Of a stretch of 63,663 nucleotides of DNA, positions 1 to 63,663 are shown one piece after another. The notes beneath the pieces were generated by a model. The model was given only the letters and a program-made list of their open reading frames with translations. It was not told where the DNA came from and ran no database searches. The stretch lies in the IMG/VR virus record IMGVR_UViG_3300021354_000008, positions 1 through 63,663 of that record; one strand, 5' to 3'. The position numbers and the translations under genes are program-made. Position 1 is the stretch's first letter. Each line of letters starts with the position of its first letter. The stretch is from a virus. Taxonomy: Duplodnaviria > Caudoviricetes.

Positions 1-89
1 GTCATATAGTGTATAACATCTCCATCATATCTAATACTATAAGGAAATATAGGCATTCCTTCTTTGAATATAATTACTAATGTATGCAT
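1..89 (-). CDS. Partial hypothetical protein (N-terminus MHTLVIIFKEGMPIFPYSIRYDGDVIHYM..., runs off left edge)
   Basis: ATG at 89-87 with an open frame to the window edge. It is preceded by ACAATTAAC, the same leader seen before the 328..744 gene. Not in the ORF track. Confidence 0.5.
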   Translation of the reverse strand, partial: MHTLVIIFKEGMPIFPYSIRYDGDVIHYM

Positions 90-283
90 GTTAATTGTTA
101 TTTAATGCTATATATATGGATTATTGTATAGCGTGATTTAATGTTGTTGTCTAAATGCCTAATATGCCCCTATAACACCTACATCAACTCTTTTACTCAT
201 AGATAAATAATTGATAATCAGTGTGTTAGATGGTTTTTTAATGCCCACCCATACGTGTTGTTAACACCCACCCTGATATATGA

Positions 284-314
284 AAGAAAGCACCCCATTA
301 CAGAGTGCTTTCTT
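284..314 (-). terminator. Probable intrinsic terminator after the 328..744 gene
   Basis: AAGAAAGCAC...GTGCTTTCTT inverted repeat 14 nt past the stop, with a U-rich 3' arm on the minus strand. Confidence 0.55.
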
Positions 315-327
315 AAATAATTGTAGA

Positions 328-744
328 CTATCCAATAGAACTATTGGTGATGTCAGCCATTAAGTCATCAGAGACAGGAGCAAGAGTTAATGGAGCATTA
401 GCAATTGCTGTGAGTACTCTTGAAGTATTGGCAGTGTTCTTAGCACGAGTGATGCTAATACCTTTTACTAATGACAATTGTCCTGCTTCATTCTCTGTAA
501 AGCGAACCTTCCACAATTGGTCTGCATCATAAAGTTTGCAGAACTCATCTTCTGTGTTAACAGCAAAGCCTTTTCCATTGTAAGAAAATACTTTGTACTT
601 CTTGCCAAACAAAGGTGATGCTGTGTTAATTACTTCTTCGCCTGCGTCATTAATCATTGTAGGCTTGTACTCACGAACTGTTGGTGTGCAAGTGATAAAG
701 TCTACGTCTTCGCCTTGGATAGTGAACTCTCTTAAATTTTCCAT
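328..744 (-). CDS. Hypothetical protein, first gene of the divergent (probably early/replication) arm
   Basis: 138-aa ORF with A-rich leader and downstream hairpin; no family recognised. Confidence 0.75.
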   Translation of the reverse strand: MENLREFTIQGEDVDFITCTPTVREYKPTMINDAGEEVINTASPLFGKKYKVFSYNGKGFAVNTEDEFCKLYDADQLWKVRFTENEAGQLSLVKGISITRAKNTANTSRVLTAIANAPLTLAPVSDDLMADITNSSIG

Positions 745-781
745 TGTTAATTGTGTTTTATGGAATTAGCCAAGTTATATT

Positions 782-922
782 GAATGGGGGGACTACCCCA
801 ACCTTGGCAAGATGTGGAGGGGTTGCAATAGGAAGTAGGCTACTCCCCCATGGACATAATAAGAATGGGGGCTAGTAGAAAATTTTGGGTGCTAGGGGGG
901 ATGGGTTGATAAGAATGGGGGC
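782..922. repeat. G-rich repeat region: ATAAGAATGGGGGC x2 (859-872, 909-922) and GAATGGGGG x3
   Basis: Exact 14-bp direct repeats 50 bp apart, a third core at 782-790, and several G4-G6 runs in an otherwise AT-rich genome. Confidence 0.75.
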
Positions 923-960
923 ATGCTAAAAAAATTGTGTACATAGTCAAAGCAGGGGAT

Positions 961-1220
961 AGTTCCATGAGGAACCTTTTTGCATGAATTTTTCCAAGTT
1001 TTCATGCAACTGTTATGTCACAGTTTTTCAAATATTTGTGACATATTTATATGGTTATTTGTTACAGACACTTCCTGATTTGTCAACCTATAGCTTTACT
1101 TTAGTTTACATATTGTAAAGGTATTGCTTTACATAATGTGTATTATAAGGGACATGCTTAACCTAGGAGTGTCCTTTATAAGGGACATTATAATATGTTG
1201 CTGTACCAAGATTATAATCC
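961..1220. repeat. Array of distinct dyad-symmetric (operator-like) sites, including a parS-like site
   Basis: GTTCC-N4-GGAAC (962-975); TTGCATGAA-N12-TTCATGCAA (980-1009); TATGTCACA-N14-TGTGACATA (1014-1045); GTAAAG-N6-CTTTAC (1115-1132, variant 1082-1099); two copies of a TGTCCCTTATAAGGGACA-like palindrome (1136-1155, 1169-1188); GATTATAATC (1210-1219). Confidence 0.75.
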
Positions 1221-1235
1221 CTTGTCAAAAATAAA

Positions 1236-1268
1236 TTTGGTAGGTAATTATTTTTACCTGTATCTTTG
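1236..1268 (+). promoter_or_regulatory. Bacteroidota sigma-A type promoter for the 1319 gene
   Basis: TTTG (1236-1239), 21-nt spacer, TATCTTTG (1261-1268); matches the -33/-7 consensus. Confidence 0.75.
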
Positions 1269-1318
1269 AGGGTGGAGGGTGGGGAATAAACTCCACATCT
1301 CGTCAAACAAGCTTAGAT

Positions 1319-1564
1319 ATGATAGTCGTACAAATACTGGTGTATATATTAGTGTTACTTATAGTGGCTGTAATAGGATGGGGATTCTACTACTTCGATG
1401 AATGGGAGATAGGAATAGAGTTTATGCCTACAGACTTTAATAACTTTGAATTAGGTGTGTCCAATAGAAACTACTATAGAGATGATGACACACTCGAACA
1501 AGAACTCAGGATTGGGCTGTTGCTTTTTTGCTTTATAGCCATCTTCAGAAAATTTGAAGCATAA
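1319..1564 (+). CDS. Small membrane protein (N-terminal TM helix plus a second hydrophobic segment)
   Basis: VVQILVYILVLLIVAVIGWGFYYF and IGLLLFCFIAIF hydrophobic stretches; has its own promoter. Confidence 0.65.
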   Translation: MIVVQILVYILVLLIVAVIGWGFYYFDEWEIGIEFMPTDFNNFELGVSNRNYYRDDDTLEQELRIGLLLFCFIAIFRKFEA

Positions 1565-1600
1565 TATAGCATTAACTTTCCTCATAACTAAAATAGTTAT
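1561..1600. promoter_or_regulatory. Operator-like boxes A (reverse of AAAGTTAATGCTATATTAT, 1561-1579) and B (ATAAC-N7-GTTAT, 1584-1600)
   Basis: Box A is a 19-bp exact inverted copy of 8654-8672. Box B is a palindrome that recurs at 18059, 18081 and 32946. Confidence 0.65.
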
Positions 1601-1630
1601 TTGTAGATAGAGGATATGTGTTTACCTTTG
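1600..1630 (+). promoter_or_regulatory. Bacteroidota-type promoter for the wHTH-terminase-portal operon
   Basis: TTTG (1600-1603), 19-nt spacer, TACCTTTG (1623-1630). Confidence 0.8.
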
Positions 1631-1644
1631 TGTGTCAACTAATT

Positions 1645-2004
1645 ATGGAAACTAAACCAATACAACCAATTGTACAGCGACTGAAGACATCAGTGAAGAG
1701 TGAGATAGCTATGGCTGAGAAGTATTACAAGCTATTGTCAGATGTCAATGAACTAAAGCTTACAAAAAGGGAAATACAGCTTACAGCCTTTACAGCTATA
1801 AAGGGTAATATATCCTATGCTAATATAAGGAAGGAGTTTTGTGAGAACTATAACAGTACACCAGCTGCTATGAACAACATCATTAGTAGATTAAAGAAGC
1901 TAGGAGTGTTTGTAAAGGATGGAACAAAGGTGAAGGTGAACCCCATCATTCTCCTAAACTTCGAGAAGAATATTGTATTACAAATAACTTTAATACATGG
2001 ATAA
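1645..2004 (+). CDS. Putative winged helix-turn-helix DNA-binding protein
   Basis: LTKREIQL...RKEFCENYNSTPAAMNNIISRLKKLGVFVKDG..VKVNP wHTH pattern. Start moved to ATG 1645 because the called GTG at 1618 lies inside the promoter. Confidence 0.65.
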   Translation: METKPIQPIVQRLKTSVKSEIAMAEKYYKLLSDVNELKLTKREIQLTAFTAIKGNISYANIRKEFCENYNSTPAAMNNIISRLKKLGVFVKDGTKVKVNPIILLNFEKNIVLQITLIHG

Positions 2005-2398
2005 GCCAATAAGTATGTCTGTAAAGGATTACTTAGTTAGAACCTTGGCTGTGAAGATGATGGTGTCTGAGAAGACAATTGAGACAGTGGTGAACCACCA
2101 GTTTCAGTCTGCCAATGAAGCTATGGATGTAAACAATAGTATAGAGATATCTGGGTTTGGTAAGTTCTTCTTCAACCATAAGAAAGCTGCAAAACGACTA
2201 GAATCATTAACCAATAAAAAGACAAACTTAGAATATATACTTTCAGATGATAATGCATCAAGCCAAAAGAAGCACTCATCTAAGGTGACACTAGAGAAAA
2301 CAGAAGCATTGATCAACTTGCTTAAAACTAAAATTACATATGAAGATCAACTTCTCTCAGATATACGAGGGGTGGAAGAACAACCTATTTCCAGCTGA
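1997..2398 (+). CDS. HU/IHF-like DNA-binding protein with C-terminal coiled extension
   Basis: LVRTLA..MMVSEKTIETVV...IEISGFGKF signature. Confidence 0.7.
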   Translation: MDKPISMSVKDYLVRTLAVKMMVSEKTIETVVNHQFQSANEAMDVNNSIEISGFGKFFFNHKKAAKRLESLTNKKTNLEYILSDDNASSQKKHSSKVTLEKTEALINLLKTKITYEDQLLSDIRGVEEQPISS

Positions 2399-2681
2399 TG
2401 ATATGAAAGCTCACATTAGAGCTGTCAGTGAGGAAAGACTAGCCATCTGTGACGCTTGTGAATGGTGTTCTGAAAACAAGCCAAAGAAACCTAGAAGGTT
2501 TGACAAACATTGCACACATTGTGGATGTACACTCTCAGCAAAAACGAAATGCTTATCTTGCTCATGCCCAATTGAAAAATGGGTGGCAGAGATGGAATCT
2601 AAAGAAGAAGATAATCTAATAAATGTAATATATGGAGAGGGAAGTAAAGATAGAAAAGATACCACTGAGCAGGCTAATTGA
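2340..2681 (+). CDS. Cys-rich zinc-binding protein
   Basis: ERLAICDAC...CTHCGC..AKT....SCPIEKW. Confidence 0.7.
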   Translation: MKINFSQIYEGWKNNLFPADDMKAHIRAVSEERLAICDACEWCSENKPKKPRRFDKHCTHCGCTLSAKTKCLSCSCPIEKWVAEMESKEEDNLINVIYGEGSKDRKDTTEQAN

Positions 2682-2889
2682 TACGCTTGTTGAACTCTAT
2701 AATAAGGGGGTGGATTATATTGACATAGCTGGTGTTCCTGGTGTTGAGCAGGACAGAATGGCTATAGTGTTTACCAGAGATTATATGTCAGAAGAAGGAG
2801 TAAATAACTTTGAAGAAGGTGATGAAGAGATAGACTTAGAGATAAAACAACATAAAATAACTGATGAGGATCTAAATGAATTAATATGA
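2632..2889 (+). CDS. Hypothetical acidic protein
   Basis: 85-aa ORF coupled to its neighbours. Confidence 0.65.
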   Translation: MEREVKIEKIPLSRLIDTLVELYNKGVDYIDIAGVPGVEQDRMAIVFTRDYMSEEGVNNFEEGDEEIDLEIKQHKITDEDLNELI

Positions 2890-3170
2890 GTAAAAAGACT
2901 CCCTACATAGAAGTCATTACTATTCTGCAAGAACTACATAATAGTTTTCCAACATATAATCTTGGAAGACATCTAGCTACAGCTTTGGCAGATTATGGTG
3001 ATATCTGGGGATTAACAGATAAAGAGCTTGTATTTGCTCTAAGCAAATATAAAGCTGAAATAGAAATGGATATTCCTCATACAGATGAGTCTGAATTAGA
3101 AAAAATAATAAAAGAGGGAATGGACCTCGATAACATCCTCAAGGAGGAGGAAGAAGATGGCATCTATTAA
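2886..3170 (+). CDS. Hypothetical protein
   Basis: 94-aa ORF with ATGA overlap. Confidence 0.7.
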   Translation: MSKKTPYIEVITILQELHNSFPTYNLGRHLATALADYGDIWGLTDKELVFALSKYKAEIEMDIPHTDESELEKIIKEGMDLDNILKEEEEDGIY

Positions 3171-3489
3171 AAAAACTACATATGTAAATACAGAGCTTGA
3201 ATGGGCTGAACAACAGCTTATTTCATGGAAAGCTTATGTAAATGCAAATCCACTACATGAGTTGAAAGACAGAATTGAGTGGAAACCTACAGCTAAAGGA
3301 GGAATGTTACCTATGGTCATAGCCTCTATAGAAGCACAAGGTAAGTTTGTACAAGAAACAATGAAAAACTACTTAGCCTTAGTGGAGGTGGTAGATAAAT
3401 TAAGGAGTGCTGAAGAAGCTAAGGTGGAGATTAGAGGTAAGGGTGAGTTATCTGGATCTGCTGAAGAGTTCCTTAAAAACAGACGATGA
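3157..3489 (+). CDS. Hypothetical helical protein, candidate terminase small subunit
   Basis: Coupled (ATGA) to TerL, with a helical C-terminus ending ..KVEIRG..; TerS call is by position only. Confidence 0.45.
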   Translation: MASIKKTTYVNTELEWAEQQLISWKAYVNANPLHELKDRIEWKPTAKGGMLPMVIASIEAQGKFVQETMKNYLALVEVVDKLRSAEEAKVEIRGKGELSGSAEEFLKNRR

Positions 3490-5525
3490 ACATACAAACT
3501 ATAGACTACAAGGAGTGGTTCATCAATCAAAAAAGGATACCTGATAGAAATAGTGAAGAGTCAAAACCTTTTCATGATTTTCATAGAGATCTTTGTTTGA
3601 ATGGTGCAATGATGGGTGGGGTTTATATTAACCCCTTTCTTTATTGGCACCTAAACATCTGGCACACAGAGGTAGACGTAATTGATAGTTATGGGAGGAT
3701 TGCACAGAAATATGCCAATCCCCTATTGAGAGATAATGAGTGGCTTGTGACGAACGAAATTGACAGAGCTCAACAAGAAAAGAGGGGCTTAGTTATTCTA
3801 GGTATTAGACGTTTTGCCAAGTCAGTTTTAGAAGCATCCTATATTGCATGGGGTGCAACCTTTGATGAGAACAGTCAGAATATTATTGCAGGCTTAAATG
3901 CCCCAGATATTAAACTGATCACTGATAAGATTGACAAAGGATTGAATTTCATTCCTGAGTATTGGAGATGGCAGAGAATTGAGGACAACTGGAAGAACCA
4001 AGTGACTCTGGGTATAAAGACTAGGTCTGGTGAACGTATCCCATTCTCTTCCATTCTAATACGTAACTTAGATGAAGGTAATAATGAAGAGGCAATTGCA
4101 GGTACAAAACCACGTAAATTAATTATAGATGAGATTGGTAAAGGTAATTTCCTTAGAGGTCTACAGGCAGCTATTCCTGGTTTCACTACACCCTTTGGCT
4201 GGGGATGTAGCCCCATTCTTACTGGGACTGGTGGGGACATGAAGAAATTCATGGATGCTAAATCCTTGATGTTTGATGTAGATAACTTTAATTTCCTTAC
4301 ATATAATAATAGTAAAGATGATAAACGCATACATGGTTTGTTCATCCCAGCTAAGTATAGAATGGAGGCAAAAGAAGATTCTACATTAGGAGCATACTTA
4401 AATGAACCTGCTGGTTCAGATGTACATAAAGTTAAAATGCTTGTTAGTAATGAAGAAAAAGCTATTCAAATAACTAATACTAATTTAGAAAGACTTAAAA
4501 AAGCTGGAGATAGAATAGCTTATTTAAAAGAAAAGATGTATTACCCAATGGAGGTAGATGATATTTTCTTAAATGAGGATACTAATATCTTTGATATTGA
4601 GGCTGCTAAGAGACAGAAGTTTAGATTATTACAACAAGAAAAAACAGGAGTTCCTGTTATATTGTTTAATGATGGTGAGAAGATAGCTCATGAGTTTACA
4701 GATAAGCTACCTATATCAAACTTCCCTTTAAAGAACTCAGATCTTAAAGAAGCACCTGTCGTAATATATGAATTCCCTATAGACAATCCTCCTTATGGAT
4801 TGTATGTAGCAGGAGTCGATCCATATAGACAAGGTAAATCAGCATACAGTTCCTCATTGGGAGCTGTATATATTTATAAGAGGATGCATGAAATTTCAGG
4901 AGAGAAATATCAGGATATGTTCGTAGCTTCGTATGTAGCTAGACCTGAAAAGAAAGAAACTTGGGAAGAACAAGCTAGACTTCTTATCAAGTATTATAAT
5001 GCTAGAGCTCTTTGTGAGAATGATGATATATCTTTTATTGAATATATGAAGAGTAAAGGAGATGCTCATTATCTAGAGAAACAACCTGAATGGCTGAAAG
5101 AGATTGTACCAAATACCACTGTAAAAAGAGATTATGGTATTCATCGTTCTGCTGCAAAGATCATTGACTATCTACATACATGTCTTAAGAAATATATGGA
5201 AGCTGCTATATTTAAAGAGAAGAATGAAGCAGGTGAAGTGATTAGAGAAGTGTTAGGTGTGAGTAAGATATTTGATCCTGTACTACTTGAAGAGATTATT
5301 CAGTACAATGATCAAGGTAACTTTGATAGAATTGTAGCTGCAGAACTAGCCATAGCACAAGCTTTGAAGATGGACCCAATTATGGGAAAGATAGGTGGGA
5401 CATCAGATGAAAGAGTGGCATCTATGTTTAAGAAGAAGAGAGGAAACATACTCTTCACTGATGCTAGGAATAATATGTTTGGACAATCAAAAAATAAATA
5501 TAAACGCAATAAATTGTTTTCATAA
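3486..5525 (+). CDS. terL: Terminase large subunit (crAss-like)
   Basis: Walker A-like GIRRFAKS, Walker B LIIDEIG, motif III TGTGG, RNase H-like nuclease AGVDPY...DRIVA; lies upstream of portal. Confidence 0.92.
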   Translation: MNIQTIDYKEWFINQKRIPDRNSEESKPFHDFHRDLCLNGAMMGGVYINPFLYWHLNIWHTEVDVIDSYGRIAQKYANPLLRDNEWLVTNEIDRAQQEKRGLVILGIRRFAKSVLEASYIAWGATFDENSQNIIAGLNAPDIKLITDKIDKGLNFIPEYWRWQRIEDNWKNQVTLGIKTRSGERIPFSSILIRNLDEGNNEEAIAGTKPRKLIIDEIGKGNFLRGLQAAIPGFTTPFGWGCSPILTGTGGDMKKFMDAKSLMFDVDNFNFLTYNNSKDDKRIHGLFIPAKYRMEAKEDSTLGAYLNEPAGSDVHKVKMLVSNEEKAIQITNTNLERLKKAGDRIAYLKEKMYYPMEVDDIFLNEDTNIFDIEAAKRQKFRLLQQEKTGVPVILFNDGEKIAHEFTDKLPISNFPLKNSDLKEAPVVIYEFPIDNPPYGLYVAGVDPYRQGKSAYSSSLGAVYIYKRMHEISGEKYQDMFVASYVARPEKKETWEEQARLLIKYYNARALCENDDISFIEYMKSKGDAHYLEKQPEWLKEIVPNTTVKRDYGIHRSAAKIIDYLHTCLKKYMEAAIFKEKNEAGEVIREVLGVSKIFDPVLLEEIIQYNDQGNFDRIVAAELAIAQALKMDPIMGKIGGTSDERVASMFKKKRGNILFTDARNNMFGQSKNKYKRNKLFS

Positions 5526-8113
5526 TGGCAATTATAAGATACACGAAAGACGCAACCATAAGATATGCCTACCTGAATATCTTTCCTGATCAGTTTAAAA
5601 CTGAGAAGGAAAAGATGGATGAAAGTTGGATAAAGAATACAATGGACTACTTTGCAAATAAAGCTTATGCTGAATATGTTAAAGCTAGAGATACCTTTGT
5701 TAAGAACTATGATTTAGTAAAAGGTATATTAAGAAGAGAAGATTTTTATGTAGAACCAGAGGTTAGAAGTTTTACAGACGTGCTTACAGCAGATCTTGAA
5801 CTACCTGCCTATGTAAAACATTATTCTATAATGACCACTCCTATTAATGAGTTAGTAGGAGAAATATCTAAAAGACCTGATGCATTTCGTGTTAAGGCAT
5901 TTGATGATGATAGTAAAGCTGAAGAGCTAGAGTTTAAAACTGAGATATTAAATAATTATATCATAAGTGAGGCCAAACAAAAGATACAACAACAGGCTAT
6001 GCTTGATGGACAAGAAATTGATCCTGAAGAGCTAAACAAAATGACTATTGATCAAGTTAAAGATGAATTAGATTCTTATACATCTATTGCAGAGAAATGG
6101 GCTAACCATATTCTTACATGTCAAAAGGCTGAGTTTAATCTTAAAGAAAAAGGGGAAGATTCTTTTAGAGATCTATTAATCTCTGCTAGAGAATTCTTCC
6201 ATGTCTATGAGGATAATTCAAAGCTTGGTTTTAATATAGAGGTAGCTAATCCTAAGAATACTTGGTTCTTAACTACTCCTGATAGAAAATGGATTTCAGA
6301 TGTTACAGGTAGAGCACAAGGAGCATATGCTGCTGGTACTGTACAGGTAATGGAACTATCTGAAATTATTGAGGCAGTGCCTGATCTTACTAAAGATGAG
6401 ATTGATCACTTGCGTTCTTCATTACAAGACTATGGTCTTATTAATGTACGTGAATCTAATTTAGGTAACCCTAATGCTATTCCAGGTCAAGACTCTGTAC
6501 AATATGATACATATGATCCATTAGTTCTTCAAACTAGAATGATCATTGAATCTGAAATGAAAGAGAACAATGATGGTCTTAAGGATTTCTTAGGGCTAAC
6601 TTCTAATGTTAGTAGCTTTGGTTACAAGTATGTAGTGGTAAGATCCTATTGGATTAGTAAAAAGAAAATAGGTAAAGTAATTTACTTAGATGAGATGGGT
6701 AATGAACAATCTATGTTAGTAGATGAGAATTACAAATCTGGAAATATTCCTACACAAGAATCATTAGAATGGGGATGGATTAACCAATGGTATCAAGGTA
6801 TCAAGATTGGTCCAGATATCTATCACATTAAACCTTATAAGTTATTACCTTATTGTCCAATCATTGGTCAAACATTTGAGGTGAAGAATACAGAAGCTAG
6901 AAGCTTGGTAGATATGATGAAACCTTTCCAAGTAATATATAATGTTTGTATGAACCAATTATATAAGTTACTTGAGAAAGAAGTTGGTAAGGTGCAATTA
7001 ATGTCTATTAGACATATTCCTATTCCTAAAGATGGGGATGCACAAGATGCATTAGATATCTGGGAAATGGAAGCACGTAATAGAGGAGTTGTATTTGTTG
7101 ATGATAGTCCAGAGAACTTAAAGAGTCCATCTAGCTTCAATCAATATACTAGCTTAGACCTTACACGTACTACAGAGATCCAAGCAAGATATACTCTAGC
7201 ACAACAGATAAAGAATGAGTGTTGGGAATTAATTGGTATGTCTAAGCAAAGACTTGGATCTGTATCTGCTAGTGAATCAGCTACAGGTACTAATGCAGCT
7301 ATCACTCAATCTTATTCTCAAACAGAACCATTGTTTGTAGCACATGAATATATTATGGGGCAATTATATCAAGCTGTTATTGATGCAGCTTTATATGTAG
7401 AAAGTGCTAAACCTCAATCTACTATTTCTTACATTACTTCTGAAGGAGAATCTGCATTTGTAGCTGTAAATGGTACAGACTTAAAGTTCAGAGACTTAAA
7501 AGTATTCTTAACTAATAGACCAGAAGATAAGAAAATGTTTGATGAGATTAGAGGATTATCTCAAGCTGTTATTCAAAATGGTGGTAGCTTATATGATGTA
7601 ATTGAATTGTACAGTACTAACTCTGTACGTCAAATGAAGAAAGTATTTAAGACTCTTAAAGAAAGACAAGAGCAAATGCAAGATCAACAAATGCAATTAC
7701 AGCAACAGCAATTACAGCAACAACAACAACAAGCTCAAGCTCAAATTGAAGCTGCACAACAAGAAGTACAAGAGAAGATGGCTCATGATGATTATCAAAA
7801 TGAGTTAGATAGAATCAATAAGAAAGAAATTGCTCTTATTGCAGCTGAATCTAAGTCAGGTCCTTTATCAGATATTGATAAATCAGGAACTCCTGATGTA
7901 TTGGAAATCAATAAGTTAGCTACTGAACAAACAAAAGCTATGAGAGACTATGACAGTAAGATGTCTGAGATTGAATCTAAGAATAAACAAGCTGCTAATA
8001 AGTTAGCTATTGAAAAAGAAAAATTAAAAGTAGATAGAGAGAATCAAGCAAATGATTTAGCTATAGCTAAATTAAATGCTAAGAACAGAGCAAGTAGTAA
8101 GAAAACTAAATAA
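5525..8113 (+). CDS. Portal protein (crAss-like)
   Basis: 862 aa directly after TerL; KHYSIMTTPINELVGE, SLVDMMKPFQVIYN, LIGMSKQRLG motifs; Gln-rich coiled C-terminal barrel. Confidence 0.9.
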   Translation: MAIIRYTKDATIRYAYLNIFPDQFKTEKEKMDESWIKNTMDYFANKAYAEYVKARDTFVKNYDLVKGILRREDFYVEPEVRSFTDVLTADLELPAYVKHYSIMTTPINELVGEISKRPDAFRVKAFDDDSKAEELEFKTEILNNYIISEAKQKIQQQAMLDGQEIDPEELNKMTIDQVKDELDSYTSIAEKWANHILTCQKAEFNLKEKGEDSFRDLLISAREFFHVYEDNSKLGFNIEVANPKNTWFLTTPDRKWISDVTGRAQGAYAAGTVQVMELSEIIEAVPDLTKDEIDHLRSSLQDYGLINVRESNLGNPNAIPGQDSVQYDTYDPLVLQTRMIIESEMKENNDGLKDFLGLTSNVSSFGYKYVVVRSYWISKKKIGKVIYLDEMGNEQSMLVDENYKSGNIPTQESLEWGWINQWYQGIKIGPDIYHIKPYKLLPYCPIIGQTFEVKNTEARSLVDMMKPFQVIYNVCMNQLYKLLEKEVGKVQLMSIRHIPIPKDGDAQDALDIWEMEARNRGVVFVDDSPENLKSPSSFNQYTSLDLTRTTEIQARYTLAQQIKNECWELIGMSKQRLGSVSASESATGTNAAITQSYSQTEPLFVAHEYIMGQLYQAVIDAALYVESAKPQSTISYITSEGESAFVAVNGTDLKFRDLKVFLTNRPEDKKMFDEIRGLSQAVIQNGGSLYDVIELYSTNSVRQMKKVFKTLKERQEQMQDQQMQLQQQQLQQQQQQAQAQIEAAQQEVQEKMAHDDYQNELDRINKKEIALIAAESKSGPLSDIDKSGTPDVLEINKLATEQTKAMRDYDSKMSEIESKNKQAANKLAIEKEKLKVDRENQANDLAIAKLNAKNRASSKKTK

Positions 8114-8115
8114 TT

Positions 8116-8646
8116 ATGTTTGATAAACTGATAGAGATAATCACCAACTGGTGGTTACAACTTACACCAATTATCATTGTCAGGGATTATGAAGAAGCTG
8201 TATTACTAAGGTTTGGGAGATTTAAAAAAGTTCTCAAACCTGGTATGCACTTTAAAATTCCTATGTTTGATGAGGTGATAGACCAACATGTAGTAGTCAC
8301 TACACTTAGCTTAGATGCACAATCTTTATACACAAAGGATAAACAAAACATTGTGGTTAAGGGAGTGATCAAATATAAGATAGCTGATGTTAAGATATTC
8401 CTGTTAGAAGTATATGATGCTCAGGATGCTCTCTCAGATATGGCTCAAAGCATTATCAAAAATGTTATTATGTCTATGACTCTAGAAGAATGTACAGATT
8501 CAGAAATAGACAACACACTTACCAAGAAAGTAAGGGTGGAAGCACGCAAGTGGGGGGTTGAGGTTCAACAAGTTACCCTCACTGATTTAGCTCCAATAAG
8601 AAGCTATAGGTTGATAAATGACAATTTTACTAACAAATTAGATTAG
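8116..8646 (+). CDS. SPFH/band 7 (stomatin-like) domain protein
   Basis: EEAVLLRFGRF..VLKPGMHFKIP, TKDKQNIVV, WGVEVQQV motifs. Confidence 0.88.
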   Translation: MFDKLIEIITNWWLQLTPIIIVRDYEEAVLLRFGRFKKVLKPGMHFKIPMFDEVIDQHVVVTTLSLDAQSLYTKDKQNIVVKGVIKYKIADVKIFLLEVYDAQDALSDMAQSIIKNVIMSMTLEECTDSEIDNTLTKKVRVEARKWGVEVQQVTLTDLAPIRSYRLINDNFTNKLD

Positions 8647-8653
8647 AGTAAAA

Positions 8654-8735
8654 AAAGTTAATGCTATATTATACTGAATAATAGCTTATATAGGGCCTTC
8701 CCTCTTTGCTATTAATTTAACTTAATATACTTTTA
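8654..8735 (+). promoter_or_regulatory. Box A (8654-8672) plus promoter for the scaffold/capsid operon
   Basis: TTTG (8705-8708), 19-nt spacer, TACTTTTA (8728-8735; last base deviates from consensus). Confidence 0.65.
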
Positions 8736-8766
8736 CACCTTGAAAACCAAATAAATACAACTACAT

Positions 8767-10059
8767 ATGGCTGACAACTTAGATACACCCCAATTGGGTA
8801 ACTTTAGTATTCAAGATACTATGGATATGGGAATGGGTAGTCAAGAGTTATTAAATGACTTATTGGCCCCTGAGAGTGCAACTTCTAGTCCTGATGATAT
8901 TCAGGATATTAATAATGATCCTGCACCTACTCCTGCCCCAGCTGCTCCTAAGAAAACTACTTCTAAACAACAAGCCTCTTCAGACCCTGCTCCAGAAGAT
9001 AAGAAAGATGAAAATCCTCAGAAGGATATTCAAAGCTTTTTATATGGAGAAGATGATGAAGAGGAGGATAATGATGAAGATGAACCAGCACCAGCACCAG
9101 CTAAAAAACCTGCTGCACAAGGTACTGCTAATCAAGAAGATAGTAATGATGATGATAATGAAGAGGATAGTCCTACTAGCCAATTCACTGCCTTATCAAG
9201 AGACCTTTTCAAATTAGGTGTCTTCTCTAAAGAAGATGATGATGAAGAAGATACACCAATTGATACTCCAGAAGCTTTCTTAGAAAGATTTAATGCTGAG
9301 AAAAAGAAAGGAGCCACTGAAATAGTAAACAATTTCATTGGTCAATTTGGAGAAGATTATCAAGAAGCATTTGATGCCATATTTGTAAAGGGTGTAAATC
9401 CTAAAGATTACTTTGGAGCTTTCAACCAAATACAATCCTTCGCTGAGATGGATCTTACTCAAGAGAACAATCAAGTGGCAGTTATCAAACAAGCCCTTAC
9501 AGATCAAGGCTTTGATCCTGAAGATGTTACAACAGAGGTAGAAAGACTTAAAAATTATGGTGATTTAGAAACTGTTGCTACTAAACATCACAAAGTATTA
9601 ATAAAGAAAGAAGCTCAAAAGCTTCAACAATTAGAGCAAGACAGAACAGCTCAACTACAACAGCAACAAGCTATCAAACAGCAATACTATCAAAATGTAA
9701 ACAATGTTTTACAAGAGAAGATAAAAGCTAAAGAATTTGATGGCATACCAATTAATCAAAAACTAGCTGGTGAACTACAAGATTTCTTAGTAACAGATAA
9801 GTACAAAACAAATTCTGGTGAAACATTAACAGAGTTTGATCGTACCATTCTGGAGCTTAAACGTCCTGAGAATCATGCAACAAAAGTAAAGCTTGCGTTG
9901 CTTATGAAGATAATGGAGAAAGATCCTACATTATCTACTATTCAAAAGACAGGTATTACCAAAAAGTCAAACGAGTTATTTGGTGAAGTTGCCAGACAAG
10001 CCCAGAAGAGTTCAGTGAAATCTAAACCATCAACTAAATCCTCTTCTTGGTTTCAATAA
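8767..10059 (+). CDS. Putative capsid scaffolding protein (crAss gene-77-like)
   Basis: Very acidic, disordered N-half and coiled-coil C-half; immediately upstream of MCP. Confidence 0.7.
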   Translation: MADNLDTPQLGNFSIQDTMDMGMGSQELLNDLLAPESATSSPDDIQDINNDPAPTPAPAAPKKTTSKQQASSDPAPEDKKDENPQKDIQSFLYGEDDEEEDNDEDEPAPAPAKKPAAQGTANQEDSNDDDNEEDSPTSQFTALSRDLFKLGVFSKEDDDEEDTPIDTPEAFLERFNAEKKKGATEIVNNFIGQFGEDYQEAFDAIFVKGVNPKDYFGAFNQIQSFAEMDLTQENNQVAVIKQALTDQGFDPEDVTTEVERLKNYGDLETVATKHHKVLIKKEAQKLQQLEQDRTAQLQQQQAIKQQYYQNVNNVLQEKIKAKEFDGIPINQKLAGELQDFLVTDKYKTNSGETLTEFDRTILELKRPENHATKVKLALLMKIMEKDPTLSTIQKTGITKKSNELFGEVARQAQKSSVKSKPSTKSSSWFQ

Positions 10060-10095
10060 CAATTTTCTATAACAAAAATTAAAAAAGAATAACAA

Positions 10096-11649
10096 ATGGC
10101 AATTCAAACAATCCCAGGTTTAACTGGTTTTACCTATGCTAGAGTCGCTTCTATGGACAAGCGTGCTGTAGGTAAATTGACTGATTCAAACCACTTGGAA
10201 AGCTTTCACTCAACTGAGCCTGCTGATTATGATAAAAAGATCATCAGCTTATATACTCAGAGTTCTCTTTACAGTAATGATTTCTTGGACATGATTAACA
10301 AGAGCACTCCTTACTATATTGATAATAATAGTGATGCTTGGAAGTGGCAAGTACAAGTTCCTTACAAGTTCCCAAAAATCATTGACATTCCAACAAGTAC
10401 TCATGACTTACCAAAGCCAGGTATTGATGGACATGAATTTCAATTAATCATTGATACCAATGAATTCTCTAAGAATGCAATTGTGTCTGTAGGTACTCGT
10501 CAATATGGTCCTCGTTTCTACGTAGTAAAAGATCCAGTTCCTTGGAACGTTGGATACTTATACACATTCACTTTGGTGAGTGATAATCCTACAGTAGATT
10601 TTGTAAGTCCTCAGTTCTTATTAACAGGTATCGAACTAGAATTAGTTGATGCTGCAATTGGTGAGTTTGATCAAGACTTATTAGGTCTTCCTCGTTTAGG
10701 TGAGCAAATCACAATGTTTGAATCTTTAGGTTCTGCATATGGTTATGAGCACAAAATCACTGAGTGGGCTGATGACAAAATGATGCGTGATGCAAAAGGT
10801 AATCCTTTGGATATCTTAGTATACGCTCCTCAAAGACGTAACCAATTACCTTTAACTCGTAATGATGTTAAATGGGAACCATTTATTGAGTTCTGGATGC
10901 GTAAGTCTATGTTAGAATTAAAAGTTAAGCGTATGATCTGGGCTCGTCCTGGAACTGTGAAGACTAATGGTTCTAAGCAAGAATTAAAGAAAACTTCTGC
11001 TGGTGTATACTACAGAATGCGTAATAATGGTAACTTAGTACAATACAATCGTGGTGAGTTCACAGCTAACTTGATTCGTGCTGTATTTGGTGACTTATTC
11101 TACAGACGTGTGGATGTTAAAGACAGACGTGTAAAAATGTACACTAATGAAGCTGGCTTTGACGTATTCCAACAAGCTTTGAAAACAGATGCATTAAATT
11201 CTGGTTTAACTTTCATGGCTGATTCTGGAAATCGTTACATGCAAGGAGAAGGTCAACACATCACTTACAACTTTGCATTCGATGCAATGGTTACTCGTGA
11301 GACTGGTCGTGTTGAGTTAATTCACTTAAAAGAATTAGACCTTCCTCAAACAAACTTAGAATTTGGACAAAACAAGAAATCAACTCCAGTATTTATGGTG
11401 TTTGATGTATCTCCAATGTCTGATGGTTCTATGGTTAACAACATTCGTGAAGTTCGTATGAAGGGTGCACCTTCTATGACTTGGGGTTATATTGATGGTA
11501 CTCGTCACCACTTAGGCTTTGCTAAGTCTCAAGGTATGAGTTCTGCAAACAAATTCCCTGGTTATGAATTATGGATGAAAGATCGTTGTGATGTGTTTAT
11601 TGAAGATTTATCACGTACAGTGTTGATCGAAGAAATACCACAATACTAA
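10096..11649 (+). CDS. Major capsid protein (crAss-like HK97 fold)
   Basis: 517 aa; LTDSNHL N-terminal motif; synteny; high-expression codon bias (CGT, AAC, TTC). Confidence 0.88.
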   Translation: MAIQTIPGLTGFTYARVASMDKRAVGKLTDSNHLESFHSTEPADYDKKIISLYTQSSLYSNDFLDMINKSTPYYIDNNSDAWKWQVQVPYKFPKIIDIPTSTHDLPKPGIDGHEFQLIIDTNEFSKNAIVSVGTRQYGPRFYVVKDPVPWNVGYLYTFTLVSDNPTVDFVSPQFLLTGIELELVDAAIGEFDQDLLGLPRLGEQITMFESLGSAYGYEHKITEWADDKMMRDAKGNPLDILVYAPQRRNQLPLTRNDVKWEPFIEFWMRKSMLELKVKRMIWARPGTVKTNGSKQELKKTSAGVYYRMRNNGNLVQYNRGEFTANLIRAVFGDLFYRRVDVKDRRVKMYTNEAGFDVFQQALKTDALNSGLTFMADSGNRYMQGEGQHITYNFAFDAMVTRETGRVELIHLKELDLPQTNLEFGQNKKSTPVFMVFDVSPMSDGSMVNNIREVRMKGAPSMTWGYIDGTRHHLGFAKSQGMSSANKFPGYELWMKDRCDVFIEDLSRTVLIEEIPQY

Positions 11650-11655
11650 AAAATA

Positions 11656-11785
11656 TCTAGGAGTAAAGTCCCTAGAAAAAATACAGAGAAGAATTCCCCC
11701 CCACTTCAGAGTGGGGGAGTCTTCTCTACACAGATGGATGGAATGGGGAGTGCCCATTCGCTAACCCTTCACTGGGAGCCATCTG
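11656..11785 (+). ncRNA. Candidate structured RNA element downstream of MCP (two hairpins plus a three-way junction)
   Basis: TCTAGG/CCTAGA (11656-11676); AGAGAAGA..CCCCAC/GTGGGG..TCTTCTCT (11685-11727); CAGATGG/CCATCTG (11731-11785) enclosing GAATGGG/CCCATTC and CCC/GGG hairpins. Confidence 0.45.
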
Positions 11786-11800
11786 CAAATAAAACTACAT

Positions 11801-12139
11801 ATGGGTAGGTATAAATGTTTGAATAAGGAAGAATCTATTAAACTTAATAGAAGCAGTTCTAGAGAGGTTTGTAAAAAGAGAAACAGAGAATTCGTAACAA
11901 ATTACTTAAACAATCATCCTTGTGTAGACTGTGGAAACACAGATATTAGAGTTCTAGAATTTGACCACATCAATGATGATAAAGAAGGAAACATATCTCA
12001 TGCAGTAAATAATACTTGGTCTTTAGAAAGACTAACAAATGAGATAAATAAATGTGAAGTAAGATGTGCAAATTGTCATAGGATTAAAACAATTGAAAGA
12101 AGAAATCAACTTTTTATAAACCAAACAAAAACTACATAA
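11801..12139 (+). CDS. Free-standing HNH endonuclease (probable homing endonuclease)
   Basis: CVDCG...LEFDH...KCEVRCANCHRIKT. Confidence 0.85.
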   Translation: MGRYKCLNKEESIKLNRSSSREVCKKRNREFVTNYLNNHPCVDCGNTDIRVLEFDHINDDKEGNISHAVNNTWSLERLTNEINKCEVRCANCHRIKTIERRNQLFINQTKTT

Positions 12140-12141
12140 AA

Positions 12142-13110
12142 ATGGGTAAGATAGGAAAAATCTCTACTATTAAAAAAGAGTATAACAATTCTCAATTGCA
12201 AACAATGCAAGCAGGACTTGCTTTAAGAGGGTACACTAGAATTCCTGGTACAGGAGTTTTTAAATATCCTTATAAAGAATTAGATGGTCAGTACAGAACA
12301 GGACTAGATCCTAAAGCTTCTTATATAAGAAGAATTATTGATCCTTTAGAAAGAGAGATGGAAATCGAAAGAGTAACAGCATTAAAGACTAAATTAGAAG
12401 ATGCATTAGGTGGTGTTGATTTAAGTCCACGTTCTTCATTTTGGAATTACAGTTTATCAACTTCTACAGATGATACAATGCATGTACAACCTGTTAAGCT
12501 TATGGATGGTGACAATTATTATGATTTGTCAATGCCATTACAAGAGCTAGCTTTTTCATGGTTAAGAGTTCATCCAACAATTGCTTCTAGCTATGGTGCT
12601 TGGGAGCGTGGTGAATATCCAGCAGACATACAATTCTATGTGGCTGATGATGAGATTGAAAATGCAGTGATGTTTAAGAAGAAACAATTGATCAACAAGG
12701 CTATTGTTAAGTTTGATGCAATGACTCCAGAGAAGAAGAAGAAAGTAGCTCGTTTACTTGGTCTTCCAGTTTCAGATGATTCTAGAGAAGAATTTGTATA
12801 CAATCAAGTAGATAACCTATTAAAACAAACAGAATTCAAAAATGGTAAACATACTGGTTTAAACCCTGTAGAGGTGTTCAGTAGATTTGCAGACATGAAG
12901 GAAAACTTACTCCATATTAAAGACTTGGTTAAACAAGCTATTGCTCATTCAGTATACAGACTAAAACCTAATGGTAAAGTTTATGAAGGTGAGTTTGAAG
13001 TTGCTAAAGATGAAGATGATTTAGTTAAGTTCTTAGCAGATGAAGATAACCAAGATCAATTGTTAGTTTTAGAAGGTAAATTAAAAGGAAAAAAAATAGC
13101 TTCACTATGA
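12142..13110 (+). CDS. Conserved crAss-like protein following MCP (gene-75-like)
   Basis: 322 aa; synteny after MCP; YRTGLD, FW..., HPTIA motifs. Confidence 0.6.
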   Translation: MGKIGKISTIKKEYNNSQLQTMQAGLALRGYTRIPGTGVFKYPYKELDGQYRTGLDPKASYIRRIIDPLEREMEIERVTALKTKLEDALGGVDLSPRSSFWNYSLSTSTDDTMHVQPVKLMDGDNYYDLSMPLQELAFSWLRVHPTIASSYGAWERGEYPADIQFYVADDEIENAVMFKKKQLINKAIVKFDAMTPEKKKKVARLLGLPVSDDSREEFVYNQVDNLLKQTEFKNGKHTGLNPVEVFSRFADMKENLLHIKDLVKQAIAHSVYRLKPNGKVYEGEFEVAKDEDDLVKFLADEDNQDQLLVLEGKLKGKKIASL

Positions 13111-13838
13111 TCCCAGTAGATAGTTTATTATATAAGATTGACCAGAAACTAAATAAACTATCCACAAATGATCATCAAGTAGTGAACTTAGAAGATAAGA
13201 TCTTAGCATTAAATGAAGCTCAAATAAAGCTCATAAAGCAAAAGGTTGATGGATGGAGTACAAATTCTGGTTATGGTATGGATGCTTTTAAGAAGCGTTA
13301 TGAAGACCTTCAAAGCTTGGTTGTTACTTATAATAATCAACCTCTTACCCTAGCATTGAAAAATGCTGAACTAAATCAATGGTTTGCAAACATCCATCTT
13401 CTTGATCCTAAGTATATGTTCTATGTAGATAGTTACGTAATAGCAGATAAAGGAAGATGTAGAGACAGAAAGATATGGATTAATAGAGACTTAGCTAAGC
13501 ATGGTGACTTACAGTTTTGCTTAAACAATGTTCACTATAGACCTTCCTTTGAATATCAAGAGACATTCAACTTTCTTTCCTCAGATGAGATAAGTATATT
13601 TACAGATGGTACATTTATACCAAAAACTATAAATATATCTTATATGAGATATCCTCAATATATTAATAAAGTAGGATATATTATGTTAGATGGTTTACCT
13701 TCCTTTGATCAAGACTGCGAGCTTGAACTATATCTAGAAGATGAATTGTTAGATTTGACAGTACAAAACTTGGCTATGTATACAGAAAACCAAAGTGCTG
13801 TACAAAGTTCAATCTACAGAATTCAAACAAACGAATAA
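13107..13838 (+). CDS. Tail ring / head-tail adaptor protein (gene-74-like)
   Basis: LNEAQ near the N-terminus; ISYMRYP...CEL...LEDELLDLTV ring-protein pattern. Confidence 0.65.
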   Translation: MIPVDSLLYKIDQKLNKLSTNDHQVVNLEDKILALNEAQIKLIKQKVDGWSTNSGYGMDAFKKRYEDLQSLVVTYNNQPLTLALKNAELNQWFANIHLLDPKYMFYVDSYVIADKGRCRDRKIWINRDLAKHGDLQFCLNNVHYRPSFEYQETFNFLSSDEISIFTDGTFIPKTINISYMRYPQYINKVGYIMLDGLPSFDQDCELELYLEDELLDLTVQNLAMYTENQSAVQSSIYRIQTNE

Positions 13839-13864
13839 TTTTTCACAATTAAATATAAAGCAAA

Positions 13865-15025
13865 ATGGCTGATTTTTCATTAACCACGCTCTTCGTGGTG
13901 CCAGTAGGAAACACTCTACCTAGCACTGGGTCCACGCAAGATTTAACAGCTGGTCAAGTAGGAATTTTCACTAGTCTTTACACTGTAGCTAATGCAGGTA
14001 ATATAGCTGACTATCCTTACTTCTATGTCGCTCAAGGTAGAACAAACACATATTTACAAGGCTCTAAGCGTTCTGATAAGATTGCTGGATGTCCTGGTGG
14101 TCAATCATGTAAATCAAACGTAACTGAATGGTACAAATCAATTGGTTGTGGTACAGCTGTAAATCAAATTACAGATGTAGTTAACTTCAATGTTAAGCCA
14201 GGTGATATTGTTACTTTAACATTACGTGGTTTCTCAAATTACTTACAAACATTGTATTTCAATGGTTGGACTAAATCTGTAGTTGTAAATGCTCCATGTT
14301 TAGCATGTGGTGAAAACCCTTGCTCTGACGTTGACGTTCCAGAACTAATTGATCGTTTAATCTATCAATTGAATTTACATGCTCCAGGTAATGCCCCTGA
14401 GAACATTTACTTTACTCAATTCTACAGTTTCCAAAGAGTTGGTAATGATCAAAATGCATTCTTACGTATCACTGGTAAACCATTAACTGTTTATGGACAA
14501 CCTTGTGACGTTGCTGCTGATCCTTGGGAGTATGACAGATTTTATTTCAGAACTTTCATTTACGCTGGTCCTGCAACAACTGCTGACTTCATCGTTGCTG
14601 ATCCTTGTAATGTGATAGCTGAACCAATTGTTCGTCAAAGATCTAGCTATCCTGCTGGAACTTCTGCTGAGGTTCAACAATTAGAAAAGAACTTCTATAG
14701 CTATCAAGCTGGTTACTTAAAGCACTTATACAGAATGAATGGTTACAACGAGAACTTTGAGTCTTGGGTAAGCAATGGTACAGTATATGATTTATACTAT
14801 ATCAAATTCAATGAATATGATAAGTCTGCTTATCAATGGGGTGATTATATCATGGAGGATAGTACAGTAATTCTTGCTGTTCCTCAAGGTGCAACATCTG
14901 CAATTGAAGCTATCTTAGTAGCTGGTTTAGGACCTGTAGCTGGTGATAACGTATGTGTTACTACTACAAGTACAACAACAAGTTCTACTAGTACAACAAC
15001 AACAACTACTACCCAAATTCCTTAA
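13865..15025 (+). CDS. Abundant structural protein, probable auxiliary capsid protein with C-terminal poly-Thr tail
   Basis: MCP-like codon bias; followed by a terminator; crAss synteny; ends TTTSTTTSSTSTTTTTTTQIP. Confidence 0.6.
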   Translation: MADFSLTTLFVVPVGNTLPSTGSTQDLTAGQVGIFTSLYTVANAGNIADYPYFYVAQGRTNTYLQGSKRSDKIAGCPGGQSCKSNVTEWYKSIGCGTAVNQITDVVNFNVKPGDIVTLTLRGFSNYLQTLYFNGWTKSVVVNAPCLACGENPCSDVDVPELIDRLIYQLNLHAPGNAPENIYFTQFYSFQRVGNDQNAFLRITGKPLTVYGQPCDVAADPWEYDRFYFRTFIYAGPATTADFIVADPCNVIAEPIVRQRSSYPAGTSAEVQQLEKNFYSYQAGYLKHLYRMNGYNENFESWVSNGTVYDLYYIKFNEYDKSAYQWGDYIMEDSTVILAVPQGATSAIEAILVAGLGPVAGDNVCVTTTSTTTSSTSTTTTTTTQIP

Positions 15026-15051
15026 GAAATAAGGTAGTATTATATTAACCT

Positions 15052-15094
15052 ATGCCAGAGGGTGAGAGGATATCTCAAGTCCTCTGGCATTTTT
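15052..15094 (+). terminator. Intrinsic terminator
   Basis: ATGCCAGAGG...CCTCTGGCAT stem (inner TGAGA/TCTCA stem) followed by TTTT. Confidence 0.75.
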
Positions 15095-15107
15095 ATTATA
15101 ACAAACC

Positions 15108-15665
15108 ATGATATTAGATTTTTTAGTAATCAATACGTATAATACTCAGACACTTGGTGTGGCTGATATATCTACGTATGATACAAACCCACCAAATGTT
15201 AGTGGTGCTAACATGGAGATTACTATTCCTGGTTTTCCTGATCCTGTCAATGTTCCATTTATCCCACAAGATTTTAATGTCTATAACTCAATTATATTAG
15301 GACTAAGTGATTTTCCAGCATTAGATCCTCTTCCTGATGGCGTATATTTCATGAAGTATTCAGTTGCACCTGCAACTACATACTTTAGAGAAAAGAATAT
15401 TATGCGTACTGATAGAATACAAGAGAAGTTTGATTCTGCATTTATGAAGCTTGACATGATGGAATGTGATTCAGCTATTAGGACCCAAGCAAAAGTAGTT
15501 CTTAATAGTGTTTGGTATATGATTCAAGGATCAATAGCAGCAGCTAATAACTGTGCTATAGATACAGCAAATAAACTATATGCCCAAGCTAATAGACAAT
15601 TAGATTATTTTATTGCAAACCAATGTGGTTGTACAGGAAACAACTATATTATTAATTTCCCTTAA
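15108..15665 (+). CDS. Structural protein, possible tail-fibre hub subunit A
   Basis: Beta-rich N-domain (LPDGVY) plus Cys-containing helical C-domain; synteny only. Confidence 0.5.
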   Translation: MILDFLVINTYNTQTLGVADISTYDTNPPNVSGANMEITIPGFPDPVNVPFIPQDFNVYNSIILGLSDFPALDPLPDGVYFMKYSVAPATTYFREKNIMRTDRIQEKFDSAFMKLDMMECDSAIRTQAKVVLNSVWYMIQGSIAAANNCAIDTANKLYAQANRQLDYFIANQCGCTGNNYIINFP

Positions 15666-15666
15666 T

Positions 15667-15813
15667 ATGGCAAACTGTAGAAACTGTGGTCTGAGTGTTG
15701 GATGTGGCTGTCAATTAATTAATGGCCTATGTTCAGCATGTCACAACAAAGTGAAGAATGCTACAAAAAGATTAAAGAATGCTTACACCAAGATTAACAG
15801 ATTGTTTAGTTAA
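15667..15813 (+). CDS. 48-aa Cys-rich metal-binding peptide
   Basis: MANCRNCGLSVGCGCQLINGLCSAC...; ATG 15667 follows the previous stop. Confidence 0.6.
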   Translation: MANCRNCGLSVGCGCQLINGLCSACHNKVKNATKRLKNAYTKINRLFS

Positions 15814-16054
15814 TTGTACAATCCCATTCACGTTAACTGAGATTGATGAAAAGCTTACATACTGGGCTAAGCTTCAGTATAATAATATTATATTCTCTAT
15901 GAATAATTATATTCCTGGGGAAGTAATAGATGATTTATTACATTATAAACAAATATTAACATACAGACTTTGTAATCCTTATTATGCTATGGACTGTGGC
16001 ATGCCCACTGACTATCAGATTATAAGTAGAGTTAAAGTGTTAATTCATAAATAA
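15779..16054 (+). CDS. Small structural protein, possible hub subunit B
   Basis: 91-aa helical protein with Cys; synteny only. Confidence 0.45.
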   Translation: MLTPRLTDCLVNCTIPFTLTEIDEKLTYWAKLQYNNIIFSMNNYIPGEVIDDLLHYKQILTYRLCNPYYAMDCGMPTDYQIISRVKVLIHK

Positions 16055-16062
16055 ATTAAACC

Positions 16063-17181
16063 ATGTCTTGTGATTCTTGCTACAATGGTTGCGTAGAGAC
16101 TGTATCTGATCAATGTGTTAGATATACAGGTCTTGACAGTGTACCTTTAGATATACAAAATGGAGATAATCTTCAAACCACTTTAGAGAACATAATTAAT
16201 AATCTTGTTCCTCTTTTAACTGGAGAAGGAGATAAAATTCTTTTAATAGAAGCAATACGTTGTGCTCTTATAAATACTTACTTGCCTGGTCCAACTATAC
16301 CAGATACATGGACATCTGCACAAATATTTGAAGCTTTAACAAAGTCTGTTTGTGCTCTTCAAGCACAATATGATATAGGAGCAGGACTTATTTTTGATAT
16401 AGAAGCTCCTTACACAACAGAATGCCTTACAGTGGTTCCTGGAAACTCTGTAACACATCAAGTTCTCCAAGCTACTATAGACAAACTTTGTACAACTGTT
16501 TTAGATGTATATGCTCTTGAGCTTGACTTAAATACAAACTATGTTAAGCTTGCAGACTTTGATGCATTAGTAGCAGCTTATTTAGCTAGCTTACCAAGTG
16601 GATCTACTCAGCAATCATCAAAGATGGTTCCTTTTGTAGCATATGAATATTATGGTTCATTAGATAACTTTGATGGTACAGGTGCTGGTATTCCAGGAAA
16701 TGGATTCTATAAGGTGTATCTATGTAATGGCTTAAATGGCACTCCTGATAAAAGAGGACGTGTTGCTGTTGGAGCTATTGTAGATGTACCACCTATTGGT
16801 ATTGGTTTAGATGCTGCTGTGAATCCTTCAAATCCTGCTAATCCTAATTATGCATTACTAGATACAGATGGATCTAATAGTGTAGTTTTAGTTACACCAC
16901 AATTACCTGCTCACTCACATACATCATCAGCATCAACTTCTGTTTCAATAACTGATCCTGGTCATGCTCATTTTGTCAACTACTTAAATAAAAATGGTGG
17001 AGATGGAAATAATGTATTAGGTAGTGAAGCTGGATCAAATAATAGAGCAACTACATCAGCCACTACAGGTATTTCAGCTACAGCTAGTACAACTGTACAA
17101 GTTAATGCTACAGGAAATGGAGAAGGTCATCCAAACATCCAACCTGTCATAGCTGCTTATTATATCATGTATATTCCTTAA
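16063..17181 (+). CDS. Short tail fibre with tail-collar domain
   Basis: LCNGLNGTPDKRGRVAVG collar motif, QLPAHSH and DPGHAH His motifs, C-terminal GHPNIQP...YIM. Confidence 0.85.
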   Translation: MSCDSCYNGCVETVSDQCVRYTGLDSVPLDIQNGDNLQTTLENIINNLVPLLTGEGDKILLIEAIRCALINTYLPGPTIPDTWTSAQIFEALTKSVCALQAQYDIGAGLIFDIEAPYTTECLTVVPGNSVTHQVLQATIDKLCTTVLDVYALELDLNTNYVKLADFDALVAAYLASLPSGSTQQSSKMVPFVAYEYYGSLDNFDGTGAGIPGNGFYKVYLCNGLNGTPDKRGRVAVGAIVDVPPIGIGLDAAVNPSNPANPNYALLDTDGSNSVVLVTPQLPAHSHTSSASTSVSITDPGHAHFVNYLNKNGGDGNNVLGSEAGSNNRATTSATTGISATASTTVQVNATGNGEGHPNIQPVIAAYYIMYIP

Positions 17182-17201
17182 TCTATTTAAAATAAAATAA
17201 A

Positions 17202-17447
17202 ATGTCTTGCTCTTCTTGCAATCCTTGTTATACTGCTTATTATAGACCTAGTGCTAATTGTGTATCTGCTCCTTGTGCAACAGTGGCAAGTCAGGTGATA
17301 TATAATGGTCCAAACTTACCAGGCACTGGTGTGCAAACTGGACAAAATTTAGACTGTGCATTATCTGAGATAGATGATGCTATTCTTCAATTAAAGGTAT
17401 TAGTATATAGTTTAACCACTACCACTACTACAACAATAGCTCCATAA
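17202..17447 (+). CDS. Small Cys-rich fibre-docking-module protein with poly-Thr tail
   Basis: VIYNGPNLPGTGVQTGQNLDCAL module shared with the 16063 and 51779 genes. Confidence 0.7.
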   Translation: MSCSSCNPCYTAYYRPSANCVSAPCATVASQVIYNGPNLPGTGVQTGQNLDCALSEIDDAILQLKVLVYSLTTTTTTTIAP

Positions 17448-17457
17448 ATAAACCAAT

Positions 17458-17985
17458 ATGACAGTATTAGTAACCTTAACCTTAGCTGGGGCAGATACAG
17501 GTCCATTTAATCTCTATTCAGATTCAGATGGATATACTACCCCACTTGCCACAGGAGTGGCTAAATCAGCATTACAAGCTGGCTACACCCTATCAGGTGT
17601 ACCTGCTGATGCTACAATAATTAGAACATCTTCTACAGGAACCTGTACTAATTATATTGATATGTTAATTGCTGGTGTTACAACCACAACTACTACAACT
17701 AGCTCAACTAGTACAACAACTACCACTACAACTTCAGCACCTCCAGTGTATGACTATTACATAGCAAATGAATACATATGTGATTTTCCTGGATGTACAT
17801 TAAATGCAACAAACATTAATGTGGCTTTCCCAGCAGGATTTAGTTATGTGTCAGACTTTTACTACAGTGACTTAGTTCATAGTGGAGTGGTTTATCAAAT
17901 AACTTCTTCAACAACTGAAAGTATTTCTGTGATTTTAGATACAATAGGTGGCAATAGTGTTTGCAATCTAGCTTGTTCAGTATAA
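17458..17985 (+). CDS. Virion surface protein: TGPFN domain, poly-Thr linker, Cys-rich C-terminal domain
   Basis: N-domain similar to the 26252 gene N-terminus; C-domain similar to the 53434 gene C-terminus. Confidence 0.7.
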   Translation: MTVLVTLTLAGADTGPFNLYSDSDGYTTPLATGVAKSALQAGYTLSGVPADATIIRTSSTGTCTNYIDMLIAGVTTTTTTTSSTSTTTTTTTSAPPVYDYYIANEYICDFPGCTLNATNINVAFPAGFSYVSDFYYSDLVHSGVVYQITSSTTESISVILDTIGGNSVCNLACSV

Positions 17986-18018
17986 TATTCAAAAACCCTG
18001 TTTGTTGGTTTACAGGGG

Positions 18019-18054
18019 ACCCCCTGGCCTTTCTAGGCTGGGGGTTTTTATTTT
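18019..18054 (+). terminator. Intrinsic terminator (preceded by a second hairpin at 17995-18017)
   Basis: CCCCTGGCCT-TTCT-AGGCTGGGGG stem followed by TTTTTATTTT. Confidence 0.8.
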
Positions 18055-18058
18055 AACT

Positions 18059-18135
18059 ATAACAAAAAAAGTTATTCTATATAATTAAAATAGTTAGTAA
18101 AATTTTGGGGATGTCAGAAATAGTTCCTATCTTTA
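18059..18135 (+). promoter_or_regulatory. Tandem box B (18059-18075, 18081-18097) plus promoter
   Basis: ATAAC-A7-GTTAT and ATAAT-N7-GTTAG 22 bp apart; TTTG (18104-18107), 20-nt spacer, TATCTTTA (18128-18135). Confidence 0.65.
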
Positions 18136-18163
18136 CAGTAATTTTAACTAAATTTAACTATAC

Positions 18164-19414
18164 ATGCCTGAAAATCAATCCTTGCTGAACCAGCTAGAAG
18201 AGATTCTGCATTGGAAAAAGAGTAAGAAGTTCTACGCTGACAAGCTTGGAATTACAGAATTAGAAGTTGATGATTTATTAAAGGAACTAAGAAATGGTGA
18301 AAAGGCTGAAGAAGATGCAGAAGTAGGAAACTACATATCTGATCTAGAAGAAACCATAATAAGGTTTGAAGAAGACTTACATAAAGGAACAGGAGAAGTA
18401 GTCTTCAATACAAAGGAAGAAATCAAGAGCTTAGATGAGCTCATAATAAAGTGTAAGATAGACACAGAGAAATGGGAAATAACCAAATACGTACAGAACT
18501 ACTGGGGAAATGGTGAACATCCTCATTGGCAAGTCAAAGCATGGTTAGGAAAGAAGTCTACAGAACAAGTTTTTCAAGATAGTTTTGTAGACTTTTTAGC
18601 TTCATATCAGCCTGTAAGTCAGGAAGTTATGAGGCCTAAGTTCACTGAATATAAGTTTCCTGCTATGTTGATTATCAATAAACAGGACTCTCACTTAAAT
18701 AAATATGATATTGATGGTAATAATAACATCACTGATAGATTAGCTTCTATCATATACAAGGTGGAACTTATTGCTAATCAAGCACAGCTTTCAAATAACT
18801 TAGATCAAATTACATACATCATTGGTTCTGATGAGTTCAATAGTGAATTTACAGGAGCTACAACAAAAGGAACTCCTCAAACCAATACACATACATTCCA
18901 TGATTCATTTAGTTTTATATGTGACCATGAAGTATTGATGATTACAATGTTATTACAATATGCTGAAAATGTTAATATAATCTATGTAGCAGGTAATCAT
19001 GATGAGTTTGTAGGATGGCATATGGTGACTTGGTTAAAAGCATTCTTTAAAAATACAGAGAGAGTAAGCTTTGATAACTCACCTAAGTATAGAAAGTATG
19101 TAAGTTATGGTGGTTCAGCAATAATGTTTAATCATGGAGATGCTATTAAACCTGCTAAGTTAGCTGCAATATTTCCAATAGAATATAGAGAAGGGTGGTC
19201 TTTCCATAATAACTTCTACATATTCACAGGAGATAAACACCATGAAGTGAGTCATGATTTCAATGGTATAAAGTTTTACCAAATTCCAGCATTCTCTAAT
19301 GCTAAGAGTCTTTGGGATGATAAGAATGGTCACGTAATGTCTAAAGCTGAAGTGACAGGATTCTTAATAGAGCAGGGCTCAGGAATGACAAATATATATA
19401 AACAGTATTTATAA
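18164..19414 (+). CDS. Calcineurin-like metallophosphoesterase with N-terminal HTH
   Basis: QDSH, GSD.FN, AGNHD, NHGD, TGDKHH motifs; N-terminal YADKLGITE HTH-like segment. Confidence 0.82.
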   Translation: MPENQSLLNQLEEILHWKKSKKFYADKLGITELEVDDLLKELRNGEKAEEDAEVGNYISDLEETIIRFEEDLHKGTGEVVFNTKEEIKSLDELIIKCKIDTEKWEITKYVQNYWGNGEHPHWQVKAWLGKKSTEQVFQDSFVDFLASYQPVSQEVMRPKFTEYKFPAMLIINKQDSHLNKYDIDGNNNITDRLASIIYKVELIANQAQLSNNLDQITYIIGSDEFNSEFTGATTKGTPQTNTHTFHDSFSFICDHEVLMITMLLQYAENVNIIYVAGNHDEFVGWHMVTWLKAFFKNTERVSFDNSPKYRKYVSYGGSAIMFNHGDAIKPAKLAAIFPIEYREGWSFHNNFYIFTGDKHHEVSHDFNGIKFYQIPAFSNAKSLWDDKNGHVMSKAEVTGFLIEQGSGMTNIYKQYL

Positions 19415-20151
19415 TGGCTACATTAAGGAAAATGGTTTCAGATGTGCGTGCAATGCACAAACTATTATCAACAGACAACTTGATAACAGATAGAGTTGTT
19501 GCGTCTGAAATCAAGAACAACACAATTTTACTAATAAAGAGAGAAACAAATCTCAGAAAGCTTTGGGCTACAGATACTGTATTCCAGACGCTTCCTTGCT
19601 TAGATATGATATCAGTTCCTATTTCTGATTGCTGTGAATATGTTGATCCTTGTCAAGTAGCTAGAAGCAAATACAAACTTCCTCGCATTAGTGAAGGAAA
19701 CTACCAATACTTAATCCAAGGTGTTTATTCTATCAACGCAATGGGTGGTAGAGGTAAAAGATTTAAAGAGATTACAATTAACAGATACTTAAATTTATTA
19801 AAGCTTCCTATCATTAAAGCTGATCAGTACTACTGGATTGCAAATGGTGGATATTTATATGTAAATAATCCATTCTTACAATCAGTTAGAATAGCTGCCT
19901 TCTTTGAAGAAGACGTGCCTAATGATATACTATACCCACAAGATTGTGCATGTGGTCCCACTCCTCCAGTGAGTGATGAAGACTATTGCATGAATCCTTT
20001 GGATAAAGAGTTTGGATGTCCTGGTTATCTGGAGAAACAAGTTTTAGAACTAACCTCTCAAAAATTGTTATCTACATACTTTAGCATTAAGACAGACATG
20101 ACCTTTGAAGGTATAGATGGTCAAGCTCCTAATGCTAAACCAACTAGCTAA
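19414..20151 (+). CDS. Tail ring protein (crAss-like)
   Basis: TLRKMVSDV start, RSKYKLP, YLYV; synteny before IHF-like/Ttub/Tstab. Confidence 0.6.
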   Translation: MATLRKMVSDVRAMHKLLSTDNLITDRVVASEIKNNTILLIKRETNLRKLWATDTVFQTLPCLDMISVPISDCCEYVDPCQVARSKYKLPRISEGNYQYLIQGVYSINAMGGRGKRFKEITINRYLNLLKLPIIKADQYYWIANGGYLYVNNPFLQSVRIAAFFEEDVPNDILYPQDCACGPTPPVSDEDYCMNPLDKEFGCPGYLEKQVLELTSQKLLSTYFSIKTDMTFEGIDGQAPNAKPTS

Positions 20152-20627
20152 TGCGTACTAAGATTGACTGGAGAAGTTCCAGTAGAGAAAACTATAATAA
20201 CTTTTGCAATAAAAATCCCACTATCAGAATTACATTTGATGAGTGGAGAAACATTATATATTTATATAATGAGAATTTCAAAAACTACATTCTAGAAACA
20301 GGAGAGAAGGCAAGACTTCCTTTTGGCTTTGGTGAGTTCTCTATCAATAAAAAGAAGAGAAGGAAACTAAAAGATATCAATGGTAAAGAATATGTTAACT
20401 TACCAGTGGATTGGAAAAGAAGCAAAGAGAGAGGAAAGATTATCTATAATTTCAACTATCATACAGAAGGATTCTTTTTTGGTTGGATGTGGTTTAAAGA
20501 GTCAACCAGAATTCGTAACATCAATTTATGGTACTTCAAACCTTCTCGTACAACATCTAGATTGTTATCACACTATCTAAAAACAGATGATAAATACCAG
20601 CACCTTTACAGGGAATGGAAAAAATAA
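20151..20627 (+). CDS. Divergent IHF/HU-like protein (crAss type)
   Basis: ILETGEKARLPFGFGEFSI, VDWKRS, IYNFNYHTEG, WYFKPSR. Confidence 0.7.
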   Translation: MRTKIDWRSSSRENYNNFCNKNPTIRITFDEWRNIIYLYNENFKNYILETGEKARLPFGFGEFSINKKKRRKLKDINGKEYVNLPVDWKRSKERGKIIYNFNYHTEGFFFGWMWFKESTRIRNINLWYFKPSRTTSRLLSHYLKTDDKYQHLYREWKK

Positions 20628-20633
20628 AACAAC

Positions 20634-21602
20634 ATGGCATACTATTACAGGTACAATTTTGTCTCTCCTGAACCAGTCTATTCAATTGTTAAGGAAGAGT
20701 TAAAATCCTACTTTGACACAGGAGCAGTAGATGATTTGATGTTCCCTACCTACTTAGACAAAAGTCTACAGAAGTTAGGTAGATCAAGTTATGTTATTGC
20801 TGAACAAACATTGGATATTTCTGGATTTGAAGCTAGACTTCCTGACAACTTTTTTGCTGTTAGAGAAGCTTGGATGTGTACAGAGATACCTCAGCTTCCA
20901 TATCAAACAGCCAATTCATTCTATGCCCAAGCTGCTTCTGAAACAACAATACAAGTAAGTCCTATAATTAGTGGAACAGTACCATGTACTAATCCACAAT
21001 GTACTACAGGATGTCCTGCATGTATGCCTGAGCTTATTCAAGCAGTATACAAAACAAATCAACAAGTTGCTAGAGCTATAAGAAAAGAATACTTATTAAA
21101 ACCAGGTAACATATCTTGTCAAGGCAAGTGTGACGTTAGCTATACAGATGCTTGGCAGTTTTATTCAAACGTACCTCCAGTACATGAGTTCACTCCAGGT
21201 TCAGCTAGCTATGATAGCTTTGATATTAGAGATAATAAGTTTGTTACTAATTTCAATTGTGGTGTGGTTCATATGATATTCTATGCTACAGATTATGATG
21301 CTACAGGTAATCAATTGATTCCTGACAACTATCGTATCAGAGAGTACATTGAAGCATTCATTAAATACAAGGTATTTGAAACATTGTCTAATCAAATCAA
21401 TGATGAGACATTCAATCAAATACAACAAAAGCTAGGATACTACAAACAACTTTCAGATGAGGCATTTATTATGGCTTACATTGAAGTTAAGAAACAAGAT
21501 GCATGGACTAAGCAAAGAAGAGTAAGAAATGACTTACAACGTTTTGCACAATATGAATTACCAAATAGAAGCTCAAGATATGGATATGGATGGAACAGTT
21601 AA
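20634..21602 (+). CDS. Tail tubular / ring protein (P22 gp4-like, crAss Ttub)
   Basis: ARLPDNF, FVTNFNCGVVHMIFY, LIPDN..IREYIE motifs; precedes muzzle. Confidence 0.7.
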   Translation: MAYYYRYNFVSPEPVYSIVKEELKSYFDTGAVDDLMFPTYLDKSLQKLGRSSYVIAEQTLDISGFEARLPDNFFAVREAWMCTEIPQLPYQTANSFYAQAASETTIQVSPIISGTVPCTNPQCTTGCPACMPELIQAVYKTNQQVARAIRKEYLLKPGNISCQGKCDVSYTDAWQFYSNVPPVHEFTPGSASYDSFDIRDNKFVTNFNCGVVHMIFYATDYDATGNQLIPDNYRIREYIEAFIKYKVFETLSNQINDETFNQIQQKLGYYKQLSDEAFIMAYIEVKKQDAWTKQRRVRNDLQRFAQYELPNRSSRYGYGWNS

Positions 21603-24600
21603 TCAGGATACCTCTAACGTAAGGCAAGAATATAACCTTGGTAGAGTGGGTATGGATCTGGACTCTTCTGTCAATCAAAAACAGAAGGGTAAGCTTTCCT
21701 ATGCCCTAAACGCAGCATTAGAAAACTTTGATGGTAATTCTGTGAACTATCAAAATGAGTTATCTAATGAGTTTTGCCTAAACTTTCCTAGTGGTTATCA
21801 AGTTATTGGTAATCATTTTATTCAGGAGAAAAACTTACACATATTCTTTTTAACTAATCCTCAAACAGGAGGAAGTCAAATAGGATATATGAATAATAAT
21901 GATTGTATTTATCACATATTATGTACTCCTATTCCTAACACAGACTTAACTGTTTGTGCTACTTCTGACTGTTTAAACTTTGATATAAACTATCCAATAC
22001 AAAAGTCTGTACATAAGATTACTAATTGTAGTACAGAAGTTTATTGGACTGATGGATTGAATCCAAGAAGATATATTAATATTGAACAAGTTCCATACAT
22101 CACTACATATACAGGTAGTCAAAACTGTGATCCTATTATTACTGCTGTACTTGATTGTAATAAATTAAAAGTACAACCCACCTTTAGTATTCCTAACTTA
22201 CAAATTACTGATATTGTTGTAGGTGGAGATTTACAAGCAGGTGCTTATCAATTTGCTATTCAATATTGTAACGCATCAGGAGATGGATATACATCCTACT
22301 ACTCAGTAACTAATCCTACATCTATTGCAAATACAGAGATAACCACACCAGACTTTAACTATTCTGTAGGAAAGTCTATTGTAGTTAAGATTAGTGACAT
22401 AGATATTACAGGCTATTTTCAGTATTTTAACTTAGCAGTTATAAAGACTATCAATGGTGCTTCCACTGTAGAACTTGTAGGAACATATAATGTTCAAGAT
22501 AAAACTAGAACAATCACTTACACAGGTCAGAATCAAACTCAAATTCCTTTGAGCTTAGCTGACATACTTGAAAAGTTTCCCTATTATGATATTGCTCAAG
22601 ACGTAACAAATGTACAAGATGTTATTGTTTGGGACAATCTTACATCTATTGATAGACTTAACTATCAAAAGATAGCTAGTCAAATTCAGCTTCAATGGGA
22701 AACATATAAGTTACCAGCTGGTAATACATATGCTGATGGATTCTACACTGCCAATCTTAGAGGATATCTAAGAGATGAAGTGTATGCATTTGAAATAGTA
22801 TTCTTATTGGATAATGGTAAACAAACAGATGGTTTCCATATTCCTGGTAGAACAGCAACTGCTGCTGATTTAGTTCCTGTATCTAATACTAATGCTGACT
22901 TTATTGGAGAGGGCACTGAAGCTCCTTATTGGAAGATATATAATACAGGTAGTGTATTAACTACATATCCTGCAAATGGTGATCCTAAGATTGGAGAAGC
23001 ATATCCATATCAGTATGGTAATTTTGCATATTGGGAATCTACAGATACGTATCCATGTAATGTAGATGTATGGGGAGATCTTGCTAATCAACCAATTAGA
23101 CATCACAAATTTCCTGATGTACTTGTAAGTCCTCATTTTGAAAGTGCACCTATTATTTATGCTGGTGGTCAAATTGCACCAGTGATGCAAACAGCCAGTG
23201 CTGTATATCCAATAGGTGTAAAGATAGATGTACAACAAGTAGCATTCCTTATCCAAGCATCTAATTTAACAGCTGCAGAGAAAGCCTCTATTGTTGGATT
23301 CAAAATAGTGAGAGGTAACAGAAGTACTAATAAATCTATTATTGGTAAAGGTATATTAAGAAATGTAGGCAAGTATGCAAGAACTAATACAGCAACTTCA
23401 GGTAATCCTTTAGATGTAGTTCCTACTTATTTCTACTATCCTAACTATCCTTATAATGACTTAAATAAAGATCCTTTCTTACTTGAGCAAAATAATGCAT
23501 ATAACTCTCAATGTAATACATATAAAATTGCAGTGAGCACTCCTGGTGTTCTTCAATATACAGATTGTGTAACAGGAAATGTAGCTACATTAAACTTCAC
23601 TTTATCTACTACACAACTATGCTCTCTTACAGTTCCTGTAGTAAATAGTGGGTCTGCTACAATTACAGATGTCACAGCTAGATCATATACAATCACTGCT
23701 TCATGTAATGTATTGATTGGCTATACAGATCCTGTATCTGGATTAGGTCAAACAGTTATTGTAGGATCAAACAATCCAGTGACAGTCAACTCATCCACTG
23801 TTCCTAAATATATATCAGGATGTGATAGATATACTATTGTTGGTAATAACAACAATAAGAATAGCCAATGTTATCCTAATCAGTTAGATGGATTTAACAA
23901 TGAACAATCTAGATATAGACAAGTGTTTAACTCTCCTGAAACTTCTTTTGGACAGCCTACATTAGGATCTGTTCTTAAGTTAGAGAGTGTATTATTTGGT
24001 GCTGGTAGAGCTCATTTTGCACAAGTACAGAAGCATTCTATGTATAGACTTCTTACTAAACAAGCACAAGTAGAAGCTTTGAACTCTAGTAAATTAATTG
24101 CAGATCTAGGAGGATTCAGTGCAACAGCTATGTTCACAGCATATCAATCCTATCTACAGATTTACATCAATGGAGCTACTAGAAGAAACTTTGCATATTC
24201 CTTTAATTCTATATCTAGCTATGACTACAATGCAGATATACCTAATGGTCAAGGAGTTAAACAAAGACAACTTGATAGATATCAATATGTATTCCCAGGC
24301 GTTCAATCTGTAGGAGATGATCATGATCTTAATAACTGGAATAGAGAATCATCAGTATATACTAAAAGTATCACTACTAGAGAAGGTGTAGGAGCTGTTG
24401 CTGCTTTACCTTATCCTAACCAAACTCCTTCATTAGTTGTAGCAGGTGTAAGTCAAATTAGTGATAACTCAAGATTTACTTTATCTGACGCAGACAACTG
24501 TGGAAGTCCTGAGTATCAAGAAGATATAAAAGTTGTTTCTTATTATGGTTCAATCAAGACAATTAATAATGGACAATGGGGACAGATATATTCATATCAA

Positions 24601-26241
24601 ACTATTGATACAGGGTTCCAAAGAATATTTAATAGTCTTCCTGACCCTGATCCTGAAGTAGTTTTTGGTGGTGATACATTTATTGGTAAGTTTGGTTTTA
24701 AAACTAAATTACCATTCTTTATTGATAACAGAGTGGGAGCTCCTGATGATAGTGATATTTACTATGATGAATTAGCTAATGTGGCTTATCCACAATACTG
24801 GTATTCTTCTAGATCTATCCTATACAATTACTATGTAGGAGAAACATTAATGAAGAACATCATATCAGTGAAAGCTCACTATCTTGATTGTCCTAATGAT
24901 AGTATTGTAGATACTACAACTACATCTACATCTTCTACATCTACATCTACAACTATTGCTGTTGGTACTACTACACAAGGAACACTTAACTATGTTTATG
25001 ATGGAAAGATGTATTTGTTTGCTTATGGTGTACCTTATTTCTATGTAGAGAGTTCTATTAATGTAGACTTACGTCAGGCATTTAATAACTTAGAAGGTGA
25101 CTACTATCCACATGTAAGCTCAGGTATTCCTGATGCATGGTTCCAAGAAAGTAGAGTTCCTATTGCATTTGATAATACTTACTATTATAATACTACCTAC
25201 TCTAAGCAAAACACAGAGAACTATTTCTCTCACTTGCCTACAGACTGGAAGAAACAATTATGTTTTACTTACTTCCCATTCAGAGCAATCTATTCTGATA
25301 AACAAGAAAGCTATAGTGATAATAGAATCAACAGCTGGTTGATTTATCGTCCACTTAACTTCTTTGACTTCCCTCAAAACTATGGTAAGTTAGTATCATT
25401 AGATGGTATACAGAACAGAGCTACATTAGCTAGATTTGAGAATAAGACATTGTTATACAATAACTTGTTAACAATGAATACAAGTAATCCTCAGTCTGCC
25501 TATTTAGGTGGTAATGAGTTATTTGGTAATGCACCTCCTGTTGACTTTGCTGAAACAGACTTAGGATATGTAGGAAGTCAAAATAAAATGTTGCTTAAGA
25601 TACCTCAAGGTCAAGTTACTGTAGATGCCAAGAGAGGACAAATCTTCTTAATTAGTGGTACCCAAGCAGTAGATATATCAGGATTTGGTAGTGGCTTACA
25701 AAGATTCTTTACAGATTATTTAGCCTTTGAGATACTAAGATACTTTCCAACTGTTGATATAGATAATAACTTTAAAGGACTTGGTTTACATGGTGTATAT
25801 GATAGTAACTATGATAGAGTGATTATTACTAAGTTGGATTATATTCCTCATTCTAATAATGTATTGTATGATAGCGTAGCTAAAGAGTTCTATGTATATC
25901 AACCTATAGCTGGTGGAACTGAGGTAAAAAAGATTGTAAGCTTAACAGATTTAGAATACTTCTGTAATAAATCATGGACTTTATCTTTCAATGTAAACAC
26001 AAAAAGCTGGGTAAGTTTCCATTCATATCTACCTAATTTCTATATAGGAGAAAGTAATTTCTTCTATTCTGGTTTAAATGAGGGATGTGATATGACAGCA
26101 ATAGCTGTTACAGAAATTCCTTCTTCTACTACAACAACCACAACAACAACAATAAGATATTGTAACTTGTCTGGTACAGCAGAATTAGTACCTGAACTTT
26201 GTGCATTTGATGGAACAGCAGATTGTACAGATTGTATTTAA
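21580..26241 (+). CDS. Muzzle / tail stabilisation protein (P22 gp10-like), N-terminal part with Cys/Thr-rich insertions
   Basis: GMDLD..ALNA start, VYWTDGLNPRRYINI, GYLRDEVYAF, IRHHKFPD, FGGDTFI, SWTLSF...WVSFHSYLP. Start likely ATG 21580 or 21586. Confidence 0.8.
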   Translation: MDMDGTVNQDTSNVRQEYNLGRVGMDLDSSVNQKQKGKLSYALNAALENFDGNSVNYQNELSNEFCLNFPSGYQVIGNHFIQEKNLHIFFLTNPQTGGSQIGYMNNNDCIYHILCTPIPNTDLTVCATSDCLNFDINYPIQKSVHKITNCSTEVYWTDGLNPRRYINIEQVPYITTYTGSQNCDPIITAVLDCNKLKVQPTFSIPNLQITDIVVGGDLQAGAYQFAIQYCNASGDGYTSYYSVTNPTSIANTEITTPDFNYSVGKSIVVKISDIDITGYFQYFNLAVIKTINGASTVELVGTYNVQDKTRTITYTGQNQTQIPLSLADILEKFPYYDIAQDVTNVQDVIVWDNLTSIDRLNYQKIASQIQLQWETYKLPAGNTYADGFYTANLRGYLRDEVYAFEIVFLLDNGKQTDGFHIPGRTATAADLVPVSNTNADFIGEGTEAPYWKIYNTGSVLTTYPANGDPKIGEAYPYQYGNFAYWESTDTYPCNVDVWGDLANQPIRHHKFPDVLVSPHFESAPIIYAGGQIAPVMQTASAVYPIGVKIDVQQVAFLIQASNLTAAEKASIVGFKIVRGNRSTNKSIIGKGILRNVGKYARTNTATSGNPLDVVPTYFYYPNYPYNDLNKDPFLLEQNNAYNSQCNTYKIAVSTPGVLQYTDCVTGNVATLNFTLSTTQLCSLTVPVVNSGSATITDVTARSYTITASCNVLIGYTDPVSGLGQTVIVGSNNPVTVNSSTVPKYISGCDRYTIVGNNNNKNSQCYPNQLDGFNNEQSRYRQVFNSPETSFGQPTLGSVLKLESVLFGAGRAHFAQVQKHSMYRLLTKQAQVEALNSSKLIADLGGFSATAMFTAYQSYLQIYINGATRRNFAYSFNSISSYDYNADIPNGQGVKQRQLDRYQYVFPGVQSVGDDHDLNNWNRESSVYTKSITTREGVGAVAALPYPNQTPSLVVAGVSQISDNSRFTLSDADNCGSPEYQEDIKVVSYYGSIKTINNGQWGQIYSYQTIDTGFQRIFNSLPDPDPEVVFGGDTFIGKFGFKTKLPFFIDNRVGAPDDSDIYYDELANVAYPQYWYSSRSILYNYYVGETLMKNIISVKAHYLDCPNDSIVDTTTTSTSSTSTSTTIAVGTTTQGTLNYVYDGKMYLFAYGVPYFYVESSINVDLRQAFNNLEGDYYPHVSSGIPDAWFQESRVPIAFDNTYYYNTTYSKQNTENYFSHLPTDWKKQLCFTYFPFRAIYSDKQESYSDNRINSWLIYRPLNFFDFPQNYGKLVSLDGIQNRATLARFENKTLLYNNLLTMNTSNPQSAYLGGNELFGNAPPVDFAETDLGYVGSQNKMLLKIPQGQVTVDAKRGQIFLISGTQAVDISGFGSGLQRFFTDYLAFEILRYFPTVDIDNNFKGLGLHGVYDSNYDRVIITKLDYIPHSNNVLYDSVAKEFYVYQPIAGGTEVKKIVSLTDLEYFCNKSWTLSFNVNTKSWVSFHSYLPNFYIGESNFFYSGLNEGCDMTAIAVTEIPSSTTTTTTTTIRYCNLSGTAELVPELCAFDGTADCTDCI

Positions 26242-26251
26242 ACATAACACA

Positions 26252-27115
26252 ATGACTAAAACAGTAATAATAAGATTAACATGCTCAGGTGGTAGAACAG
26301 GACCATTCAACATTTCTGATGTTCAAGGAAATGTTTTAGGCACTGATGTAACCAAACAAAATCTTATTGATGGTTATACTATCAGTGTGGATGATACTGT
26401 TACTAAGATTATTATAACATCTGTAGGAAAGTGTAATACATCTATAGAAGTTACTATTGGAACTGCCACTATAGAAGAACTTGCTGCTATAACATATAAG
26501 CCTTGTAATACAGCATCTATGTGGAGACACTTAACAGATACAGTGAACTACAATAAATACTATGGTAATGTAGAACCTTACATCATTGAATATCCTTTTT
26601 CTTATCAAAGCAATGATGAGATATTACAGAACGTAATAGATTATAGTAGAGTTTATAACTATCTACCAGATGATGGTACATATAATACAAATAGAAAAAT
26701 AGAGGTTGATAATCAATGGTTTAATAAAGCTGTATTATACAATGGACAACAATCCACAGGTGTACTTGAACTTGTACCAAAGCCTCTTCATAACTTAAAG
26801 CAATACTTAACCTATCCAATATATAACTCAGACAGTAAAACTATATTATATACTAAGTCAGATAACTTCTATAAATACAATACATTCTGGGGATTGGTTA
26901 AAGATAAATACTCTCCTTTATTCTTAACAACATGTTGCTCATTATCATTAGATAAGGTGGTTAATCAAGTTAATATGGATTATGGAAAGAGATCATTTAG
27001 AAAAGAACCTTTAAGAGCTAAAGGATTGAGAGTGAGACACATTCTTGATAATAGCTCTATTTCTCATATAGTGAGTCAATTCATTGTTACACCTGCTCAA
27101 ATCTCTTACAAATAA
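26252..27115 (+). CDS. Muzzle C-terminal part fused to an N-terminal TGPFN domain
   Basis: MWRH..YNKYYG..PYIIE...FNKAVLYNGQQSTG.LEL resembles the C-terminus of crAss-like Tstab; start at ATG 26252 after an A-rich leader. Confidence 0.65.
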   Translation: MTKTVIIRLTCSGGRTGPFNISDVQGNVLGTDVTKQNLIDGYTISVDDTVTKIIITSVGKCNTSIEVTIGTATIEELAAITYKPCNTASMWRHLTDTVNYNKYYGNVEPYIIEYPFSYQSNDEILQNVIDYSRVYNYLPDDGTYNTNRKIEVDNQWFNKAVLYNGQQSTGVLELVPKPLHNLKQYLTYPIYNSDSKTILYTKSDNFYKYNTFWGLVKDKYSPLFLTTCCSLSLDKVVNQVNMDYGKRSFRKEPLRAKGLRVRHILDNSSISHIVSQFIVTPAQISYK

Positions 27116-29571
27116 TGGCAAATTGGTTAGATAAATATGAACAAGGAGGATTAGTCTTAAAGAAAAAGACTAAAGATAACTATGGTAAACAAGGTAACTA
27201 TAATGATGCACAAGCATCTGTAGGTCCAAACTTTGTTGGTGCTGGATGGAATACAAAAGGAAGAAACTATTCTCCTGCATGGGGTGGACAGTTTCAGAAT
27301 GGTGGTAATTTACATAATAAAGCATGGGTAGATAGTGTTAACAATGCTAATATGGATAAGGATTTTGTACAAAGGTATTATGATAAGAATAATCCTCCTG
27401 CTCCAATACATCTATCACAAACTCCAAGTGGTGAAATGTCTACTCATTATATGGCTGATGCTGATAATATGGTTTTTCCTACAGTGGTAAATCCTAAAAC
27501 ATTTAATCCATTAGATGTCTACACTCAACCTGGAAAATTACAATACTTAGATAAGCCAGGACCAGTAGTTGATAGAAGAACAGCTGTTGATTATGCTAGA
27601 CGTACAGGAGAGTATATTAATTTTAAAAATGAACAAGATGCTCAATGGTATTCAAATAATGGATATAAGAAAGGCACAGATGTATTAAATAGTATTGACA
27701 AAGGTAAAGCTTATAACAATCCTAATTATGCAATGGGTGGAGGTATTCCAGGTGCTGTAGGATTCACATATGCACGCACAGCTGGCTCAGCACCTGCTAA
27801 TGGTAAGTATACAAAGAAGACATTAGCTAGTGCTCAGAATGGTCAAGAGATGAAGTTTTACCAAGAAGGTTTAGACTTCAAACCTAAGAGTATAAGTAAG
27901 AATGGTAAGAAAGTTATTAAAGATGATATGGGTCAATGGGCTCATCCAGGTGAGATAACAGAGATAGGTTCTAATGACATCACTATGCAGGGAGTTGACT
28001 ATCCTGTACTTGGTGTATCTGATACAGGTGATACACAGATGATGTATCCTAATCAAGATTATAAGTTTGATGGTGAGAAGGTTACAGAGTTTCCTATGGC
28101 TCAGAATGGAGATTGGTTAAGTAAATATACAAATGAACCAATGCGTCAAGATGCTACAAGAAATGTCATCCCTAGAAAGATGACAGATAAAGAAAAACTA
28201 GAAGCTGTAGCTACTTCTGACCAAGCTCAAAAAAGAGCATTATCTAATACTAAAGAAGTTATAGCAGAAAGACAAAAGGCTAAAAATAATAAAGGAGACA
28301 TTAACAAAGGAGGATTTACAACACAAGAAAAACTTAGAGCTTTTCCAAATAGTGTTGGTGGAGTGGGAGAAATAATTGATGAATATTTAAATCCTGGATT
28401 TATAACTGGAGAATTAGCTTCTAATTTAGGTAATGCTGTTGCAAGTAGAGATCCTAAAGCAATTGCTGCTGGATTAGCAACTCCTGCACTTGCTGGTGCA
28501 ATGGGACTTAATCCTATTGAAGATGCTGCTGCAATTGCAAAAGGAATACCAAAAGCAACAAGAACTGGATTAAATGCAATTGATAAAAACTTTAATCCTT
28601 TAGGAAAAAGTTTAGCTGCATCAGAAAAATGGGGAATAGAACAAGGAATGTCTCCTCATGAAATCAAAAAAATGCAACTAGAGAATTTAGGAATTACATC
28701 TTCTCAAAGAGAAGCGTATGTTCCTGGTATTAGTGATGCTTTAGAAAAATATGTATTTCCTCAAGGATATTCAGGACGTGGTGAAAGTAAACTTGCTCAA
28801 ACTATAAAGGCTATTAAAAGTGGAATGAGAGAAAAAGCAATGCCTTCTCGTGAAGATGCTTGGAGTTTACATTTAGGAAAACCTCAGAAATCTAATACAT
28901 TCAGAATGGCTGAAACAGCTCCTATTAATCATCCAGCATATACACCTGAAGAATTAAGTAAGATGGATATATATTCTATAAATGATAAAGCTAAATATGA
29001 TGATATAGAATATAGTAATTTACAAGGGGTTGGACCAGAACATATTTTTGATGAAATAGATAGTCCAGAACATCGAGCAAAGTTATTAGAACGAAATTCA
29101 AAAATGTTAACAGATCCAATTTCATATGGTAGTAATCCTCCTGTAATGGGAGGGTTTAATAGAAGATTAAGTAATAATGGATTAGAATATAATGATGTTT
29201 GGGATCTTGAACCTGAGTTATTTGGTAAAAAAATAAAAATAGATAACTTTATAGGTAAACCTTTTATGTCTCATGGTGTATTACCAAACGTAACACCTGA
29301 AACTGTTAAGTCATTATTAACTAGTCAAATTAAACATGCAGATAGACAGCTTAAACCAATGGCTGAGTTTTACAAAGATTTGATGAATAAAGGATCAATG
29401 ATAGACTATTCAGAAGTATTAGCAGAACATGAAAATGCTTTGAATAGAATTAATAAATTAAAACAAACATTAGGACTGGATCAAGATATAATGAGAAATA
29501 CTAAAGGTTGGGGTACTAAAGATTGGAACAACCAAATTAATACCAAAGGCTGGTTAGATAAATATAAATAA
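27115..29571 (+). CDS. Putative virion cargo protein, modular, with repeated WL[D/S]KY and (Y/F/A)xxG(G) motifs
   Basis: Lies between muzzle and RNAP; WLDKY at both ends; YEQGG, FQNGG, YAMGG, AQNG motifs. Confidence 0.6.
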   Translation: MANWLDKYEQGGLVLKKKTKDNYGKQGNYNDAQASVGPNFVGAGWNTKGRNYSPAWGGQFQNGGNLHNKAWVDSVNNANMDKDFVQRYYDKNNPPAPIHLSQTPSGEMSTHYMADADNMVFPTVVNPKTFNPLDVYTQPGKLQYLDKPGPVVDRRTAVDYARRTGEYINFKNEQDAQWYSNNGYKKGTDVLNSIDKGKAYNNPNYAMGGGIPGAVGFTYARTAGSAPANGKYTKKTLASAQNGQEMKFYQEGLDFKPKSISKNGKKVIKDDMGQWAHPGEITEIGSNDITMQGVDYPVLGVSDTGDTQMMYPNQDYKFDGEKVTEFPMAQNGDWLSKYTNEPMRQDATRNVIPRKMTDKEKLEAVATSDQAQKRALSNTKEVIAERQKAKNNKGDINKGGFTTQEKLRAFPNSVGGVGEIIDEYLNPGFITGELASNLGNAVASRDPKAIAAGLATPALAGAMGLNPIEDAAAIAKGIPKATRTGLNAIDKNFNPLGKSLAASEKWGIEQGMSPHEIKKMQLENLGITSSQREAYVPGISDALEKYVFPQGYSGRGESKLAQTIKAIKSGMREKAMPSREDAWSLHLGKPQKSNTFRMAETAPINHPAYTPEELSKMDIYSINDKAKYDDIEYSNLQGVGPEHIFDEIDSPEHRAKLLERNSKMLTDPISYGSNPPVMGGFNRRLSNNGLEYNDVWDLEPELFGKKIKIDNFIGKPFMSHGVLPNVTPETVKSLLTSQIKHADRQLKPMAEFYKDLMNKGSMIDYSEVLAEHENALNRINKLKQTLGLDQDIMRNTKGWGTKDWNNQINTKGWLDKYK

Positions 29572-29589
29572 ATCATACAATAGATTAAT

Positions 29590-32500
29590 ATGAAAGATCA
29601 AATCTTAAAGATCGCTAAAGTAAAGTCTGAGAAGGAGTTCTATAAGAAGTATCCTACTGAAGAAGCATTTATGGCTAAGCATGGTAAAACTTTACAGAAA
29701 GCAGCCATGGGTAAGGCTATGGTCAATAAGCAGTTACATCAGTTAACTGACTTTGGCAATCCTCCTATTGCTCAAGATGGTGGTAGCTGGGCTAACTATG
29801 GCATACCTGGAATGAGTACAGCTACATATAATAAATCTACAGGATTAGTAAATAATGCTAGTGGTTCTGTAAGTCAAGCTGATACACAGGCTTTAGGCTT
29901 TGGTAAAAATGCTCCTGGTGGTGGTGGTGGATTTAATTCTGGTGCTGCAGGTATGACTGCTGTTCAAGGAATTGGTCAAGTGATTGGTGGTATCCAAGCT
30001 ATTGGTGCACAAAAGAAAGCACAAAAGAAAGCAGAACAAGCTGGTCAATTATCAGGACTTGCATTACAGGCTTCTCAAACAATGGAAAAACCTAAGAACC
30101 AATATGTTACACCATATGATGTTCCTGTTCAACCAGGACAATTAGGAAACCCTTATGGAACAGGTACTAACTATTTACAAGCTCAGAATGGTACAATGAT
30201 AGGTGGCAATCCTACAGAGATTCAAAATACTTATGCTCCTACAGGCACTCTATATAATGATCTTGGATATGAACCATTAAATGATAGTAATCCTAAGCAA
30301 TATCAAAAAGGTGGTAAACTTATTTCTAGAGATAAAATTAATATTGATTCGTATGGTAATCAAGGAACTGCATTTAGAGATATATTTCAAAATCCTAACA
30401 TGACACAGGATACAACCTATGCTTATGATAGTCCAACTGCTATGTTAAGATATAATACTAATGGTGGTAATCCTTATGCGTATGTAGGAGGAAGAGGTGG
30501 GTTCAATTCAGCACAACCAGATTCATTGGCTAAATATAAACAATTATTAAGTTCACCATTTAATAGTGATGAGCCAGGAGGTATGAGAAGATTAGCAAGT
30601 GGTAAGTATGAAAAAGGTGGTAATATGCCCAAAGCAGAGTTTGGAGATTATTTTCAAGACTCAGGTCAAGCACAAGTTGGTAGTGCTGTAGGTGGAGCAA
30701 TTGCTCAAGGTTTTGGATTACCTCCAGAGGTAGGACAATTAGTTGGTAAAGTGGCAGGTAACTTATTAGGTGGTGCTAAAGATGCTAGGAAGTTACAAGC
30801 AGAGAAAGATAAAACTGCTTTGAACCAAAGTCAAATGGCATTTCAACAAACAAGAAGTGATCAATTCAAAGCAAACTTAGAAGAGGGTGGATGGGTAAGT
30901 AATGACTGGCAACCACAAACAATTACTAAGTTTGGTGACTATAGTGTTAAAGATTTATTAAAACCTCCTCATGATGCTGATATGTTAAGAAGTGGAGGTC
31001 ATCTTGCACAAGTGCCATACACTCCTCCTAGTGCAGCAGCATTATATACTGGTAGACCAGATATGCCTAAAGGTCAAGTGGGAGTATCATTAACTCCTTA
31101 TTCTATAGCTGATCCTTTTATAACAGATACAGTTTCAAGAAGTCGTGCAAAAGATATGGCAACACAATCTCCTCAGTTTCTTGGATCATTAGATACTGGT
31201 GGAGACTTACCAGAAGCTCAGTTTGGATTAGCTATGGAAGGTGGTGGACGTATGACATCTACTAATATGATGTTTGATACAGATAAATATCCTAGAGCTC
31301 AAGATGGTACACAGATGGCTATGGATGGTGAGTTACAGGTTTTAGATGGTGGACGTGCAGAAACTATTTCTCAAAATCCTTTCTTACCAAATGGAGGCGA
31401 AATGATTATGTTTAAAGGTAGATCTCATGACAATGGAGGTATCCCTATTCAATATGGTGAAAATGGTGTAGAGGTAGAAGGTAATGAACCAGCTGTCAAA
31501 TTAAAAGATGGTGGTAACAATGATAACTTAGTAGTGTTTGGTAATATTAAAATCAATAAAGATATAGCTAATCTTATGGAAGATAAAAATGCTGAGGGTA
31601 GAAAGTTTAAAACTTACATGGCTGATATTGGTAAGAATGATGCAAAGCAACAAAAGAGTATTCAGAAAGGACTTGAACTAATTGAACAATATAATGGAAA
31701 CAGTGTATTTGATCAATTAGGTATGAATTCTGGTATGGCTAAACTAATGGGTGGAACAGCACAACAAAAAATAAATGCTGAGAAAATAAAGAATGCAGCT
31801 TTAGTACAAGACTCTATTCATCAGACAGCTAATGAGTTAGGTGTTAAAAGTGATAAGTTAGCTGAAGGTAAACTTGAAAGACAAACAGATCCTAGTATGG
31901 CTAAGAGTGGTAAAACATTAAAGAAGGCACAAAGTGGATATGAGGTGCCTGATTTCTTAAGAACGCCTAGAGTTAATATTCCTTATAAACAAGGTTATAA
32001 TCAAGCTCAGCCTGAGTTTATGCAAAGATTACAAACTCCTTCTGCTCCTCAAACATTTAGTGGAAATCCAGCATTTGAGCAGTCATCAGATATTTACTCA
32101 TCTGATCCTAGCTTTGGTAGTAAAGCATTAGATGCAATAAAATCAGCAGGTGACTTTTTAGGAAAAGGAGCTAAACAATATGGACCTAGTATATTATCTA
32201 ATGCTGCTCCATTCTTAAGACCAACCAACCAACAAGGACTTGATCCTGAGCAATTATATCCTGAGTATTATGCAATGGCTACCAATCAGTTAGAACCTGT
32301 TAAGGCTCAGACATTCCAACCAATGTTAGACACTCCATATGATATCTCTTTAAATGATCAACTAAGTGCTATTGATTCTCAGTCTAGAGCAATCATGAGA
32401 CAAGTGGGTAACAACCCTGGAGTATTAGCAAACATTGCAGCTCAAACTTTACAAGCTAAGAATCAAGTGCTAGGAGAACAAAACAGAATTAATCAGGCAA

Positions 32501-32949
32501 ACAAGATGCAAACCTACAGTAAGAATAGAGAATTGTTAAACCAAGCTCAACTTCAAAACTTAGGAATTCTTGATCAACAATATGTTAGACAAGCTCAAGC
32601 TAAGTCTAATACCAAAGCTCAAGCTCTTGAAGCACTTAAATCTATTGCTGCTAAGACTGCTCAGAACAAGTTGGAAAACAGACAGTTAGCTACTTATGAG
32701 AACTTATATAACTACAGATTCTCTCCAAGTGGTGTAGCTTATAATGCTAATGAACCTTACCAATTTAATATTCCATCTGTAGGAAACTTAAAGAATTTAA
32801 CCAATGATGATGTGGCTAAAATAAAGGAACTATATGAAAAGACTACAACTAGAGATAAAGTAGGTAATATTACAGGAAGTAAAGAAAAAAGTAGAACCTC
32901 TACAAATAGCAGAAATGGATCTATTGTCAAAGCTCTAAAAACACTCTAA
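29590..32949 (+). CDS. Putative cargo/ejection protein (crAss001 gp45/C1-like)
   Basis: GRSHDNGG..VEVEGNE motif, Gly/Ala hydrophobic segments, Gln/Asn-rich coiled C-terminus, about 16 (Y/A/L/M)xxG(G) motifs. Confidence 0.65.
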   Translation: MKDQILKIAKVKSEKEFYKKYPTEEAFMAKHGKTLQKAAMGKAMVNKQLHQLTDFGNPPIAQDGGSWANYGIPGMSTATYNKSTGLVNNASGSVSQADTQALGFGKNAPGGGGGFNSGAAGMTAVQGIGQVIGGIQAIGAQKKAQKKAEQAGQLSGLALQASQTMEKPKNQYVTPYDVPVQPGQLGNPYGTGTNYLQAQNGTMIGGNPTEIQNTYAPTGTLYNDLGYEPLNDSNPKQYQKGGKLISRDKINIDSYGNQGTAFRDIFQNPNMTQDTTYAYDSPTAMLRYNTNGGNPYAYVGGRGGFNSAQPDSLAKYKQLLSSPFNSDEPGGMRRLASGKYEKGGNMPKAEFGDYFQDSGQAQVGSAVGGAIAQGFGLPPEVGQLVGKVAGNLLGGAKDARKLQAEKDKTALNQSQMAFQQTRSDQFKANLEEGGWVSNDWQPQTITKFGDYSVKDLLKPPHDADMLRSGGHLAQVPYTPPSAAALYTGRPDMPKGQVGVSLTPYSIADPFITDTVSRSRAKDMATQSPQFLGSLDTGGDLPEAQFGLAMEGGGRMTSTNMMFDTDKYPRAQDGTQMAMDGELQVLDGGRAETISQNPFLPNGGEMIMFKGRSHDNGGIPIQYGENGVEVEGNEPAVKLKDGGNNDNLVVFGNIKINKDIANLMEDKNAEGRKFKTYMADIGKNDAKQQKSIQKGLELIEQYNGNSVFDQLGMNSGMAKLMGGTAQQKINAEKIKNAALVQDSIHQTANELGVKSDKLAEGKLERQTDPSMAKSGKTLKKAQSGYEVPDFLRTPRVNIPYKQGYNQAQPEFMQRLQTPSAPQTFSGNPAFEQSSDIYSSDPSFGSKALDAIKSAGDFLGKGAKQYGPSILSNAAPFLRPTNQQGLDPEQLYPEYYAMATNQLEPVKAQTFQPMLDTPYDISLNDQLSAIDSQSRAIMRQVGNNPGVLANIAAQTLQAKNQVLGEQNRINQANKMQTYSKNRELLNQAQLQNLGILDQQYVRQAQAKSNTKAQALEALKSIAAKTAQNKLENRQLATYENLYNYRFSPSGVAYNANEPYQFNIPSVGNLKNLTNDDVAKIKELYEKTTTRDKVGNITGSKEKSRTSTNSRNGSIVKALKTL

Positions 32950-33021
32950 CTAATTAAGTTATAGTGAATTACTAAAATTTGTTATAGCTATTGGTAATTC
33001 TAATATTTTAAATTAATTTTG
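32946..33021 (+). promoter_or_regulatory. Box B-like sites plus promoter, probably producing a leaderless or very short-leader mRNA
   Basis: CTAAC-N7-GTTAT (32946-32962); ATTG (32990-32993), 20-nt spacer, TAATTTTG (33014-33021); ATG at 33026. Confidence 0.55.
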
Positions 33022-33025
33022 TATT

Positions 33026-35599
33026 ATGGCATCGTTTACAGATCAAATATCAACCTTTAACCCCTACATCCAACAGCTTCCAGTGGAAGCTATGGTGCAA
33101 GTTGGCCAGCAAAAGCAGGCTCAATACAACCAAGGTGTGCAAAAGATTCAGGGGTATATAGATAATATAGCTGGGATGGATGTTGCAAATGAGGCAGATA
33201 AAGCTTATTTGCAATCTAAGTTAAATCAACTAGGTAACAATCTTAAGACTGTAGCTGCTGGAGATTTCTCAAATCAACAATTGGTCAACTCTGTAGGGGG
33301 TATGGCTAACTCACTTGTTAAAGATCCTACAGTTCAAAATGCTGTATATTCTACACAGGTGTATAGAAAAGGATTATCAGAGATGGAAGCTGCTAGAAAA
33401 GAAGGTAAAACCTCAGCATCTAATATTGATGACTTTAATGAACAAGCTCAAGGTTGGTTAAATAGTAAAACTCCAGGCGAGGTATTTAGAGGGTCTTATC
33501 AACCCTATACAGATGTAAGTAAGAAAGTAATGGATGTAGTTGCTAAATTACATGGAAAAAGCAGCAGTCAAGATATTGCATATGCATACAAAACTAATAA
33601 AGATGGTAGTGTAGATATAGCAGGAGTATTAGATGTAATGAAAAGACAAGGAATTAAAACTGTTGATGAAGGACAAATTCGTACAGCTCTTTCTGCTGTT
33701 TTAGATGCTAATGATTATAATCAATTAGCTATTGATGGTAGATACAATTATAAATCAATTGACCAAGAAGGACTATTAAACTATGCAAATAGTGAATATA
33801 AAAAATCTACAGACTTTGCTAAAGTACAATTAGATAGATTGAATAAGCAATTGTTAATGACTACAAATGCTGGTGAGCAAGAAAAAATAAATAATAATAT
33901 TGCGTACTATCAACAGCAACTAGGAGATCCATCTAAGAACATTAAAGGAACTTTAGATGAAAATTATAATAGAACATTAGAAGAAATATCTACAAATCCA
34001 AAAGCTGCTAAAGGTAGAATTTATACAAAGAACTATTTAGATGGTATTGCAAATGGGTTTGCTTGGTCAGAAGTACAAGATGAAATTCTTGCTAATCCAG
34101 CTAAAGAAAACTTTTGGACAAAAAAGAAATTTGAACAAAACTTAATAGAACATAGAGATCTTCAAAATTATAGAAGTTCTGAATTAGGATTTAAAGAAAG
34201 AGCACAAAGCTTGAGTGAATCAGAGTTTGCTAAAAAGTATGGACCAAATGTTCCTTATTTTAAAACCTCTGGAGATCCTACAACTAATGAACTAACTGCT
34301 TTACAAAACTATACAGACTACAATAATAAACTACAAGATGGTAATGTTGGTATTCTTATGGACTTAGCACAGAAGGGAAGTAGTATTACAACACAACTTA
34401 ACCCTAATAATATTAAAGCTACAATAGCTAAGTATAAGAACAATGAATATACTCCTGCTACTAGCTATGAGAAAGATCAAATGGATAAGTATATTGCTAA
34501 TGAAAACCTATTAGCAAACCAAGAAGCTGTATATAAACATTATGAAGATCAAGCACGTAATGAAGTGACTGGTGGTGTTCCTATGAACAAGTTGGTAGAT
34601 AATGCTATTGCTAAGAAAGGAGTTTTGACTGTTGGTAATCAAGTGTTTACTGCTAGAGAAGTGTATGACTACTTAAGTAAAGAGAGAGAAGAAAGAGGAT
34701 TTCAGGGAGATAAAGGAGGATATCAAATTAAGACTATTAATGATGCAGACTTAACTAGTAAAGAAAGACTCTTAAAGAATGCAATTAAATCTAGATATGA
34801 TAACAGAAAAGGTATCTCTTCTGGGAATGCAACTGTAGATAATTACTTAAGTGACTTTGCACCTGTTATAAGTCAAACCAATGATATTAACAGACAAGTG
34901 TTAACAAAGGTGGCTAATAAGATGGCACCTATCACTGGTGTATTCCAAACACAACAAGCAGCTGTAACATTCAAAGATGATAATGGTAAGAAACAATTTG
35001 TTGGTGATTTAGTAAACATTGCAAAAGCTGATCTTGATCAAAAGACTGGAGACGTAGGATACCAACCTAAGAAGTTAATTGATTTATTGACCAAAGCAAA
35101 TGTTGGAGATGTAGAGATACAGTTCAAGAGAAGTGGTGATAATTACTATGCACAAGTTACAGATAAGACTGATCCAAAAGGAAGTGTACAAATGAAGGTT
35201 GATGCTGACTTTGTAAATAAGAGTAGTGAACTAGGTCCTAGTTATCTAACTCCTAATGCAGATCTATCTGAAACTCTTCTTAGAAATGCTGGAACAACAA
35301 ACATGTTTAAAGATAAAGCACATGCTATGTATCAAACAGGCAAGTTTGGAGGATATGATAATAAAGGAAATAGAACAGTAACTATTCCTATTGCAGCTGA
35401 TTTAGAAAACCAAGGAGGTCAATTATATCCAGTGTTTCGTGTGAAAGGAAAGAATGGAAAAGATATCAACTTCCCATTCCCTTACGCTACTGACAGAACA
35501 GAGTTTGAAACTAAGTATCTACCTTCTTTAACAAATGAAAAAATCATTAGTTTGTTAAAAGCTAAGTATCCCAATATAGAACAATTAATACAATACTAA
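33026..35599 (+). CDS. Putative cargo/ejection protein upstream of vRNAP
   Basis: FNPYIQQLP N-terminus and helical composition; translationally coupled to the RNAP gene. Confidence 0.6.
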   Translation: MASFTDQISTFNPYIQQLPVEAMVQVGQQKQAQYNQGVQKIQGYIDNIAGMDVANEADKAYLQSKLNQLGNNLKTVAAGDFSNQQLVNSVGGMANSLVKDPTVQNAVYSTQVYRKGLSEMEAARKEGKTSASNIDDFNEQAQGWLNSKTPGEVFRGSYQPYTDVSKKVMDVVAKLHGKSSSQDIAYAYKTNKDGSVDIAGVLDVMKRQGIKTVDEGQIRTALSAVLDANDYNQLAIDGRYNYKSIDQEGLLNYANSEYKKSTDFAKVQLDRLNKQLLMTTNAGEQEKINNNIAYYQQQLGDPSKNIKGTLDENYNRTLEEISTNPKAAKGRIYTKNYLDGIANGFAWSEVQDEILANPAKENFWTKKKFEQNLIEHRDLQNYRSSELGFKERAQSLSESEFAKKYGPNVPYFKTSGDPTTNELTALQNYTDYNNKLQDGNVGILMDLAQKGSSITTQLNPNNIKATIAKYKNNEYTPATSYEKDQMDKYIANENLLANQEAVYKHYEDQARNEVTGGVPMNKLVDNAIAKKGVLTVGNQVFTAREVYDYLSKEREERGFQGDKGGYQIKTINDADLTSKERLLKNAIKSRYDNRKGISSGNATVDNYLSDFAPVISQTNDINRQVLTKVANKMAPITGVFQTQQAAVTFKDDNGKKQFVGDLVNIAKADLDQKTGDVGYQPKKLIDLLTKANVGDVEIQFKRSGDNYYAQVTDKTDPKGSVQMKVDADFVNKSSELGPSYLTPNADLSETLLRNAGTTNMFKDKAHAMYQTGKFGGYDNKGNRTVTIPIAADLENQGGQLYPVFRVKGKNGKDINFPFPYATDRTEFETKYLPSLTNEKIISLLKAKYPNIEQLIQY

Positions 35600-38500
35600 T
35601 GGCAGGAACTGATTTGTATCCTATAAAGGAAAACATACAACCAAATTTACCATCACTACCAGTAGGGTCTACTTTACCAATGACTCCTTTTGTTGCTTCT
35701 GAGCAAAGAAAGGATGACTTCCTACCTCCACCTGCTAGTGGCTTGCCTCAGGTTGCCCCTACATTAACAACAGGGGAATTGTATGAGAATAGAAAGTTTG
35801 GTTTATATGATCCTTCTAAAACAGAAGAGCAATATGCTTATGGTCAATCAGCATGGGATAAGGCTGGTAATGGTCTTGCTAAACTTGCTGGTACAACAGC
35901 CACTACATTAGCTAACAATACTGTTGGATTATTATATGGTATGGGAGCAGCTTTAGGAAATCAAAAGTTTTCTTCCCTATATGATAATGACTTCTTTAAG
36001 AAAATGGATGATATTTCTAAAGAAATGGAAAATAGATTTCCTCATTATTATACAACTGCTGAACAAAAAGATCCATTGGCATTAAGTTCTGTATTTACAG
36101 GAAACTTCTTCTGGGATAAGATTGTAAAGAACTTAGGGTTCTCAGCAGGTGCTGCTATTACAGGATTTGCAGCAAGTGCTGGATTAGAAGCATTAGGATT
36201 ATCAAGAGGATTAGTAGCTGCTGGTAAAGGATTGCAAGCACTAGAAGCTACAGAAACTGCTGCTGCTGAAGGTAAAGGAATTGCTGGTGCTATACAAGCT
36301 CTTAAGAATCCAAAGAATACATTAAGTAAGTTTGGTGGTATGTTAGAAGAGTTTGGTACAATTGCTCCAGGTGCTAAGTTCTCAAAAGCTAATCAATTAC
36401 TTTCTGCATATTTAGCAACCACTGGTGAAGCTGGTATGGAAAGTTATCAGAATAAACATCAGTTTATAGATAATGCAAAGAAAGTTTGGAGAGATGAACA
36501 TGGTGGTCAAGATCCTACAGGAGATGACTTACAAAAGATAGAAGACTATGCAGCTCAAGTGGGTAACTGGAGCTTTGCATTAAATACAGCATTACTTACA
36601 GGTACAGAATACATTCAGTTACCAAAGATATTTGGTTCTACATATTCAGGAGAGAAAAGAACTTTGAACAACTTAATCTTTAAAGATTGGTTATGGAAGT
36701 CTGGTCTTCCTGAAAAAGGCTTTGGTAAATTCTTATATCAAGCAAAGAATGTAGGTTCATTATTCTTTAATACAGCAGAAGCATTTGAAGAAGGTGCACA
36801 ATTTGCTATTCAAGAAGGTACCAATAAGTTCTTTGATAAGAAGTATAGAAACAATGAACAAACTAACTTCTGGAACTCTCTTGGAGGAATAGTATCTCCT
36901 ATGCAAGAAGGTGTTATAGGCTATGGTCTTAAGCAAGCTGTGACAACAGACCAAGGTCTTGAGAATATATTATTAGGAGGTTTGTCTGGAGCATTAATGA
37001 CTTCAGGTTTTATTGGTACTAAGACTAATGAAAAAGGAAACATTAGACCTGCTATATTTGAGACAGGTAAGATTGGTGAAAGAGGACTTACAGGATATGG
37101 TGGTGAGCAAGGTAAGTTCTTTGAAGAATCAGTTAAAGCATTAAACTCAGCTAAGTTTAGTGACCTTGTTGATTCTATCAATAGAGGATTAACTCTTTCA
37201 GCAGAACAAGAAACATCTTTAAGAAAAGGAGATATATTACAAAGCAAGGATCTTGAGACAGACTACATGTTAAACTATCTTCTACCAAGAGTTAAATATG
37301 GTGGACATGATATCTTTAATACAGAGATAAATGATGCAAGAGAAAGAGCAGCTACAGATGATGGATTTCGTGGATTGCAAGAACAAGGTATTGCTAATGA
37401 GAATGATACAAGAGAAGCCTTCCTTAAGAGATTAGATAATATTCATAACATGGCTACACAAGTGAATGAGAACTATAACAAGTTCAAAACTTCATATGCT
37501 GGTGTAGTTAAAACTAATGAGAAAGGTGAACCTATTTTAGATGCAGATGGTAAGATACAAAGAAAGTATGATGACAAAACCATAGATAAAATGGTTTACA
37601 CTGTATCTAAAATATTTGATTATAACAATAGAATCCCAGGATTGGTTGGTACATTATCAACTAAAGGAATTCAATCTGATGAGCTTTTAGCTGAAACAAC
37701 ACTTACTGGAAAACCTAGTGTAGAGAAAACAAAAGAAGCTCTCAAAGCTATTAATGAGTTAGATGTAACTGATGATATTAAAGATGAGTTAAAAACAAAT
37801 CTTCAAGATGCATTAGAATTAACTATGCGTAGAAATAACTTCATACGTGAGTTTAATCAAATAAAACAAGACCCTTCCAGTTTTGAAGAAGGAAAAGAAG
37901 AAGGAGTTACCACTGCTAAGATCAAACAAACAGAAGTGGTAAATGGTAAGAATAAAGTGGTTAGTAAAGATGTTGAGGTGGGTAAAGACTACACATTAGC
38001 TGACCCTCTTGCTAGAACTGGTAACACATTAAGTGTTAACCCTACTATTAGTGTATTATCTAAAACATTGAATGGTGAATATGAGGTGAAGCTTCCTGAT
38101 GGAAGTAGAACATTCTTATCTCCTAATCAGTTTGAGCAATACCAAATATCAGAAGCTACACAAGATACAAATACAATAGCTAGCATATTAGATAAAGCTA
38201 TTGACAAAGTATTGGCTAAAGATAAGTATAGTGACTTAGAAAAACCTGAAGAGAATAAATTAGATTATGTTAACTCATTGAATAATAGTGAGTTACTAAA
38301 TGATATTCAAAAAGAATTTGCAGCTGCTTCAAAAGCATACATAGCTCAGAAAGCCAAAGAGACTGAGATTATTAGAAAGAATGATCTTAATAAGGAGTTA
38401 ATAAAAACAGCTGATGAACTTAGTATTCCTACTAAGGAAGAGACAGGAGATTATGAAGTGGATTCTAGAAAGAATGATCAACAAGTAGTTGATAGTTCAA

Positions 38501-41500
38501 CTCCTGCCACTCAGAAGTATAATAAAGATGTTCCTTTAGCAGATCATCATGTACGTGCTAATCAGTTTGGTGCTAACTTCTATGCATTACCTGGCAACGA
38601 AAACTTTCGTGGTGTTGTAGTTACTTCTGCTAATGAAGCACAAATTGGTTTGCCTGGTCTTACACAATGGTTAAAAGAGAAAGGTACTAATGCTGAAGAT
38701 ATTGATCCTACACAAACTATTGTAATGGTAGTTATGGGAACAGATCCTATAACTGGTGGTAGATTCTTTGTTGGTGTAGATGGTCAAAAGCTAGATACTC
38801 CTACATTAGAAAACACTATCTATCAAGTATTTCCTAAGACACTTAGTTGGAGCAATGGTGATTCTATGTTTAGAGATGCCAATGCTAGTGAAGATAGAGA
38901 GAAAACAATTGAGGCTTATACAGCTGATTACAATAAATGGAGAGATGCTACATTAAAATCTCCAACATCTAACCTATATCAAATCCAAGCATCATTTGGT
39001 AATCCTGAATATGTAGGAGAATTAAATGCTGCTGGTGACTTTGTAAGAGATTATAATGCTAGAACAAGTGTAGAACAAGCAGGATTAATATCTGAGAAGT
39101 CTCTTAGAACTAAAAGAGTTATTGGTGTTCCTACAAGTGATGATGCTCAGACATCTCCAAATGGTTCTTCTACAATAACTAATGCTAAAGGATTGCCTAT
39201 TCTTTATGCAAGTAATGGATTAGTTAGATTAGATAACAGACAGTTTACTGGTGAAGAAGCATCAACAATGTTTGATGTTATTCAGAAGTTAGCTGATAAC
39301 TTATTTAATGATGGAGACTTACAATCTGGGGAATCTCAAATGTTATACAACTGGTTAAAGTCAGTTGTGTATTGGGGAACTCCTACAGATCCACAAGGCA
39401 ATAGAAAGCCTGCTGGATACAGTAGTGTATTCTTTGAGAACATGAAGTTAAAGATTGGTAAGGAAGAGAAAGAATTCTCTATACAACCTTCTGACTTAGC
39501 TCAAAATAAAAATGAAATCATAGCAGAGCTTTCAAAGCTATATCATAATGTCAATTCTTCTTTAGTTAAAGGAACTCAAGAAAAACCATGGAATGCTCCT
39601 TATACAGAGATTGTATCTATTAAAGGAGGTAAAATAGAAACCAGAGATTGGCAAAACTATCAAAGCTATTTACTTTCTAATACAGATCCTCAAGGAAACT
39701 TTAGAGAAAGTTTTCCTTTGGCTACACAAATTAGACCTGTCAAAAATGCAGAAGATACAAATAGAAAAGGTATCTATTTCACATTGATAGATAAGAACGC
39801 TAACACTTCTGATGAGGTGAAGGAAGTTAAGCCTTCTAAGGTATCACCAGCTGCTCCTGTAGAAGCTGGACAGATAACTATTACAATGCCTAACTTAGGA
39901 GAAGCTTCTTATACAATAGATACTGCTAAGTATCAAGCAACTGCTGGTAAAGAAGGTGTTACTCTTAGTGTACCTGAAGCAACAGTTAAAACTATATTAG
40001 ATAGATTAATAGCTAGTAGCAAGAGTCCTATCACAGAAGAAAGTTCTAATGAAGAGAAAACAGCAGCAGTTAATGCTATTGTAAGTAGCTTTGTAGTTAA
40101 GGATATTGAGAAAGACTTAGCTGCTTTAGAAAGTGAAGCACCTGCAGCTATAGCTTCTAGCTTACAAGATAAGATTAATCAAAAAAGAAAACAAGGTAGT
40201 TCTAATAGAGACAGTGACTATAGATTACAGATCATTGATAACTTCAAGAAGTTTGAAACAGAAGACTGGAAACAAATAGAGAAATGGTTAGCTAAGAACT
40301 TCCCTAATCTTCCTATCTATAGAGTGAAGAATATGATTCAAGCCACTGGTGGTAGACAAGCTTGGGGTATGTTACAAGATGGTGGAATCTATTTATACAC
40401 AAATGCTGAGGTGGGCACAGTATATCATGAAGTGTTTGAAGCTGTATGGAAGATGTTTGCTACACCAGAAGAAAGAGCAGCTGTTACAGCTGAGTTCAGA
40501 AACAGAAAAGGTTCTTATACAGATAAGTTTACAGGTAGAGATATTAAATACTCTGAGGCTACAGACCAAGATATTAAAGAACAATTAGCTGAGGAGTTCA
40601 GAGAACACATGCTAGGTAAACAAGCTAAGGAAAGCAAGTCATTGATTTCCAGACTATTCTCTCAATTATATGATTTCATTAAAGCATTCTTTGTAGGAGA
40701 TAATGCTCAAGAGAACACAGATAGATTATTCAAGAACATTGGTACAGGATATTATGCTACATACTCTCCTGGTTTAGCAGGGTTATCTTATGCTAAGAAT
40801 GGTATCATTGATATAGAAGATGCTATTGGTGGTGCCAATGCTGAGTTTAGTTTGACAGCCTTTACAGGTAGTCAGATTAATGACTTGATGCAACACATGA
40901 CTTATACAACAGTTAAAGACTTGTTTGAAACAGGAGAAGGATTATTTAACATCACTGCTGCTAAGACTAAGAAGAGTGAACTTTATGAAAGTCTTTTAGA
41001 TAATCTAGGAGATATGGTTGCTGGAAATATTTTTCAGTTGGAAGAAACACCAGATGAACAAATTACTCCTGAAAGTAGAGCTGCACAAATTGAATCAAAT
41101 AATGTTTTATACAAAAACATATTAGACAATTGGAATTCTCTTCAAGCTAAACATGAAGAATATCTTAAGAGTTATTCTATTCAGTTTGATGAGAATGATG
41201 AAGCTTCCTTTAGTGATCTTGATAAAGGTAAGGACACTCCTTATGGAGATCCTACTAAGATAGATTCCATGAAGAAGGCAAACTCTGCTATTAAGCTTTT
41301 GCTAGCTACTCTTCCTGTACTTAATGAAAATGGCAAGAATAAATTATCTTCTATTGGTGGTTATACATTACTTCCAATGAGTGAGACATTTATGGGTGTA
41401 ATGAATAATGTACACAGCTCTCGTAACATCACAGAGATGATGAGTAGAATCAAAGCAATGTCTGTACAAGATCCTAAGTATACAAAGTTGTATAATCGTC

Positions 41501-44500
41501 TAACTAAGATGAAGAGTATAGATGAATTAAACACAGAGGCAGACTTACAGATGTTAGCTTCTATGTGGAGAACATTTAAGAAACAAGCTCCTGTAGTTAA
41601 GAATGTATACATTCTAGAAAATGGTGATGTACAGGTGGGAGATGCTAACTTCTCTACAGCTGCTAGACAAACACAAGCAGACTTTATTGAGGATATCAAA
41701 GGTTCTATTAATGATGGAAGTAAATACTTTGTTTACAATCCAGTTAAGAATGTATACTATGGCAGAGAAGGTTCTATTGAAATACCAACACTTGAAAACT
41801 TAAAAGCTCAGGTGAATTTCTTAAAAGAGTTAGGTATTGACTTTGACTATGATACGTTATCAAAAATGCCTGAGAAAGCATTATTCTCTAGAGCAGTAAA
41901 TGGTATTAGACAAAGTATTGCCCAAGCTAAACAAATTGTTACATTTAGTGGTAAGACACTATCTATTGATAAACGCTTACGTCAGTTAGCTGAGATCAAG
42001 ACAAAAATGGATAACCCTGAGTTTAGTAGTACGTTCTATAATGTTAATGGTGAGATGACTCAAACATTCATTGGTACAAATGCTGCTAGTGACTTGTATG
42101 ATGCTCTATCACAAATCAAAAATATTAATGAGTTAAAGGATACACAATACTCTTATTTACTTACTGACTCATTTACTAAGAACTCCACTATCCTTTGGGC
42201 TATGTTTGACAAAGTATCTGGAGATAGAATTGAAGGTAATCAAGATGAAGAGTTTGATAATAAAGATTTATTACATGTAGCATATGCTGGTGGTGTAGTA
42301 GATGAAAAGACAGGTAACCAAAAACAATCTTCTAAATTAAACTATAAGAACAGATTGTTACAGGAGATTAATATGAATACAGAAGGTTGGTACTTAAACC
42401 TTATCCCTGGAGATGCATCTATTGAATGGATGTTATTTATGGGTAATAGAATTAGTAAAGATGATGTTTCTGTAAATTACAATGCTGTTCATAATATATT
42501 CAAGGGCTACTTTATAGATGAGTTTAACTTAGCTAGAGAAAAACGTACTATTGTTAAAGGTGAAGATAGATCTAATACAGACTTACGCTTCTTTAAATCT
42601 ATACTAGGTAAGGAATTACATGACCAGTTTGTAGCTGAAGAGAAAGAAGTATTTACACCAGAAGAGATATACAATGATAACAAAGCAGTTATTGATCAAG
42701 CTGTTACAGACTTCATATTAAAAGAAAGAGCTATATTAAAACAATCTTTAATAGATTATGGATTATTAAGAAGCTTTGATAATGGATATACCACTAAAGG
42801 ATTAACATTTGGTAAAGAGTTAATGAAAGAAAATGAGTTGAACAGACATTTAGATATGTTGTCTGCTAACTATGCTATTAATAACATTGAACTTCATAAG
42901 GTGTTATACTCTGATCCATACCAATACTCTGATGAATTAAAACGTATTAAAAGCTTTAGCTCTCCAAGACAATCTATCATTGCTGATTCTGTAGAAATGA
43001 ATACAGCATTAGATAATGTATGGAATAGAAACTTTAAGAAGGGAGAACTTGGTCATACTGACTTTAACATAGATCATTTTAAAACAATCACTATTGAGGA
43101 TATCATAGCTACTATTGATCTTCCTAAGTATGGTACTTGGGAGGAGACAGATGGTGCTGGTATGATTACCTTCTCTGCTCATCGCAACTTTAAAATCAGA
43201 GCTGGTGAATGGGATGCTGAACAAGAGAAACAATATGAGTTTGATATTAAGTTTGAAAAGGCTGTAAAGAAAGGAGCTTCTGCTAAGAACTTAGCTAAGA
43301 TGATGTTAGATAATCCTAACATACAACGTACGTATACCCCTAGCAAACCTATTGTATCTGGTAATAAAGCCAATGGTAAATTATACAATGATATTGTATT
43401 AGATAAGTTTGCCCTTTTCCCATTGAGTTTCAGAGTGTTATATGAATTAAATCCTGAATCTAATGCCATCAAGTTATACAACAAGATGCAAGAAGAAGGT
43501 ATTGACTATGCTGTATATAAGAGTGGTAGAAAGGTGGGAGCTGAAAAGCTATCTCCTTTATATAATAAAGATAGTTCATTTAATGAAGCTGCATTTGAAG
43601 GAATAGTAAATGTACCATTTGCTATTATGAGTGTGCAATCTGAGGTGCCTTCTAAAGATGATAATGATGTAACAAGAGGTAGTCAAATGACAAAGCTTGT
43701 TACGTTAGATTATATGGCTGCAGGTATGCCTATTGATTTCATGAATGATGAGAAAGACTTTGGTGCTCGTTATGAAGCTTGGAGCAAACTAGATACAGAA
43801 GAAAAGAAAGAAGCTGCATCTGAGTTATATAAAGAAATCAAGAACAACCAAACTCTTCTTGGAAAGATGATAGAAAAAGGTTTCCAAAACTTATTAAAAA
43901 CTCTTGATATTAAAGAAGTTGCAGAAGGATATAAGATAGGAGACATTAAGAAGGTAGCAGATGCCTTAAAGAAAGAACTTACTAAGAGAGAAATAAATGA
44001 TAATATTCTTGAGGCCTTAGCAGGGTTGAAGAAAGGGGATGTAGTAATTGAAGCTACTCCTGCATATCAACAAATTAGAAATGTCCTTTATTCTATTGCT
44101 GACAGAGAGGTAATCAGTCCTAAGATCTCTGGTGGTATGAAAGTACAAATTCCTTCCACCCTATTAGAATCTGAAAGAATCAAAGCAGAGAATGGAGCTT
44201 ATACATCAGATGTATTAAAGTTCTATGAAGATGCAGATGGACAACGTGTTTGTGAAATCATGGTGGCTAGATGGTTTGATTCAGACTTATCTGATGAAGA
44301 ACTTATTGAGAAACTAAATGGTTCTGGTGTATTGGATGGTGTTGCGTTTCGTATCCCTACACAAAAGCAAAACTCTATTGATGTATTTAGAATAGCTAAA
44401 TTCCTTCCTAAAGACTTTAAGGATTCAGTGGTAATCCCATCAGCTTTAGTGAAGAAGGTTGGATCTGACTTTGATATAGATAAGTTATCTATCTACCTTA

Positions 44501-46770
44501 AGAATGTAGATGATAGTGAACGTGGTGTTCCTAGAATGCTTTCTACTAAAGGAGAAGGTATGAAGAACTTACAGAATGCTTACATTCAATCTTTAGAAAA
44601 ACTTATTAGTCACCCACTTAACTTTGAAAGACTTATTAGTCCTAACTCTGCTAAGCAGTTAGAGAAATTAAGTAAAGATATTACAGATAAATTAGGCTTT
44701 GAAGGATTTGACTATCAGTCTACAGGTAATATGTTAGACAGACGTTTTATGTCTAGATTAAGACAAGCATTTGTAACTGGTAAGTATGCAATTGGTATTG
44801 CTGCTGTAAACCAAACAAACCATTCATTAAATCAAAGAGCAGATATTGTTATAGACTTTGAAGGTAGAAAAGACTTATTGAATCCTACAGATCGTCACTA
44901 CTTAAAAGATGGTAAGATCAAGTTTGAAAAGTTCAATACACTAAATGGATTACCTTCATTATCAATGATTAAGAATGCTGATGGTGAATTCATCTCTGAC
45001 ATTCTTAGTCAGTTTATTGATGGATATGTGGATATCTCTAAGGGTCCATGGATTATGGAATTAGGTGCTACACCAAATGTAGCTTCTACATATATGTTCT
45101 TAGTTAAACTAGGAGTTCCTATTAACACTGTAGCATATTTCATGAACCAACCAATTGTTCGTGACTACTTACGTGAGTTAGAAAAGAAAGGAACTACATG
45201 GTTATTTAATGATAGTGTAGTTAAAAGAATGAATAAGAAGTATGAAGCTAAGAAATACTTCACTACTAAGATGCCTTCAGAAGAACAACTATTTGAAAAC
45301 ATTGGCAAAAAGACATTTACTCCTGTGGAGAGATCTGAGCAAAAGTTTATTCTTGGAGAGTTCTTAAAGTATGCTAAGATGGCTGAGCAGTTATTTACTG
45401 TCACTCAGGGTACCAACTTTGATACATCTTCTTTTAATGATCCATTCTTAATCACTAAGAAGATGGCACAGTTAGATAAAGCTAGAAACACTATAATCAG
45501 TTCTGTAGATAAAATATTAGAAAACTCATTCATTGGTACACTTGGTGATAATATCATCAAACTTAGAAATGCCATAGCTGAGATATTAAAAGCTGACCAA
45601 GGTAATGTAAGAGTATTATTAAATGAAGTGCTTGCTCCTTATACAGATATGAATGACAGAGACTTTGTAAGAACATCTCAAAGAGCTGTAGCTACATTAT
45701 TTGACTGGGCTGTACAAACTAATGATCATTTAAACGAGAAGATCAAGACTGACTTATTGTCTAAAGATAATACAGCTCAGGAGATGTGGGATTTCATTAA
45801 GCCTATTGTGGCTCCTGGAAGTACACATCCATTGAAAGATAATCAAGTGGTTAAGATATTAAAGCCTCACTTTGGTGCTCCAGGTGAAGTGAATAACTTA
45901 CAGATTAGAAATAAGAATAATAAGGTGTATGATCAAAACCAAATGATCTATGCATTCAATGAATTAAAGACCTATTTAAAAAGTCATGGCAGAGAAGAAT
46001 TGTACAACAAGTTAGTAACCCTATCTGTATTACAATCTGGTTTAACAGAGTCTAATATATCATTTACTAACTTACTTCCTTACGAGGACATTAAGAGAAT
46101 GTATAATGATACATTATTTGATATACAAGCAATGAGTACGTTACCAGCATTTGCAGACTTAAATGTGTTTGAAAGAACCTTCTGGAACTACAGTGATGTA
46201 GTTGCAAACATGGCTGCAGAAGCTAGAACTGACTATTACACTGGTGAGACATTCTATAATGAGAACATGAGCTTCAGACCAGACATATACAGTGCTATCA
46301 AAGCAGGAGATCTTCCTCCATTGTTAAGACTTAGCTCTTATGATAAAGAGTCTCAAGATGATATTATTGTATACACTTGGGATACACAAGATATTACCAA
46401 GAAGCAAAAGATTGAGATGAGAAAGAATGGTGACTTCTCATACAGACAAAAAGCTTTGTTTAAAAAGGTGGGTGAGTTTAATGCAGATGGAAAAATTAAC
46501 TATATTTACAAAGCTATTAATGCATGGGGAGATGGCAAGTGGGCTAATGAGTTCTATGCTATTCCACAGAAGTCAGTGATAGATAATGGCTTTATTAAAA
46601 TAGAAGATGAACTTAAAGTAACAGATGCACAGATCATGTCTCACTTTGGTGTTATATCTAAAGAAGAAGTAGCACCTATTGAGGAAGAGAATGACTTAGA
46701 AGATGTTCCACAAATTGAAGACACAGATTGGAAAGAAGAAGATAATAATGATACCTGCAATCCTTTTTAA
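35599..46770 (+). CDS. Virion-packaged RNA polymerase polyprotein (crAss/phi14:2 gp66-like)
   Basis: Catalytic loop GSDFDIDK (44461-44484), RIPTQ (44350-44364), ETDGAG, KSGRKVG; zincin-like segment HEVFE (40426-40440); N-terminal hydrophobic helices. Confidence 0.9.
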   Translation: MAGTDLYPIKENIQPNLPSLPVGSTLPMTPFVASEQRKDDFLPPPASGLPQVAPTLTTGELYENRKFGLYDPSKTEEQYAYGQSAWDKAGNGLAKLAGTTATTLANNTVGLLYGMGAALGNQKFSSLYDNDFFKKMDDISKEMENRFPHYYTTAEQKDPLALSSVFTGNFFWDKIVKNLGFSAGAAITGFAASAGLEALGLSRGLVAAGKGLQALEATETAAAEGKGIAGAIQALKNPKNTLSKFGGMLEEFGTIAPGAKFSKANQLLSAYLATTGEAGMESYQNKHQFIDNAKKVWRDEHGGQDPTGDDLQKIEDYAAQVGNWSFALNTALLTGTEYIQLPKIFGSTYSGEKRTLNNLIFKDWLWKSGLPEKGFGKFLYQAKNVGSLFFNTAEAFEEGAQFAIQEGTNKFFDKKYRNNEQTNFWNSLGGIVSPMQEGVIGYGLKQAVTTDQGLENILLGGLSGALMTSGFIGTKTNEKGNIRPAIFETGKIGERGLTGYGGEQGKFFEESVKALNSAKFSDLVDSINRGLTLSAEQETSLRKGDILQSKDLETDYMLNYLLPRVKYGGHDIFNTEINDARERAATDDGFRGLQEQGIANENDTREAFLKRLDNIHNMATQVNENYNKFKTSYAGVVKTNEKGEPILDADGKIQRKYDDKTIDKMVYTVSKIFDYNNRIPGLVGTLSTKGIQSDELLAETTLTGKPSVEKTKEALKAINELDVTDDIKDELKTNLQDALELTMRRNNFIREFNQIKQDPSSFEEGKEEGVTTAKIKQTEVVNGKNKVVSKDVEVGKDYTLADPLARTGNTLSVNPTISVLSKTLNGEYEVKLPDGSRTFLSPNQFEQYQISEATQDTNTIASILDKAIDKVLAKDKYSDLEKPEENKLDYVNSLNNSELLNDIQKEFAAASKAYIAQKAKETEIIRKNDLNKELIKTADELSIPTKEETGDYEVDSRKNDQQVVDSSTPATQKYNKDVPLADHHVRANQFGANFYALPGNENFRGVVVTSANEAQIGLPGLTQWLKEKGTNAEDIDPTQTIVMVVMGTDPITGGRFFVGVDGQKLDTPTLENTIYQVFPKTLSWSNGDSMFRDANASEDREKTIEAYTADYNKWRDATLKSPTSNLYQIQASFGNPEYVGELNAAGDFVRDYNARTSVEQAGLISEKSLRTKRVIGVPTSDDAQTSPNGSSTITNAKGLPILYASNGLVRLDNRQFTGEEASTMFDVIQKLADNLFNDGDLQSGESQMLYNWLKSVVYWGTPTDPQGNRKPAGYSSVFFENMKLKIGKEEKEFSIQPSDLAQNKNEIIAELSKLYHNVNSSLVKGTQEKPWNAPYTEIVSIKGGKIETRDWQNYQSYLLSNTDPQGNFRESFPLATQIRPVKNAEDTNRKGIYFTLIDKNANTSDEVKEVKPSKVSPAAPVEAGQITITMPNLGEASYTIDTAKYQATAGKEGVTLSVPEATVKTILDRLIASSKSPITEESSNEEKTAAVNAIVSSFVVKDIEKDLAALESEAPAAIASSLQDKINQKRKQGSSNRDSDYRLQIIDNFKKFETEDWKQIEKWLAKNFPNLPIYRVKNMIQATGGRQAWGMLQDGGIYLYTNAEVGTVYHEVFEAVWKMFATPEERAAVTAEFRNRKGSYTDKFTGRDIKYSEATDQDIKEQLAEEFREHMLGKQAKESKSLISRLFSQLYDFIKAFFVGDNAQENTDRLFKNIGTGYYATYSPGLAGLSYAKNGIIDIEDAIGGANAEFSLTAFTGSQINDLMQHMTYTTVKDLFETGEGLFNITAAKTKKSELYESLLDNLGDMVAGNIFQLEETPDEQITPESRAAQIESNNVLYKNILDNWNSLQAKHEEYLKSYSIQFDENDEASFSDLDKGKDTPYGDPTKIDSMKKANSAIKLLLATLPVLNENGKNKLSSIGGYTLLPMSETFMGVMNNVHSSRNITEMMSRIKAMSVQDPKYTKLYNRLTKMKSIDELNTEADLQMLASMWRTFKKQAPVVKNVYILENGDVQVGDANFSTAARQTQADFIEDIKGSINDGSKYFVYNPVKNVYYGREGSIEIPTLENLKAQVNFLKELGIDFDYDTLSKMPEKALFSRAVNGIRQSIAQAKQIVTFSGKTLSIDKRLRQLAEIKTKMDNPEFSSTFYNVNGEMTQTFIGTNAASDLYDALSQIKNINELKDTQYSYLLTDSFTKNSTILWAMFDKVSGDRIEGNQDEEFDNKDLLHVAYAGGVVDEKTGNQKQSSKLNYKNRLLQEINMNTEGWYLNLIPGDASIEWMLFMGNRISKDDVSVNYNAVHNIFKGYFIDEFNLAREKRTIVKGEDRSNTDLRFFKSILGKELHDQFVAEEKEVFTPEEIYNDNKAVIDQAVTDFILKERAILKQSLIDYGLLRSFDNGYTTKGLTFGKELMKENELNRHLDMLSANYAINNIELHKVLYSDPYQYSDELKRIKSFSSPRQSIIADSVEMNTALDNVWNRNFKKGELGHTDFNIDHFKTITIEDIIATIDLPKYGTWEETDGAGMITFSAHRNFKIRAGEWDAEQEKQYEFDIKFEKAVKKGASAKNLAKMMLDNPNIQRTYTPSKPIVSGNKANGKLYNDIVLDKFALFPLSFRVLYELNPESNAIKLYNKMQEEGIDYAVYKSGRKVGAEKLSPLYNKDSSFNEAAFEGIVNVPFAIMSVQSEVPSKDDNDVTRGSQMTKLVTLDYMAAGMPIDFMNDEKDFGARYEAWSKLDTEEKKEAASELYKEIKNNQTLLGKMIEKGFQNLLKTLDIKEVAEGYKIGDIKKVADALKKELTKREINDNILEALAGLKKGDVVIEATPAYQQIRNVLYSIADREVISPKISGGMKVQIPSTLLESERIKAENGAYTSDVLKFYEDADGQRVCEIMVARWFDSDLSDEELIEKLNGSGVLDGVAFRIPTQKQNSIDVFRIAKFLPKDFKDSVVIPSALVKKVGSDFDIDKLSIYLKNVDDSERGVPRMLSTKGEGMKNLQNAYIQSLEKLISHPLNFERLISPNSAKQLEKLSKDITDKLGFEGFDYQSTGNMLDRRFMSRLRQAFVTGKYAIGIAAVNQTNHSLNQRADIVIDFEGRKDLLNPTDRHYLKDGKIKFEKFNTLNGLPSLSMIKNADGEFISDILSQFIDGYVDISKGPWIMELGATPNVASTYMFLVKLGVPINTVAYFMNQPIVRDYLRELEKKGTTWLFNDSVVKRMNKKYEAKKYFTTKMPSEEQLFENIGKKTFTPVERSEQKFILGEFLKYAKMAEQLFTVTQGTNFDTSSFNDPFLITKKMAQLDKARNTIISSVDKILENSFIGTLGDNIIKLRNAIAEILKADQGNVRVLLNEVLAPYTDMNDRDFVRTSQRAVATLFDWAVQTNDHLNEKIKTDLLSKDNTAQEMWDFIKPIVAPGSTHPLKDNQVVKILKPHFGAPGEVNNLQIRNKNNKVYDQNQMIYAFNELKTYLKSHGREELYNKLVTLSVLQSGLTESNISFTNLLPYEDIKRMYNDTLFDIQAMSTLPAFADLNVFERTFWNYSDVVANMAAEARTDYYTGETFYNENMSFRPDIYSAIKAGDLPPLLRLSSYDKESQDDIIVYTWDTQDITKKQKIEMRKNGDFSYRQKALFKKVGEFNADGKINYIYKAINAWGDGKWANEFYAIPQKSVIDNGFIKIEDELKVTDAQIMSHFGVISKEEVAPIEEENDLEDVPQIEDTDWKEEDNNDTCNPF

Positions 46771-46772
46771 AT

Positions 46773-49700
46773 ATGAGTAATTGTAACGATAAGAAAAAGT
46801 TTAGAACAGCAGAAGCTTCTACAAAATCCCAGTTAAGAACTAATGGATTGATAGATAACTTCTTAAACATTCTAAAACAAAATGAGTTTAGAAAAAAGAA
46901 CAAAGAACTTACTGACTATGCCAAAAGTAAATATGGTGTAGATCAAGGTATGTTGTTTTCTGAAAGAACTGTTTATAGTGCAGGGAATGAATATTATCAA
47001 GCTGTAGCTAATAAGCCAGCGTTTAAAGCTATTGATGAAGCTAAAGGAGTTAACTATCAATTAGAATCAGTTCCTGCATCCAAAGCATCTGATGCTACTA
47101 TTAATTTAATGAAAGAAGCTGGTAAGCAAATGGGTATTGACTTTCAAGACCTAGCTGACTATGCTGAGAAATATGATGTAGATACTAATGGTGTAAATGG
47201 TGTGGCTGACTTAACTAGAGGAGTAATAGCTATTGCTCTTGGTAAAGAGAATGCAGCTCTGACAGAAGAAACTGTTCATATTGCCACAGCAATTATAGAA
47301 CAGGTTAATCCTGCTTTGATGACAAAGTTGATTTCTGAGATAGGTAAATACAAAATGTATAAACAAGTCTTTGATCAATATAGTGTAGATCCTAGATACC
47401 AAACCTCTGATGGCAAACCTAATATTCGTAAGATAAAGAAAGAAGCTGTAGATAAGTTAATTACAGAACACATTGTAAATCAAACAGAAGGAAACACAGA
47501 GTTTCCAGAACTAAGAGAACAGAATGAAAGAAACTTAGCTCAAAGACTTTGGGATGCTATATTAGATTTTGTCAAAGGTCTATACAATAAAAGTAAGGTG
47601 GATATCTTTGCTGATACAGCTGCACAAATTGCAGCAGGTGAGACTGGTGGCACTGTAGCTGATATTACAGAAGGTGGTATTTATTTACAGAAGACTAATG
47701 AAGCTGTAGATAAAATATATGATAAGATTACTGATATAGATAATCGTATGATATTAGTACCAGAAACTGCTACAGATAAAAGACACTATAAACTTGATGG
47801 TGAAAAAGTTGCAGTGAGTGTAACTGAAAAGATAAAGAGTAAAAATAAGAATGAACGTACAGACTTTCAGAAGTCTCAGGATGTTCAAATGCAACAATGG
47901 GGATTAGCTGGCCATGGCTTTGCTGAGAATGTTTTAATTAATGATTTGATTGACAAAGATGGTTATGCTAGAAAAGACTTTGGCAACACAAAAATTAGCT
48001 CTCCATTAAATTCCACTATACAAAATTCTGTAAGAAGCTATCTAGAAGAACTAGTTAGATCTTATCCAGAAGGAACAAGATTTCTTGTAGAAAGAAAAGT
48101 GGTTAATGATAAGGTAAAAGGAATGATAGGTTCCACAGTGGATTTGATTGCCATAGCACCAGATGAAAAAACAGGTGTGAAGGTAGACATATATGACTGG
48201 AAGTTTACCAACTTTGATAAGTCTCTTAATGAAGATATTCCATTCTACAAACAAGATGAATGGAAGTTACAAATGGGTGAGTATTCTAAGATATTATTCA
48301 ACTATGGATTGAATCCTAATCAGTTGAGACGTGCTAGAATGATTCCTTTTGTAGCTACATATAGGAATGCTATACCAGGAGATAATAAAAGTAAACTCAT
48401 CTTATCAGGACTTGAGGTGGGTAAGTTTGATAACTTAAAAGAAACAAAGCTTTATCTATTACCAGTAGCTATTGATACAGAATCTACAGGAGATAAGAAG
48501 ACAGATGAGTTAGTTAAATCTTTGAGAGCACAATGGCAAAAGCTTTACAAAAGACCTACTAGTCCTGAAGAAAGATTTGCTAAGAACATCAGATTAAATG
48601 AGCTTTCTAAAGCCATTCGTTTCTTACACATGAAACTGGACTTTGCTCCATTATATAATATTGGTAAAAGTTTCTTAGAGAGTGCCAAGCAGACAATGTC
48701 TGACTTTGAAAACATTGACTATTCTAAGCTAAGTCAAAAAGAGATTGCTGATAAACTAGGAGACCTTCTTGACTTTAAAAACAGTGCTGAGAAGTTTACA
48801 AAAGCAGATGAAATTTATTTAGCATCCTTAGATAAAGAAAATCTAAATGAAGAAGAGAAGACTGTATTAAAAGGATTAGAAAGTATATCTAACTCTACAG
48901 AAAGAATGTTATTGAAAATCAATGAGTTACAAAAAGACTTTGTTATTCAATATGCATTAAAAGAAGGAGCTACAACAGAAGCAGCAAAAGAAAGATTCTT
49001 AGATGCTGAAAAAGAAATAGACTTCCTATCTAAAACATTCTTAGAAGGATCTAAATTATCTCCTAGAATTATTAAGCTTGCTTCTAATACAATTATAAAT
49101 GCTAGAAGTTTAGTAGATATCCAAGTGTCTAAGCAAGTTAAAAAGTTTGAACCTTTATTATTAGCTTTAGAAAAAGAAGCTGCTGCTAAAGGAGTGACAG
49201 GCTTTGATCTTATTGGTAAAGTGGATGGAGATACATTAAAACTAATCAAGAAGATTGATAAAGACTTTTGGAATGATTTGTCTAAAGCTAAAACTAATAA
49301 GAATAAAAGATTCATATTAGACAATATAGATATTGCAAAGTACAACAAGTTAGCAAAAGAAGCTATTGATAATGGTATTGCAGAATTAGAAAAGGTACAG
49401 TTTGCTGCCAATCCTGTTAAAGATAAAGAGATTAGAGAGTTCAGAATCAAGAAGTTAAAAGATTCATTAGATATTAATAGAGATACATTTAATGGGTATC
49501 AAGGATATCAATTTGCTTATCTATTCAATCAAGCAATGAATGAAGAAGACCATTTATCTAAGGAGTATAAAGAAATGGCTAAGAGTAAGGCTGCTTTAGA
49601 TATGTGGAATTTCTTTACAGAATTAAATGAAAAAGGTAAAGAGCTGGGCTATCTAGAACAGAAGGGTCTTTCTTTCTTCCCATTAGTTGAAGCTACAATG

Positions 49701-51629
49701 CTTGATAAGTTATCTCAAACAACAGACAAAGCTGCACAAGCTAAAGACATGTTTAAAGATTTCTACACTATAAAAGAACAAGAGAAACAAAACTATTCTA
49801 AACTAGATCCTGAAACTAATAAGGTTAAAAAGCAAATTCCTAAATACTTTACTAGAACAGAAAAAGATGTCACTCAACTATCTAGAGACTTAACCAAGGT
49901 AGGACCATTGTGGATCAAAGCTTTATTACAATATGAAAGTGCTAAGAACATGGAGAACATGTTACTTACTATGCATGCTGTGGAGAAAGCTAAAGGTCAT
50001 ATCATCACTGAAAAGGATGAAATTGTTTGGGAAGGTGGAGCACCTAAAGTGGATTTAGGTTCTAATAAGAATGCTGATACCTTACAGATAATTGCTGATG
50101 ATGCCTTATATGGATTAAGTGAAGACTTAAGTTCTATTGGTAATATTGGATTGGGTAAGTTAACTAATAGTGAAGAGAAAAAGCTTGCTACTAAGAAGAT
50201 ATTAAACAATGCCAACAAGCTTACACAATCATTAGCTGTAGGTTTAAAAGCATTAATTGCTATTCCTAACTACTTTGGTCAACACTTCCAAGCATTTATT
50301 AATGCTGGTAACTTATACAAGTTTAGTGACTATGAAAAGAATCATTTAAATATGTTTGTTCCTGGAGGATTAACCACAGAAGACAAAGCTTTAATTGATT
50401 TGTTTGTTCCTTTAAATGAAGACATTGCTAAAGAGAAACAAAGAGAATTGGCTAAGAAGCAGGGATATGTTAAAGCATTAAGTGCTTGGTCAGTTGCTGA
50501 TGTAACCATGGTTACTAACTATCTTCCAGAAAAGATATTACAATTAACTAATGCTAAAACCATGAATGACAATTACATGGTAGAGAATGGCAATATTGTA
50601 AACATTAGACAATATTTAAAAGCTCAAGACAGACAAACCAAATATCAAATGTCTGTAGCAGATAGACGTGCTCTAGAAAATAGTTTTGAGGATAGAGTGA
50701 AAGAGTTACAGGAAACAAGATCCCTACCTAAGATAGTTAAAGTGACAGATGATGAAGTGACTATTCCTGGAGTATCTGATGAAGAACTAGCTAAGTATCG
50801 TACCAAGGTGGTTGAATATGGTAGAAACTTAAGTGGTCAAATGAGTCAAGATAACAAAGCTGAATACAGAAGAGATTCTTTACTTAAGTCATTCATGATG
50901 TTTAAGAACTGGATTCCTAAACAAGTGGGATTACGTACATTAGATATTCAAAAGAATATGGAACTTGATGAGTGGGAGTATGGTAGAACTAGATTGTTTG
51001 TAAAGACTTGGGCTCATTTAGGACTTACAGGTATTAATAAAATGAGAGACATCCTTCAAGGAAACGAACAAGGGTTAGCTATCATGGATGAAATACTTCA
51101 AGCTAAGAAACAAGAATACTATAATAAAACAGGACAGGAGTTAAATATTACACAAGAGGAGTTTTATGATATGATGAGGAGAGAACTATCTAATCAAATG
51201 AAAGAACTTGGACTTCTGTTTGGATTAATGGCTCTTGTATTAGCTGCCAAAGCTGCTGTTCCTCCAGATGATGCTGATGCACTCACTAAGAATAAATATA
51301 AGTTCTGGGCTAAGGCTATTAATAAAATATCTGATGAGCTTGCGTTCTATTATAACCCTATGTCATTTGAACAAATGACTAAAGGATCTGTACTTCCAGC
51401 TATGGGAATTCTTGTAAAAGCAGAAAGAGCTGTAGGTGCCTTGGGCAAAGAAGCATATGGATATGCTACAGGTGATGAAAAGCTACAAGAGAAAGCTCAT
51501 CCTGTTAAATACTTCTTAGATCTTATTCCAGGACCTGCTCAATTTGATCAAGAGATACTTCCTCTTATAGATCCTGAGCTAGCTAAAGAAATGGGCATCA
51601 AAGTAAGTTCTCAAGCTAGACAACAATAG
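46773..51629 (+). CDS. Large cargo protein with PD-(D/E)xK nuclease domain and degenerate zincin-like domain
   Basis: SVT...G..GH...E...TVDLIA...IYDWKF...QMGEY (about 47810-48290); EETVH (47265-47279); C-terminal MMFKNWIP and hydrophobic helix. Confidence 0.75.
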   Translation: MSNCNDKKKFRTAEASTKSQLRTNGLIDNFLNILKQNEFRKKNKELTDYAKSKYGVDQGMLFSERTVYSAGNEYYQAVANKPAFKAIDEAKGVNYQLESVPASKASDATINLMKEAGKQMGIDFQDLADYAEKYDVDTNGVNGVADLTRGVIAIALGKENAALTEETVHIATAIIEQVNPALMTKLISEIGKYKMYKQVFDQYSVDPRYQTSDGKPNIRKIKKEAVDKLITEHIVNQTEGNTEFPELREQNERNLAQRLWDAILDFVKGLYNKSKVDIFADTAAQIAAGETGGTVADITEGGIYLQKTNEAVDKIYDKITDIDNRMILVPETATDKRHYKLDGEKVAVSVTEKIKSKNKNERTDFQKSQDVQMQQWGLAGHGFAENVLINDLIDKDGYARKDFGNTKISSPLNSTIQNSVRSYLEELVRSYPEGTRFLVERKVVNDKVKGMIGSTVDLIAIAPDEKTGVKVDIYDWKFTNFDKSLNEDIPFYKQDEWKLQMGEYSKILFNYGLNPNQLRRARMIPFVATYRNAIPGDNKSKLILSGLEVGKFDNLKETKLYLLPVAIDTESTGDKKTDELVKSLRAQWQKLYKRPTSPEERFAKNIRLNELSKAIRFLHMKLDFAPLYNIGKSFLESAKQTMSDFENIDYSKLSQKEIADKLGDLLDFKNSAEKFTKADEIYLASLDKENLNEEEKTVLKGLESISNSTERMLLKINELQKDFVIQYALKEGATTEAAKERFLDAEKEIDFLSKTFLEGSKLSPRIIKLASNTIINARSLVDIQVSKQVKKFEPLLLALEKEAAAKGVTGFDLIGKVDGDTLKLIKKIDKDFWNDLSKAKTNKNKRFILDNIDIAKYNKLAKEAIDNGIAELEKVQFAANPVKDKEIREFRIKKLKDSLDINRDTFNGYQGYQFAYLFNQAMNEEDHLSKEYKEMAKSKAALDMWNFFTELNEKGKELGYLEQKGLSFFPLVEATMLDKLSQTTDKAAQAKDMFKDFYTIKEQEKQNYSKLDPETNKVKKQIPKYFTRTEKDVTQLSRDLTKVGPLWIKALLQYESAKNMENMLLTMHAVEKAKGHIITEKDEIVWEGGAPKVDLGSNKNADTLQIIADDALYGLSEDLSSIGNIGLGKLTNSEEKKLATKKILNNANKLTQSLAVGLKALIAIPNYFGQHFQAFINAGNLYKFSDYEKNHLNMFVPGGLTTEDKALIDLFVPLNEDIAKEKQRELAKKQGYVKALSAWSVADVTMVTNYLPEKILQLTNAKTMNDNYMVENGNIVNIRQYLKAQDRQTKYQMSVADRRALENSFEDRVKELQETRSLPKIVKVTDDEVTIPGVSDEELAKYRTKVVEYGRNLSGQMSQDNKAEYRRDSLLKSFMMFKNWIPKQVGLRTLDIQKNMELDEWEYGRTRLFVKTWAHLGLTGINKMRDILQGNEQGLAIMDEILQAKKQEYYNKTGQELNITQEEFYDMMRRELSNQMKELGLLFGLMALVLAAKAAVPPDDADALTKNKYKFWAKAINKISDELAFYYNPMSFEQMTKGSVLPAMGILVKAERAVGALGKEAYGYATGDEKLQEKAHPVKYFLDLIPGPAQFDQEILPLIDPELAKEMGIKVSSQARQQ

Positions 51630-51637
51630 TCATAAAG

Positions 51638-51702
51638 AATGCTATATTATGTAGCATACTTTTTTTTAACACATTGAAATTAAATAATTTTACCTATTTT
51701 TG
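51638..51702 (+). promoter_or_regulatory. Box A (palindromic ATGCTA-N7-TAGCAT, possibly doubling as a weak terminator) plus promoter for the fibre operon
   Basis: AATGCTATATTATG 51638-51651; ATTG (51673-51676), 18-nt spacer, TATTTTTG (51695-51702). Confidence 0.55.
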
Positions 51703-51778
51703 TACCTTAGGCAATCAGTATATAAGTATTGAGATACCTAATTGTATATCAATACATTACACATAATACGATATTACT

Positions 51779-53425
51779 ATGAACGTTACATGTTCTGGAT
51801 CTCCCTGTCCAATAATTCTTGACTCCAAGTGTGTCTTCTATGAAGGGCCCAATCTTATATGTACTGGTATTAATACCAATGATAATATACAAACTGCTTT
51901 ACAAAAGCTAGAAGTAGCTATTTGTGCAGGTGGTGGTGGTGGCACTGGTACGTCTGGTACTAGTGGCGTTTCAGGAGCTACTGGTACATCAGGAACTTCT
52001 GGTTCTACTGGTTTATCTGGTAGTGCTGGTACATCTGGAGCTAATGGAACAAGTGGAGCTAATGGAACATCTGGAGCAAATGGTACGTCAGGTGCTAATG
52101 GCACATCTGGTGCAAGTGGATCTTCTGGAACTAGTGGTTCAACTGGTATATCTGGAACAGCTGGTACTTCTGGTATTAGTGGCACTTCAGGTACAGATGG
52201 ATCTAATGGTTTAAGTGGAGATAGATATGCAACAAATTCAACTGATAGTATAAACTTATCAACTCTAGTTCCAAGCACTAATCAAACTATAAATGTTGGA
52301 ACAGGTTTAGCATATACAACAGGACAACCTGTAATAGCTGCTCATAGTGTAACTGATTACTTTGAAGGTCTTGTAGATAGCTATGCTGGTGAAAGTGGAA
52401 TATTAGTAATTAATGTTTCTGCTGTAACTGGTTCAGGAACATTTACTACATGGGAAGTTAACCTTGCTGGTGCTGGTGCTGATGGTTCCTCTGGAACATC
52501 TGGTGCTAATGGCACTTCAGGAGTTAATGGAACATCTGGCATAAGTGGTACAGCTGGTATTAGTGGTACTGCTGGTACATCTGGTTCAAATGGTATATCT
52601 GGAACTGCAGGCACTTCTGGTGACAGTGGTTCATCAGGAACTTCAGGACAAACAGGAAGTTCTGGAACATCTGGTTCTTCAGGCAACAATGGAACTTCAG
52701 GTATAAGTGGTACTGCTGGAACTTCAGGTTCTGCAGGTACATCAGGTGAAACTGGTTCATCAGGTACATCTGGAGCTGCTGGTATAAATGGTACAGCAGG
52801 TACATCTGGAGCTAATGGAACATCTGGAACATCAGGTGCAGCAGGAGCTACAGGTACTTCAGGTACAAGTGGTAACAATGGTACATCTGGTACAGCTGGA
52901 GCTAATGGTTCTTCAGGTACTTCAGGATCAGGAACAGCTGGTACATCTGGTAGTTCAGGTACTGGTGGAAATGGAACAGCTGGTACTTCAGGAAATACAG
53001 GAACTGCAGGTACTTCTGGTTCTTCTGGTACATCAAGTACACCTACAGGAGTTTCTTATAATTATAGATTTGTTGTAGCAACTTCTGGTGGTTCAATATC
53101 TAGCATTACATCAGCAACTGCTCCAAGTGGTGCCAACTTAATTGGTGCATCAGGTTGGACATTTGCAGTGGCTGGAGCAAATGTTAATGTAACACATCCT
53201 TTAGGAAATACAATCATTGGTGCATTTAGTTTAGGTTTAAATACAACTAACCAAGCTATGAGAGCATTCACTGGTGTAGCTACAAGTACTTATTCATTGA
53301 TGTCAAATGCATCATTTACAATAGCAAGTTTTTATAGCTTAACAGCAGCTAATGCTGGATTTAATGGTGCAGCTTCTGATCCAAATGCTTTGACTATAAC
53401 TTTCCAATCAACTGTTTATAACTAA
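51779..53425 (+). CDS. Gly-Thr-Ser triplet-repeat fibre protein 1
   Basis: N-terminal CVFYEGPNL docking module, two G-X-Y tracts, a GTGLAYT domain and a beta-rich C-terminal head. Confidence 0.8.
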
Positions 53426-53433
53426 TCAATAAC

Positions 53434-55371
53434 ATGGCATCATTAATACTCCCTCCTAAAAATATAGCAGTTTCAGTAAATCCAGGATCTGTTGTTCCTG
53501 CATCTTACTATTCTAATCCTCTATCTGTTTGGAATGGGTATCCTACTAGCTATCATGTAACATTAACAGTTACTCCACAAACAAACTCATCTGAAGATAC
53601 TACACCTGAACAATATCAATGGGATGGTAATGATATTACAGTGGGTATGTGGCTTGGTCAAAACAATGGAGCAACATATGAAATTGTAACTATAAGTTCA
53701 CAAACTTCTACAGAATTAGTTGGTATAATTCAAGATGTAGATTTATATGTGCTTTTGAATGACAATAACCAATCTGGTGCTAATCAACCATTAGAAGAAC
53801 AAGAAAGTTTAGTATTTGAAATTGGTGAAGATGGTCTTCCAATTATTACACCAACAGCTCTTATTGTTGGTACAATTGGTACAGCTGCACAATGGTTAAA
53901 TGATTTACACGATAGATTTAGATATAGAAATTACTTAACTGATTTCTTTACTTTGAATCCTAATGATGATACATACACTGGATTTGCTGTTGGAGATTTA
54001 GTATCTCTTAACTCAAGTGGAGTGTGGGTAAAGGTAACAGGATCAACCAGTAGTGACATCACAAGCATAGTGGGTGCTGTAACATCTGTTAACACTCCTA
54101 ATGATGGTAACTTAAGAGTGAGACCTTTTGGAAGAGTTGTATTTAATAATATTGATTTAACAGGCATAGGAAATGTTGGAGATACCATCTACTTAGATAC
54201 TGATGGTACATTAACTGCATCTCAACCAACTCCTCCTTATTATGCTGTATATATAAAATTATCTAACAGTGCTGCCATGGTTTTACCAAAGGTGGCAACT
54301 GGTGGTGCAGGTGGTGGAACAGGAACATCAGGTACATCTGGTGAGTCTGGATCATCTGGCACTTCAGGAATAGATGGTACATCTGGTACAGATGGTACTA
54401 ATGGTTCATCAGGAACAAGTGGAGAATCAGGAACAAGTGGAACAGATGGTTCTAGTGGTACATCAGGTGAGAGTGGGTCTTCTGGTACATCAGGAGAAAC
54501 TGGTACATCAGGAACTTCAGGAGATTCTGGTACTTCAGGTACAAGTGGAACAAGTGGAGAGTCTGGTACATCTGGTATTGATGGTACAAGTGGTTCTGCT
54601 GGTACATCTGGTGAAAGTGGTACCTCTGGTACTTCTGGTGCAACACCATTACTTTGTACACCATTTTTAGCAGGAGATTATTATTTTCAAGCAGTAGGTA
54701 CAACTTATAATGGACTTTCATACGCAGGTATGTCATGGGGTGCTGGGCAAACATTAAGTGTATATGCACCTGATGATATTATACAATATATGTTAATAAC
54801 TTCTTATGATGCTACAACAGGTAGTTTAGTTGCAGTTATTACATATTCTCAAAATCCTGGTTATAAAACACAGGCAGGAGTTACTCTTTGTCTTGTAGGA
54901 ACAAAAGGTACAGATGGTACATCTGGTACTTCTGGTACAAGTGGTGAGTCTGGTACATCTGGTGAAACTGGAACTTCAGGAACATCAGGAACATCAGGTG
55001 AAAGTGGAACAAGTGGCACCTCAGGAATAGATGGTACAAGTGGTACAGCTGGCACTACAGGAACAGATGGTTCAAGTGGTACTTCTGCACCATTAAATTT
55101 TGGTACAAGTGGTTCTGATATAATATTACCTTTACTAGCTTCATACTATTACTATGTAACACAATCTGATTGTATAGATGGTAATTGTTCATCAAATATT
55201 AATACAGCAATTGCTTTTTCTTCTGTACCTTTAAAGGTAGGTTGGTTCTATAAAATAGGAATAAACTCTTATGTTTGGAGAATTGATTCTATAGTATCAG
55301 AACAAGCGTATGACATAGACTTATCTGCTGAGACTGGTTATGAGAGTTGTATAAGTGCTTGTCAATTTTAA
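53434..55371 (+). CDS. Gly-Thr-Ser triplet-repeat fibre protein 2
   Basis: Globular N-terminus, GTS/GES tracts, an internal beta domain and a Cys-rich C-terminal domain. Confidence 0.8.
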
Positions 55372-55409
55372 CAGTTTAACCTTAATAAAAATAAAAAAAT
55401 AATTTAATT

Positions 55410-58070
55410 ATGTCGTATCAAAACATCTCGATTACCACCCAGCCAGAGTTATCGTTTATAACTGGAGAATTCATCCAAGTTATACATGATATCAACAATT
55501 ATATCTTTGGACAGGTAGTAACATATGACCCTATAACTGGGGCATTAACATTCACTCCTGTAAAATTTGTTGGTACAGGAGATTTTACATCATGGACAAT
55601 AGTAGTTTCAGGATCTCCAGGTGCTGATGGCACAAGTGGAACGTCTGGTTCTGCTGGTACATCAGGTTCTGCTGGTACTAATGGCTCTAGTGGAACTGAT
55701 GGCTCAAGTGGCACAGCTGGAACTAGTGGTTCTAGTGGTACGTCTGGAACTAATGGTACTTCAGGAACAACTGGTACTGATGGTAGTTCTGGTACAACAG
55801 GAACAAGTGGTACATCTGGTACTGTAGGTACAAGTGGTACTTCTGGCTCTTCTGGAACATCAGCTACTGATGGTTCTAGTGGTACTTCAGGCACTGATGG
55901 TTCAAGTGGAACTGATGGTTCTTCTGGATCATCTGGAACAAGTGGAACTGATGGGTCTAGTGGTACGAGTGGCACAGATGGATCATCTGGTTCAAGTGGT
56001 ACTGATGGCTCTAGTGGTACATCAGGAACTAATGGAACTGATGGATCTTCTGGTACAGATGGTTCTTCTGGTACTGATGGCTCCTCTGGAACAAATGGTA
56101 GCTCAGGAACTGATGGATCTTCTGGATCTAGTGGAACTGATGGGTCAAGTGGAACTTCTGGTTCTTCAGGTACAGTGGGTACAGCTGGTACATCAGGTTC
56201 AAGTGGAACAAGTGGTACTAATGGATCTAGTGGAACAAGTGCAACAAGTGGGTCAAGTGGAACTTCAGGTACTGATGGTAGCTCAGGTTCTAGTGGCACA
56301 GATGGATCTTCTGGAACAGATGGATCTAGTGGAACTGATGGAAGTTCTGGCACAAGTGGTACAGATGGCTCCTCTGGTACAAGCGGTACAGATGGATCTT
56401 CAGGTACAAGTGGCACAGATGGCTCTAGTGGAACTAGTGGAACTGATGGTTCCAGTGGAACTAGTGGAACAAATGGCACAGCTGGTACTTCAGGATCTAG
56501 TGGTACTGTAGGTACATCAGGTACAAGTGGTACAGCAGGTACAAGTGCAACAGATGGTTCTTCTGGAACAAGTGGAACTACTGGAACTGATGGTTCATCA
56601 GGTACTAGTGGAACAGATGGTTCAAGTGGAACAAGTGGGTCAAGTGGTACAGATGGGTCAAGTGGAACTGATGGATCTAGTGGAACTGCAGGTTCTTCAG
56701 GTCTTTCTGGAGATAGATATGCTACGACATCTTCTACACTTGTTGATTTAGGAAATATACTTGTAGGAGATTTAGTATCAATAACAATAGGAACTGGTCT
56801 TGCTTACACAATAGCACAAAATGCAGTTGTATCTAATAGCATAACAGAATATTTTGAAGGTTTAGTTGTTTCATATGATAGTGGAACTGGTGCAATGGTT
56901 TTAAGCGTTACAAACATTGTTGGTAATAATGCTTACACTTCTTGGTTAGTAAACCTTGAAGGTGCAGCTGGTGGTGATGGTTCTTCAGGTACAAGTGGTT
57001 CTAGTGGAACAAGTGGTACAGCTGGAACTAGTGGTTCATCAGGTTCTGATGGTTCTTCTGGCACAAGTGGTACTGATGGTTCAAATGGTACATCTGGTAC
57101 AAGTGGTACAAGTGCTACTTCTGGTTCTAGTGGTACAGATGGTTCTAGTGGAACTTCTGCTACTTCAGGTAGTTCAGGAACAACAGGTACAGATGGTTCA
57201 AGTGGAACATCTGGTACAGATGGCTCTTCAGGTACTTCAGGTACTGATGGCTCAAGTGGAACTTCTGGAACTTCTGGAACAGCAGGTACAAGTGGAAGCA
57301 CAGGCACAAGTGGAACTACAGGAACAAGTGGAACTACAGGTACTTCAGGATCAAGTGGTACAAGTGCAAGTAGTGGAAGCTCTGGAACTAGTGGTTCTAG
57401 TGGAACAACAGGAACAAGTGGTACAGATGGCAGCAGTGGTACAAGTGGCACTGATGGTAGTTCAGGTACAGATGGTTCAAATGGTTCAAGTGGAACTAGT
57501 GGAACAGATGGATCAAATGGTAGCAGTGGTACAGATGGTAGCTCAGGAACAAGTGGTTCTAGTGGTACTGATGGATCAAGTGGTACTGATGGGTCTTCAG
57601 GAACTAGTGGTACAACAGGTACTTCTGGAACAACTGGAACATCAGGAACTTCAGGTTCTAGTGGTACTAGTGCAAGTTCAGGATCAAGTGGTACTACAGG
57701 AACATCTGGAACTGATGGATCTAGTGGAACATCTGGAACTGATGGAAGCTCTGGAACAAGTGGAACTGCAGGTACAAGTGGAACTAGTGGGTCTTCTGGT
57801 ACATCAGGTACTGATGGAAGTTCAGGCACCTCTGGTACTGATGGAAGCTCTGGAACTTCTGGTACAAGTGGAAGCTCTGGTACTACAGGAACATCTGGTA
57901 CAAGTGGTTCTTCAGGAACATCAGGTGAGTCTGGAACAGCTGGAACAGCTGGAACAACAGGTACATCTGGTACTGCAGGAACTACAGGTACAAGTGCAAC
58001 AAGTGGATTTACACCTATGTTTGTTGGAACAAGTGGAAATTCAATTGTATTGCCTTTATCTGGTATTTAA
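55410..58070 (+). CDS. Gly-Thr-Ser triplet-repeat fibre protein 3
   Basis: Two long GTS/GSS/GTD tracts separated by a GTGLAYT domain. Confidence 0.8.
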   Translation: MSYQNISITTQPELSFITGEFIQVIHDINNYIFGQVVTYDPITGALTFTPVKFVGTGDFTSWTIVVSGSPGADGTSGTSGSAGTSGSAGTNGSSGTDGSSGTAGTSGSSGTSGTNGTSGTTGTDGSSGTTGTSGTSGTVGTSGTSGSSGTSATDGSSGTSGTDGSSGTDGSSGSSGTSGTDGSSGTSGTDGSSGSSGTDGSSGTSGTNGTDGSSGTDGSSGTDGSSGTNGSSGTDGSSGSSGTDGSSGTSGSSGTVGTAGTSGSSGTSGTNGSSGTSATSGSSGTSGTDGSSGSSGTDGSSGTDGSSGTDGSSGTSGTDGSSGTSGTDGSSGTSGTDGSSGTSGTDGSSGTSGTNGTAGTSGSSGTVGTSGTSGTAGTSATDGSSGTSGTTGTDGSSGTSGTDGSSGTSGSSGTDGSSGTDGSSGTAGSSGLSGDRYATTSSTLVDLGNILVGDLVSITIGTGLAYTIAQNAVVSNSITEYFEGLVVSYDSGTGAMVLSVTNIVGNNAYTSWLVNLEGAAGGDGSSGTSGSSGTSGTAGTSGSSGSDGSSGTSGTDGSNGTSGTSGTSATSGSSGTDGSSGTSATSGSSGTTGTDGSSGTSGTDGSSGTSGTDGSSGTSGTSGTAGTSGSTGTSGTTGTSGTTGTSGSSGTSASSGSSGTSGSSGTTGTSGTDGSSGTSGTDGSSGTDGSNGSSGTSGTDGSNGSSGTDGSSGTSGSSGTDGSSGTDGSSGTSGTTGTSGTTGTSGTSGSSGTSASSGSSGTTGTSGTDGSSGTSGTDGSSGTSGTAGTSGTSGSSGTSGTDGSSGTSGTDGSSGTSGTSGSSGTTGTSGTSGSSGTSGESGTAGTAGTTGTSGTAGTTGTSATSGFTPMFVGTSGNSIVLPLSGI

Positions 58071-58093
58071 AATAATAAAAATTAAAAACAAAT

Positions 58094-61000
58094 ATGTCAT
58101 ACTCTAATATAACCATTACTGTTAATAAAGACTTAGCTTTTGAACCCTTTGATTTTATTCAGCTAAGTCATGATGCTGATAATTACATTATTGGTAAAGT
58201 GGTGACATATGACTTTAATACAGGTTTGTTAGTCTTCACCCCCTTAACTTTTAAGGGGAGTGGAGATTATTCAACTTGGGATGTTGCCTTAAGTGGTATG
58301 CCTGGTGTTGAAGGAACATCAGGAACTAGTGGAACTGCTGGATCTAGTGGTTCATCAGGAACTGCAGGTACTAGTGCTACATCAGGTACTAGTGGATCTA
58401 GTGGAACTAGTGGATCTAGTGGAACTAGTGGCTCTAGTGGTTCAAGTGGAACAGATGGCTCTTCAGGAACAAGTGGAACTTCTGCATCAAGTGGTTCTAG
58501 TGGTACAACAGGAACTGATGGTTCTAGTGGTACAAGTGGATCTTCTGGAAGTTCTGGTACAGATGGAAGTTCAGGTACTGATGGATCTAGTGGGACAAGT
58601 GGTACATCAGGTACAAATGGTTCTTCTGGAACAAATGGTAGTAGTGGCACAAGTGCAACTAGTGGTACTAGTGCAACTTCAGGAACTAATGGTAGTAATG
58701 GCACCTCAGCAACAAGTGGTACCAATGGAACTGATGGATCAAGTGGAACTAATGGCTCAAGTGGTACGTCAGGAACAGATGGATCTAATGGTACATCTGG
58801 TAGCTCTGGTAGTTCAGGAACCAATGGCACAGCAGGAACTAGTGGTTCATCAGCTACAGCTGGAACTTCTGGCTCTAGTGGTTCATCTGGAACAACTGGT
58901 ACAAGTGGTACTAATGGAACATCAGGAACTAATGGAACAAGTGGTTCTTCTGGTTCATCTGGTTCCTCAGGAACAAGTGGATCAAGTGGAACAGCTGGAA
59001 CAAGTGCAACTAGTGGTACAAATGGAACACATGGTAGCTCAGGTTCATCTGGTACAGCTGGTACATCTGGATCAAGTGGTTCATCAGGTACATCAGGAAG
59101 TTCTGGTACAAGTGGAACCAATGGAACAAGTGGTACTAATGGTACAAATGGTTCTAGTGGTACATCAGCAACATCTGGCTCCTCTGGTACAACTGGTACT
59201 TCAGGGTCTAGTGGCTCTTCAGCAAGTTCAGGTTCTTCTGGAACAGCAGGTACCAATGGTACTAATGGTTCATCAGGAACTTCTGGAACTAATGGTACAA
59301 ATGGATCTTCTGGAACTACAGGAACATCTGGTACGAATGGTACCAATGGATCTAGTGGTACAACAGGAACCAATGGATCTAGTGGAACTTCAGGAACTAA
59401 TGGTACTGCAGGTTCATCAGGTACATCAGCGTCTTCTGGTTCATCAGGGACAAGTGGCTCGTCAGGAACTACTGGTACTTCTGGTACAAATGGAACAGCA
59501 GGTACATCAGGTTCAGCTGGTACCTCAGCTTCATCAGGATCAAGTGGTACTACAGGTACTAATGGATCTAGTGGAACTAGTGGAACTAATGGTACAAATG
59601 GTTCGTCAGGAACAAGTGGAACTAATGGAACCAATGGTTCATCAGGTACTACAGGAACAAATGGTTCTTCTGGAACTTCAGGAACCAATGGTACAAATGG
59701 TTCTTCAGGTACTAGTGGTACAAATGGTACTAATGGTTCTAGTGGAACATCAGGAACAAATGGTACATCAGGGTCTTCTGCAACTGCAGGTACTTCTGGA
59801 TCATCAGGATCTAGTGGTTCATCAGGTACAACAGGTACCTCTGGAACTAATGGTACTAGTGGCTCTTCAGCAACTGCAGGTACATCAGGTAGTTCTGCTA
59901 CAGCTGGAGCATCAGGAAACTTTGGTGGGGATACTTTATTATATACAATAGGAAACTATAGCTCAGCAGCAGGTGACCCAACCGCAGGAAAAATCAATTT
60001 GAATGCAGCAACTTTAGCCTTAACTACTCAATTATACATTAGTGTAACGGATGCTCAATCAGCGTCAGTAGGAAGTTGGTTAGCTGCATTAGGTACAAGT
60101 ACAAATGGTATCAAGGGTAGTATTAGAATTAGCCAAAACTATTCTTCTAATAACTATGCTGACTACCAAATCACTTCGTCAACAAACAATACTACTTATT
60201 ATACAGTAGTGGTATCAAATGTTGTAGTGAATGGAACTTTACCTTCTACAACTTCAACTACAATCTCTTTTGCAAGAGCAGGTAACGCAGGTTCAAGTGG
60301 AACATCAGGTACTTCAGGTACAAATGGTACAAGTGGAACCAGTGCATCTAGTGGTTCTAGTGGAACAACTGGTACAAGTGGAACAACTGGTACAAGTGGA
60401 ACTAATGGTTCAAGTGGAACCAGTGGAACTAATGGTACGAATGGTTCATCAGGAACTTCAGCAACCGCAGGTACTTCAGGTTCATCAGCAACTTCTGGAG
60501 CATCAGGAAACTTTGGTGGAGACACATTGTTATACACAATAGGTAGTTATAGTGCAGCAGCAGGTGATCCAACAGCAGGTAAAATTAACTTGAATGGTGC
60601 TACATTAGCTGCGACAACTCAATTATATATCAGTGTTACAGATGCACAATCTGCATCAGTGGGAACATGGTTAGCTGCTTTAGGAGCAAGTACAAATGGT
60701 GTTAAAGGTAGTATTAGATTAAGTCAAAACTATTCTTCTAACAACTATGCAGATTTTACAATAACTTCGTCAACAAACAATACCACTTATTATACAGTGG
60801 TTGTTTCAAACGTTGTTGTAAATGGTACATTGCCAGCAGCAACATCAAGCACCTTATCATTTGCTAGAGCAGGTAATGCTGGATCAAGTGGTACTTCTGG
60901 AACAAGTGGTACAAATGGTACAGCTGGAACATCTGGTTCATCTGGAACTAGTGGATCGTCTGGTACATCAGCTACAGCAGGTACTAATGGAACAGCAGGT

Positions 61001-63663
61001 ACATCAGGTAGTAGTGCCACTGCAGGTACAAGTGGATCTTCTGCAACTAGTGGAACTAATGGTTCTAGTGGAACTGCAGGAACTAATGGTACTTCAGGAA
61101 TCTCAGGAACTAGTGGTGTATCAGGTTCATCAGGAACTTCTGCAACCTCTGGTTCAAGTGGAAGCTCAGCAACATCAGGAGTAAATGGTACATCAGGAGT
61201 TAATGGTACATCTGGTATCAATGGCACATCTGGTGTAAGTGGTACTGCTGGAACATCAGGGTCTTCTGCAACTTCAGGAGCAAATGGTTCATCTGGTACT
61301 TCTGCTTCATCAGGATCTAGTGGCACTACAGGTACTAGTGGATCTAGTGCAACATCAGGAACAGCTGGATCAAGTGGAACATCTGGTACCAATGGTACAA
61401 ATGGCTCATCTGGAACTTCAGCTACATCAGGCACAAATGGTACAAGTGGCTCATCAGCAACATCTGGTGCTAATGGTACAAGTGGATCAAGTGGTACTAC
61501 AGGTACCAATGGCTCATCAGGAACTAGTGGTACTAATGGAACTAATGGTTCATCTGGTACGTCTGGTGTTAATGGCACCTCAGGTACTAGTGGATCATCT
61601 GCTACATCAGGAGCGAATGGTACTTCAGGTACTAATGGATCTTCTGGAACATCTGGCGTAAATGGTACATCTGGCGTGAATGGAACTTCTGGTGTAAATG
61701 GAACTTCTGGAACATCTGGTTCTAGTGGCTCTTCTGGTACAAGTGGTACGAATGGAACCAATGGCTCTTCTGGAACATCAGGTACAAATGGTACTTCAGG
61801 TGCTAATGGTACTAGTGGTTCTTCTGGCACATCTGGAGCTAATGGATCTAGTGGTACATCTGCATCATCAGGTTCTTCTGGAACTGCTGGTGCTAGTGGA
61901 TCATCAGGTACTTCTGGTGCTAATGGAACTTCAGGTAGTTCAGGTACATCTGGAAGCAGTGGTTCTAGTGGAAGCTCTGGTTCTAGTGGCTCAAGCGGCA
62001 CTAGTGCTACATCTGGTAGTTCAGGCTCTTCAGGCAGTAGTGGAAGCTCAGGAACGAGTGCAACGAGTGGAAGTAGCGGTACAGCAGGCACGAGTGGAAG
62101 TTCAGGCTCAAGTGGTACAGCAGGAACTAACGGAACATCTGTAGCTGTATCTGGAACTCCTAATACTGTTGTTAAATTTATAACTGCAAGTACAATAGGG
62201 GATAGTGCAATTACTGATGATGGAACAACTGTTACTTTAGTTTCAAGAGCATTGAGTGGAACAAGTGCTACATTTAATTCTACAAGTAATGTTCCTATAT
62301 TAATAAAATCTTCAAGTGGCTCAAACACAAGTTATTTATATTCAGCAAATGCAGGTTCATCAAGTGATTATCAAGTTGCTTTTGGTTCAAATAATAACGA
62401 TGCTAACATAGTTGCAGGTGGTTCAACAAAATTAATAGTTACATCTTCAGGCAATTTAGGATTAGGAGTTACACCTAGTGCATGGAGTGGGTTTAAAGCA
62501 TTTGATATTGGAACAACAGGGAATTTAGCCTCTTATGGCAGTGGTTCTGATGTTCAACTAAACGCTAACGCTTATTTTAATGGTTCAAATTGGGCATACA
62601 AAACAACTGATGCAGCAGGTAGATTTAGATTAGCAGGTAACGAATTTCAATGGTTTAATGCCCCTTCAGGCACAGCAGGTGCAGCTATATCTTTCACCCA
62701 AGCAATGACCTTAACAAGTGGTGGTAATTTACTTGTAGGAACAACAACTGATGCAGGCTACACACTTGATGTTAATGGTACAGGAAGATTTAGTGGGGTG
62801 TTAAGAGTGGATGGTAATACCGACCCAAATAGTGCTGCTGCGGCTTTCTTTTGGAATCAACCATATTTAGGTCCAACTATTTCAGGTTTTAATTTTGAAG
62901 TAAGAACAGGTAATACAGGTTCACAAGCAAGAAGATTATTTATAAATGAAACAGGTGCAGCTACATTTAGTTCAAGTATTACATCTTCAATAAATACAGC
63001 AGGAATTCAAAATCAATTAATATTAGAAAACCTAAACACAGCAGCAGGGGCAGATGGCAATAGTATATATTTTAAAGGATATCAAGGTTCCTTAGCAAAA
63101 ATTAGTGCTTATGGAATTCCTACACAGCAAGTTGGTGGATATTTACAACTGCAATCATATAGTGATAATACTACTGCTAATACAGGATTAATAATAACTC
63201 AAGGAGGCAATGTAGGAATAGGAACTACAAGTCCAACACAATTATTATCAGTATCTGCACCTGCTGCATTAATGGATGTTACTTCAACAACTTCAACTCA
63301 ATTTAATGGCTTAGAGTTTAAAAATGGGGGTGGTTCATTTTATATAGGACAAGATAATAGTACAGGTAGTTTTTATGGAGGTGGTAATGCTTACGCAGGT
63401 AGTTTATATGTTAGTGGTGCGTATGCATTCAATGTATATACTAATGCTACAAAAAGACTCACCATAGCCTCTACAGGAGCAGCTACATTTAGTAGTAGTG
63501 TAACTTCAAATAATGCAGGTGGAACATTTTTTAATGCTACTAATACTGCTGGTGGTTATGCTAAATTAGAAGTTTCATCTAATGCTACTTCAACTGCAAC
63601 ATTAAGTTTTACAAATTCATTATTAATTACAGGTGGTGCTGCTACATTCTCTAGTAGTGTAAC
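58094..63663 (+). CDS. Giant fibre/adhesin protein 4 (over 1850 aa, truncated by window edge; missing from the ORF track)
   Basis: ATG 58094 (MSYSNITITVNKDLAFEPFDFIQL..., paralogous to the 55410 N-terminus); GTS/GTN tracts; duplicated globular domain; then tail-fibre repeats GNLGLGVTP, GNLLVGTTTDAGYTLDVNG, GNVGIGTTSP. Confidence 0.85.
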   Translation, partial: MSYSNITITVNKDLAFEPFDFIQLSHDADNYIIGKVVTYDFNTGLLVFTPLTFKGSGDYSTWDVALSGMPGVEGTSGTSGTAGSSGSSGTAGTSATSGTSGSSGTSGSSGTSGSSGSSGTDGSSGTSGTSASSGSSGTTGTDGSSGTSGSSGSSGTDGSSGTDGSSGTSGTSGTNGSSGTNGSSGTSATSGTSATSGTNGSNGTSATSGTNGTDGSSGTNGSSGTSGTDGSNGTSGSSGSSGTNGTAGTSGSSATAGTSGSSGSSGTTGTSGTNGTSGTNGTSGSSGSSGSSGTSGSSGTAGTSATSGTNGTHGSSGSSGTAGTSGSSGSSGTSGSSGTSGTNGTSGTNGTNGSSGTSATSGSSGTTGTSGSSGSSASSGSSGTAGTNGTNGSSGTSGTNGTNGSSGTTGTSGTNGTNGSSGTTGTNGSSGTSGTNGTAGSSGTSASSGSSGTSGSSGTTGTSGTNGTAGTSGSAGTSASSGSSGTTGTNGSSGTSGTNGTNGSSGTSGTNGTNGSSGTTGTNGSSGTSGTNGTNGSSGTSGTNGTNGSSGTSGTNGTSGSSATAGTSGSSGSSGSSGTTGTSGTNGTSGSSATAGTSGSSATAGASGNFGGDTLLYTIGNYSSAAGDPTAGKINLNAATLALTTQLYISVTDAQSASVGSWLAALGTSTNGIKGSIRISQNYSSNNYADYQITSSTNNTTYYTVVVSNVVVNGTLPSTTSTTISFARAGNAGSSGTSGTSGTNGTSGTSASSGSSGTTGTSGTTGTSGTNGSSGTSGTNGTNGSSGTSATAGTSGSSATSGASGNFGGDTLLYTIGSYSAAAGDPTAGKINLNGATLAATTQLYISVTDAQSASVGTWLAALGASTNGVKGSIRLSQNYSSNNYADFTITSSTNNTTYYTVVVSNVVVNGTLPAATSSTLSFARAGNAGSSGTSGTSGTNGTAGTSGSSGTSGSSGTSATAGTNGTAGTSGSSATAGTSGSSATSGTNGSSGTAGTNGTSGISGTSGVSGSSGTSATSGSSGSSATSGVNGTSGVNGTSGINGTSGVSGTAGTSGSSATSGANGSSGTSASSGSSGTTGTSGSSATSGTAGSSGTSGTNGTNGSSGTSATSGTNGTSGSSATSGANGTSGSSGTTGTNGSSGTSGTNGTNGSSGTSGVNGTSGTSGSSATSGANGTSGTNGSSGTSGVNGTSGVNGTSGVNGTSGTSGSSGSSGTSGTNGTNGSSGTSGTNGTSGANGTSGSSGTSGANGSSGTSASSGSSGTAGASGSSGTSGANGTSGSSGTSGSSGSSGSSGSSGSSGTSATSGSSGSSGSSGSSGTSATSGSSGTAGTSGSSGSSGTAGTNGTSVAVSGTPNTVVKFITASTIGDSAITDDGTTVTLVSRALSGTSATFNSTSNVPILIKSSSGSNTSYLYSANAGSSSDYQVAFGSNNNDANIVAGGSTKLIVTSSGNLGLGVTPSAWSGFKAFDIGTTGNLASYGSGSDVQLNANAYFNGSNWAYKTTDAAGRFRLAGNEFQWFNAPSGTAGAAISFTQAMTLTSGGNLLVGTTTDAGYTLDVNGTGRFSGVLRVDGNTDPNSAAAAFFWNQPYLGPTISGFNFEVRTGNTGSQARRLFINETGAATFSSSITSSINTAGIQNQLILENLNTAAGADGNSIYFKGYQGSLAKISAYGIPTQQVGGYLQLQSYSDNTTANTGLIITQGGNVGIGTTSPTQLLSVSAPAALMDVTSTTSTQFNGLEFKNGGGSFYIGQDNSTGSFYGGGNAYAGSLYVSGAYAFNVYTNATKRLTIASTGAATFSSSVTSNNAGGTFFNATNTAGGYAKLEVSSNATSTATLSFTNSLLITGGAATFSSSV
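59906..60880 (+). repeat. Internal duplication of a ~128-aa globular domain (59906-60289 and 60497-60880)
   Basis: GASGNFGGDTLLYTIG.YS.AAGDPTAGKINLN.ATLA.TTQLYISVTDAQSASVG.WLAALG.STNG.KGSIR...SFARAGNAG present twice. Confidence 0.9.

What the first reader, a model, noticed from the sequence alone, without database searches (positions are those of the whole stretch)
961..1220. Head-to-tail array of about 8 different operator-like palindromes: candidate transcription-factor decoy ('operator sponge') locus
Seen: 260 non-coding bp packed with unrelated dyads: GTTCC-N4-GGAAC; TTGCATGAA-N12-TTCATGCAA; TATGTCACA-N14-TGTGACATA; GTAAAG-N6-CTTTAC plus a variant; TTTACA-TAT-TGTAAA; two TGTCCCTTATAAGGGACA-like sites; GATTATAATC. 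It is not CRISPR (no constant repeat) and not a set of terminators (no U-tails, AT-rich wide loops). The arm/spacer geometry looks like binding sites for several different dimeric proteins. Inference: the phage collects host operator sequences, for example those of defence-island, toxin-antitoxin or restriction-modification regulators, to titrate or recruit host regulators when its genome amplifies. Alternatively this is a multi-protein origin.
Basis: partly seen in the sequence, partly recalled or inferred. Interest (0 to 1): 0.75.

Follow-up and report, generated by a model that had tools for sequence, protein, structure and literature searches.

The report
Phage array of orphan antitoxin operators
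A non-coding stretch of an environmental crAss-like phage carries copies of the DNA sites that host AbiE toxin-antitoxin defence operons use to switch themselves off, which suggests a DNA-level decoy or hijack of a host defence regulator.

Summary
The palindrome cluster is real. Positions 961-1220 hold 9 perfect dyads against 1.4 expected (0 of 2000 shuffles reach 9), the densest tile in the window. It lies in a 574-bp divergent intergenic region of a crAss-like phage, just upstream of a Bacteroidota-type promoter.

Two dyads, plus an overlapping third, match the dyads found directly upstream of host abiEi-abiEii (DUF6088 antitoxin / AbiEii toxin) operons in Bacteroidota:
- Window 980-1009 is 29/30 identical, spacer included, to one such host site.
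- Window 1014-1045 shares its arms with a second host type.
- Related phages carry three further host types in shuffled combinations.

In hosts the dyad type follows the AbiEi clade, and the one type censused lies almost only at abiEi promoters. In phages the sites are orphans: no DUF6088 gene in 5 of 5 near-complete relatives. They are about 440-fold concentrated in this array. Unrelated viral contigs show similar head-to-tail arrays.

Best reading (about 0.5): orphan AbiEi operators that bind host AbiEi and titrate or redirect it. Binding and benefit are untested. The other window dyads found no host partner: two kinds were searched, the rest were not.

I found no published report of this.

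The parts
745..1318 (.). Divergent intergenic region that holds the array. In a complete relative it is the main strand-switch point and the cumulative GC-skew minimum.
   Evidence: ORF list. In G001 the genes at 229-25864 are on the - strand and those at 26931-94145 on the + strand, the skew minimum is at about 25-26 kb, and the array homolog is at 25978-26554.
980..1009 (.). Dyad TTGCATGAA-N12-TTCATGCAA: an orphan copy of the H1-type AbiEi operator.
   Evidence: 29/30 identical, spacer included, to the dyad at about -64 of the AbiEi gene in L217/L155. That gene scores AbiEi at E 7e-80 and its neighbour AbiEii at E 2e-29. Present in 14 of 49 related arrays.
1014..1045 (.). Dyad TATGTCACA-N14-TGTGACATA: an orphan copy of the H2-type (TGTCACA) AbiEi/DUF6088 operator.
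   Evidence: Host dyads TGTCACAAAT-N9-ATTTGTGACA lie upstream of DUF6088 genes in L231, L248, L250, L254 and L256 (L255 has a 6-nt-arm variant). Present in 12 of 49 related arrays. The phage span is 28 against 29 in hosts.
1037..1066 (.). Overlapping hybrid dyad TGTGACA-N16-TGTTACA: an H2 half-site plus an H4 half-site, which gives three half-sites 21 and 23 bp apart.
   Evidence: one mismatch to H4. Relatives keep a full TGTAACA-N16-TGTTACA (L020). The host H4 operator is in L247.
962..975 (.). Dyad GTTCC-ATGA-GGAAC; no host partner sought or found.
   Evidence: Relatives carry TGTTCCAC-GTGGAACA variants. Not searched in hosts.
1080..1139 (.). Cluster of CTTTAC/GTAAAG half-sites, including TGTAAAG-N6-CTTTACA at 1114-1133 and the direct repeat 1080-1099 / 1113-1132. 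Unassigned.
   Evidence: A host search for TGTMAAG-N6-CTTKACA hit 28 of 401 genomes, against 21 genomes for the control pattern, and most hits lay inside ORFs.
1133..1191 (.). GGGACA units: a 22-nt inverted repeat, TTATAAGGGACAT twice (1143-1155 and 1176-1188), and the near-palindrome 1170-1187. Unassigned.
   Evidence: The host search hit 10 of 381 genomes, equal to the control's 10, and all 10 hits lay inside ORFs.
1187..1219 (.). ATTATAAT-N16-ATTATAAT and GATTATAATC. Unassigned.
1236..1268 (+). Bacteroidota-type promoter-like site, TTTG-N21-TAtcTTTG, for the rightward operon, followed by a conserved G-rich box at 1269-1295.
   Evidence: Pattern match (the pattern itself is at chance level window-wide, 3 matches against 3.6 expected). 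Conserved across relatives in the alignment. The consensus is recalled from general knowledge of Bacteroidetes promoters.
779..940 (.). Three GAATGGGGG(C) boxes (direct repeat 859-890 / 909-940). Function unknown.
1645..2004 (+). Conserved 119-aa winged-helix protein, with its own promoter-like site at 1600-1630. It does not look like AbiEi.
   Evidence: 718 homologs, the 120 listed being 74-98% identical. No AbiEi family hit. BLASTP against host AbiEi gives E 0.087. For the fold model the best, weak, PDB match is the T4 MotA N-terminal domain, followed by MarR-type proteins; no AbiEi-named entry appears among the rows listed.
328..744 (-). Leftward 138-aa gene of unknown function, replaced by unrelated genes in relatives.
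   Evidence: 0 of 80 related loci match it by blastn. L007 has another 141-aa ORF in the same place.

Best explanation
Part of this non-coding array is a set of orphan operators for host AbiEi antitoxin-repressors (DUF6088 / COG5340-type winged-helix proteins of AbiE toxin-antitoxin abortive-infection operons).

Shown:
- The dyads at 980-1009 and 1014-1045, and further dyads in related phages, have the same arms and nearly the same span as the dyads just upstream of abiEi-abiEii operons in Bacteroidota. For one type the spacer matches too.
- In hosts these dyads co-vary with the AbiEi clade. The one type censused (H3) lies almost only at abiEi promoters.
- In phages they stand without any AbiEi gene, packed head to tail, in combinations that change between close relatives.

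Inferred:
- Two AbiEi monomers of an infected host bind each dyad, as shown experimentally for distant AbiEi homologs at their own promoters.
- Because AbiEi is autorepressed and therefore probably scarce, replicating phage DNA would draw it (perhaps with bound AbiEii) away from the chromosomal operator.
- My preferred outcome is counter-defence: the sensor/antitoxin is kept in its DNA-bound resting state, or the operon is derepressed so that antitoxin is in excess.
- The repertoire of operator types tracks the AbiE variants of the host population.

The sign of the effect (benefit or trigger) is the weakest step. The remaining dyads of the window are unexplained and may be the phage's own sites.
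For: Reality and setting
- The cluster is real and exceptional.

Host match for H1
- L155, L106 and L176 carry the phage-like spacer. L155 is 96.8% identical over 31 nt.
- In L155 the dyad lies 37 nt upstream of an AbiEi gene (PADLOC AbiEi E 7e-80), which is followed by AbiEii (PF08843, E 2e-29).
- 5 of the 120 loci have an AbiEi-like ORF reading away from the dyad. L176 is truncated, but its genome's AbiEi is shown.

Other host types
- 75 of 401 sampled Bacteroidota genomes have DUF6088.
- 23 of 30 fetched loci and 14 of 20 further upstream stretches carry a dyad, spans 27-39 bp and mostly 28-31, before the gene. The arm types are TGTCACA, TGTCCAG, TGTAACA, TGTCAAG, TGTCGCA, (C)GTCCCA, TGTCCCA and TGTCAGA.
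- 6 of 6 downstream ORFs tested are AbiEii.

Specificity in hosts
- TGTCCAGT-N14-ACTGGACA occurs once each in 14 of 401 genomes; the control pattern occurs in 0.
- 11 of the 14 lie directly upstream of the DUF6088 genes.
- On a tree of 23 AbiEi proteins, 8 dyad types need 7 changes, the minimum possible. Shuffles average 12.4, and 0 of 200 are as low.

Phage side
- In 49 distinct arrays (31.8 kb) there are 38 host-type dyads, against 2 in the remaining 741 kb of the same loci.
- Of the 256 possible TGTNNNN arms, only 5 form such dyads in the arrays, and 4 of those 5 are host operator arms.
- In the window and in the complete relative G001, exact host-type dyads occur only in the array.
- Combinations vary between relatives.
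- No DUF6088 gene in 0 of 5 near-complete relatives at E<=1.
- Only the bare dyad is shared with the host; the host -7 box and flanks are not.

Generality
- At least 120 viral contigs hold the H3 dyad, and 1 of the 120 is next to an AbiEi-like gene. They fall into 73 neighbourhood clusters.
- 63 viral contigs hold the window's 9-nt-arm H1 dyad, and 0 of 63 are next to an AbiEi-like ORF.
- 15 of those 63, and 12 of the 120, carry further host-type dyads nearby. One example is H3-H1-H4 with 4-nt linkers in an integrase-bearing contig.

Precedent (passages read)
- AbiEi and Rv2827c bind inverted repeats in their own promoters as monomers and autorepress (PMC7319586).
- The authors of bioRxiv 10.64898/2026.01.19.700257 speculate that viral DNA might sequester AbiEi.
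Against: - No binding data exist for any DUF6088 protein or for these sites. The operator role of the host dyads is inferred from position, co-variation and distant precedent.
- The only published speculation I read expects sequestration of AbiEi to activate the toxin. That would harm the phage, so the benefit is unclear.
- Only 2 dyads of the window (plus one hybrid) have host counterparts. Two other kinds gave chance-level host results.
- 28 of 49 related arrays hold none of the nine host types.
- For the TGTCACA and TGTAACA types the phage span is 28 or 30 against 29 in the sampled hosts.
- The host of this phage is unknown, so co-occurrence with the matching AbiE type is not shown.
- The array lies at the strand switch and GC-skew minimum, which also fits an origin.
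Confidence: 0.5

Rival explanations
1. Host mimicry, with the array as trigger. The dyads are the phage's own cis-elements (regulatory or origin sites bound by phage proteins). Host AbiEi proteins and their operators have evolved to recognise them, so that incoming or replicating phage DNA strips AbiEi from its operator and from AbiEii and sets off abortive infection. Phage diversification of the dyads would then be escape.
For: - The authors of bioRxiv 10.64898/2026.01.19.700257 propose sequestration of AbiEi by viral DNA as a possible activation route (passage).
- The array sits at a conserved key position: the divergent control region and skew minimum.
- Rapid turnover of types between relatives fits an arms race in either direction.
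Against: - Up to four different operator types stand side by side in one phage (L020). Unrelated viral contigs show the same in varied contexts. That is hard to explain as essential sites of the phage's own proteins.
- No phage protein family matching this diversity was found. DUF6088 is absent in 5 of 5 relatives, and the neighbouring winged-helix protein is 74-98% identical among its 120 best homologs, although array repertoires differ between related phages.
- Sites that harm the phage should be lost, not concentrated about 440-fold.
Confidence: 0.17
2. Co-option. The phage uses resident AbiEi, a DNA-bending protein, as an architectural or regulatory factor for its own divergent promoters or origin. 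It acts much like an IHF site, with no effect on defence.
For: - The array lies about 190-260 bp upstream of the conserved promoter-like site 1236-1268.
- AbiEi bends DNA (PMC7319586 passages).
- A HU/IHF-like gene lies nearby at 1997-2398 (PF00216, E 7e-8).
Against: - AbiE is patchy: DUF6088 occurs in 75 of 401 genomes. A core phage function could not depend on it.
- Orphan dyads in other viral contigs lack a nearby TAnnTTTG box (6 of 120 have one) and have no common neighbouring gene.
Confidence: 0.1
3. Replication origin, or another DNA-structural element (cruciforms, single-strand hairpins), whose likeness to AbiEi operators has no functional meaning.
For: - Strand switch and cumulative GC-skew minimum at the array in G001.
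- Direct GAATGGGGG repeats and AT-rich dyads.
- A preprint predicts origins at the strand switch of the prototypic crAssphage (PMC10983915 passages).
Against: - GC skew is confounded by gene orientation.
- No initiator gene was recognised beside the array.
- Exact sharing of arm sets with host operators cannot be chance: 4 of the 5 TGTNNNN arms used, and 29/30 identity for H1.
- The same dyads occur singly in many other contexts.
Confidence: 0.1
4. A structured non-coding RNA made of several hairpins, like the abundant long non-coding RNAs reported from intergenic regions of the crAss-like phage phi14:2.
For: - The + strand folds to -91.4 kcal/mol (z -5.8) and the - strand to -72.2 (z -3.8).
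- Mismatches in imperfect stems are G:T on the + strand 33 times and A:C 17 times.
- phi14:2 intergenic RNAs are described in passages of bioRxiv 10.1101/2020.03.07.982082.
Against: - No Rfam match near threshold.
- Units are gained, lost and reshuffled rather than kept as one fold.
- 95 of 145 stem mismatches are non-wobble.
- The promoter-like site lies downstream of the array.
- Loops are 12-16 nt and AT-rich.
- The phi14:2 region shows no similar dyad family.
Confidence: 0.04

Closest known systems
AbiEi autoregulatory operators of AbiE toxin-antitoxin / abortive-infection operons (S. agalactiae AbiEi, M. tuberculosis Rv2827c)
   Same: Inverted repeats recognised by a winged-helix antitoxin that binds as monomers to each repeat. 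The host dyads here sit in the same place relative to abiEi-abiEii (PMC7319586 passages).
   Different: - The phage copies have no abiE genes and no host promoter box.
- They are stacked in mixed types.
- The host operators here are about 30-bp dyads of the DUF6088 subfamily, not the 23-bp repeats of the studied systems.
- Binding is untested.
Phage antitoxin mimicry against toxin-antitoxin defence (for example pseudo-ToxI RNA repeats of a Pectobacterium phage; phage-borne DarG-like or TifA proteins)
   Same: A phage carries a copy or mimic of a component of the host TA system in order to interfere with it. The review PMC13728456 (passages) lists protein and RNA cases. The pseudo-ToxI case is recalled from memory and comes from no call.
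   Different: Here the copied component would be the DNA operator, not the antitoxin. It would act on the antitoxin-repressor, not on the toxin.
Titration of DNA-binding proteins by clustered or multicopy binding sites (repressor titration by operator plasmids; the E. coli datA locus for DnaA)
   Same: Clustered binding sites without a regulated gene, whose effect scales with copy number. This is recalled textbook knowledge and comes from no call.
   Different: Those sites belong to the same genome as the protein. Here the sites are on an invading genome and are of several specificities.
Predicted replication origins at the strand-switch of crAssphage (Carjivirus communis)
   Same: The same genomic position: the junction of oppositely oriented gene blocks, with a GC-skew change (PMC10983915 passages).
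   Different: That prediction rests on OriFinder, skew and coverage, with repL nearby. No repL or other initiator was recognised here, and the operator matches are not explained by an origin.

Membership tests
AbiEi autoregulatory operator (cis site of an abiE operon) | Inverted repeat overlapping the promoter of an abiEi-abiEii operon | tested here: not met
   No DUF6088/AbiEi gene in 5 of 5 near-complete relatives or beside the window array. The host -7 box is not copied. The phage sites are therefore orphans, not members in the strict sense.
AbiEi autoregulatory operator (cis site of an abiE operon) | Sequence, arm length and span equal to a site at a bona fide abiE promoter | tested here: met
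   980-1009 is 29/30 identical to the L217/L155 site. The arms of 1014-1045 equal those of the host TGTCACA type, with a span of 28 against 29.
AbiEi autoregulatory operator (cis site of an abiE operon) | Bound by the cognate AbiEi protein | not testable with these tools
   Needs EMSA or ChIP. Complex prediction takes no DNA.
Transcription-factor decoy / titration locus | Cluster of binding sites with no cognate regulated gene, on a replicon that amplifies | tested here: met
   38 host-type dyads in 31.8 kb of arrays, against 2 in 741 kb of the rest. The sites are orphans. Amplification is inferred from the lytic phage lifestyle.
Transcription-factor decoy / titration locus | Measurable depletion of the factor from its native target | not testable with these tools
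   Needs a reporter assay.
Phage replication origin | Iterons with an AT-rich unwinding element next to an initiator gene, and a skew switch | tested here: inconclusive
   The skew minimum and strand switch are met. Direct GAATGGGGG repeats are present. No initiator was recognised.
Known structured RNA family (Rfam) | Covariance-model match at or above the gathering score | tested here: not met
   The best match is mir-2001 at 22.7 bits against a gathering score of 74.
CRISPR array | Constant direct repeat with variable spacers | tested here: not met
   Only two-copy direct repeats of 11-32 nt.
Intrinsic terminators | GC-rich stem followed by a T run | tested here: not met
   1 site (962-975) against 1.2 expected in shuffles.

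The most novel reading that the evidence does not exclude
Phages of Bacteroidota, and perhaps of other phyla, carry modular non-coding cassettes of orphan operators, each matching the autoregulatory site of a different host AbiEi antitoxin clade. The cassettes would work as a DNA-level counter-defence that titrates or immobilises the sensor/antitoxin of AbiE abortive-infection systems. Their repertoire turns over quickly to follow the AbiE variants of the host population. This would be the first anti-defence element that is neither a protein nor an RNA.
Probability: 0.35. Interest if true: 0.92.

Novelty: categorically new. Interest (0 to 1): 0.86.

Why it matters
If the sites bind host AbiEi, three things follow.

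- **A new kind of counter-defence.** Phage anti-defence would include plain DNA sites, which gene-centred screens cannot see.
- **A handle on AbiE activation.** How AbiE systems are activated, or evaded, during infection is still an open question (passages). This would make it directly testable.
- **A host-range marker.** The operator types in a phage genome could be read as a record of the defence variants of its hosts. That would help host assignment of uncultured crAss-like and other phages.

Even if the function turns out otherwise, two sequence-level facts remain. The operator-clade code of DUF6088 AbiEi proteins is new in the literature I could search, and so is the wide occurrence of orphan copies in viral contigs. 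Searches found no report. The library lacks most subscription journals.

Tried and rejected
- **Megablast of window 1-5600 against GenBank phages:** no match.
- **Relatives via the 138-aa leftward protein:** none.
- **Rfam:** nothing near threshold.
- **Expression data:** no RNA holder listed. The three runs offered are probably DNA. Their contigs are mostly under 95% like the window and cover the array only thinly, so nothing can be said about expression.
- **phi14:2 long intergenic region:** no comparable dyad family.
- **Strand asymmetry of wobble mismatches:** 33 G:T, 17 A:C and 95 other. Too weak and too dependent on related sequences to decide.
- **Genome ends:** one relative has direct terminal repeats elsewhere in its record, so contig ends near the array are not evidence of a physical end.
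- **Short dyads in hosts:**
  - TGTMAAG-N6-CTTKACA: 28 of 401 genomes, against 21 control genomes by my count of the table; 18 of 28 hits lie inside ORFs.
  - TGTCCYTTATAARGGACA with up to 1 mismatch: 10 of 381 genomes, against 10 control genomes; 10 of 10 hits lie inside ORFs, and 7 are in one conserved 475-aa gene (dnaA-like by my reading of its N-terminus, no family search run).
- **Phage-encoded AbiEi:** PF19570 in 0 of 5 relatives. The neighbouring winged-helix protein shows no AbiEi likeness by Pfam, PADLOC, BLASTP or fold search.
- **Supplements closed:** Supplementary file 1 of the phi14:2 paper (promoter motifs) could bear on the promoter call at 1236-1268.
Full report
**Setting.** The window is a 63.7-kb virus record, about 55% complete. 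It comes from a crAss-like phage with a large terminase at 3486-5525 (phrog_6681, E 1e-84) and a 3723-aa ORF at 35599-46770. I read that ORF as the virion RNA polymerase by its size and position only. The finding lies in the 574-bp gap between gene 328-744 on the minus strand and the plus-strand genes that start at 1319. A TerL search gave 477 relatives, of which 80 loci were kept. In the complete relative G001 (117.6 kb) the homologous gap is the main strand switch, with minus-strand genes up to 25.9 kb and plus-strand genes from 26.9 kb. It is also the minimum of cumulative GC skew.

**Observation.** Positions 961-1220 hold 9 perfect dyads with arm >=6 and spacer <=16, against 1.37 +/- 1.16 in 2000 dinucleotide-preserving shuffles, none of which reaches 9. 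This is the densest 260-bp tile of the window. Just downstream lies a Bacteroidota-type promoter-like site, TTTG-N21-TAtcTTTG (1236-1268), followed by a G-rich box; both are conserved in relatives. The consensus is recalled knowledge, and the bare pattern is not enriched window-wide.

**Relatives.** Blocks of the array are conserved piecemeal, with indels between units. The leftward gene is not conserved at all: 0 of 80 loci match it. Listing the dyads of 59 distinct upstream sequences revealed a family of 28-30-bp dyads that mostly start with TGT and end with ACA. Their arms are TGCATGAA, TGTCACA, TGTAACA, TGTCCAGTT and TGTCAAGTTT. The arms are kept while the spacers drift.

**The turn.**
- I scanned one genome per prokaryote species for TGCATGAA-N12/13-TTCATGCA.
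- Three Bacteroidota MAG loci (L155, L106, L176) carried the dyad with the phage's own T-rich spacer. L155 is 96.8% identical to window 979-1009 over 31 nt.
- In L155 the dyad sits about 18 nt before a TAcaTTTG box and 37 nt before the start of a 193-aa gene that scores as AbiEi (PADLOC, E 7e-80). That gene is followed by an AbiEii nucleotidyltransferase toxin (PF08843, E 2e-29). Ordinary chromosomal genes flank the pair.
- The nine-base arms and the spacer give 29 of 30 identical positions with window 980-1009.
- In all, 5 of the 120 loci have an AbiEi-like ORF reading away from the dyad. L176 is cut short, but its genome's AbiEi gene was found.

**More operator types.**
- DUF6088 (PF19570), the Pfam family of these antitoxins, is present in 75 of 401 sampled Bacteroidota genomes.
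- Of 30 loci fetched, 23 have a dyad (spans 27-39 bp, mostly 29-31) within 130 nt before the gene. Of 20 further upstream stretches, 14 do; the 5 stretches of a short protein class do not.
- The arms are TGTCACAAAT, TGTAACAAAT, TGTCCAGTTT, TGTCAAGT(A/T), TGTCGCAA, TCGTCCCAAAT, TGTCCCAA and ATGTCAGAA.
- Four of these are the arms seen in the phage arrays. TGTCACA is in the window at 1014-1045. TGTCCAG, TGTAACA and TGTCAAG are in relatives.
- In the window, the right arm of 1014-1045 also pairs with a TGTTACA half-site to form a third, hybrid dyad at 1037-1066.
- Six of six downstream ORFs tested are AbiEii.

**Are the host dyads operators of AbiEi?** Three lines say so.
- Position: they sit just before or over the promoter elements.
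- Specificity: TGTCCAGT-N14-ACTGGACA occurs once each in 14 of 401 genomes, and the control pattern in none. Of the 14, 11 lie directly upstream of the DUF6088 genes and 3 are orphans.
- Co-variation: on a tree of 23 AbiEi proteins the 8 dyad types need only 7 changes, the minimum possible. Shuffled labels need 12.4 on average, and 0 of 200 shuffles are as low. Kin share labels, so this shows clustering, not independent events.

Experimental precedent exists only for distant homologs. S. agalactiae AbiEi and M. tuberculosis Rv2827c bind inverted repeats in their own promoters as monomers, bend DNA (shown for AbiEi) and autorepress (PMC7319586, passages).

**The phage sites are orphans and are concentrated.**
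- In 49 distinct arrays (31.8 kb) there are 38 host-type dyads: H1 in 14 arrays, H2 in 12, H3 in 7, H4 in 3 and H5 in 2. The other 741 kb of the same loci hold 2.
- Of the 256 possible TGTNNNN arms, only five form long dyads in the arrays, and four of those five are host operator arms.
- Exact host-type dyads occur nowhere else in the window or in G001.
- Combinations differ between relatives: H1-H2, H1-H3, H1-H2-H5, H1-H4-H2, H2-H4, H2-H4-H5-H3. However, 28 of 49 arrays have none of the nine types.
- No DUF6088 gene was found in 5 of 5 near-complete relatives, even at E<=1.
- The conserved winged-helix protein next to the array (1645-2004) shows no AbiEi likeness. Its fold model (pLDDT 71) matches best, and only weakly, the N-terminal domain of T4 MotA, then MarR-type proteins.
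- Only the bare dyad is shared with hosts. The flanks and the -7 box are not.

**Beyond this phage group.**
In 84 of the 120 it lies in frames open for under 100 codons. Only 1 of the 120 is next to an AbiEi-like gene, and 3 belong to this phage group.
- The window's own nine-base-arm H1 dyad occurs in 63 viral contigs (a complete count). None is next to an AbiEi-like ORF, and 2 belong to this group by marker genes.
- Further host-type dyads stand nearby in 12 of the 120 and in 15 of the 63. The start-to-start distance is often about 34 nt, as in the window.
- One integrase-, primase/helicase- and RecE-bearing contig (L364) has H3-H1-H4 head to tail with 4-nt linkers.

**Mechanism.**
- Shown: sequence identity with host sites, the orphan state, clustering and turnover.
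- Inferred: host AbiEi binds these sites. Because AbiEi represses its own operon it is probably scarce, so replicating phage DNA would out-compete the single chromosomal operator.
- I favour a counter-defence outcome. A recent preprint (bioRxiv 10.64898/2026.01.19.700257, passages) reports a stable AbiEi-AbiEii heterodimer whose DNA-binding residues stay exposed, and neutralisation of the toxin by antitoxin-induced auto-phosphorylation. The same authors speculate that sequestration by viral DNA could instead activate the toxin.
- The sign of the effect is therefore open. That is why my confidence in the whole chain is about 0.5, while I hold the sequence-level claim (orphan AbiEi-type operators) at about 0.85.

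**Rivals.** These are host mimicry of phage sites as a trigger, co-option of AbiEi as an architectural factor, an origin, and a hairpin-rich RNA. Each is set out with its evidence in the Rival explanations section.

**What stays unexplained.** Several features of the window have no host partner: GTTCC-N4-GGAAC, the CTTTAC/GTAAAG cluster, the GGGACA units and the ATTATAAT pair. Host searches for two of these were at control level. They may be the phage's own regulatory sites, or operators of families not sampled.

**Novelty.** Full-text searches found the AbiEi operator papers but no report of operator copies on phage genomes. A November 2026 review of phage countermeasures lists only protein and RNA answers to toxin-antitoxin defence (PMC13728456, passages). 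The library lacks most subscription journals, and supplements were closed.

Noticed in passing
window 779-940, 1269-1295 and 245-275: Three GAATGGGGG(C) boxes (two of them 50 bp apart). A G-rich box lies right after the promoter-like site and is conserved in relatives as GGGTGGAGGGTGGGG or GGGGGGGATTTAGGGGGGG. CCCACCC boxes sit in the next intergenic stretch and also appear in L007 and L335. Function unknown.
   Followed up: partly
window 328-744 (-); L007:3656-4081 (-): The gene between the two long non-coding stretches has no homolog in 80 related loci and is replaced by unrelated small genes. This looks like a variable accessory slot next to the array.
   Followed up: partly
window 1645-2004 (+): A conserved 119-aa winged-helix protein. 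The best, weak, fold match of its model is the N-terminal (sigma-binding) domain of the T4 MotA transcription activator. Its L007 ortholog has sub-threshold Pfam hits to sigma-70 region 1.1 and to phage O protein. It may be a phage transcription factor for the structural operon.
   Followed up: partly
L087 positions 1501-1528 (a second site in relative G002): An H2-like dyad, TGTCACAATT-N8-AATTGTGACA, lies inside the first codons (signal-peptide-like) of an ORF of more than 520 aa, far from the array.
   Followed up: no
L335:3430-3452, L364:12681-12703, L323:2466-2486: Another dyad, (C)AATTCGG-N7-CCGAATT(G) (TAATCGG-N7-CCGATTA in L323), recurs beside AbiEi-type dyads in other viral contigs. 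It may be the operator of a different regulator family.
   Followed up: no
L283 (host upstream stretch): One host DUF6088 promoter carries two different operator types in tandem: a TGTCAAGT dyad and a TGTCCAGTA dyad, 57 nt apart.
   Followed up: no
L158 and L104: H1-type dyads also stand before AbiEi-like ORFs in MAG loci titled Methylopumilus and Moraxellaceae. This operator type is therefore not confined to Bacteroidota.
   Followed up: no
L007:2930-3090 (-): A tRNA-like 3' end (T-arm and acceptor) on the minus strand, with an unusually long body, in the second non-coding stretch of a relative. The window itself has no tRNA by ARAGORN.
   Followed up: no
L003, L005, L015, L057 (contig ends): Several relatives' contigs end inside or right beside this intergenic region. 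This may reflect assembly breaks at a hypervariable spot.
   Followed up: no
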